Assembly (NCBI RefSeq): GCF_006345805.1
Contig: NC_043024.1
Coordinates: 8,990,001-9,054,000 of the forward strand
Length of the DNA stretch: 64,000 bases
Direction: 5' to 3'
From: Octopus sinensis
Lineage: Eukaryota
Below the pieces are notes generated by a model. The model was given only the letters and a program-made list of their open reading frames with translations, was not told the origin of the DNA and searched no databases. The position numbers were made by a program, and so were the translations under genes. This document shows positions 1-64,000 of the stretch, piece by piece (position 1 is the first letter of the stretch; the number at the start of each line of letters is the position of its first letter).

Positions 1-207
1 TACATATTATATATATATATACACATATATGTAACAAGCTTCTTTCAGTTTCCATCTACCAAATCCACTCACAAGGCTTTGGTCAGCCCAAGGCTATAGT
101 AGAAGACACTTGCCCAAGGTGCCACGCAGTGGGACTGAACCCAGAACCATGTGGTTCGTTAGCAAGCTACTTACCACACAGCCACTCCTATGCCTATATA
201 TACATAT

Positions 208-289
<82 letters not shown>

Positions 290-649
290 CATGTGACTAA
301 GTGCATAACAGATTATGTGCAAAGCTTGCATACGCACACAGACTCCCCCATACACACACACAGAGTCTTATCTCAAAATATAATAACCGCAAGTGTAAAC
401 ATTTCCCACTGCCACCCTATAAATAGACCAAATTCAGCAGAATTCCGTTGCAGTTGCTTCAACACATTGACCGCGCAAGAATTTCCTTAGACAAAGACTT
501 CAGGCAGAAATTGAAATCCAATCTGGTAAATATTATATTTTTTCTTCCTTTAAAACTTTATTGAAATCTATAGTTTTCAATTTTACTTGATAATTTTTAA
601 GATTCCTCCTGTAATTTTAGTTACCATTTAAAATAATGAAATTATTTTA

Positions 650-1436
650 AACAGTGCTCAGGTGCACCACAACTTGTCAGAAAGTGCGTATAAAGCATAT
701 GCAGTAATGTACAAATGTCTGGGAAGCGAACAGTATATAAGTCAGATACATGCTTGTGTGTGTATGGAGGGGAGAAAATCAGGTGTAGTGTTGGCGAATC
801 TCAGAAAGCATGGAAGTTTTGAAAGATGCAGTGCTCCGACAACTAACAACTGATGCCAGCAGTTTTTTCCATGCTTCAGCAACTCTCAGCGTGAAAAAAT
901 GTTTCCGAAAGAAAATTTGATTATTTTAATAATAATAATAATAATAATAAAATTATTGTATACAGTGCTCAGGTGAACCACAACTTGTCAAAAGTGTGTA
1001 TAAAGCATATGCAGTAATGTACAAATGTCTGGGAAGTGAATAGTGTATGAGTCAGATACATGCTTGCATGTGTATGGAGGGGAGAAAATTAGGTGTAGTG
1101 TTGGCGAATCTCAGGAAGCATGGAAGTTTTGAAGGATGCAGTGCTCCGACAACTAACAACAGATGCTGGCAGTTTGTTCCATGCTTCAGCAACTCTTAGC
1201 GTGAAAAAATGTTTCCGAAAGTCATGGGAGCTGTGCTGTTTTCTGACTTTGTAAATATGCCCACGGGTGTTAGACAGGTGGAGTTTGAAAAGGTGCTCAG
1301 AGTTATTGTTTGTAAGATGGTTAATAATCTTATGGGTGTCTGCCAAGTCAGCTGCCAGACGTCGGAGTTTCAATGTATCATGCCCAGGGAAGTAAGGCGT
1401 TCAGAATATGGCAAATGCCTGATGGAGGGTATATTT
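650..1436 (-). mobile_element. CR1/L2-type LINE 3' fragment with its terminal ~300 bp duplicated in tandem
   Basis: ORF 1089-1373 (LAADLADTHKII...RGHIYKVRKQ...FRKHFFTLRVAEAWNKLP) is a typical CR1-like ORF2 C-terminus, with (ATT)n tails; a second terminal unit lies at ~650-950. Confidence 0.85.
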
Positions 1437-2334
1437 TAAAAAATATTATCAGATTTTATTATTTTTTTTAATCAACTTACAATTTTCTAACACATTTGCA
1501 TCATTAACCATTCATCAGAGCTATCTGTATATCAATTCCTCAAAGCTATTTGGTATGTGTATTTGTATATATACATTATTTTGTGAGTAACATTTTAGCA
1601 TTTCAAGCTGTTGAATTTAATCCGCCTTAAAAAATTTACTTTCTAAATCCCTCGGCACGAGCTGGAGTCTGCTTAGTTTTTGTATTTTTCTCATAATACC
1701 AAATGAAACGGTCTAAAGTTTTCTAAATTGACCAACAACGTTTTTAGTTTTTGACTGCAAGAGAGTATCTATTTAGTTGTTCTGTTCGCGTTTTGCATTT
1801 GAATGTCCATTTTCTTAATATACACCTACCTAACCTACCCCGCCGCCCGTGTGGCACGACACATGACCATTAATCTCTCGAAGGTCCAGTACAGTCGTGG
1901 CCTTGCCCTTTGTTGGCTGTACCATTACCATGAGTCGGAGCACTCTGCTCTTCACTTCTTCCTTCCACAGGATAAGGATACCCTCCTTGATCCATCTCTC
2001 TACTTCTCCTTCAAACCCACTCCTGGCATCTCCTTTCAAGGTATGATGACAAAAGCTTAGCCTGATTCTCAGCATTGAGGACTCCCCTTTCCAGTGCCAC
2101 TCAACAGTCTACCACTGATCGTTGAACACTGCCTGAAAATCTTTATCTCCAATAGTGTAAGCAGCCCTTTCTGCCCCATGGCGCTTTCCTTTCTCCTGTT
2201 GCAGACACATCGCGCATAATGCCCCTGTAACACCAAATGAAACCATGTCTCCACAAACACTGACACCTCCTAGGTGGTTGATTACGTCCATGCCCATCAC
2301 CACATCAGTTCATTCTACCACATGGTCGATCACA

Positions 2335-2690
2335 ATTACCCACAGCCTACACTCGCCTCCTTACGAGGGCTCAAAATCTCTCGTGGAAGTGTCACCCAAC
2401 CAAAGTACAAATATATGGGAAATTACCACCTGTGTCATCTCTTGTGAAAGATAGGAGAGTCCAGTTTGCTGGACATTGTTGTAGAGCTGAAAAAGAGGTA
2501 ATTTCTCCTCTTCTCCTCTTGAAGCCATCTGCTCGCGATACCAGAGGGCGCACACTCTCCTATCCTGATGTATCTCCAGGGATACAGGCATCCAGCAACA
2601 GGACCTCCGTAATGCTATGATGGACTGTGAAGTCTGGCGTAGCATAGTAAATTCCATTGTCTCAACCACGGTCGAACAATGATGATGATC
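2335..2690 (+). mobile_element. RTE-like LINE 3' fragment (mirror of 42860-43210)
   Basis: Same peptide remnants (VQFAGHCCRAE) and TGATGATGA tail. Confidence 0.8.
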
Positions 2691-2707
2691 GTATATATAT
2701 ATATATA

Positions 2708-3102
2708 CTAGCAGTATCGCCCGGCGTTGCTTGGGTTTGTAAGGGAAATAACTATATAAGCATTTTTAGAGAGTTATAGCTAAAAAATAGCAAAAAAATG
2801 CATTAAAAATTGAAAAAAAATTAAGGTAAATTTTTTTTTAAATCGTTGACACATCGTAGATATTTTTAGAGAGTTACTTCCCTTATATAAAAGCGAAAAA
2901 AATGCATTAAAATGGAAAAATATGATGGTAAATTTTTTAAAAATCGTAGACTCATCGTAGACGCACGCTAATACCCAGAAGGGCTCGATATGAATCACGA
3001 CTATAAGATACCCGCTTTTGGTTAAACTGCACCGCAAAATGTGGGAGTAGTTAGGAATCTAAATCGTAGGAGACAGACACACAACTTCACTCTTATATAA
3101 AG
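2708..3102 (-). mobile_element. Non-autonomous Helitron-like element, left-arm-specific, inserted in a (TA)n tract
   Basis: On - it ends GCAACGCCGGGCGATACTGCTAG (subterminal hairpin plus CTAG) and starts TTTATATAAGAG...GTGTGTCTGTC. Same family as 26116-26606. Further Helitron-like or unknown sequence continues to ~4274. Confidence 0.7.
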
Positions 3103-4289
3103 ATGCTTTTTTTTTTTCAGTCATAGAGTTAGATTTATGAAGGTCTTCAGTAGAAAATCCTTCGAATTCTGACTCACTGCTTGATATAATAAAATTCGTA
3201 TCCATTTTTTGTCAGAATTACAAATTTTGAAAACACAATAGGAACAAATTTCGGAAAAAAATCTCCCATAATTCACGGAATTAAAATTATACTTCGATTT
3301 TTGTACAAAACTGTAGTTGAAGTGTTTACGAAGTATAATACGTGTTTTCACGAATGTACTAAAGAGATTTGCTCTGATATTCTCATTTAAATATGAATAG
3401 GTAAATTCGGGCGGCTTGGTAACTATATATAAGTGTCGTCTGTTTATACATAAACACTGTTTCATACTGCAATTATATATACATATATCTATATATAATA
3501 TTATATAATAAAATATATACAGAGTAAAATAAAAACCAATTTACCTTTTCTGTCCGTCCGTATGTCTTTGCAAATGTGTTGGAATGATAAGTGAGTTGAG
3601 TTTTGGCGCCTTTTTTACTAATAACAAACACACACGTGTTTGTATGTAGTTGTATGTGTATGTAGTTGTATGTAGTTGTATATGTATGTGTATGCGTGTG
3701 TGTGAGGAATGACACACACACACTCACGCACGCACACATGTACATCAATGCTTTCGGAGTGATATGTTAAAATATTGAGTTTTCTCGAATTTTGTCTTAA
3801 TTGGTGGTAAAATTGAAAGAAATTTTTTATGGCATCACCAACTGAAGTACTCTGAAAAATCTTAGGTAAATTCTAATTGAAGAAATTGTGTGAGGAGTAA
3901 ATGGTTATGTATTTATTTGTTTCTGTTTGCTGTGTTTTTTTATTTTTTGAGTAGTGGTTTAAATACTTTCAGTTTAGTCTTCCTCAAATCACTCTGTCGC
4001 TATTTACTTTCATTTTATTCGTTGCACACTGTGTGTGTGTGTTTGCATGTGGTGTAAACCAGACTAAGAAAAGCATTTGACACACACACCAGAATGTGAG
4101 TTTTCTGTAAATTTTGCTTAATTGGAGTTTAAATTTTAAAAACTGGACCTGGCATGACGCGATGCATTCTACTCTTAAAAATGCTAGGTAAATTGTAATT
4201 GAAGAAATCCTATATTGTAGATTTCTATAACTCCCAAAGGGAGGCAGATAAAATCTGCCTTTTATAATAAGAGATATATATATATATAT

Positions 4290-4710
4290 ACAGTTGAACC
4301 AATTCTACTATATGGCTCAGAAACCTGGATGTTATCAAAGAAGCTTGAGAGGCAGTTGGATGGAACTTACACTCGCCTCCTTATGAGAGCTCAAAATCTC
4401 TCGTGGAAGCGCCATCGAACCAAAATGCAAATATATGGGAAACTACCACCTGTATCATCTCTTGTGAAAGGTAGAAGAGTCCAGTTTGCTGGACATTGTT
4501 GTAGAGCTGAAAACAAGGTAATTTCTACTCTTCTCCTCTGGAAGCCATCTACTCGCGATACCAGAGGGCGCACACTCTCCTACCCTGAATAATCTCCAGG
4601 GATACAGGCATCCAACTACAGGACCTCTGTAATGCTATGATGGACCGTGAAGTCTGGCGTAACATAGTAAATTCCATTGTCTTGACCACGGTCGAACAAT
4701 GACGATGATG
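4290..4710 (+). mobile_element. RTE-like LINE 3' fragment (mirror of 41985-42400)
   Basis: ORF 4329-4592 MLSKKLERQLDGTYTRLLMRAQNLSW...; TGATGATG tail. Confidence 0.8.
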
Positions 4711-4901
4711 TTGTGCTCTGCACCGCTATTTCTACTTTGCTGCTTCTCTGACATCTAATTTCACTGCTTCGATTGCCGGGACACTACTCATCCCCTTCCG
4801 TTGTTTTGTTACCCTTGGGTTCACGCAAGACATTGTACAGTCCATATCCATGAGGGCTTTGAACACCTTTCCTCCAACCAGGAATTTAACTATGGGCAAT
4901 G

Positions 4902-5320
4902 TATTTCTTTACTGCCCACAAGGGGCTAAACATAGAAGGTACAAACAAGATCAAAGGGATTATGTCGATTACATCGACCGCAGTTGGAAACTGGTACTTT
5001 ATTTAATCGACCCCGAAAGGATGAAAATCAAAGTCGACCTCGGCGGAATTTGAACTTTGAACATAACGGCAGACAAAATACCTATTTCTTTACTGCCCAC
5101 AAGGGGCTAAACATAGAAGGGACAAACAAGAACAGACAAAAGTATTAAGTCGATTACATCGACCCCAGTTGGAAACTGGTACTTTATTTATTGACCCCGA
5201 AAGGATGAAAGGCAAAGTTGGCCTCGGCGGAATTTGAACTCAGAACGTAACGACAGACGAAATACGGCAACGCATTTCACCCGCCGTGTGAACGATTCTG
5301 CCAGCTCGCCACCTTTTCAG
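4902..5320 (-). mobile_element. SINE family 2, mirror copy with only 2 units
   Basis: Same TSD (CTATGGGCAATG at 4890-4901 and 5321-5332); unit starts at 4902 and 5083. Confidence 0.85.
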
Positions 5321-5582
5321 CTATGGGCAATGACTACATGAAAGCCTCTACTTGCTCACAGGGTATGTTTGAGGGGCAGCAACTTCCCCATGGCCTTTTC
5401 CCTGGTGTCAATTTCGAGCAATATATCCTGCCTGCCTGCAACAGTAGCAAATGGGTCCGGGCTTTGTCTCCGTGGTGTCCCTTGTTGTGTGGGCCCTGGC
5501 ACCTGAAGCACCGGCCCATGAACGATTGCTGCTGCTCCACGACACTTTTCCTCTCCTCATTTTTTACTGATTGTCAACAACA

Positions 5583-5999
5583 GGCGCAGGAGTGGCTGTG
5601 TGGTAAGTAGCTTGCTTACCAACCACATGGTCCTGGGTTCAGTCCCACTGCGTGGCACCTTGGGCAAGTGTCTTCTACTATAGCCTCAGGCTGACCAAAG
5701 CCTTGTGAATGGATTTGGTAGACAGAAACCGAAACAAGCCCGTCGTACATATGTATGTATATATATATGTGTGTGTGTGTGTTTGTGTGTCTGCGTTTGT
5801 CCTCCCAACATTGCTTGACAACTGATGCTGGTGTATTTATATCCCTGTTACTTAGCGGTTCGGCAAAAGAGACCGTTAGAATAAGTACTAGGCATCAAAA
5901 GAATAAGTCCCGGGGTCGATTTGCTCGACTAAAGGCAGTGCTCCAGCATGGCCACGGTCAAATGACTGAAACAAATAAAAGAGAGTAAAGAGTAAAAGA
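5583..5999 (+). mobile_element. tRNA-derived SINE (family 1); mirror copy 39942-40360 on -
   Basis: A-box-like TGGCTGTGTGG, B-box-like GGTTCAGTCCC, core TGGCACCTTGGGCAAG, internal (TA)/(TG) tract, (GAGTAAAA)n tail. Confidence 0.85.
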
Positions 6000-7066
6000 G
6001 AACAGAAAATATAATTTTAGTATATTTTAAACAAAATGTCAACTTTCAAATAATTTACTGTATATATAAATAATTTTAATGTTTTAACATTTCAATTCAT
6101 AAATTGTAGTAGAAGAATTTAACAGCCTATTAAGTTTTAAAAGACGATATTTTTTATATATCTTCATAGATCAGATTTAAATATTGTATTAAAATTTTTA
6201 ATTGAGGGAGAAAGAGTGATAGTTATTTGAAAGAATAGATTTGTAGAAAGAAAGGTACCATCACTTTGTCAAAATATTGATACACTTGAATATTTAAAAA
6301 AATGAGAACCAGAAGTATGAATATAGCTAGAGTGTTATGCAAAGTAGAAGTGTATATATGGTAGGTAAATTCATTAAGTAGGCATTGTGTCAAGACTAAA
6401 AATGTGAAGACTTGGCAATAACTTTGGCAGTAACTCAAGCAAATTTTACTGTGATTTTGTTGTTATAGATAGATTTTACTGTAATATATAACTAATTTTT
6501 GTATTATCTTAATTATTGTACTAACTAATTATTTTTATTACGTATTTTCAAATTTCTAATTTTTAAATACCTTTCATAAACAAGAAAAATTGCTTGAATA
6601 TTTAACAATTTGGTGACAGTATATTTTTCTCTCATTACATGTTTATCCTACATTAACATTTTAATGTGGAATGGCTTCTGAAAATTATTTTGCATTGTCT
6701 GAAATTATTATAAACTGTGTTACGAAAGGTATATTTAATTATTAAATAATAATGAAAAAAATGAATTTTTGTAAAATGCAAAAAATATTTTAATTGAATT
6801 ATTTTCAGTTTTAATAAAAGCTAATATTTTCTAAATCTAAATATATTATTTGAAGTTTTATCCTTAGCTGTAATATTTTAAGTAAAAATTTTCTTCTTCC
6901 ATATTTTACCAGATGTAATAACTTGTTCTGTACTTTTGCAGGTTTATAATCTTTTTGCAGGTTTATAAGAATATTATTTCTTTTGCTCACATTTTTCCAT
7001 GTAATATATGCATTGTTTGTGTTTTTAAAGTAATGAAATGAACATTTCCTCCCTCAAACTATAATA

Positions 7067-7631
7067 TTGGGTTGTCCGGAAAGTTCGTGCCGATTTATAG
7101 TAGCTTACCTTTCAACTTATTTTAGAACATGGTTGAGTCCGTAAAATAGGATTTGCCTATACCTCCATATAGAGCACAATTTAAGCTATCTTTTTGTGGA
7201 AGAAGGTTTATGTTCCTATAACCTGTGTTAATTCTGTAACCCTTTAAAATGGAAGATAAGAAAGTTAATTTTCAGCACTTGATGCTTTGGGAACCAGACA
7301 AAAATTGCTGCAGCTCGGCTGGGATGTGTTACCCCACCCTCCATATTCACCAGACATTGCTCCTTCGGATTTCCACTTATTTAGGTCTCTGCAGAATAGT
7401 CTTAATGGTAAAAATTTCAATTCCTTACATGACATAAAAAGATTCCTTGATGAATTCTTTGTCATGAAACCACCTGAATTCTGGGAAGAGGGTATTTTCA
7501 AGTTAAGGAAAGATGGAGACACATTGTGCAACACAATGTTTCACATTTGGTTGATTAAAAATGTAATGTCAAGTATTTATTGACCTTTTTCTTTCCTTTA
7601 AAGATCGGCAAGAACTTTCCGGACAACCCAA
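7067..7631 (+). mobile_element. Internally deleted (non-autonomous) mariner element, 565 bp
   Basis: TIRs TTGGGTTGTCCGGAAAGTTC(G/T)TGCCGAT, TA on both flanks. Transposase N-terminus (MEDKKVNFQHLMLWE) is fused directly to the C-terminal catalytic part (WDVLPHPPYSPDIAPSDFHLF). Confidence 0.95.
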
Positions 7632-7650
7632 TATTCTCTTAGAGCTAAAT

Positions 7651-7673
7651 GTTTTCCTTACATTTCCTTATAG
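7651..7673 (+). promoter_or_regulatory. Candidate 3' splice acceptor just upstream of the large ORF (mirrored at 38262-38284 on -)
   Basis: GTTTTCCTTACATTTCCTTATAG|AATCATTATG: polypyrimidine tract plus AG at 7672-7673, 7 nt before the ATG. Confidence 0.55.
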
Positions 7674-7680
7674 AATCATT

Positions 7681-10600
7681 ATGGACGACCCAAAAGGAAA
7701 TACTCCAAGAACATCTACTACTCAGAAAAGTGTTTCCCGTGATCCAGCAACAAAAAGTGACGAAAGAGTTGAAAAGAAAAAACGGAGAAATGAGAGAGAT
7801 GAAGGTTCCGGATCAAGTGACGAAGGACATGATAGTACTAGCAGGTCTGTTACAAGATTCAAAGCATATAAAGGCAAAGGAAGCAGAAAGGAAACAGAAG
7901 TGATACAACAGCAAAAAGCTGTACTACACAGATTTGAGTCTCAATATCGCTACTGTGAGGCGTTTATGCAAGATATATTTAAGGAGAGTTACCACTTCGA
8001 ATGTTTGGGATTAAGTGCCAATTCCATTTTGCAAAATATCAAAGAGAAAGTCAGGATCTTGCTGAAATATATGAAAAATCATAATATTTCTATTGAACAG
8101 GACCTTGAATTGTTTCAAAAGAAACTTTATGACATATTTGTGAATAGCAATCCATACAAATACAAGACCATTGGTGTACCGAAGATAGACAAATTTCGTT
8201 CTGTTTGTCCGGTTGGAACCAGAGAAGCAAAGATTGAAGAATCAGGGGAAGATGTGTGCAATATTATATCAAAAATTATTGTCTTACAAGATGCGGTGGT
8301 AACATATTCCGAACTTTGTAAGACAATATGTTGTGCGACATCAGATAAAGGCAGAAATGAGGTTCATTGCCCGTCTTCTGTTACTGATTTTACCAGAATT
8401 GGTCAAAAGTCTGTTCTGGCTACACTCCCCTTTAGACAAATGATTCTTATTATCAATCCTTCTAGTTTAAAACTGAAAACACTTTCTTTAGGTTTTTATA
8501 TGGTTTCGTATTTACAACATTCTACATTTATAGGTGTAGAAATGTTTGGTAAAACCATATACCTTGTTGACTGGGATGATAATGAAATTATCGAACAATT
8601 CGTTACCAAAGAGTTACCTGCAGATATTGCTGTAGGATCACAGAATAACCTGTTAATATCCTTTACCAATATTAACAGAGTTATTTGTTACAATCTCAAT
8701 GGCCAGCAGTTATTTGAGGTAGAGGTCCATTCTCTGGACCTTCCAACCAACATCGCTGTGTATCAAAACCATTTTTATGTCCTCCAGGGACATATTATTT
8801 ACAGAATTTCAGCTACAGGTGCTGTTTCAAAGAGAGAAATTGGCAGGAGATGTCGGTATATTTCTGTTGGCAAAGATACCATTTTCTTGATTGATTATTT
8901 GTGTTTTCCTCATACTATTAAGACAAACAAAGACTTCTGGTCCAGGTTGTCATACAGCCATCAGCTACATAGCCATAGTTTGAACAACTATATCTATACT
9001 GAGGATTGCAACAATATCACAAATATTCTACCTATGACAACATCTTCTATACTGATCATCTACAAGAATAAAAAAGCTATATTTTTCACTGATATTGGAG
9101 GGAAAATTAGCCAAAATAATTTAACTTTTGATTTCCCTCCTTCTATATTTTGTAAACTGAACTCAAACAGCTTTCTGGTCTTTCATCGTGAAATGAAAAG
9201 ACTTCAGTATATCACATGTCCTGAACTAAACAAAGGCCCTTTAATAAAGGTTCACGCTGATTATATTAAAATATGTCATATGGTATCAAACAGGTGTTTA
9301 GCTCTGACTACCAGTGATAATAAACAGGAGATACATATCCTATTGATTAAGGAAGACAAAGTTGATATCATTGAAAGAATTTCTCTGGAACATGATAATG
9401 TCACCATTGCTGCAACTCCAATTAATTTTGTAGTCCTAGACAGAAGGAAAAATAAACTGGTATTTTATTCCGCTTCTAGTGAAAAACTTTTTGAAAAATA
9501 CCTTCAATTCTACGGCTACCCCCATCACATCCAATCTGACAATATTTATTTTTATGTTTTCTTCAAAAAAGAGTCTGTTGTGATATGTTATAATATACAT
9601 GGAGAAATTAAATGGCAATGGAAGCTACCTTTCCCTGTTCACCCTCACATTGCTATTTTCCAAGGAACTGTTTACGTGCCGGACATTGAACACAACAGGG
9701 TTCTTCTTTACGAGTATTATGACCAGTCTAGCTGTCGTTTACACGTAAAAACTCCTTACATAAGAAATCTGAATATACGACTTAAAGAAAAAGAGAATGA
9801 CAAAAAAACTCTGATTGTCGAAATATGCCATCTAGTAAATGGACAGTTGGTGGTATCTGACATAAACAGTGATTGCTTGTTATACATTTCTAACGAAGGA
9901 GAGATTGTGTCTAGATTATCTCTGCCATCGACAGCTACAGATATATGTCGATGGGATTGTAATCAGATAGGTGTCACATTACCCCTAGAGAAACAATTAC
10001 AGGTGATTGGAAACCTATCAAAGACAGTTAGAACCATATCGTTAAGTCACGCTTATGTAAAGGTGTGTAAGCTGGGTAAAGGTCACATTGTTTGTTATTC
10101 TGATAAACCATCTCAATTAGATATTTTAGCCATTAAAAATTATAATCAGGTTGAAATGATTCGTAGAATTAATATCCCTTTTGTAGTAAAATCATTAGAA
10201 ATAGAAAATGAAACTCTAAATCTATTAATTGTTACTAGGAATAAAGTATTTCAGTACAACACTTCTATTGATAGTGTTGGCCATAGTTGTAGGAATAGTA
10301 TTAAGATGATCCCCAGGGATTTCCTGTCCGGAGTAAAACACTCCCTTAATTTCTCTGGAGGATGTATTGACAAAATGTTTGTGTATCTGATAGGCAACAA
10401 CCGTGTGCTTGCTATAAATGACCATAACTTGGTGGGGAGAGACCACATCATGAATAATCAACTTATCTTGTACATTGACCTGCTAGATGTATTTTCTAGA
10501 AACATATGTGTCGGTGAGATGTGGTCTTCTACATTATATGTACAGGATATGACAGTTTCTGATAAAGCTAGACACGTTATTGTCCCTCCAGGTTTTGGAG

Positions 10601-13059
10601 ATGAAAAATTAGTAAGGATTGATTGTCTGGTTATTACTGAAAATAACCTGATAGCAGTGTATGACAGTGAAAATAGAAACATTAAGATATTGACATTTGA
10701 CGGTCAACTTCTGGACTTTATCAAATTGGAGATTAGTACCAAGTTTAAGTCCAATATAAATATGTGTCGATGGCAGTCAAACACACTGATTATTACGACT
10801 GGTGATAATGATAATAAATACCAACTGTTGACATTAAAAGTGGAATTTCCATTGTCATTGACAATTTACCAAACTGAAAATGAATATGAATTTATCGCTT
10901 CTTTGTCAAACAATCAACTGGCGTGTCATAGACGGGGAGAAGCAGGTACTTTGTATGTCATTGAAATTGATGAAGAATTTTTGACTGTGAATAGAATAAA
11001 AAAATTGGATGCAGGTGGGATAATAATAACGAGCGGCATAGATAACGTCCATGATATTATAACTGATGCTAATGATGTCATCATTGTCAACAATAAAAGG
11101 TACTTTGTTTTCTTCAACACTGATGGTGAACATCTACATTCAGTTAGACACTATATGGATTATTCCAGTATTTCTAACACCATGACAACTGATAACTGTT
11201 ATTTGTATGTCCATGGTCGGTGGGAAAGATATTTTGGTGACAACAAATATAATAACATTTTGTGTTTCACACAAACTGGTGAATACAGCAGAAGATTTTT
11301 GAATGACAGAATTTATAAAGATGAAGTAAATTTCAGTAGCATAAACTGTAAAGGACCAAGGTTTGTTGGAAGCTGTTCGAACATAAATAAATTGTATGTT
11401 GAAGGTTTGTTTCAAGTTAAGCGAGAAATCTTCCCTGTTTCTCGTTTGCTAACAGACAAATGTCCTATTCAAGTAAAAGACATTGATATCTCTGATGAAG
11501 GAAAAACGATCGTGTGTGAGAAAGCCAATAATGGAATTGTTAAAATATTTGATAGAGATGGGCAGATGCTTTGTCACAAAGATGTTAGAAGTTTAGTTGG
11601 TGGTGTGTGTTTTACAGGAGAAAGTGACATAATGGTTACAATTCCTAAACGACAAGAAATATTTCAACTGAAGCAACAAGATCTGGAGAAATATAAAGTT
11701 TGGCAAAGTCACGTACCTTATGGTGTAATATGGAGAGCAGTGGCAAATATTTATTGGTGCGTACATATTAACTTGATTGAATATCATCGCATAAAGATTG
11801 ATGGTGACCAACTGAAGGTTCTGGAATCTTTGTCATTATTAAATCTTGATTCTGGTCTTCATTTCCCTTTCATTACATCTCAGATGAACAAAAAAATATT
11901 CAGTCATGAGTTGATTAATAATCTGGAACAGAGTCGGGGAGATGGAGAAGGAAGAAAAGGTAAATCAAATGAAATAGTTAGTAAAGGTAGATTAAAGGTG
12001 CGATGTGGTAATTACATAGCGGAGAGTATGTCAGGAATTGAGGAAGTATCAGTGAAGAAACTGCCATATAGAACAGCAATGGTTCCTCTTTCCATTCCTA
12101 CGGTGGAAGAACCTGTTGATTATCATTACAAATATGACAGTAACGATAGTAAATTAATTAAGTTGTACGACAATTTCAGTGTGTTCATGTTTAGAGACAC
12201 AGTTACATTAATCTGCACAACAACAGGTGACATACTTCAGCAAAAACAACTGCCACAACAACCATCGAAACAACCACCATCACTAGATATATGTCGGTGG
12301 ACAGGTGAACGTTTCATAGTCGTCTGTCGTAAACGACTGATGGTCTTCAACAGGGATCTCTACCGTTTAAAAACCATCAACACTGAGAAATACTACAACA
12401 GGATTTGTAAATACAATGACAATCAACTGGTGTGTGGTGGTATTTCTTTTAGCAGGGAAAGTTACCGTGTCTATGTAGATGTACTTGATATTGATATTGA
12501 TAATGGGACGTGTGAACGTAAGAATGAAATGTATAGTGAGGTGGTGAAGATGCGGGAGTGGGAGGACGTGGGTGTGTGGATGCGGATGCTGATGAGGAAG
12601 GAGGTAGGATTGGGTGTGTTGGATATAGCAGTGACATCTAGTGGTGATGTTGTTGTTGTGAAGTGGAAGAATGATAGTCAGGATGTCGTTGTCTTGTGGT
12701 ACAGGGAAAAATCGTTAGTCAATAGTATATGCCTGCCAAAATGTACAAATTACCTGAATTTTAAACACAGACCCTGTCTAACCACACTTGGTGACTATGT
12801 TTATGTAACAGACAGGCTTAACAATATTTATCAAATACCTGGAGATATTCCACACCAAACATCAGAAGATATTCATAAATACTTATTACTCAGGACGATG
12901 ATAACGAAGTCTTCCAAGTGCTTGGTTTTGATATTTCAGACAATTCTTTCATGGTTTTTGGAATTATTGCAGGACGCCAGTCTTTTGCTTTCTTTCATTA
13001 TGAAAGATAAACGTTCTCATAAATATTGGGTTGTCCAGAAAATTTGTGCTGATTTATAG
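7681..13059 (+). CDS. Large single-exon protein with ~6 tandem NHL/TolB-like beta-propeller units; left-arm copy with a 1-bp frameshift near the C-terminus
   Basis: Uninterrupted 1792-codon ORF in AT-rich DNA. Recurrent blade motifs (DICRW-like) at aa ~236, 489, 754, 1027, 1308 and 1536. Compared with the other copy, one G is missing at 12893-12894 (CAGGAC vs CAGGGAC), so the homologous stop TAA at 13008-13010 is out of frame and the ORF runs into the mariner TIR. The coding call is strong; the fold call is motif-based inference. Confidence 0.9.
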   Translation: MDDPKGNTPRTSTTQKSVSRDPATKSDERVEKKKRRNERDEGSGSSDEGHDSTSRSVTRFKAYKGKGSRKETEVIQQQKAVLHRFESQYRYCEAFMQDIFKESYHFECLGLSANSILQNIKEKVRILLKYMKNHNISIEQDLELFQKKLYDIFVNSNPYKYKTIGVPKIDKFRSVCPVGTREAKIEESGEDVCNIISKIIVLQDAVVTYSELCKTICCATSDKGRNEVHCPSSVTDFTRIGQKSVLATLPFRQMILIINPSSLKLKTLSLGFYMVSYLQHSTFIGVEMFGKTIYLVDWDDNEIIEQFVTKELPADIAVGSQNNLLISFTNINRVICYNLNGQQLFEVEVHSLDLPTNIAVYQNHFYVLQGHIIYRISATGAVSKREIGRRCRYISVGKDTIFLIDYLCFPHTIKTNKDFWSRLSYSHQLHSHSLNNYIYTEDCNNITNILPMTTSSILIIYKNKKAIFFTDIGGKISQNNLTFDFPPSIFCKLNSNSFLVFHREMKRLQYITCPELNKGPLIKVHADYIKICHMVSNRCLALTTSDNKQEIHILLIKEDKVDIIERISLEHDNVTIAATPINFVVLDRRKNKLVFYSASSEKLFEKYLQFYGYPHHIQSDNIYFYVFFKKESVVICYNIHGEIKWQWKLPFPVHPHIAIFQGTVYVPDIEHNRVLLYEYYDQSSCRLHVKTPYIRNLNIRLKEKENDKKTLIVEICHLVNGQLVVSDINSDCLLYISNEGEIVSRLSLPSTATDICRWDCNQIGVTLPLEKQLQVIGNLSKTVRTISLSHAYVKVCKLGKGHIVCYSDKPSQLDILAIKNYNQVEMIRRINIPFVVKSLEIENETLNLLIVTRNKVFQYNTSIDSVGHSCRNSIKMIPRDFLSGVKHSLNFSGGCIDKMFVYLIGNNRVLAINDHNLVGRDHIMNNQLILYIDLLDVFSRNICVGEMWSSTLYVQDMTVSDKARHVIVPPGFGDEKLVRIDCLVITENNLIAVYDSENRNIKILTFDGQLLDFIKLEISTKFKSNINMCRWQSNTLIITTGDNDNKYQLLTLKVEFPLSLTIYQTENEYEFIASLSNNQLACHRRGEAGTLYVIEIDEEFLTVNRIKKLDAGGIIITSGIDNVHDIITDANDVIIVNNKRYFVFFNTDGEHLHSVRHYMDYSSISNTMTTDNCYLYVHGRWERYFGDNKYNNILCFTQTGEYSRRFLNDRIYKDEVNFSSINCKGPRFVGSCSNINKLYVEGLFQVKREIFPVSRLLTDKCPIQVKDIDISDEGKTIVCEKANNGIVKIFDRDGQMLCHKDVRSLVGGVCFTGESDIMVTIPKRQEIFQLKQQDLEKYKVWQSHVPYGVIWRAVANIYWCVHINLIEYHRIKIDGDQLKVLESLSLLNLDSGLHFPFITSQMNKKIFSHELINNLEQSRGDGEGRKGKSNEIVSKGRLKVRCGNYIAESMSGIEEVSVKKLPYRTAMVPLSIPTVEEPVDYHYKYDSNDSKLIKLYDNFSVFMFRDTVTLICTTTGDILQQKQLPQQPSKQPPSLDICRWTGERFIVVCRKRLMVFNRDLYRLKTINTEKYYNRICKYNDNQLVCGGISFSRESYRVYVDVLDIDIDNGTCERKNEMYSEVVKMREWEDVGVWMRMLMRKEVGLGVLDIAVTSSGDVVVVKWKNDSQDVVVLWYREKSLVNSICLPKCTNYLNFKHRPCLTTLGDYVYVTDRLNNIYQIPGDIPHQTSEDIHKYLLLRTMITKSSKCLVLIFQTILSWFLELLQDASLLLSFIMKDKRSHKYWVVQKICADL

Positions 13060-13886
13060 TAGCTTACCTTTCGACTTATTTTAGAACATGGCCTTCGTAT
13101 AAAGCACCATCCGATTGTGGCCGTTGCCAGCCTCGTCTGGCCCCGTGCCTGTGGCACGTAAAATGCACCATCCAATCGTGGCTTTTTGCCAACCTCGTCT
13201 GGCACCTGTGCAGGTGGCACGTAAAAAACACCTACTACACTCCTGGAGTGGTTGGCGTTAGGAAGGGCATCCAGCCGTAGAAACATTGCCAGATTAGACT
13301 GGGCCTGGCGCAGCCTTCTGGCTTCCCTGACCCCAATTGAACCGTCCAACCCTTGCTAGCATGGAAAACGGACGTTGAACGATGATGATGATGATGTTGA
13401 GTCCATAAAATAGGGTTTGACTAAACCTCCATTTAGAGCACAGTTTAAGCTATCTTTTCGTGGAAGAAGATTTATGTTCCTATAACCTGTGTTAATTCTG
13501 TAACCCTTTAAAATGGACGATAAGAAAGTTCATTTTCGGCACTTGATGCTTTGGGAACCAGACAAAAATTGCTGCAGCTTGGCTGGGATGTGTTACCCCC
13601 ACCCTCCATATTCACCAGATATTGCTCCTTCGGATTTCCACTTATTTAGGTCTCTGCAGAATAGTCTTAATGGTAAAAATTTCAATTCCTTGGATGACAT
13701 AAAAAGATACCTTGATGAATTCTTTGCCATGCAACCCCCTCAATTCTGGGAAGAGGGTATTTTAAGGAAAGACGGAGACACATTGTGCAGCAAAATGGTT
13801 CACATGTGGTTAATTAAAGATGTAATGGCAAATATTTATTGATCTTTTTCCTTGAAAAATCGGCATGAACTTTCTGGACAGCCCAA
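13026..13886 (+). mobile_element. Second internally deleted mariner of the same subfamily, with a nested RTE 3'-tail insertion
   Basis: TA-TTGGGTTGTCCAGAAAATTTGTGCTGATTT ... CGGCATGAACTTTCTGGACAGCCCAA-TA. Same internal deletion junction (TGCTTTGGGAACCAGAC) and HPPYSPDIAPSDF motif as 7067-7631. Confidence 0.93.
13092..13396 (+). mobile_element. 5'-truncated RTE-LINE 3' UTR (or RTE-tailed SINE) inserted in the mariner
   Basis: Interrupts the mariner sequence CATGG|TTGAGTCC. Ends in CCATGCTAGCATGGAAAACGGACGTT-like sequence plus a (GAT)n tail, matching the 3' end of the LINEs at 47846 and 55072. Confidence 0.85.
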
Positions 13887-14550
13887 TATTAAGGTCTGTT
13901 GTTGCTATTGTTACTGGCTTCACTTAGGAATTGAACCTGCTTCACTTACTTTGTATTCTATACACTAACAATTATTGTTGTAACATTCTTCAATGCACTC
14001 TACGAGTTTGTGAGTTAATGAAGTTACATAGTAGCTACATCTGCTAAAAATAGCAGTCAAATCTTATTAAAATATATTTATTTAAATTATTTATATATAT
14101 GATGTAATGATACTTAAAAATGTGAATATCTTATATAAATAAGTGCTAACGATGTATTAAGTTAATTATTGAAAAATAAATTGTTTTGATAAAGAGAAAA
14201 CTTGTATTCAATTTTTACATACCTTACATACATTTCATCCCTGTCTCCCTCTCAAACACACAATCTCAGCAACGACCTTTTCCAACTAACACTTTATCCT
14301 GAAGAAGGCGTCTTCACCCCAGGAATATTGAAAAACAAGATAAACACCTGTGTTCTGTTTCCTTTCTTTTTGCAGTTTACATTGTAACTTTTTGCCTTCT
14401 TCCAGCCTTACACAACGACCTTCTTTAAAATACATTTGTGTGTGAATGTGTACACCCTTCTCATTTTCCCTATTTGTCTCTGATGATGGAATATCCCATA
14501 CTCTGGGATTTATCAGAAACAGCTGTAAGACTTTGAATATTTTTTTTCTA

Positions 14551-14715
14551 TGGCTGTGTGGTAAGTAGCTTGCTAACCAACCACATGGTTCCGGGTTCAG
14601 TCCCACTGCATGGCATCTTGGGCAAGTGTCTTCTGCTATAGCCCCAGGCCGACCAAAGCCTTGTGAGTGGATTTGGTAGATGGAAACTGAAAGAAGCCTG
14701 TCATATATATGTATG

Positions 14716-14756
<41 letters not shown>

Positions 14757-14971
14757 ATGTGTTTGTTTGTCTGTGTCTGTCCCCCTAGCATTTCTTGACA
14801 ACCGATGCTGGTGTGTTTACGTCCCTGTCACTTAGCGGTTCAGCAAAAGAGACCGACAGAATAAGTACTGGGCTTACAAAGAATAAGCCCTGGGGTCGAT
14901 TTGCTCGACGAAAGGCGGTTGCTCCAGCATGGCCACAGTCAAAGGACTGAAACAAGTAAAAGAGTAAAGAG
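14551..14971 (+). mobile_element. SINE family 1; mirror copy 30690-31151 on -
   Basis: Same head, core and tail. Confidence 0.85.
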
Positions 14972-15534
14972 TAATGACATGCATGACTTGAGATATTTGC
15001 CTTGCCTTAATGCTTGCTGTTCTCTTTAACCATTAAATACCCGCTATATCAGAAATCTTCAACGGCTCCATAAGTACCGTGTCGGCTGTAACCTTATCGC
15101 CCTAGCAATCCGTTAAAGCACTTACCTACCGTGCCTAATCATTTAGATCACCTGTGAAATAAACCCCCATATTTTGTGTGTATATATGTATATATGTATA
15201 TATATAACCTTGGAGTCCCAGTAATCCATTACAGTACTTAAATAGTATAATTAATCGTTTATATCACCTGTGAACTAAACCCCTATATTTAGTGTATATA
15301 TACACACACATACATACATATATATACACACATACATACATATATACACATACATATATATATATATACACATACATATATACACATACGTACATATATA
15401 TGTATACACATATACATGTACATACATATATATGTATACACATATACATATACATACATACATATATATATACATACGCATACATATATATACGTATATA
15501 TATATATATATATACAATACACATACATACGTAC

Positions 15535-15564
<30 letters not shown>

Positions 15565-15565
<1 letters not shown>

Positions 15566-15735
15566 CCGGAGTATACACATAAATGTGTAACAAGGTGGAA
15601 AAAAGAGTACTCAAATACCAGTGGTAGACTAATATGCTTTATTTAAAGTTTTTGCTAGCAAAAACTGTCCGATGAACGGCAACGGGAAACTCAGAGTAAC
15701 AGGTTTTGTTGAATTTTCTGCTGCTATAAATAAAG

Positions 15736-15737
<2 letters not shown>
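15565..15737 (+). mobile_element. Penelope-like pseudo-LTR fragment with an inverted junction and a hammerhead-like motif
   Basis: Inverted arrangement around the palindrome GTTTTTGCTAGCAAAAAC, opposing AATAAAG/CTTTATT signals, and a degenerate hammerhead core at 15661-15709. The family call is inferred from this architecture. Confidence 0.5.
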
Positions 15738-15767
<30 letters not shown>

Positions 15768-15933
15768 GATAGATAGATAGATAGATATAACTGAGCAGTT
15801 TGGCAAAAGACACCAATAAAATAAGTACTAGAGCTTTAAGGGTGGCTCCAGCATGGCTGCATTAAAATGACTGAACCCCCATCCCATGCCAACATGCAAA
15901 ACAGACGTTAAAGGATGATGAGGGCATATATAT

Positions 15934-15979
<46 letters not shown>

Positions 15980-15980
<1 letters not shown>

Positions 15981-16365
15981 GAGCAAAACGCCCTCCCCCC
16001 GTCCAATAGACTGTGCTGAGTTGTCAAAAATTTAAACCAAATTTTCTCAAAACAACTTGTCTGACTGTCCTATAGACCTCCCCTTTGAGAAACACTGATT
16101 TAACCTAAATTTGAGACACCAGCAAAAGAAGAAATAAAGGTAGACTTTTTTTCTATTCCAAGAAAAACGACTCTACAAATGCACGTTCCCACGGCTTTAT
16201 CGATCGCATTCTCACCTGGAATCGATTTTTGTAATTTTTTCAAGACTTATACACGCCCTGATACCGTCGGTATCTACATATCAAATTTGAACGCAATCGG
16301 ATGGAGGATGCCTGAGATCCAAGAAGTCACACAGACAGACAGAACAGATTTTATATAAAAGATAT
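15980..16365 (-). mobile_element. Helitron/DINE-like non-autonomous element shared by both arms (mirror ~27835-28200)
   Basis: 5' TTTTATATAAAATCTGTTCTGTCTGTCTGTG pattern resembles the other rolling-circle-like elements here; the 3' end is not clearly defined. Confidence 0.5.
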
Positions 16366-16461
16366 ATATATATTTATTATTTGATGGAATAAAATCCAAA
16401 CTTACAAGGAAATAGAATTCAATTAAGAAATACTAAATCAAATTCCACAATATAATATATA

Positions 16462-16760
16462 TAAAATATTAGAAAAAAACCACCTTTTATCAATTCAAAA
16501 TGAATAATTAAATTACACCATCTAGAAAATTACATATAATAGAAAAGTTAAAGATTAAGTAAATTACAAAATAATATAATATATATAATAGGTATTATAT
16601 ATAATACCTATTATGTACATTATATTATTTTTGTAATTTACTTAATCTTTACTTTTTTATTGTTATTTTAATTTTAACTTTTCTTTTATATGTAACTTTC
16701 TAGATGGTGTAATTTAATTGTTCATTTTGAAAGGATAAAAAGTGTTTATTCTTCCAATAT
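16462..16760. repeat. ~300-bp AT-rich fold-back (hairpin) element; mirror copy ~27432-27733
   Basis: Arms of ~150 bp centred on ATAATAGGTATTATATATAATACCTATTAT (centre ~16600); CACCATCTAGAAAATTAC pairs with GTAACTTTCTAGATGGTG. Confidence 0.85.
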
Positions 16761-17004
16761 TATATATATATATGTATATATTTCTTGTTTTTTGTTTTTT
16801 GTTTTTTTCCGCTTCTACGTCTTATTGTGATGTCCTGTACTCACGTATAATTATTTATATATGCATGTATATATACATGTAGATGTAGGTACGTACATAT
16901 ATGTTTGTATGTATGCATATATTTTTATTTATCACCTTATTGTCTGACAGCGCCCCGCATCAGGTTCGTTCCGATTCGTCGTTTCGGTCCAATTCTTGGT
17001 TCCT

Positions 17005-17009
17005 TTTTT

Positions 17010-17069
<60 letters not shown>

Positions 17070-17092
17070 GTATATATTATTATGTATATATA

Positions 17093-17146
<54 letters not shown>

Positions 17147-17247
17147 TATATATATATATGTATGTTATAGATATATATGTATGTATATATATATATATAT
17201 GTATGTAATATATATATATGTATGTATATATATATATATATGTAATG

Positions 17248-17290
<43 letters not shown>

Positions 17291-17450
17291 ATGTTATATA
17301 TATGTATATATATATGTATATTATATGTATATATCTATTTATATATATATATATATATATGTATATTGTATATATATATATATATATGTATATGTATATG
17401 TATATATATGTATATTATATATATATGTATATATATATATTATATAATAT

Positions 17451-17481
<31 letters not shown>

Positions 17482-17739
17482 TATATATATATATATATGT
17501 ATATATAATATGTATATATATATATGTATTAGATATATAGTATTATTATATAGATATTGTATATATATATGTATATATATATGTATATATATATATATAT
17601 GTATGTATATATATATATATGTATATAATATATATATGTATATATAATATATGTATATATATATAGGTATATATATATTATATTATGTATATATATATAT
17701 ATGTATATATATATATTATGTATATATTATATATATATG

Positions 17740-17776
<37 letters not shown>

Positions 17777-17819
17777 GTAATATATATTATATATATATGT
17801 ATATATATATATATATATG

Positions 17820-17870
<51 letters not shown>

Positions 17871-17876
17871 TGTATG

Positions 17877-17921
<45 letters not shown>

Positions 17922-17930
17922 GTATATATG

Positions 17931-17963
<33 letters not shown>

Positions 17964-18070
17964 GTATATATATCTATATATATGTATATATATATATATT
18001 ATATATATATATATATGTATATATATATGTATATGTATATGTATATATATATATATATGTATATATATAA

Positions 18071-18111
<41 letters not shown>

Positions 18112-18166
18112 AATATATATATATGTATATTATATTGTATATATATATATGTATATATTATATATG

Positions 18167-18231
<65 letters not shown>

Positions 18232-18240
18232 GTATATATA
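17005..18240. repeat. Degenerate (TA)n microsatellite
   Basis: Almost pure AT dinucleotide with G/T interruptions. Confidence 0.98.
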
Positions 18241-20530
18241 TTTTTTTTTTTTTTTTTGATTCCAGTTTCGCTCATTAGCTGTGCCATGCTGGGACACCGC
18301 CATTTGGTGTTGCTACTTGGTTTCACTTCATGGAGGCTTTCTAGCAACTGCTATTTGGTGCATGAGAGAGTTCGATGCAGCTGCCCTCATCTGCCCCTCC
18401 TGCCGTGAAGTTGGTTCATCTGGGACACCTGACAGGAAGAGATCCAGCTTCATTTTAAGACATCTGTATCCACCCCATGCAGGTCTCTCAGGTTCTTCGG
18501 GAGGATATTGAAGAGCTGTGGCCTCGGAAGCCCAGGCTATCACAGAATCTTGTCCTACATCTTGATGGCAGGTTTGGAGTCTAGGCACCACGCAGTGGCG
18601 CCCAGTTCTGGCATTTGCGTAACTCTCGATGCCAAAGTTCAGGACATCTCCTCCCTCCAGGATCTTCCAGATTATATTATGGCATATCTTTCCCGCCTAC
18701 GCTCCAGGGAATATAATTTAATCTCTTGAGTCTTTCCCAGTAGCTTACATCTGCATAGAGGCTATCTTCTTTGTGTAGCTTCGTTGGATCGCCTCAAGTT
18801 CTGTGATCAACTTGACACTGGATGGTGACCATAGCTGAGAGCAATAGTCAAAGTGGCTTAGGACAAGTGTCTTTCCAGAGGACCATCATGGTTTCTTGTT
18901 CTCTTGTTCTAAAGGTTCTAAGAATCCATCGCCAGCCGTCTACATTTCATTGTCAGTTAGCAACATGTATATGAAAGGTCGCGTCATCACTCATGTGAAT
19001 ACCCAGGTCACGCACTGATTGTGCCTCTGGGATTGCAATCCCTCCGGGTCCAGTGTATTCATTGGGTATTGCATCATTTTTGCATGCTGATAGTATAAAG
19101 CTTGAAACTTTCCAGCTTGAACTGCATGCTATTCTTTTCAGCCCACTTGTATATTTCGTCTAGCTCACATTGCAGGTGTTTAGTGTCCTCAGGGTTCTGT
19201 ATTGCCTGTGAAACTTTTGTATCATCTGCATAACTTGTGATCGTGGCTCTCTGCGTGGCTGAGGGCATGTCTGAGAGGGCCATTATGAACAGTAGTGGTC
19301 CCAGAACAGTGCCCTGCGGAACACCGCTCACTATTTGTGTGTTAATGGAGGTGGCCCCATTGGCTACTACCACCTGACTTCTATCCTTCAGAAAGTCATG
19401 AAGCCATTCTCCCAGTTTTCCAACTATGTTGAGATCACGCAGTTTGTGACATATCATTCCATGATCGACTTTATCAAAGGCCTTTGCAAAGTCGAGATAT
19501 ATCACTTCCACATTTGAGTGGTTGAGCAGCCGTTTCATGCACCCAGTCATAGTGTTGTAGGAGCTGAGTTAAACAGCTCTCCCCTGGTCGGAAACCATGT
19601 TGGGTGTCGGGCAGCAAGTCATTCTCTTCAAGGAAGGTGATCAGCTTCCTTCTGACTATTTCGTTCCATGACCTTGCTGATGTGTGAGGTCAGAGAGATA
19701 GGTCTATAGTTCTTGGCTTCCGCTCTGCTACCTCCTTTATGAATGGGGCATATTTTTACCTTCCTTCAGTTTTCTTGGAAGTTTGCCAGCTGCAAGGAAG
19801 CTCTGAAAGAGGAACTGCAGTGGTCTTGCTAGGACCTCTCTTACATGCTTTAGGAGGATTGCCGGGAATCCATCGGGGCCAGTAGCTGAGTCTGTTTTCA
19901 TTTCATCTATAGCCTTGGTACATCGTCTTCATTTATATCGATGTAATCTACGTCGCCGCCTCTGATTTTATATCTGCAGTGGTAAAAAAGTCAGTTGGAT
20001 TTGGTGATTTGGAGATGCCCAAGGGGTGGAGTAAAACACTCTTGAATTGCTCATTCAGTATTTCACTTACCCTCATTGATTTTCCTGTAAGTGTGCCATC
20101 CTTTTCGAGGAGTGGCCCTATTCTACAGTGCACTGTAGCTGTTTTCTTTTTCTTTGGCATACCTGTAGAAAGCTCTGGGGTTAGATTTTATGTTTCTATA
20201 GCCCAGGCTTCTTTGTCTGCTCTTTCTTTTTCATGGAGAGTTGCAGACATTTTTCGATTTCCAACAGTTTTATTTTAGGCGGGACTTTTCACTGCTTTCA
20301 ATCTGTTTGTTTAGGCGATTTGAAAATTTCGTACGCCGTCTCATTAAAATTTTCCTCTCTCTGGGATTTTGTTCTTGTGTACAGTGGCCTTTCTCTCTGG
20401 GACACATTTGGCATATGGCTTGCATTACAGACATGAATTGTTGAAGTTTCACGTCGATGTCTGGCGAGGAGAGACATTCAGGCCAGTTTTGTTTGAGGAT
20501 CTCTTTCTCAATTGTTTCCAATTTGTTTCC
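18241..20530 (-). mobile_element. 5'-truncated CR1/L2 (Jockey-group) LINE, left-arm-specific, degenerate
   Basis: RT motifs IYLDFAKAFDKVDH, GVPQGTVLGPLLF and YADDTK (ORF 19074-19550). C-terminus KLDLFLSGVPDEP...RAAASNSL. Poly(A) appears as a T-run at 18241-18258. Confidence 0.9.
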
Positions 20531-20577
20531 ATGTATATATATATATATGTATATATATAATATGTATATATATATAT

Positions 20578-20609
<32 letters not shown>

Positions 20610-20647
20610 TATGTAGATGTATATTATATATATATATATTATATATG

Positions 20648-20724
<77 letters not shown>

Positions 20725-20759
20725 ATATATATATATATAGTATGTTATATATATATATG

Positions 20760-20828
<69 letters not shown>

Positions 20829-20849
20829 GTATATATATATATATGTATC

Positions 20850-20883
<34 letters not shown>

Positions 20884-20924
20884 ATACATTATATAATATA
20901 TATATATATATGTATATATATATG

Positions 20925-20974
<50 letters not shown>

Positions 20975-20980
20975 GGTATA

Positions 20981-21033
<53 letters not shown>

Positions 21034-21289
21034 ATTAATTAATAAGGGTGAGAGAATTAGATACTAATTTAATAGTATATCTATTCTACACCAAGTGGCC
21101 TAGTGCTCCGAGAAACCTGGATTATTTAATCTGTAATTTTGTTATTTTTATTTGCCTGTCCGTGTGAGCTAACAATCGTACTGACTTTCATGGGAAGCAT
21201 GTATTTTTTGTGGTTAAACCTTTTGGATTAACTGGTGCTAGAGTGAGCCATATAGTGACCACTCTCTTATATTTTATATTATTTATATT

Positions 21290-21321
<32 letters not shown>

Positions 21322-35900: not shown

Positions 35901-38254
35901 GTTCTAACTGTCTTTGATAGGTTTCCAATCACCTGTAATTGTTTCTCTAGGGGTAATGTGACACCTATCTGATTACAATCCCATCGACATATATCTGTAG
36001 CTGTCGATGGCAGAGATAATCTAGACACAATCTCTCCTTCGTTAGAAATGTATAACAAGCAATCACTGTTTATGTCAGATACCACCAACTGTCCATTTAC
36101 TAGATGGCATATTTCGACAATCAGAGTTTTTTTGTCATTCTCTTTTTCTTTAAGTCGTATATTCAGATTTCTTATGTAAGGAGTTTTTACGTGTAAACGA
36201 CAGCTAGACTGGTCATAATACTCGTAAAGAAGAACCCTGTTGTGTTCAATGTCCGGCACGTAAACAGTTCCTTGGAAAATAGCAATGTGAGGGTGAACAG
36301 GGAAAGGTAGCTTCCATTGCCATTTAATTTCTCCATGTATATTATAACATATCACAACAGACTCTTTTTTGAAGAAAACATAAAAATAAATATTGTCAGA
36401 TTGGATGTGATGGGGGTAGCCGTAGAATTGAAGGTATTTTTCAAAAAGTTTTTCACTAGAAGCGGAATAAAATACCAGTTTATTTTTCCTTCTGTCTAGG
36501 ACTACAAAATTAATTGGAGTTGCAGCAATGGTGACATTATCATGTTCCAGAGAAATTCTTTCAATGATATCAACTTTGTCTTCCTTAATCAATAGGATAT
36601 GTATCTCCTGTTTATTATCACTGGTAGTCAGAGCTAAACACCTGTTTGATACCATATGACATATTTTAATATAATCAGCGTGAACCTTTATTAAAGGGCC
36701 TTTGTTTAGTTCAGGACATGTGATATACTGAAGTCTTTTCATTTCACGATGAAAGACCAGAAAGCTGTTTGAGTTCAGTCTACAAATTATAGAAGGAGAG
36801 AAATCAAAAGTTAAAATATTTTGGCTAATTTTCCCTCCAATATCAGTGAAAAATATAGCTTTTTTATTCTTGTAGATCATCAGTATAGAAGATGTTGTCA
36901 TAGGTAGAATATTTGTGATATTGTTGCAATCCTCGATATAGATATAGTTGTTCAAACTATGGCTATGTAGCTGATGGTTGTATGACAACCTGGACCAGAA
37001 GTCTTTGTTTGTCTTAATAGTATGAGGAAAACACAAATAATCAATCAAGAAAATGGTATCTTTGCCAACAGAAATATACCGACATCTCCTGCCAATTTCT
37101 CTCGTTGAAACACCACCTGTAGCTGAAATTCTGTAAACAATATGTCCCTGTAGGACATAAAAATGGTTTTGATACACAGCGATGTTGGCTGGAAGGTCCA
37201 GAGAATGGACCTCTACCTCAAATAACTGCTGGCCATTGAGATTGTAACAAATAACTCTGTTAATATTGGTAAAGGATATTAACAGGCTATTCTGTGATCC
37301 TACAGCAATATCTGCAGGTAACTCTTTGGTAATGAATTGTTCGATAATTTCATTATCATCCCAGTCAACAAGGTATATGGTTTTACCAAACATTTCTACA
37401 CCTATAAATGTAGAATGTTGTAAATACGAAACCATATAAAAACCCAAGGGAAGTGTTTTCAGTTTTAAACTAGAGGGATTGATAATAAGAATCATTTGTC
37501 TAAAGGGGAGTGTAGCCAGAACAGACTTTTGACCAATTCTGGTAAAATCAGTAACAGAAGACGGGCAATGAACCTCATTTCTGCCTTTATCTGATGTCGC
37601 ACAACATATTGTCTTACAAAGTTCGGAATATGTTACCACCGCATCTTGTAAGACAATAATTTTCGATATAATATTGCACACGTCTTCCCCTGATTCTTCA
37701 ATCTTTGCTTCTCTGGTTCCAACCGGACAAACAGAACGAAATTTGTCTATCTTCGGTACACCAATGGTCTTGTATTTGTATGGATTGCTATTCACAAATA
37801 TGTCATAAAGTTTCTTTTGAAACAATTCAAGGTCCTGTTCAATAGAAATATTATGATTTTTCATATATTTCAGCAAGATCCTGACTTTCTCTTTGATATT
37901 TTGCAAAATGGAATTGGCACTTAATCCCAAACATTCGAAGTGGTAACTCTCCTTAAATATATCTTGCATAAACGCCTCACAGTAGCGATATTGAGACTCA
38001 AATCTGTGTAGTACAGCTTTTTGCTGTTGTATCACTTCTGTTTCCTTTCTGCTTCCTTTGCCTTTATATGCTTTGAATCTTGTAACAGACCTGCTAGTAC
38101 TATCATGTCCTTCGTCACTTGATCCGGAACCTTCATCTCTCTCATTTCTCCGTTTTTTCTTTTCAACTCTTTCGTCACTTTTTGTTGCTGGATCACGGGA
38201 AACACTTTTCTGAGTAGTAGATGTTCTTGGAGTATTTCCTTTTGGGTCGTCCAT
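32939..38254 (-). CDS. Large single-exon protein (1771 aa) with ~6 tandem NHL/TolB-like beta-propeller units; intact right-arm copy
   Basis: 1771-aa ORF, near-identical to the left copy. Its C-terminus (DDDNEVFQVLGFDISDNSFMVFGIIAGRQSFAFFHYER*) still reads like a propeller blade. Candidate splice acceptor 7 nt upstream of the ATG. No signal peptide, TM helix, RING or B-box seen. Confidence 0.92.
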   Translation of the reverse strand: MDDPKGNTPRTSTTQKSVSRDPATKSDERVEKKKRRNERDEGSGSSDEGHDSTSRSVTRFKAYKGKGSRKETEVIQQQKAVLHRFESQYRYCEAFMQDIFKESYHFECLGLSANSILQNIKEKVRILLKYMKNHNISIEQDLELFQKKLYDIFVNSNPYKYKTIGVPKIDKFRSVCPVGTREAKIEESGEDVCNIISKIIVLQDAVVTYSELCKTICCATSDKGRNEVHCPSSVTDFTRIGQKSVLATLPFRQMILIINPSSLKLKTLPLGFYMVSYLQHSTFIGVEMFGKTIYLVDWDDNEIIEQFITKELPADIAVGSQNSLLISFTNINRVICYNLNGQQLFEVEVHSLDLPANIAVYQNHFYVLQGHIVYRISATGGVSTREIGRRCRYISVGKDTIFLIDYLCFPHTIKTNKDFWSRLSYNHQLHSHSLNNYIYIEDCNNITNILPMTTSSILMIYKNKKAIFFTDIGGKISQNILTFDFSPSIICRLNSNSFLVFHREMKRLQYITCPELNKGPLIKVHADYIKICHMVSNRCLALTTSDNKQEIHILLIKEDKVDIIERISLEHDNVTIAATPINFVVLDRRKNKLVFYSASSEKLFEKYLQFYGYPHHIQSDNIYFYVFFKKESVVICYNIHGEIKWQWKLPFPVHPHIAIFQGTVYVPDIEHNRVLLYEYYDQSSCRLHVKTPYIRNLNIRLKEKENDKKTLIVEICHLVNGQLVVSDINSDCLLYISNEGEIVSRLSLPSTATDICRWDCNQIGVTLPLEKQLQVIGNLSKTVRTISLSHAYVKVCKLGKGHIVCYSDKPSQLDILAIKNYNQVEMIRRINIPFVVKSLEIENETLNLLIVTRNKVFQYNTSIDSVGHSCRNSIKMIPRDFLSGVKHSLNFSGGCIDKMFVYLIGNNRVLAINDHNLVGRDHIMNNQLILYIDLLDVFSRNICVGEMWSSTLYVQDMTVSDKARHVIVPPGFGDEKLVRIDCLVITENNLIAVYDSENRNIKILTFDGQLLDFIKLGVSSEFKSDINMCRWQSNTLIITTKFQLLTLKVEFPLSLTIYQTENVYEFIASLSNNQLACRRRGEAGTLYVIEIDEEFLTVNTIKKLDAGRILLEGHIDSVHDIITDANDVIIVNNKRYFVFFNTDGEHLHSVRHYMDYSSISNTMTTDNCYLYVHGRWERYFGDNKYNNILCFTQTGEYSRRFLNDRIYKDEVNFSSINCKGPRFVGSCSNINKLYVEGLFQVKREIFPVSRLLTDKCPIQVKDIDISDEGKTIVCEKANNGIVKIFDRDGQMLCHKDVRSLVGGVCFTGESDIMVTIPKRQEIFQLKQQDLEKYKVWQSHVPYGVIWRAVANIYWCVHINLIEYHRIKIDGDQLKVLESLSLLNLDSGLHFPFITSQMNKKIFSHELINNLEQSRGDGEGRKGKSNEIVSKGRLKVRCGNYIAESMSGIEEVSVKKLPYRTAMVPLSIPTVEEPVDYHYKYDSNDSKLIKLYDNFSVFMFRDTVTLICTTTGDILQQKQLPQQPSKQPPSLDICRWTGERFIVVCRKRLMVFNRDLYRLKTINTEKYYNRICKYNDNQLVCGGISFSRESYRVYVDVLDIDIDNGTCERKNEMYSEVVKMREWEDVGVWMRMLMRKEVGLGVLDIAVTSSGDVVVVKWKNDSQDVVVLWYREKSLVNSICLPKCTNYLNFKHRPCLTTLGDYVYVTDRLNNIYQIPGDIPHQTSEDIHKYLLLRDDDNEVFQVLGFDISDNSFMVFGIIAGRQSFAFFHYER

Positions 38255-38303
38255 AATGATTCTATAAGGAAATGTAAGGAAAACATTTAGCTCTAAGAGA
38301 ATA

Positions 38304-38868
38304 TTGGGTTGTCCGGAAAGTTCTTGCCGATCTTTAAAGGAAAGAAAAAGGTCAATAAATACTTGACATTACATTTTTAATCAACCAAATGTGAAACATT
38401 GTGTTGCACAATGTGTCTCCATCTTTCCTTAACTTGAAAATACCCTCTTCCCAGAATTCAGGTGGTTTCATGACAAAGAATTCATCAAGGAATCTTTTTA
38501 TGTCATGTAAGGAATTGAAATTTTTACCATTAAGACTATTCTGCAGAGACCTAAATAAGTGGAAATCCGAAGGAGCAATGTCTGGTGAATATGGAGGGTG
38601 GGGTAACACATCCCAGCCGAGCTGCAGCAATTTTTGTCTGGTTCCCAAAGCATCAAGTGCTGAAAATTAACTTTCTTATCTTCCATTTTAAAGGGTTACA
38701 GAATTAACACAGGTTATAGGAACATAAACCTTCTTCCACAAAAAGATAGCTTAAATTGTGCTCTATATGGAGGTATAGGCAAATCCTATTTTACGGACTC
38801 AACCATGTTCTAAAATAAGTTGAAAGGTAAGCTACTATAAATCGGCACGAACTTTCCGGACAACCCAA
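38304..38868 (-). mobile_element. Internally deleted mariner element, mirror copy of 7067-7631
   Basis: Same TIRs, TA flanks and length (565 bp); the ORF-track peptides are identical to those of the left copy. Confidence 0.95.
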
Positions 38869-40622
38869 TATTATAGTTTGAGGGAGGAAATGTTCATTTC
38901 ATTACTTTAAAAACACAAACAATGCATATATTACATGGAAAAATGTGAGCAAAAGAAATAATATTCTTATAAACCTGCAAAAAGATTATAAACCTGCAAA
39001 AGTACAGAACAAGTTATTACATCTGGTAAAATATGGAAGAAGAAAATTTTTACTTAAAATATTACAGCTAAGGATAAAACTTCAAATAATATATTTAGAT
39101 TTAGAAAATATTAGCTTTTATTAAAACTGAAAATAATTCAATTAAAATATTTTTTGCATTTTACAAAAATTCATTTTTCCATTATTATTTAATAATTAAA
39201 TATACCTTTCGTAATACAGTTTATAATAATTTCAGACAATGCAAAATAATTTTCAGAAGCCATTCCACATTAAAATGTTAATGTAGGATAAACATGTAAT
39301 GAGAGAAAAATATACTGTCACCAAATTATTAAATATTCAAGCAATTTTTCTTGTTTATGAAAGGTATTTAAAAATTAGAAATTTGAAAATACGTAATAAA
39401 AATAATTAGTTAGTACAATAATTAATATAATACAAAAATTAGTTATATATTACAGTAAAATCTATCTATAACAACAAAATCACAGTAAAATTTGCTTGAG
39501 TTACTGCCAAAGTTATTGCCAAGTCTTCACATTTTTAGTCTTGACACAATGCCTACTTTTTACATAATGAATTTACCTACCATATATACACTTCTACTTT
39601 GCATAAAACTTTAGCTATATTCATACTTCTGGTTCTCATTTTTAAAAATATTCAAGTGTATCAATATTTTGACAAAGTGATGGTTCCTTTCTTTCTACAA
39701 ATCTATTCTTTCAAATAACTATCACTCTTTCTCCCTCAATTTAAAATTTTAATACAATATTTAAATCTAATCTATGAAGATATATAAAAAATATAGTCTT
39801 TTAAAACTTAATAGGCTGTTAAATTCTTCTACTACAATTTATGAATTGAAATGTTAAAACATTAAAATTATTTATATATACAGTAAATTATTTGAAAGTT
39901 GACATTTTGTTTAAAATATACTAAAATTATATGTTCTGTTCTCTTTTACTCTTTACTCTCTTTTACTTGTTTCAGTCATTTGACTGTGGCCATGCTGGAG
40001 CACTGCCTTTAGTCGAGCAAATCGACCCCGGGACTTATTCTTTGGATGCCTAGTACTTATTCTAATGGTCTCTTTTGCCGAACCGCTAAGTAACAGGGAT
40101 ATAAATACACCAGCATCAGTTGTCAAGCAATGTTGGGAGAACAAACGCAGGCACACAAACACACACACACACATATATATATATACATGCATATATACGA
40201 CGGGCTTGTTTCGGTTTCCGTCTACCAAATCCACTCACAAGGCTTTGGTCTGCCCGAGGCTATAGTAGAAGACACTTGCCCAAGGTGCCACGCAGTGGGA
40301 CTGAACCCAGGACCATGTGGTTGGTAAGCAAGCTACTTACCACACAGCCACTCCTGCGCCTGTTGTTGACAATCAGTAAAAAATGAGGAGAGGAAAAGTG
40401 TCATGGAGCAGCAGCAATCGTTCATGGGCCAGTGCTTCAGGTGCCAGGGACCACACAACAAGGGACTGCATGGAGACAAAGCCTGAACCCATTTGCTACT
40501 GTTGCAGGCAGGCAGGGTATATTGCTCAAAAGTGACACCAGGGAAAAGGCCATGGGGAAGTTGCTGCCCCTCAAACATACCCTGTGAGCAAGTAGAGGCT
40601 TTAATGTAGTCATTGCCCATAG

Positions 40623-41780
40623 CTGAAAAGGTGGCAAGCTGGCAGAATCGTTCGCACGGCGGGTGAAATGCGTTGCCGTATTTCGTCTGTCGTTACGTTC
40701 TGAGTTCAAATTCCGCCAAGGTCGACTTTGCCTTTCATCCTTTCGGGGTCGATAAATAAAGTACCAGTTTCCAACTGGGGTCGATGTATTCGACTTAATC
40801 CCTTTGTCCGTTCTTGTTTGTCCCTTCTATGCTTAGCCCTTTGTGGGCAGTAAAGAAATAGGTATTTTGTCTGCCGTTATGTTCAGAGTTCAAATTCCGC
40901 CGAGGTCGACTTTGCCTTTCATCCTCTCGGGGTCGATTAAATAAAGTACCAGTTTCCAACTGGGGTCGATATAATCGACTTAATCCCTTTGTCTGTTCTT
41001 GTTTGTCCCTTCTATGTTTAGCCCCTTGTGGGCAGTAAAGAAATAGGTATTTTGTCTGCCGTTATGTTCAGAGTTCAAATTCCACCGAGGTAGACTTTGC
41101 CTTTCATCCTCTCGGGGTCGATTAAATAAAGTACCAGTTTCCAACTGGGGTCGATATGATCGACTTAATTCCTTTGTCTGTTCTTGTTTGTCCCTTCTAT
41201 GTTTAGCCCCTTGTGGGCAGTAAAGAAATAGGTATTTTGTCTGTCGTTACGTTCTGAGTTCAAATTCCGCTGAGGCCAACTTTGCCTTTCATCCTTTCGG
41301 GGTTGATTAAATAAAGTACCAGTTTCCAACTGGGGTCGATGTAATCGACTTAATTCCTTTGTCTGTTCTTGTTTGTCCTTTCTATGCTTAGCCCCTTGTG
41401 GGCAGTAAAGAAATAGGTATTTTGTCTGCCGTTATGTTCAGAGTTCAAATTCTGCCGAGGTCGACTTTGCCTTTCATCCTTTCGGGGTTGATTAAATAAA
41501 GTACCAGTTTCCAACTGGGGTCGATATAATCGACTTAATCCCTTTGTCTGTTCTTGTTTGTCCCTTCTATGTTTAGCCCCTTGTGGGCAGTAAAGAAATA
41601 GGTATTTTGTCTGCCGTTATGTTCAGAGTTCAAATTCCGCCTAGGTCGACTTTGCCTTTCATCCTTTCGGGGTCGATAAATTAAGTACCAGTTATGCACT
41701 GGGTTCGATGTAATCGACTTAATCCCTTTGTTCTTGTTTGTACCTTCTATGTTTAGCTCCTTGTGGGCAGTAAAGAAATA
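40623..41780 (+). mobile_element. tRNA-derived SINE (family 2) with its 3' ~185 bp tandemly repeated 6 times
   Basis: Head GGTGGCAAGCTGGCAGAATCG, B-box-like GAGTTCAAATTCC. Unit anchors at 40861, 41046, 41231, 41416 and 41601. 12-bp TSD CATTGCCCATAG at 40611-40622 and 41781-41792. Confidence 0.85.
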
Positions 41781-41984
41781 CATTGCCCATAGTTAAATTC
41801 CTGGTTGGAGGAAAGGTGTTCAAAGCCCTCATGGATATGGGCTGTACAATGTCTCGCGTGAACCCAAGAGTAACAAAATAACGGAAGGGGATGAGTAGTG
41901 TCCCGGCAATCGAAGCAGTGAAATTGGATGTAAGAGAAGCAGCAAATTAGAAATAGCAGTTCAGAGCACAACATCATCGTCATT

Positions 41985-42826
41985 GTTCGACCGTGGTTAA
42001 GACAATGGAATTTACTATGTTACGCCAGACTTCACGGTCCATCATAGCATTACGGAGGTCCTGTTGCTGGATGCCTGTATCCCTGGAGATTACATCAGGG
42101 TAGGAGAGTGTGCGCCCTCTGGTATCGCGAGCAGATGGCTTCCAGAGGAGAAGAGTAGAAATTACCTTGTTTTCAGCTCTACAACAATGTCCAGCAAACT
42201 GAACACTTCTACATTTCACAAGAGATGATACAGGTGGTAGTTTCCCATTTATTTGTACTTTGGTTGGATGACGCCTCCACGAGAGATTTAGTGCTCTCAT
42301 AAGGAGGCGAGTGTAAGTTCCATCCAACTGCCTCTCGAGCTTCTTTGATAACGTCCAGGTTTCTGAGCCATATAGTAGAATTGGTTCGACTGTGTATATA
42401 TATATATACGATCATCATCATTGTTCGCCTGTGGTCGAGACAATGGAATTTACTATGTTACGCCAGACTTCACGGTCCATCATAGCATTACGGAGGTCCT
42501 GTTGCTGGATGCCTGTATCCCTGGAGATTACATCGGGTAGGAGAGTGTGTGCCCTCTGGTTTCGTGAGTAGATTGCTTCCATAGGAGAAGAGTAGAAATT
42601 ACCTCTTTTTCAGCTCTACAACAATGTCCAGCAAACTGAACACTTCTACATTTCACAAGAGATGATACAGGTGGTAGTTTCCCATTTATTTGTACTTTGG
42701 TTGGATGACGCCTCCACGAGAGATTTTGAGCTCTCATAAGGAGGCGAGTGTAGGTTCCATCCAACCGCCTCTCGAGCTTCTTTGATAACGTCCAGGCTTC
42801 TGAACCATATAGTACAATTGGTTCGA

Positions 42827-42863
<37 letters not shown>

Positions 42864-43210
42864 CATCATCATTGTTCGCCCGTGGTTGAGACAATGGAAT
42901 TTACTATGCTACGCCAGACTTCACGGTCCATCATAGCATTACAGAGGTCCTGTTGCTGGATGCCTGTATCCCTGGAGATTACATAGGGGTAGGAGAGTGT
43001 GCCCTCTCTGGTATCGTGAGCAGATGGCTTCAAGAGGAAAAGTGTAGAAATTGCCTCGTTTTCAGCTCTACAACAATGTCCAGCAAACTGGACTCTCCTA
43101 CCTTTTACAAGAGATGATACAGGTGTAGTTTCCCATATATTTGCATTTTGGTTGGGTGACACTTCCACGAGAGATTTTGAGCTCTCGTAAGGAGGCGAGT
43201 GTAGGCTGCG
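41985..43210 (-). mobile_element. Three tandem 3' fragments of a second RTE-like LINE
   Basis: Each reads ...LYGSEAWTLSKKLERRLDGTYTRLLMRAQNLSW...MMDREVWRNIVNSIV..TVEQ* with a (TGA)n tail; copies at ~41985-42400, 42412-42830 and 42860-43210. Confidence 0.85.
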
Positions 43211-44117
43211 GGTAATTGTGATCGACCATGTGGTAGAATGAACTGATGTGATGATAGGCATGGACGTAATCAACCACCTAGGAGGTGTCAGTGTTTGTGG
43301 AGACATGGTTTCATTTGGTGTTACAGGGGCATTATGCGCGATGTGTCTGCAACAGGAGAAAGGAAAGCACCATGGGGCAGAAAGGGCTGCTTACACCATT
43401 GAAGATAAAGATTTTCAGGCAGTGTTCGACGATCAGTGGTAGACTGTTGAGTGGTGCTGGAAAGGGGAGCCCTCAATGCTGAGAAACAGGCTAAGCTTTT
43501 GTCATCATACCTTGGAAGGAGATGCCAGGAGTGTGTTTGAAGGAGAAGTAGAGAGATGGATCAAGGAGGATATCCTTATCCTGTGGAAGGAAGAAGTGAA
43601 GAGCAGATTGCTCCGACTGATGGTAATGGTACAGCCAACAAAGGGCAAGGCCAGGACTGTACTGGACCTTCGAGAGATCAATGGTCATGTGTCGTGCCAC
43701 ACGGGCGGCGGTGTAGGTTAGGTAGGTGTATATTAAGAAAATGGACATTCAAATGCAAAACGCGAGCAGAACAACTAAATAGATACTCTCTTGCAGTCAA
43801 AAACTAAAAACGTTGTTGGTTAATTTAGAAAACTTTAGACTGTTTCATTTGGTATTATGAGAAAAATACAAAAACTAAGCAGACTCCAGCTCGTGCCGAG
43901 AGATTTAGAAAGTAAATTTTATAAAGCGGTATAAATTCAACAGCTTGAAATGCTAAAATGTTACTCACAAAATAATGTATATATACAAATACACATACCA
44001 AATAGCTATGAGGAATTGATATACAGATAGCTCTGATGAATGCTTAATGATGTAAATGTGTTAGAAAATTGTAAGTTGATTAAAAAAAAATAAAACCTGA
44101 TAATATTTTTTAAAAAT

Positions 44118-44620
44118 ATACCCTCCATCAGGCATTTGTCATATTCTGAACGCCTTACTTCCCTGGGCATGATACATTGAAACTCCGACGTCTGGCAGCT
44201 GACTTGGCAGACACCCATAAAATTATCAACCATCTTACAAACAATAACTCTGAGCACCTTTTCAAACTCCACCCGTCTAACACCCGTGGACATATTTACA
44301 AAGTCAGAAAACAGCACAGCTCCCATGACTTTAGGAAACATTTTTTCACGCTAAGAGTTGCTGAAGCATGGAACAAACTGTCGGCATTAGTTGTTAGTTG
44401 TCGGAGCACTGCATCCTTCAAAACTTCCATGCTTCCTGAGATTCGCCAACACTACACCTGATTTTCTCCCCTCCATACACACACAAGCATGTATCTGACT
44501 TATACACTGTTCGCTTCCCAGACATTTGTACATTACTGCATATGCTTTATACGCACTTTCTGACAAGTTGTGGTGCACCCGAGCACTGTATACAATAATT
44601 TCATTATTTTAAATGGTAAC
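44118..44620 (+). mobile_element. CR1/L2-type LINE 3' fragment, mirror copy with a single terminal unit
   Basis: ORF 44177-44461 is nearly identical to 1089-1373. Confidence 0.85.
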
Positions 44621-45207
44621 TAAAATTACAGGAGGAATCTTAAAAATTATCAAGTAAAATTGAAAACTATAGATTTCAATAAAGTTTTAAAGGAAGAAAA
44701 AATATAATATTTACCAGATTGGATTTCAATTTCAGCCTGAAGTCTTTGTCTAAGGAAAGTCTTGCGCGGTCAATGTGTTGAAGCAACTGCAACGGAATTC
44801 TGCTGAATTTGGTCTATTTATAGGGTGGCAGTCAGAGATGTTTACACTTGCAGTTATTATATTTTGAGATAAGAATCTGTTGTGTGTATGGGGGAGTCTG
44901 TTTGCGTATGCAAGCTTTGCACTTAATCTGTTATGCACTTAGTCACATATACATACATACACATATATATAAATATATATATATATAAACATATTTATTT
45001 TAAATATATATATATATATATATATAGGCATAGGAGTGGCTGTGTGGTAAGTAGCTTGCTAACGAACCACATGGTTCCGGGTTCAGTCCCACTGCGTGGC
45101 ACCTTGGGCAAGTGTCTTCTACTATAGCCTTGGGCTGACCAAAGCCTTGTGAGTGGATTTGGTAGACGGAAACTGAAAGAAGCCTGTCGTATATATGTAT
45201 ATCTCTC

Positions 45208-46153
45208 TCTATATAAAAGGCAGGTTGTCTGTCTTTGTGTCTGTCAGGTTGTACCCTCACCCTGACCACGGCTTTCAACCGATTCTGTTGAAACTTCACA
45301 CACACATAGCCCAATGTCATAATTCAAAACTAACGCAGCGAATATTTTGAAATTTCCCCCAGTTCTGAAAAAAATCAATAAATTTGACATGGGGTCGAGA
45401 ATCTAAGCTTTTCATATGCAACACATTTTCTGTTGTAGTTTTCGCAACTTGCAATCGATTTTATCCAAACTCATGGTGAAGCTTAATGTTACCCTAAGAA
45501 ATTTAATTCTGATGTTAGTTTTCTATGCAATACCTTACCATCAGAAAAAATCGATAAAATCATGCCATTTTGGGAAATCGCGTTCAAATTCAAGATGACA
45601 TATTTTCGACAATATCTTTAACAAATTGGCAGGAATTTTTTTTTAAATTCACAGCAAGCATCATGTCTGCTCCAAGGAGCTATATGGCCCTTTTTATTCC
45701 AATAGGATACTTTATTACTGGAAAAAATCGGTTAATTAAATCATATGTGGCACACATAGCAAACCGATTTGTGTATTAAACACAAACCACAGACTGTGTA
45801 GGGGACGCAACTCGACCTTCTTTAACTCTCTTACTTCCCCAAATAACTTTCAAACAGCTATCGATAATTCAACCCACAGGAGGAAATCTAGACTTAATCT
45901 TCAAGGTATCCCACATACAAACCAAAAATTACATTGAAACCTCCAGACTAACCTAAGTTTTGGTGAACCAATTCCTACCAGGAAGAAATTACATTCGAGA
46001 CTTTACCCCCAACTTTACTGCCACTTCAAGCGGTGAATGAGACAAAACATATCCAGACAACATAACCTTGGCTTACTTCTGCTAATCGCTGCTAAAGCCG
46101 CCAGTTGTTGCCTACTAGGGGCTCTTACATACCCGGGCAACGCCGGGCTATGC

Positions 46154-46184
<31 letters not shown>

Positions 46185-46539
46185 GGCAGTTTGTCTGTGT
46201 GTGTTTCTGTGTGTCTGTTTGCTTATACCCTCACCCTGACCACGGCTTTCAACCGATTCTGATGAAACTTGACACACACATAGCTCAATGTCATAATTCA
46301 AAACTAACGCAGCGAAAATTTTGAAAAGTTCCCCCAGTTCTGAAAAAAATCGATAAATTCGACATGGGGTCAAGAATTAGAAACACAAACTACAGACTGT
46401 CTAGGGGACGCAACTCGACCTTTTTAACTAAAAAAAATATCTACCATCATTTTTTTCCCATTTTTTGGCTATAACTCTCTAAAAATGCTTTATAGTTATT
46501 TCCCTTACAAACCCGAGCAACGCCGGGCAATACTGCTAG
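45208..46539 (+). mobile_element. Two head-to-tail Helitron-like elements (~45208-46157 and ~46172-46539) nested in the TA tract of a SINE
   Basis: Shared 5' ends (TATATAAA.GGCAG.TTGTCTGT...CACCCTGACCACGGCTTTCAACCG). 3' ends carry the hairpin CCCGGGCAACGCCGGG plus GCTA(G). The host SINE resumes at ~46550. Confidence 0.75.
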
Positions 46540-47301
46540 TATATATATATATGCGTGTGTGTGTCTGTGTTTGTCCCCCTAGCATTGCTGGACAACCGAT
46601 GCTGGTGTGTTTATGTCCCCGTTATTTAGCGGTTCGGCAAAAGTGTCCGATAGAATAAGTACTGGGCTTACAAAGGAATAAGTCTATTACATCGACCTCT
46701 GTGTGTAACTGGTACTTAATTTATTGACCCTGAATGGATGAAAGGCAAAGTCGACCCTGGCGGAATTTGAACTCAGAATGTAACGGCAGACAAAATACCT
46801 ATTTCTTTATTGTCCACAAGGGGCTAAACACAGAGTGGACAAACAAGGACAGACAAATGGATTGAGTCGGTAAGGACAGACAAATGGATTGAGTGCGTAA
46901 CTGGTACTTAATTTATCGACCCCGAAAGGATGAAAGGCAAAGTCGACCTCGGCGGAATTTGAACTCAGAACGTAACGGCAGACAACATACTGCTGAGCAT
47001 TTCACAGGCATACAAGCGCTTCTGCCAGCTTGCCACATTACAGAGCCCGTGTCTGGTGACTTTTGTGTAGCCCTTGTATGTAAACATGGAAACTCAGAGA
47101 GAGGAAACAGTGCAATTTTCACATCATGAATGTTTACGTATGATTTTGGGTTAAGCATAAACATCCGTATATATAAAACTAAACTATCATTTTCAGTCAT
47201 AATTAACTAACTAACTAACATCTACATCTGGCTATAAACACATGTATTTTGTTTATCAAATTGGATCTGTCGTATTGAATTTATCTGCATAATTGTTCCC
47301 A

Positions 47302-47332
<31 letters not shown>

Positions 47333-47644
47333 ATGTAAGAATGTATGTATGTAAGAATGTATGTATGTAAGAATGTATGTATGTATGTATGTATGTATGC
47401 ATGCATTAATGTATGTATGTATGTATATATGTATGTATATATGTATGCATGTATGTATGTAGAATGTATGTATGTAAGAATGTATGTATGTATGTATGTA
47501 TGTATGCATGCATTAATGTATGTATGTATGTATATATGTATGTATATATGTATGCATGTATGTATGTAAGAATGTATGTATGTATGTATGTATGTATGTG
47601 TGTGTATGTATGTGTGTGTGTATGTATGTATGTATGTATGTATG

Positions 47645-47677
<33 letters not shown>

Positions 47678-47788
47678 TTGCATGTATGTATGTAAGAATG
47701 TATGTAAGAATGTATGTATGTATGTATGTATGTATGTATGTATGTATGTATGTATGTACGTATGTATGTATGTGTGTATGTATGTATG

Positions 47789-47819
<31 letters not shown>

Positions 47820-47845
47820 GAATGCATGTATGTATGTATGCATGT

Positions 47846-50790
47846 ATCATCATCATCATCATCATTGTTTAACATCCGTTCTCCATGCTAGCATTGATTG
47901 GATGGTTCAACTGGGGTCTGTGAAGCCAGAAGGCTGCATCATGCCCAGTCTGATCTGGCAATGTTTCTACAGCTGGGTGCCCTTCCTAACGCCAACCACT
48001 CCGTGAGTGTAGTGGGTGCTTTTTACGTCCCACCCGCACAGTTGCTAGACGGAGCCGGCAAACGGCCATGGACGGATGGTGCTTTTTACATGCCACTGGC
48101 ACGGGGGCCAGACGAGGCTGGCAACGGCCACGAAAGGATGGTGCTATGGGCCACCAGCATGGGGGCCAGGCGAGGCTGGCAACGGCCACGAACAGATGGT
48201 GCTTTTTACGTGACAGTGGCATGAAGGCCAGTCGGGGCTGCGCTGGCAACGGCCATGATCGGATGGTTCACTTCCTTGGCACCGGCACTGGTATCACAGC
48301 TGCAATTTCCATTGATGTTGATCGACATTGATTTTGGTTCTGCTTTCTGATATCTGATTTGATTTGGTTTGATTTTGATTTTGATTTTCACTTGCCTCAA
48401 CGGGTCTTCACAAGTGGAGTTTTGTGTCCCAAGAAGGAAAGGTATGTATAAGTCGACTGGCTACATGCCAGGTAGAGGCCACGGGTTATGGTCTCACTAG
48501 TCTTGCCGGGTCTTCTCATGCACAGCATACTTCCATAGGTCTCGGTCTCTAGTCATTTCCTTTGTGAGACTTAAAGTTCGAAGGTCGTGCTTCACCACCT
48601 CGTCCCAGGTTTTCCTGGGTCTACCTCTTCCACAGGTTCCCTCAACTGCTAGTGTGTGGCACTTTTGCACACAACTATCTTCAGCTATTCTCGTCACATG
48701 ACCATACCAGCGCAAACGTCTCTCTTGCACACAACAACTAATGCTTCTTAGGTCCAACTTTTCTCTCAAAGTACTTACACTCTGTCGATTATGAACACTG
48801 ACATTACACGACCATCGGAGCATATTGGCTTCATTTCTTGCGAGCTTACGCATATCCACAGCAGTCACAGCCCGTGTTTCACTACCATGTAGCATGGCTG
48901 TTCATACACATGCTTCATACAGTCTGCCTTTTACTCTGAGCGAGAGGCCTTTTGTCACCAGCAGGGGTAAGAGCTCTCTAAACTTTGCCCAGGCTATTCT
49001 TACTCTAGCAGGTACACTTTCAGCACACCCACCCCCGCTACTGACTTGGTCACCTAGGTAGCGGAAGCTATCAACTACTTCTAGTTTTTCACCCTGGAAC
49101 GTGGTAGAAGTTGGTCTCTGCACAATATCAGTGTTTATTGCTCCTGAGCGTCTGCCACAGACAAAAACTATTTTCCTAGTTAGCCTTCCTTTGACATTGC
49201 TACACCTCTTATGTGTCCAGAGCTTACACTTGGTGCACATTATAGAGTTTCTACCTACTACTGCCTTAACTACTAAGGAACTGTCAACTCGGATTGCTGG
49301 TCCCTCTGTTGGGTCAACATTCGGCAGACTCTCTTTATCCCATTCATTTTCCTCATTCAGTAACCTTTCATAGTGGCGTCTCCAAACCTCTCTCTTTGCA
49401 TCCTCATTTAGTGCAAGTGCACTGTCAACCTTGCGAACACATTTCTCTCCTACCACGTCACGATTCTCTCTCACACAGTCTTGCAACACGAAATACCTCA
49501 AGTCTTTCATCCACACGGCGCAGGACATTGGCAAATTATTTCTTCCCTGCTTCCCCTCTGGCTAAATACACCTGCCTCCTAGCTTCCCTTCTGGCAGTCT
49601 GATACACTTCCCTGCTACCACCGTTCTTCCAGTCCTTCCAAGCCTGTTTCTTTTGTCTAATAGCCCTGTCAACTATATTGTTCCACCACCACGTTATTTT
49701 GGGTCTTGAGGGGACTTTGCACCAGCCACAGATCTGGTCAGTGGCTTTCAGCAGGTTGTCCCTTAGAAGCGTCCAGTTGTCTTCTACCCCATGTGTAGCT
49801 ATACCTCCTTCTATTTCGTCAAAGGCTTCAAGTAACATGTCCCTAAATCTCTGTCCATTTGCAAGGTCTTTAAGCTTCCAGACCCTTCTTCTCCATGTTG
49901 GTCGTCTTCTAGTCGTCCTCTTAGTCCTGATCCTAAAGTCACTAACTACCAGTCTATGTTGTGGGGTACATTCTTCGCCTGGGAAAGTTTCGGCATTTAT
50001 AAGCAGCCATCTTTCCCTTTTTCTGGCAAGGATGTAGTCGATTTGGCTAGTATGCCGGCCCGATCGGTAGGTGACCAGGTGGCTTGTCGGTTTCCTGAAG
50101 TTAGTGTTGCAAACCATAAGACTATTCGCATCGCAGAACTCCAGCAGCCTGGTTCCCTCCTCGTTGCGGGAACCATAGCCGTAGCCTCCATGTACGCCAT
50201 GGAAGCCCCCAGCATATCGTCCAACATGCCCATTGAAGTCATCAGCCACAAAGAGAAGGTCCCTGTCGTTCGTCAATGAGGTGGTCTGCAGTAGGGTGTC
50301 ATAGAAACGGTCTTTCTGTCCATCGGGTAGCCCTGGCTGAGGGGCATAGGCCGATATAATAGTTGCTAAACTATGATGGAGCACTAATCTAATCTTAAGT
50401 ATTCTGTCACATACTCTGACTACCTCGGTTACCTTATCTACCCATTTTTCGGCAATAAGTATACCCACACCCCGACCCCATCAGTATTCCAAGCCCAGAA
50501 AATCTTGTACCTCTGTCCTTTGCCTGTGAGGAACCTAGCAGAACCTCCTCTCCACCTCACTTCTTGAATGCAGCATATATCAACACACCTCCGTTCAAGC
50601 AATTCAACGATCTCGCCAGACCTGCCTTTCAGTGTGCCAACGTTGAGGGTGCCAACCCTGAGGGTGTGGGAGGTATTGGGCCTAGTAGCGTCATGAACCT
50701 GAAAAGAAAACTCGCGTTTGGCAGGATTCATAGACAAACAATAAAACTCAAGTTCCAACCGCGTACACTACACTAACATATCTTGCAATG
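47846..50790 (-). mobile_element. RTE-clade LINE, near full length, with AP endonuclease but an internal ~0.87 kb deletion of the RT core
   Basis: EN motifs GTLNVGTL, ICCIQEVRW, SAYAPQ, DFNGHVG, SQIDYIL and QHRLVVSDF. C-terminus LRWYGHV...GRGRPRKTW. (GAT)n tail at 47846. Fusion junction LVVKA|VVGRNS at ~49255. Confidence 0.92.
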
Positions 50791-51417
50791 AATGACCACT
50801 ACCTTTTATGGAAGGAGGTGGGGGTGGCGTAAGACTTTGAAGTGTACAAGGGAGACAACAAGGATGAGAAAATTTAGGACTTCCTGTACCGGTGGAGGGG
50901 GTGGGAAGGCGGGTGCACCGCGAATACTAGCAGCCATGTACGCCATTCCTTTCTTGGAAAGGAATTACTTATTAGTAGGTATAAAATACCTAAATTTGCG
51001 AGAGAGATATTTTGCCTATCTATGGGAAATGCGTGAGCTATATTTATCTTAGCGATAAGGAGCTATAAAATTATAAATATATTTATTCTATATTTAACGA
51101 GACGTGAGGATGATCGATAAGATTAGGGGTCGAGCTATAGGATTATATATATATTTAACACAAGACATGAGACATCGATATATTGAGATGAACTATAGAA
51201 TTATATATATATATAACACGAGGCGTGAGGCTGAAATAGACAAAGTCATAACAGAATAGAGATAAACAGGGGTAACGAAAGATCACAGAAATATTTCTGG
51301 TAGGTACGGGCTGAATGAAATTAATATTGCTTAGCCTGAATTCATTTTTTGGACGAAGTTGACAGCAACAGTTTGAATCAAAAAGTATGTATGTATGTAT
51401 GTATGTATGTAAGAATG

Positions 51418-51448
<31 letters not shown>

Positions 51449-51752
51449 GAATGCATGCATGCCAGTCAATTTTATTTCAAGATTTCTTGCCAATAAAGAA
51501 AGAGCCACTTTCTAACCTAGATTCTAGACTCATTCATTGGAATTTGAGGTATCTATCTATCTATCTATCTGTCTACCTACCTACCTACCTACCTATCTAT
51601 CTGTCTATCTATCTATCTACCTACCTACCTACCTATCTATCTGTGTATCTATCTATCTACGTACCTACCTACCTACCTACCTATCTATCTATCTACCTAC
51701 CTACCTACCTATCTGTCTGTCTATCTATCTATCTACCTACCTACCTACCTAC

Positions 51753-51783
<31 letters not shown>

Positions 51784-51984
51784 CCTACCTACCTACCTAC
51801 CTACCTACCTTCCTACCTACATACCTACCTACCTACCTACCTACCTACACAGGTTATTTGGGTTTCTCTAGGAGTCCCTTTTTAAAGTAGAAGAAATAGC
51901 TAAAAGTTTTTGGCTGTTATTTCTAAACTTTGGTATGTGGTAAAGCAAATCTTTGGTGAACCCTTTTAATAAGTATATACATAG

Positions 51985-52148
51985 GCATTGGAGTGGCTGT
52001 GTGGTAAGTAGCTTGTTTACCAACCACATGGTCTCTGGTTCAGTCCCACTGCATGGTACCTTGAGCAATTGTCTTCTACTATAGCCTCGGGCTGACCAAT
52101 GCCTTGTGAGTAGATTTGGTAGAAGGAAACTGAAAGAAGCCCGTCGTA

Positions 52149-52196
<48 letters not shown>

Positions 52197-52635
52197 TAGA
52201 TAGATAGATAGGCTTAGGAGTGGCTGTGTGGTATGCAGCTTGCTAACCAACCACATAGTTCCGGGTTCAGTCCCACTGCGTGGCATCTTCTGTCTTCTGC
52301 TATAGCACCAGGCCGACCAATACCTTCTGAGTGGATTTGGTAGACGGAAACTGAAATATGCCTGTAGTATATATGTATTTATATATGTGTGTATGTGTGT
52401 GTGTGTTTGTGTGTCTGTGTTTTTCCCCCTTGCATTGCTTTACAACTGATGCTGGTGTGTTTACGTCCCCGTCACTTAGCAGTTCGGCAAAAGAGTCCGA
52501 TAGAATAAGTAATGGGCTTACAAAGACTATGTCCTGGTGTTGATTTGCTCGCCTAAAGGCGGTGCTGCAGCATGGCCGCAGTCAAAATGACTGAAACAAG
52601 TAAAAGAGAATATATATATATATATATATGTATAT

Positions 52636-52691
<56 letters not shown>

Positions 52692-53170
52692 TTGTGTGTG
52701 TGTGTGTTTGTTCGCCTAGCATTGCTTGACAACCGATGCTGGTGTGTTTATGTCCCCGCTACTTAACGGTTCAGCGAAAGAGACTGACAGAATAAGTACT
52801 GGACTTACAAAAGAATAAATCCCGGGGTCGAGTTGCTCTATTAAAGGCGGTGCTCCAGCATGGCCGCTGTCAAATGACTGAAACAACTAAAAGATTAAAA
52901 GAGAAAGAGTAATATATATATATATATATATAGGCATAGGAGTGGTTGTGTGGTAAGTAGCTTGATAACGAACCACATGGCTCCGGGTTCAGTCCCACTA
53001 TATGGCACCTTGGGCAAGTGTCTTCTACTATAGCCTTGGGATGACCAAAGCCTTGTGAGTGGATTTGGTAGACGGAAACTGAAAGAAGCCTGTTGCATAT
53101 ATGTGTGTATATATATATATGTAATATGTATGTGTGTATATATTTGTGTGTCTGTGTTTGTACCCCCAAC
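51985..53170 (+). mobile_element. Cluster of SINE family 1 copies and halves
   Basis: Heads at ~51985, ~52212 and ~52932; 3' halves at ~52400-52610 and ~52700-52905. Confidence 0.8.
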
Positions 53171-54054
53171 ATCGCTTTCACGGAAGCATGCTGTTCCTTT
53201 GTTTCAGCCTTTGCAAACATCAACGAACAGGTGAGAAGCACTGTGAAAGAGAGATGTGCCACGTGGCAGTAGGACTAGACTTGTTGATGCCAGACAGCAG
53301 ACTGATGCCTGAGGGTCGCATCAAGTGACTTCTAGCAGCAGAAGCCTGAGCTACAACAGGCTTTTCTTTCACAGAGAATGTTTCTTATTTTTTATTGCCC
53401 ACAAGGGGCTAAACATAGAGGGCACAAACAAGGACAGACAAAGGGAGTAAGTCGATTATATCGACCCCAGTGCGTAACTGGTACTTAATTTATCGACCCT
53501 GAAAGGATGAAACACAAAGTCGACCTTGGCGGAATTTGAACTCAGAATGTAAAGACAGACAAAATACCTATTTCTTTACTACCCTCAAGGGTCTAAACAC
53601 AGAGAGGACAATCAAGTACAGACAAAGGGATTAAGTCGATTACATCGACCCCAATGCATAACTGATACTTAATTTATTGACTCCGAAAGGATGAAAGGCA
53701 AAGTCGACCACGGTGGAATTTGAACTCAGAACGTAACGGCAGACGACATACTGCTGAGCATTTCACAGGCATACAAACGTTTCTGCCAGCTCGCCACATC
53801 ACAGAGCCCGTGTCTGGTGACTTTTGTGTAGCCCTTGTATGTATACATGCAAACAGAGAAACAGCAAACTCTGCAGATTTTCGCATCATGAATGTTTACG
53901 TATAAATTTGGGTTAACCATAAATATTCGTATATCTACACAATACACTATCATTTTCAGCCAGTTATTTCCCTCTGGTATTTGTGTATCAAATTATGCTG
54001 TCGTATTGAATTTAACTGCATAATTGTTCCCATGTCTGTCTGTCTGTCTGTCTG

Positions 54055-54398
54055 TCTGTAAGTAAGTAAGTAAGTATGTATGTATGTATGTATGTAAGAA
54101 TGCATGTATGTATGTATGTAAGAATGTACGTAAGAATGTATGTATGTATGTATGTGTGTATGTATGTATGTATGTATGTATGTAAGAATGTATGTACGTA
54201 AGAATGTATGTATGCATGTATGCATGTATGTATGTAAGGATGCCCGTATGTATGTATGTATGTATGTATGTAAGAATTCATGTATGTATGTATGTAAGAA
54301 TGCATGTATGTATGTATGTATGTATGTATGTATGTATGTATGTGTGTATGCATGCATGTATGTATCTAAGAATGCATGTATGTATGTATATGTGTATG

Positions 54399-54429
<31 letters not shown>

Positions 54430-54702
54430 GAATGCATGTATGTATGTATATATGTTTGTATGTAAGAATGCATGTATGTGTGTATGTATGTAGGTATGTA
54501 TGCATGTATGTATGTAAGAATGTATGTATGTATGTATGTATGAAAGAATTCTTGTATGTATGTATGTATGTATGTATGTGTGTATGTATGTATGTATGTA
54601 AGAATGCATATATGTATGTATGCTTGAATATTAGTAAGAATGCTTGTATGTATATATGTACGTATGTATATAAGAATACATGTATTTTTGTATGTATGTA
54701 TG

Positions 54703-54733
<31 letters not shown>

Positions 54734-54885
54734 CAATGTATGTATGTATGTATGTATGTATATAAGAATACATGTATGTATGTATGTTAGAAGCATCTAT
54801 GTATGTATGTATGTACGTATGTATGTATGTTTGTATTTAAGAATGCATGTATGTATGTATGTATGTATGTATGTATGTATGTATT

Positions 54886-54919
<34 letters not shown>

Positions 54920-54925
54920 TGTATT

Positions 54926-54959
<34 letters not shown>

Positions 54960-55000
54960 TGTATTTATATATGTATGTATGTATGTAAGAATGCATGCAT
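54055..55000. repeat. (ATGT)n microsatellite; paralogous tracts at 47330-47845 and 51385-51460
   Basis: Directly visible. Confidence 0.95.
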
Positions 55001-55071
55001 GCAAGTCAATTTTATTTCATGATTTCTTGCCAATAAAGAAAGAGCCACTTTCTAACCTAGATCCTAGACTC

Positions 55072-57883
55072 ATCATCATCATCATCATCATTTAGCGTCC
55101 GCTTTCCATGCTAGCATGGGTTGGACGGTTCAACTGGGGTCTGTGAAGCCAGAAGGCTGCATCAGGCCCAGTCTGATCTGGCAGTGTTTCTACGGCTGGA
55201 TGCCCTTCCTAACGCCAATCACTCCGTGAGTGTAGTGAGTGCTTTTTACGTGCTACCTGCACAGGTGCCAGGCGGAGCTGGCAAACGGCCACGGATGGAT
55301 GGTGCTTTTTACGTGCCACCGGCACGGGGACCAGGCAGGGCTGGCAATGGCCACAAACGGATGGTGCTTTTTATGTACCACCGGCATGGGGGCCAGGCGA
55401 GGCTGGCAACGTCCACGAACGAATGGTGCTTTTTACGTGCCACCGGCACGGAGGCCAGTCGGGGCGGCACTGGCAACGGCCACGATCGGATGGTTCGCTT
55501 ACTTGTCACCGGCACTGGTATCACAGCTGCAATTTCCATTGATGTTGATCGGCTTTGATTTTGGTTCTGCTTTCTGATATCTGATTTGATTTGGTTTGAT
55601 TTTGATTTTGATTTTCACTTGCCTCAACGGGTCTTCACAAGTGGAGTTTTGTGTCCCAAGAAGGAAAGGTATGTATAAATCGACTGGCTACATACCAGGT
55701 AGAGGCCACGGGTTATGGTCTCAATAGTCTTGCCGGGTCTTCTCATGCACAGCATACTTCCATAGGTCTCGGTCTCTAGTCATTTCCTTAGTGAGACCTA
55801 AAGTTCAAAGGTCGTGCTTCACCACCTCGTCCCAGGTTTTCCTGGGTCTACCTCTTCCACAGGTTCCCTCAACTGCTAGGGTGTGGCACTTTTGCACACA
55901 ACTATCTTCAGCCATTCTCGTCACATGACCATACCAGCGCAAACGTCTCTCTTGTACACCACAACTGATGCTTCTTAGGTCCAACTTTTCTCTCAAGGTA
56001 CTTACACTCTGTCGATTATGAACACTGACATTACACATCCATCGGAGCAGTCACAGCCCATGTTTCACTACCATGTAGCATGGCTGTACGTACACATGCA
56101 TCATACAGTCTGCCTTTTACTCTGAGCGAGAGGCCTTTTGTCACCAGCAGGGGTAAGAGCTCTCTAAACTTTGCCCAGGCTATTCTTACTCTAGCAGTTA
56201 CACTTTCAGCACACCCATCCCCGCTACTGACTTGGTCACCTAGGTAGCGGAAGCTATCAACTACTTCTAGTTTTTCTCCCTGGAACGTGGTAGAAGTTGG
56301 TCTCTGCACATTTTCAGTGTTTATTGCTCCTGAGCATCTGCCACAGACAAAAACTATTTTCCTAGTTAGCCTTCCTTTGACATTGCTGCACCTCTTATGT
56401 GTCCATAGCTTACACTTGGTGCACCTTATAGAGTTTCTACCTACACCTTTTTTACAGATCGAGCAGGGCCATCTACCTGAAGGCGTTTGTGATTGGTCTA
56501 CCTTCCTACTTATTAGGACTTTGGTTTTGGCTAGGTTGATTCTAAGGCCCTTCGATTCTAATCCTTGCTTCCACACCTGAAACTTCTCCTCCAGTTCTGA
56601 TAGTGACTCAGCAATTAGAGCAAGGCCATCAGCATAGAGGAGCTCCCAGGGGCATCCTGTCTTGAATTCCTCCGTTATTGCCTGGAGGACTATTATGAAT
56701 AGGGGGGGACTGAGGACTGAACCTTGGTGGACCCCAACCTCTACCCAGAATTCTTCACTGTACTTGTTGCCAACCCTCACCTTACTAGCAGCGTCTCTGT
56801 ACATGGCTCGCACAGCTCTCACTAACCATTCATCTATCCATAGTTTCCTCATTGACCACCAGATAAGGGATCGGAGGACCCTGTCGAAGGCTTTCTCCAT
56901 GTCAACAAAAGCCAGGTACAGGGGCTTATCTTTGGCTAGGTATTTCTCCTGCAGCTGTCTTACCAGGAATATAGCATCAGTAGTACTTTTCCCTGTCACG
57001 AACCCAAACTACATCTCATCTAAGCTAACTCTCTCTCTAATTAGTTCGGCTATAACCCTCTCCATAACCTTCATTACCTGATCCAGCAGCTTGATGCCCC
57101 TGTAGTTATTTGTATCTAGGGCGTCACCATTACCTTTGTAGCAGTTGACTATTATGCTGCTACACCAGTCATTGGGTATGACTCCTTCGTGTATCACCTG
57201 GTTAACTATACGGATGACTAGGCTATAGCCAACACTTCAAGATATTTTGAGCATCTCTGCAGTAATTCATGATGGGCCTGGGGCTTTCCCTGTTTTCATG
57301 CTTGTAATTGCCTTAACTACTAAGGAACTATCAACTCGGATTGCTGGTCCCTCTGTTGGGTTGACATTCGGCAGACTCTCTTTATCCCATTCATTTTCCT
57401 CATTCAGCAACCTTTCATAGTGGCGTCTCCAAACCTCTCTCTTTGCATCCTCATTTAGTGCAAGTGAACCGTCATCCTTGCGAACACATTTCTCTCCTAC
57501 CATGTCACGATTCTCTCTCACACACTGTCTTGCAACACGAAATACCTCAAGTCTTTCATCCTCACGGCGCAGGACATTGGCAAATTATTTCTTATCTGCT
57601 TCCCCTCTGGCTAAATACACCTGCCTCCTAGCTTCCCTTCTGGCAGTCTGATACACTTCCCTGCTACCACCGTTCTTCCAGTCCTTCCAAGCCTGTTTCT
57701 TTTGTCTAATAACCCTGTCAACAATATTGTTCCACCACCACGTTATTTTGGGTCTTGAGGGGACTTTGCACCAGCCACAGATCTGGTCAGTGGCTTTCAG
57801 CAGGTTGTCCCTTAGAAGCGTCCAGTTGTCTTCTACCCCAAGTGTAGCTATACCCCCTTCTATTTCGTCAAAGGCCTCAAGTA
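55072..57883 (-). mobile_element. RTE-clade LINE, 5'-truncated, RT core present but catalytic YADD reads YADG
   Basis: RT motifs NYRGIKLL, AFVDMEKAFDRV, GVHQGSVLSP, YADG and FRYLG. (GAT)n tail at 55072. Same family as 47846-50790. Confidence 0.93.
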
Positions 57884-57949
57884 TTGAATTCATTGGAATT
57901 TGAACATCAACAGCCTATCTATCTATATATCTATCTGCCTATCTATCTA

Positions 57950-57982
<33 letters not shown>

Positions 57983-58173
57983 TTATCTATCTACCTACCT
58001 ACCTATCTGTCTGTCTGTCTATCTATCTATCTGTCTGTCTGTATATCTATCTATCTATCTATCTGCCTGTCTATCTATCTATCTATCTACCTCTCTCTCT
58101 ATCTCTATCTACCTATTTCTCTATCTCTGTCTCTCTATGTATGTATGTATGTATGTATGTATGTATGTATGTA

Positions 58174-58207
<34 letters not shown>

Positions 58208-58319
58208 AATGTATGTATGTATGTGTATTTATATATGTATGTGTAGATTTGTATATTTTGTTTTATGTATGTATTCTCATGCATATAGTTACATATCTAG
58301 ACATGTTCATATATATTTA

Positions 58320-60010
58320 AACGATAAACTTCTGGAAAATTTTACAGATTTTTACAGTTCCAATGATAGATTAGATCTGTAGTCTTCGAATTAGCTTTCT
58401 CCTTTCTGGTTTTGAGAAGCCTAATTTCTCAAGATTTGTATTTAGGCAGTGTGTTACATATCCCAGGGCCCCAATATTTACAGGTATAAGCCTGAACTTG
58501 TAATCTGGGTAGAGTAACTACAGATTTCTCAACAGTTCAGCATAGGTATTTTCTTTTTCACTGATCTTCAGCTTTATGTTAACATCCGCTGGGCAGCTAA
58601 TTTCCAGAACTGTTCACAGTTTCTCTTCTCTATCCCAAATAATTATATTGTATAATAATTATACACAGATGCGGGAACATGCGTCGAACTCCCTTGTTGA
58701 TCAAGTGCCACGTATCAGAGGTGGTTTCACATACTAGTGTAGCTCATTCAACGGTGGTTAAGTTAAGTTAAGTTAAGTTAATTTTTTGGCTCAAAAAGCA
58801 AAAAGCAAGGCCAGGTAGGGGGACATGGAGTTATGTACAGGGAGGGTGTTCATGCAAAGAGTTCAGGCCATTTCTGGTCAAGAGAGACTTTGAACCGAGC
58901 GGTCGTCGGCATCTTCACTATCTCGTCCGGCAGCTTATTCCACGGATCCACAACCCGGACGGAGAAAGCCCCTCTCCTTCGATTGAGATGAAATCGTCGC
59001 AGATAGAGCTTTTCAGAGTGACCCCGCAGCCGACGCTCTGGAGCAGAAGTGAAGAACAGCTCTTTCGAGAGGTTACACTTTCCGCTTATGATGTTGTGAG
59101 CGAGAATGAAATCACCACGGCGGCGTCGTTTTTCTAGAGAATAAAGGCCGAGCGTCTTCAGCCTTTCTTCATAAGACAAATGCTTGAGACCAAGAACCAT
59201 GCGGGTAGCCAGCTTCTGGACTCTTTCGAGATGATGTATGTCTTTGAGGGTGCATGGCCGCAGCTTTCGCGCTGAAACATTTTTAAGGATTTTAGGTCTT
59301 TTGTGCTAACATTTTATTGAGTTTTTCACTGGGACATTCCACCAGAACTTTTTATTATGAGTGGCTATGGCTTCTACCCTACTGTGTGCTCTTATTTCTT
59401 TGTCCTTGGGGTTATCCTTCTGATGGATTTCATTATAGTGTCCTAATTACATCATGTCTCATTGGTAGATAATACTGTGATGACATTTTCAGACAACTGC
59501 TTATGATGTGGGTGATATTTTCAGTGTTAACTCCGCAAATTCTGCATCGTTTGTCTCATTTTACTGCTTTTCCTGCATCTCTATCCCTTTTGTGTATCAG
59601 ATATTTGGTTGATATTTCCTGTTCTTGGATTGCAAAGGCTGTGTGGTTAGGGAGCTTGCTTCCTAACTTCATGGTTTCGGGTTCAGTCCCACTGCGTGGC
59701 ACTTTGGGTAGGTGTCTTCCGCTATAGCCCCGAGCCAACCGAAGCTTTGTGATTGAATTTGGTAGGCGGAAGTTACTGCCGTGTGTGTATGTGTGCATTT
59801 AGCTGCTCAGTGCCTCTCCAAAAGAGAGAGAGAGGGATACCCTTCAGAGTGGGAGGTAGTAATCCCGTTGATGGTCCAGGATTAACTGCTCTGATGATCC
59901 ATATTACTTTCATCTCAGAGCTTTCTACTGACATATCTATGCATATTCTTCTGCTCATATAGGTTCATCCATTTTTCTGAATTCCGAGAAAAACTACAGG
60001 CATAAATTTC
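58320..60010 (-). mobile_element. R4/Dong-like non-LTR retrotransposon remnant (CCHC plus restriction-like endonuclease), interrupted by a CR1 fragment and a SINE
   Basis: My manual minus-strand translation: SHSEGY...AIQEQEISTKYL (split by the SINE at ~59630-59800), CRICGVNTENITHIISSC...RHDVIR, FWWNVPV, and EISCPADVNIKLKISEKENTYAEL...LYPDYKFRLIPVNIGALG. In-frame stops present. Confidence 0.75.
58757..59270 (-). mobile_element. CR1-type LINE 3' fragment nested in the R4-like element
   Basis: ORF 58850-59200 LSYEERLKTLGLYSLEKRR.RGD...RLRGHS...FSVRVVDPWNKLP; (CTTAA)n tail at ~58758-58782. Confidence 0.85.
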
Positions 60011-60707
60011 AAAGAAAACACCTACTTCATTCTATACCTGTGCAGGATAACGAATTCCTTCCCAGCGGACTCCTTTAGATATATGACAAAGTGGTCCCAC
60101 TTGAAACCGACTGGGTGCTTCGAAGAAGCGAGGAGCCTGGTCGGAGAGAAAAGCCCATGACTAAATTGTTGTATTTTTGTGTAAGAGGTTTATTGCCTCA
60201 AAAGGGCTTTTATAATGCAAAAGGTAAGAGGGTTATTGCCTCGCTAATGTGTTTTTTCTTCTTACTGAACTGTGTAAGAAGTTTATTGCCTCAATGTGAC
60301 ATTTTAAAAAGAACAATGTTTTAGAGAAGTGAAAGTCGGCGGGCGCTTTTCATCTTCTCCCATCCATATCATTCATCTCCTTAATGTTTGTGTCCAGCCC
60401 ACAAACTTCCATACTCTGTGTACTGCCCTTGTGGCAAATTTAATGAAATAGAGAAGTTCTGTGTTCAGTTCCACTGTGTGACCCCATGGGCAACTTTCTT
60501 CTGCTATAGCGTCGAGCTGACCAAAGACTCATGAGTGGATTTGGTAGACAAAAACTGAAAGAAACTCATCATACAGATGGACTCATTATCCTTACATTGC
60601 ATCACACTTTGAAGGCTACGAATTTCCAATCCAAGAACAAAGTCAGAAAACAGCACAGCTCCCATGTTTACAAAGTCAGAAAACAGCTCAACTCCCATGA
60701 CTGTCGG

Positions 60708-63392
60708 AAACATTTTTTCACGCTGAGAGTTGCTGAAGCATGGAACAAACTGCTGGCATCAGTTGTTAGTTGTCGGAGTACTGCATCCTTCAAAACTTCC
60801 ATGCTTCCTGACATTCGCCAACACTACACCTGATTTTCTCCCCTCCATACACACACAAGCATGTATCTGACTCATACACTGTTCACTTCCCAGACATTTG
60901 TACATTACTGCATATGCTTTATACACACTTTCTGACAAGTTGTGGTGCACCTGAGCACTATATACAATAACTTCATTATTATTATTAATATAATTAAATT
61001 TTCTTTCAGAAACATTTTTTCATGCTAAGAGTTGCTGAAGTATGGAACAGACTGCCGGCATCAGTTGTTAGTTGTTGGAGCACTGCATCCTTCAAAACTT
61101 CCATGCTTCCTGACACTCGCCAACACTACACCTGATTTTCTCTCCTCCATACACACACAAGCATGTATCTGACTCATGCACTGTTCGCTTTCCAGACATT
61201 TGTACATTACTGCATATGCACTTTTGACAAGTTGTGGTGCACCTGAGCACTGTATACAATAATTTCATTATTATTATTATTATTATTAAAATAATTAAAT
61301 TTTCTTTCGGAAACATTTTTTCACGCTAAGAGTTGCTGAAGTATGGAACAGACTGCCGGCATCAGTTGTTAGTTGTTGGAGCACTGCATCCTTCAAAACT
61401 TCCATGCTTCCTGACACTCGCCAACACTACGCCTGATTTTCTCCCCTCCAGACACACGCAAGCATGTATCTGACTCATACACTGTTCACTTCCCAGACAT
61501 TTGTACATTACTGCATATGCTTTATACACACTTTCTGAGAAGTTGTAGTGCACCTGAGCACTATATACAATAACTTCATTATTATTATTAAAATAATTAA
61601 ATTTTCTTTCAGAAACATTTTTTCACGCTAAGAGTTGCTGAAGTATGGAACAGACTGCCGGCATCAGTTGTTAGTTGTTGGAGCACTGCATCCTTCAAAA
61701 CTTCCATGCTTCCTGACACTCGCCAACACTACGCCTGATTTTCTCCCCTCCATACACACGCAAGCATGTATCTGACTCATACACTGTTCACTTCCCAGAC
61801 ATTTGTACATTACTGCATATGCTTTATACACACTTTCTGAGAAGTTGTAGTGCACCTGAGCACTATATACAATAACTTCATTATTATTATTAAAATAATT
61901 AAATTTTCTTTCAGAAACATTTTTTCACGCTAAGAGTTGCTGAAGTATGGAACAGACTGCCGGCATCAGTTGTTAGTTGTTGGAGCACTGCATCCTTCAA
62001 AACTTCCATGCTTCCTGACACTCGCCAACACTACGCCTGATTTTCTCCCCTCCATACACACGCAAGCATGTATCTGACTCATACACTGTTCACTTCCCAG
62101 ACATTTGTACATTACTGCATATGCTTTATACACACTTTCTGAGAAGTTGTAGTGCACCTGAGCACTATATACAATAACTTCATTATTATTATTAAAATAA
62201 TTAAATTTTCTTTCAGAAACATTTTTTCACGCTGAGAGTTGCTGAAGTATGGAACAGACTGCCGGCATCAGTTGTTAGTTGTGGAGCACTGCATCCTTCA
62301 AAACTTCCATGCTTCCTGACACTCGCCAACACTACGCCTGATTTTCTCCCCTCCAGACACACGCAAGCATGTATCTGACTCATACACTGTTCACTTCCCA
62401 GACATTTGTACATTACTGCATATGCTTTATACACACTTTCTGAGAAGTTGTAGTGCACCTGAGCACTATATACAATAACTTCATTATTATTATTAAAATA
62501 ATTAAATTTTCTTTCAGAAACATTTTTTCACGCTAAGAGTTGCTGAAGTATGGAACAGACTGCCGGCATCAGTTGTTAGTTGTTGGAGCACTGCATCCTT
62601 CAAAACTTCCATGCTTCCTGACACTCGCCAACACTACGCCTGATTTTCTCCCCTCCATACACACGCAAGCATGTATCTGACTCATACACTGTTCACTTCC
62701 CAGACATTTGTACATTACTGCATATGCTTTATACACACTTTCTGAGAAGTTGTAGTGCACCTGAGCACTATATACAATAACTTCATTATTATTATTAAAA
62801 TAATTAAATTTTCTTTCAGAAACATTTTTTCACGCTAAGAGTTGCTGAAGTATGGAACAGACTGCCGGCATCAGTTGTTAGTTGTTGGAGCACTGCATCC
62901 TTCAAAACTTCCATGCTTCCTGACACTCGCCAACACTACGCCTGATTTTCTCCCCTCCAGACACACGCAAGCATGTATCTGACTCATACACTGTTCACTT
63001 CCCAGACATTTGTACATTACTGCATATGCTTTATATGCACTTTCTGACAAGTTGTGGTGCACCTGAGCACTGTATACAATAATTTCATTATTATTATTAT
63101 TATTAAAATAATTAAATTTTCTTTCGGAAACATTTTTTCACGCTAAGAGTTGCTGAAGTATGGAACAGACTGCCGGCATCAGTTGTTAGTTGTTGGAGCA
63201 CTGCATCCTTCAAAACTTCCATGCTTCCTGAGATTCACCAACACTACACCTGATTTTCTCCCCACCATACACACATAAGCATGTATCTGACTCATACACT
63301 GTTCACTTCCCAGACATTTGTACATTACTGCATATGCTTTATACACACTTTCTGACAAGTTGTAGTGCACCTGAGCACTGTATACAATAATT

Positions 63393-63426
<34 letters not shown>
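60708..63426 (+). repeat. Tandem array of 9 x ~302-bp units derived from a CR1/L2 LINE 3' end
   Basis: Unit starts (AAACATTTTTTCA) at 60708, 61010, 61311, 61613, 61915, 62217, 62518, 62820 and 63128. Each ends in (ATT)n plus AAAATAATTAAATTTTCTTTC. Confidence 0.95.
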
Positions 63427-63428
<2 letters not shown>

Positions 63429-64000
63429 GGCTATGGAAAACTTATTAAACAAAAGAGACATTGAAACTATTGAAAACCCAAGATTCCTGACAGGCAGGGC
63501 TGGATTTATGGGGTTTCGAAGGGGGCAAAATGCCTCAGGCCCCAATCGATATCAAGGGCACTGTTATGAAGGGTATGGAGCTCTCAATACAGGGAGGCCA
63601 CACAACCCAACAATCTTTATGCAGATGCTCTCGTTTGATATACAAACACATCGTTAAAATGTCATGGATCCTCATTTTATTTAAATAACCAGTTTTAATT
63701 TCATTAGTGGCACCAATTTATTCAATTGAAAAACAGTTGCTACCCACTCCCAAAGCAGCAACATTTTCCTGTGGGAATTAATTTTTGCTACTTTTGGGAA
63801 AATGATAGAAAAATGGGAAGAAAAAAAACACTCCAAAACATGTATAAATGTTTGTATATTTGCATGTGTATGTGTGTACGAGCCTTTCCTTTATCTCCGT
63901 TTACATATACACGTCTTTTGTATACCAAACCCAGACTGTTAAATTTGTTTATCTGCATATTTACTTTTATGTACGTATGTATTAACATATGTATGTATCT

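Follow-up and report, generated by a model that had tools for sequence, protein, structure and literature searches.

Patchy gene conversion as the probable source of identical tracts in an inverted duplication of Octopus sinensis

Within a 64,000-nucleotide stretch of the Octopus sinensis genome (contig NC_043024.1, forward-strand positions 8,990,001 to 9,054,000; hereafter the window), two inverted arms carry copies of one long gene in which perfectly identical tracts lie beside diverged islands. Recent gene conversion from arm to arm is very probably responsible for the tracts and is the explanation that best fits the sequences, with arm B apparently overwritten from arm A. The mechanism is well known and the locus is new: we regard it as a base-resolved, directional and sister-species-polarised example of conversion between the arms of a cephalopod palindrome that is decaying and probably autosomal, giving direct tract-length estimates of up to 1.5-2 kb. 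A search of the literature on octopus and cephalopod gene conversion, covering few subscription papers, returned nothing on this locus.

Structure of the locus

The arms were delimited by BLAST and MAFFT self-comparison.

1 to 24110, forward strand: arm A of the inverted duplication, continuing beyond the left edge of the window
24110 to 26720, no strand: spacer between the arms, containing a 100-N gap at 24759-24858
26720 to 45220, reverse strand: arm B of the inverted duplication
7067 to 7631, forward strand: upstream mariner, internally deleted, with terminal inverted repeats and flanking TA; partner at about 38304-38868
7681 to 13010, forward strand: single-exon coding sequence, arm A copy, whose frame changes at 12892 and stays open to 13059
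13026 to 13886, forward strand: downstream mariner, the same element with a nested 300-bp insert; partner at about 32053-32923
32939 to 38254, reverse strand: single-exon coding sequence, arm B copy, encoding 1,771 aa and ending in the family-type C-terminus

The 100-N gap represents unmerged contig ends, as its two sides overlap directly over about 790 bp (792 columns, 94%, 21 gap openings), and the contig to its right holds the arm A tip, the spacer and arm B. A block at about 16770-23370 of arm A is absent from arm B in the self-comparison, while the gene block is collinear between the arms over about 8 kb, with insertions elsewhere. Outside the tracts described below, the flank alignment shows 3.5-6.6% difference between the arms and many indels; the flank substitution rate is 120/3185 (3.8%), and the apex-side blocks are more diverged still (45/748 and 46/697 in the arm-arm alignment; apex rate 6.3%), as a first-pass annotation made from the sequence had noticed. 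The palindrome is probably autosomal because the record is 20.3 Mb long, whereas the octopus Z is described in the excerpted text of PMC10925132 as a large chromosome.

The coding exon is 5.3 kb in length. Its arm A copy matches O. sinensis LOC118768319, and the arm A protein matches model P0001, which shares its shifted tail and so is not independent; the frameshift is a GG/GGG difference. Between the two arm proteins there are about 30 residue differences, a 5-residue indel and, in arm A, a frameshifted C-terminus. Two mariner copies in direct orientation bracket the exon, as would be expected of a composite transposon carrying it, the upstream one ending 49 bp before the ATG and the downstream one, about 8% different from it, beginning 15 bp after the stop. 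The element is a non-autonomous mariner, with terminal inverted repeats, a TA target duplication and a remnant of a mariner transposase all present (upstream copy against the Mos1 transposase, E 1e-18); it has no Pfam match.

Identical tracts and diverged islands

6000 to 6756, no strand: shoulder of lowered divergence (13/756, 1.7%; p 0.0015 against the 3.8% flank rate)
6757 to 8252, forward strand: identical tract T1 (partner 39178-37683; 0/1496 substitutions)
8253 to 9155, forward strand: diverged island I1 (partner 37682-36780; residues 191-492; 21/903 substitutions)
9156 to 10724, forward strand: identical tract T2 (partner 36779-35211; residues 493-1014; 0/1569 substitutions)
10725 to 11045, forward strand: diverged island I2 (partner 35210-34905; residues 1015-1122; 24/306 substitutions)
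11046 to 13041, forward strand: identical tract T3 (partner 34904-32908; residue 1123 to 31 bp beyond the stop; 0/1996 substitutions)

T1 comprises 924 bp of upstream DNA, including the entire upstream mariner, and codons 1-190. Together the three tracts span 5,061 bp without a substitution and with one 1-bp indel, at 12892 in T3, and identical runs as long as theirs (1996, 1569 and 1496) were matched in 0 of 20,000 permutations, with the same outcome when the analysis was limited to the CDS. Across 1,771 neutral-type sites in the tracts, 66.7 differences are expected at the flank rate of 120/3185 and none is observed; the first-pass annotation was correct that synonymous sites are homogenised (0 differences at about 816 sites, 31 expected), and the 924 noncoding bases, dead mariner included, are likewise without difference. 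Its contrast between the mariner copies also stands, the upstream pair showing 0/574 differing columns against 25/572 for the downstream pair (Fisher p 2e-8), with identity stopping sharply at 13042.

What had been described as a single plateau of identity from 6000 to 13025 does contain long perfect identity, but in three tracts, and the span as a whole holds 58 substitutions in 7,010 columns (13 in 6000-6756, 21 in I1 and 24 in I2) and four indels. The coding sequence, taken to be identical between arms over long stretches, is so within the tracts but not in I1 or in I2, where a 15-bp in-frame indel accompanies the substitutions. Six alternative-frame ORF pairs cited as evidence all fall within tracts; they add nothing beyond the DNA identity and miss the islands. 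Identity is patchy; a uniform identity is what the annotation had named as counting against conversion. The I1 differences are 14 nonsynonymous and 7 synonymous, and its synonymous divergence (3.6%) equals the flank rate. As to GC-biased conversion, G/C stands in arm B at 23 of the 34 island sites (p 0.058; unpolarised without outgroup DNA). The shoulder at 6000-6756 probably reflects older conversion.

Comparison with O. vulgaris

The sister-species clustering proposed in the first-pass annotation was run with O. vulgaris proteins, at the protein level (four close models, one record); these entries are automatic models with missing blocks, and orthology was assigned by similarity alone. Tree topology switches between the tracts and I2. 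In I2, where 60 of 69 columns were used, all 7 variable ones group arm A with P0002 and arm B with P0004, the 5-residue indel gives the same pairing, and the tree joins arm B to P0004 with 99% bootstrap; both I2 types occur as separate O. vulgaris models. In T1, T2 and T3, both arms share the P0002 residue against P0004 at 17, 8 and 25 sites (total 50, 10 of them owing to change in P0004 itself and another 27 left unpolarised), and the P0004 residue against P0002 at 0, 3 and 7 sites (total 10; columns used 114/117, 366/369 and 423/447; pooled p 1.6e-7). Polarised by the majority of 18 paralogues, 13 shared arm states are derived on the P0002 side and 1 the other way. Segment trees return ((A,B),P0002) both for T1 (97%) and for residues 1259-1600 (90%), while the direction in T2 is non-significant (8:3, p 0.23; bootstrap 56).

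In each of the five segments arm A differs little from P0002 (2/114, 6/302, 8/522, 0/71 and 11/424; 0-2.6%), which argues that the exchange was non-reciprocal. The orthologous pairing in I2, together with the siding of both arms with P0002 in the tracts, indicates that the duplication is older than the species split and that arm B was overwritten from arm A, a direction that these protein alignments establish for T1 and T3. Identity runs beyond chance, a duplication predating speciation with a topology switch, and an unchanged donor are all found here, as in interlocus gene conversion. O. vulgaris copies differ by 7-17% over the segments corresponding to the tracts; segments 17% diverged there are erased between the O. 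sinensis arms, and so are about 20 changes in residues 1532-1596. P0002 and P0004 themselves differ at 19/114 in T1 but show no difference over their final 130 residues, a mosaic pattern in an independent genome. The A lineage has changed at 21/1,060 tract residues since the species split, and both arms carry states absent from every O. vulgaris model covering them, namely G1542 (all four models have D), D1629 and, near 1528, a stretch of 4 residues. Contrary to the general pattern, arm B goes with P0002 at residue 459; P0004 covers I1 with 75 usable columns only. Another O. vulgaris model, P0057, is itself a mosaic in which the first half of I2 is of A type and the adjoining sequence of B type.

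Alternative explanations

One interpretation adds to conversion: that it was continuous and that the islands were kept by selection for different proteins, as an opsin-type divergence peak. This is possible, although we do not think it likely. Divergence in I2 is 7.8%, which exceeds the flank rate of 3.8% (p 0.0008) but not, significantly, the apex rate of 6.3% (p 0.29); its 18.5 nonsynonymous against 5.5 synonymous changes cluster at residues 1017-1025 and 1113-1122, but dN/dS is 0.91 in I2 (Fisher p 0.61) and 0.54 in I1, so that selection on the islands is unproven and positive selection, with no amino-acid excess, is unsupported. Both I2 types do persist across species, forming a coding divergence peak inside converted DNA; however, more diverged segments were erased here (those in T1 and at residues 1532-1596), and P0057 recombines within I2.

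Read correction or polishing could also have overwritten arm B with arm A sequence, since an assembler could yield the same one-directional, A-to-B replacement and the assembly is flawed here, with unmerged, indel-rich contig ends at the apex and the frameshift in arm A. We consider such an artefact improbable because the flanks retain their differences and many indels, the islands retain authentic types present in another species, and O. vulgaris has mosaic copies too; moreover, a consensus would need six source switches in 6.3 kb with sharp borders, and segments as different as those in O. vulgaris would map uniquely.

We are at least as sceptical of a single homogenisation of the whole 6.3 kb followed by re-import of the islands from an unconverted arm B allele or a third copy. 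Zero substitutions in all three tracts are what one event would leave, and O. vulgaris has four close models, but this course requires two extra events, I1 has the synonymous divergence of a plain remnant, and, among 89 matches, none of the other O. sinensis representatives exceeds 70% identity (near-identical copies being hidden in the unlisted five-member cluster of P0001). That the arms represent two alleles of a single locus, linked across the 100-N gap, is highly improbable, given the direct overlap of the gap sides, the right-hand contig that runs from the arm A tip into arm B, and the separate O. vulgaris models for the two I2 types. Purifying selection alone, already judged insufficient in the first-pass annotation, and very recent duplication are refuted, even though identity centres on the coding exon, by the undiffering synonymous and noncoding sites, by flanks and islands that indicate an old duplication, and by the changes in the A lineage.

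Two other sources were rejected. Conversion templated by cDNA would be unlikely because T1 reaches 916 bp beyond an acceptor-like site that lies 8 bp before the ATG, and internal gene repeats do not qualify as island donors, with no CDS self-match among the self-BLAST matches listed and units only distantly alike.

Proposed course of events

Recent conversion, which the first-pass annotation had called the simplest explanation, is supported in a different form: three tracts or a single discontinuous one, interrupted by two unconverted coding islands, and mainly an A-to-B direction. We propose that an inverted duplication spanning 18 kb or more, roughly 4-17 My ago and before O. sinensis separated from O. 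vulgaris, copied a single-exon gene whose product is a large repeat protein, after which the arms, the gene block of about 8 kb excepted, would have diverged and gained insertions. Recently, and probably no further back than 0.3-0.5 My (an upper bound), breaks in arm B may have been mended by non-reciprocal gene conversion within the chromosome, with arm A as template; the repair would have taken the form of three tracts of 1.5-2 kb or of a single discontinuous tract of 6.3 kb, leaving arm B an A/B mosaic with its own sequence in I1 and I2 only. We infer the ages and the number of events, with fold-back pairing as a candidate route and a feedback from collinearity.

The gene family

The locus draws attention to a previously unstudied gene family found in octopods only and made up of dozens of clustered single-exon genes; literature searches with six family identifiers, and on octopus NHL/TRIM expansion, found nothing (few subscription papers covered). 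The product is probably a large repeat protein with an N-terminal helical part and about six beta-propellers. Its feature-atlas matches at 0.91-0.92 are NHL clusters and its distant matches include one B-box and NHL protein, in which it resembles molluscan TRIM2/3-like NHL-repeat proteins; those have one repeat unit, whereas about six are predicted here, and NHL, B-box and RING have no Pfam match in the arm proteins (0/2) or in the named octopod relatives (0/6). The product as a whole has neither a Pfam nor a PDB match, and among its internal units 4 of 15 profile pairs exceed 85%, the units being only distantly alike. Two further distant matches, to bacterial-type surface-repeat proteins, were taken as chance.

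More speculatively, and with considerable doubt on our part, the family may be a variable recognition repertoire in which kilobase-scale conversion between neighbours shuffles diverged propeller segments into new mosaics, of which arm B and P0057 would be examples, with the mariner pair supplying breaks or bounding tracts. If so, the mosaic state of arm B would be recent enough to be segregating among O. sinensis.

Comparison with known systems

Conversion has been proposed for the Argonauta reflectin and tyrosinase clusters (PMC9635652), which share with the octopus locus the concerted evolution of clustered octopod paralogues; they are tandem, and in the excerpted text conversion is inferred from similarity, with no tract borders or direction given. 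Mammalian X/Y palindromes, as portrayed in part in PMC8981503, are likewise large inverted repeats with a short spacer and arm-to-arm conversion, but exceed 99% identity throughout, a sex-chromosome-type level that the octopus arms, at 93-96.5% outside the tracts, do not reach. The inverted gene pairs of Caenorhabditis, whose likeness is maintained by conversion (PMC1803023), are also convergent, invertebrate and older than speciation, with arm identity of up to 100%; the octopus arms are much longer (18 kb or more) and mostly decayed, with homogenisation limited to patches over the gene. Interlocus gene conversion with mosaic divergence between duplicates, as reviewed in PMC3924837 and described for copepod GOT1p1/p2 in PMC3728101 (both in excerpt), differs in that the octopus copies are inverted, occupy one 5.3-kb coding exon and have island selection only as a candidate. 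As at the octopus locus, identical tracts in those cases alternate with diverged coding islands, the proteins are chimeric, and paralogues cluster by species in the tracts and by orthology in the islands.

Substitution-free tracts between the inverted arms

A base-by-base list of arm differences bears out the long identity reported by the first-pass annotation but not its single gene-conversion plateau over 6000-13025: three substitution-free tracts (T1-T3) are split by two diverged coding islands (I1, I2).

Features of the two arms of the inverted duplication
Left edge of the window to ~24110 (+): arm A
6000-6756: shoulder, 13/756 differences
6757-8252: T1, 1,496 bp, 0 substitutions
7067-7631: upstream mariner, 49 bp before the ATG, with a partner in arm B
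7681-13010 (+): coding exon of arm A, one long exon
8253-9155: I1, 21/903 differences
9156-10724: T2, 1,569 bp, 0 substitutions
10725-11045: I2, 24/306 differences and a 15-bp in-frame indel
11046-13041: T3, 1,996 bp, 0 substitutions, one 1-bp indel at 12892
13026-13886: downstream mariner, 15 bp after the stop, with a partner in arm B
~26720 to 45220 (-): arm B
38254-32939 (-): coding exon of arm B, one long exon, 1,771 aa

When 178 substitutions were placed at random over 10,211 columns (20,000 trials), the longest run was at most 913; placement within the CDS only gave at most 1,382, against the 1,569 and 1,965 observed. At the flank rate (120/3185), ~67 differences would be expected over the 816 synonymous sites and 955 noncoding positions of the tracts, and 0 were observed. 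Additional dips in divergence, in the shoulder and at 13892-14500 (9/609), are consistent with older conversion tracts.

One internally deleted mariner (Mos1, E 1e-18) flanks the exon tightly on both sides, as two copies in direct orientation, a layout that resembles a composite transposon; with their partners in the other arm these make four copies, and the window has no others. Being ~8% apart, against 4.4%, the pair is older than the duplication. Identity does reach into the dead element, as first noticed, the upstream copy lying within T1 without a substitution, and the sharp right edge is real, T3 ending at 13041, 16 bp into the downstream terminal repeat. With one match among six borders, that coincidence is weak and offers only a lead.

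Outside the gene the arms differ at 68/1936, 43/1048, 42/849 and 26/679 sites, towards the apex at 45/748 and 46/697, and by many insertions and tandem-repeat copy number; the duplication is therefore old. Copy number is unequal between arms for units of 302 bp (60707-63407, 632-1221, 44329-44608), 185 bp (40678-41780) and 437 bp (41973-43205), and the palindrome spacer (26250-26553) holds a 101-bp unit three times. The 100-N gap near the apex is false, with ~790 bp duplicated across it (23970-25650): the sequences on either side align with each other in direct orientation over 792 columns, differing mostly by indels, and arm B, the spacer and the tip of arm A all belong to the right-hand contig.

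An octopod gene family

Pfam and PDB searches of the gene product gave no match. Every match, whether full-length (55 of 4,555 candidates) or shorter (34 of 5,437), carries an Octopus or Argonauta name. In the Atlas the protein falls close to NHL clusters of the molluscan TRIM2-like type (0.92). When six segments delimited by eye were compared with one another by profile, 4/15 pairs scored >85%. Of 19 matches among 50%-identity representatives, the 8 unnamed ones that were scanned included three with weak NHL matches, one above cut-off. We infer, as distinct from a membership result, a multi-propeller, NHL-derived protein. In octopods this is a large family (P0002-P0090) whose genes are clustered, with many of the O. 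vulgaris models on a single 29.2-Mb record; our literature search found nothing on this locus or family. The gene's 'upstream region' may be an intron; an acceptor-like splice motif lies 8 bp 5' of the ATG (7650-7673) and a doubled one further upstream (6925-6965).

At 12892 the arms differ as GG versus GGG, and the frameshift costs arm A the family-type last 39 residues, reading into the mariner end. Three O. vulgaris models and the family consensus share the arm B C-terminus, so the arm A indel reflects either a mistake in the assembled consensus or a newly arisen damaging mutation (loss of function). The O. sinensis LOC118768319 protein (P0001) matches arm A, frameshifted tail included, and is therefore not an independent record. 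It lacks 10 residues (~12551-12586) between two 6-bp direct repeats; as this gap has no GT-AG ends, it may stem from an allele with a deletion or from faulty gene modelling.

Comparison with O. vulgaris

Four O. vulgaris proteins (P0002, P0004, P0057, P0062), 89-95% identical to arm B, all lie on one 40.2-Mb record; they are automatic models with missing blocks, compared at protein level irrespective of the copies' orientation. Sites were counted on the protein alignment, dropping columns near gaps. In I2 (60/69 columns used), all seven variable columns, and the indel, pair arm A with P0002, the A-like copy, and arm B with P0004, so the two I2 types predate the species split, put at 2.5 Mya (10.1101/2023.05.16.540928). 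Residue 459 runs counter to this pattern.

In the tracts, both arms share the state of P0002 and not P0004 at 17 (T1, 114 columns), 8 (T2, 366) and 25 (T3, 423) sites, and that of P0004 and not P0002 at 0, 3 and 7. Polarised by 18 paralogues, the 50 P0002-shared states divide into 13 derived, 10 that are P0004 changes and 27 unpolarised; one derived state is common to both arms and P0004. The sister-species check suggested at first pass, run here on proteins, gave the pattern of conversion: the arms pair together with P0002 in T1 (97% for ((A,B),P0002)) and residues 1259-1600 (90%), and by orthologue in I2 (99% for (B,P0004)). Support is only 56% in T2, and a grouping of three O. vulgaris copies (84%) appears over residues 1601-1737. 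Arm A is 0-2.6% from P0002 in every segment, which makes arm B the recipient. G1542, D1629 and a 4-residue stretch near 1528 mark both arms and are absent from every covering O. vulgaris model.

Probable repair of arm B from arm A

The most probable route is intrachromosomal pairing of the arms, with breaks in arm B repaired from arm A either as three tracts or as a single patchily repaired one. No other stretch runs as far without a large insertion as the gene block (one BLAST alignment, 9,149 columns), and such collinearity should favour conversion there, as a feedback.

The islands fit leftover remnants at least as well as selection. Divergence in I2 is above the rate of the flanks (p 0.0008), though not above that of the apex (p 0.29), and dN/dS is 0.91 in I2 and 0.54 in I1. 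Segments differing at 19/114 residues between O. vulgaris copies are erased in the O. sinensis window, and recombination within I2 is seen in P0057. Arm B carries G/C at 23/34 weak/strong differences in I1 and I2 (p 0.058); the flanks have no such lean.

Cross-correction between arms could also have made the identical tracts, and this assembly does have residual errors; we consider such an artefact improbable, however, because flank differences are intact, authentic islands survive between tracts, six sharp borders fall within 6.3 kb and mosaic copies occur in a second genome too.

For repair from arm A, zero differences give a rough upper bound on tract age of 0.06-0.47 My, calibrated on a reported dS of 0.123 over 13-34 My (PMC10925132); arm A versus P0002 gives roughly 0.29 My. 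The duplication itself is roughly 4-17 My old.

Mosaic divergence under gene conversion has been described (PMC3924837, PMC3728101), as have inverted gene pairs kept alike in an invertebrate (PMC1803023), and gene conversion has been proposed for octopod gene clusters (PMC9635652); the locus is a new, well-resolved case of this already known process, in an uncharacterised gene family.
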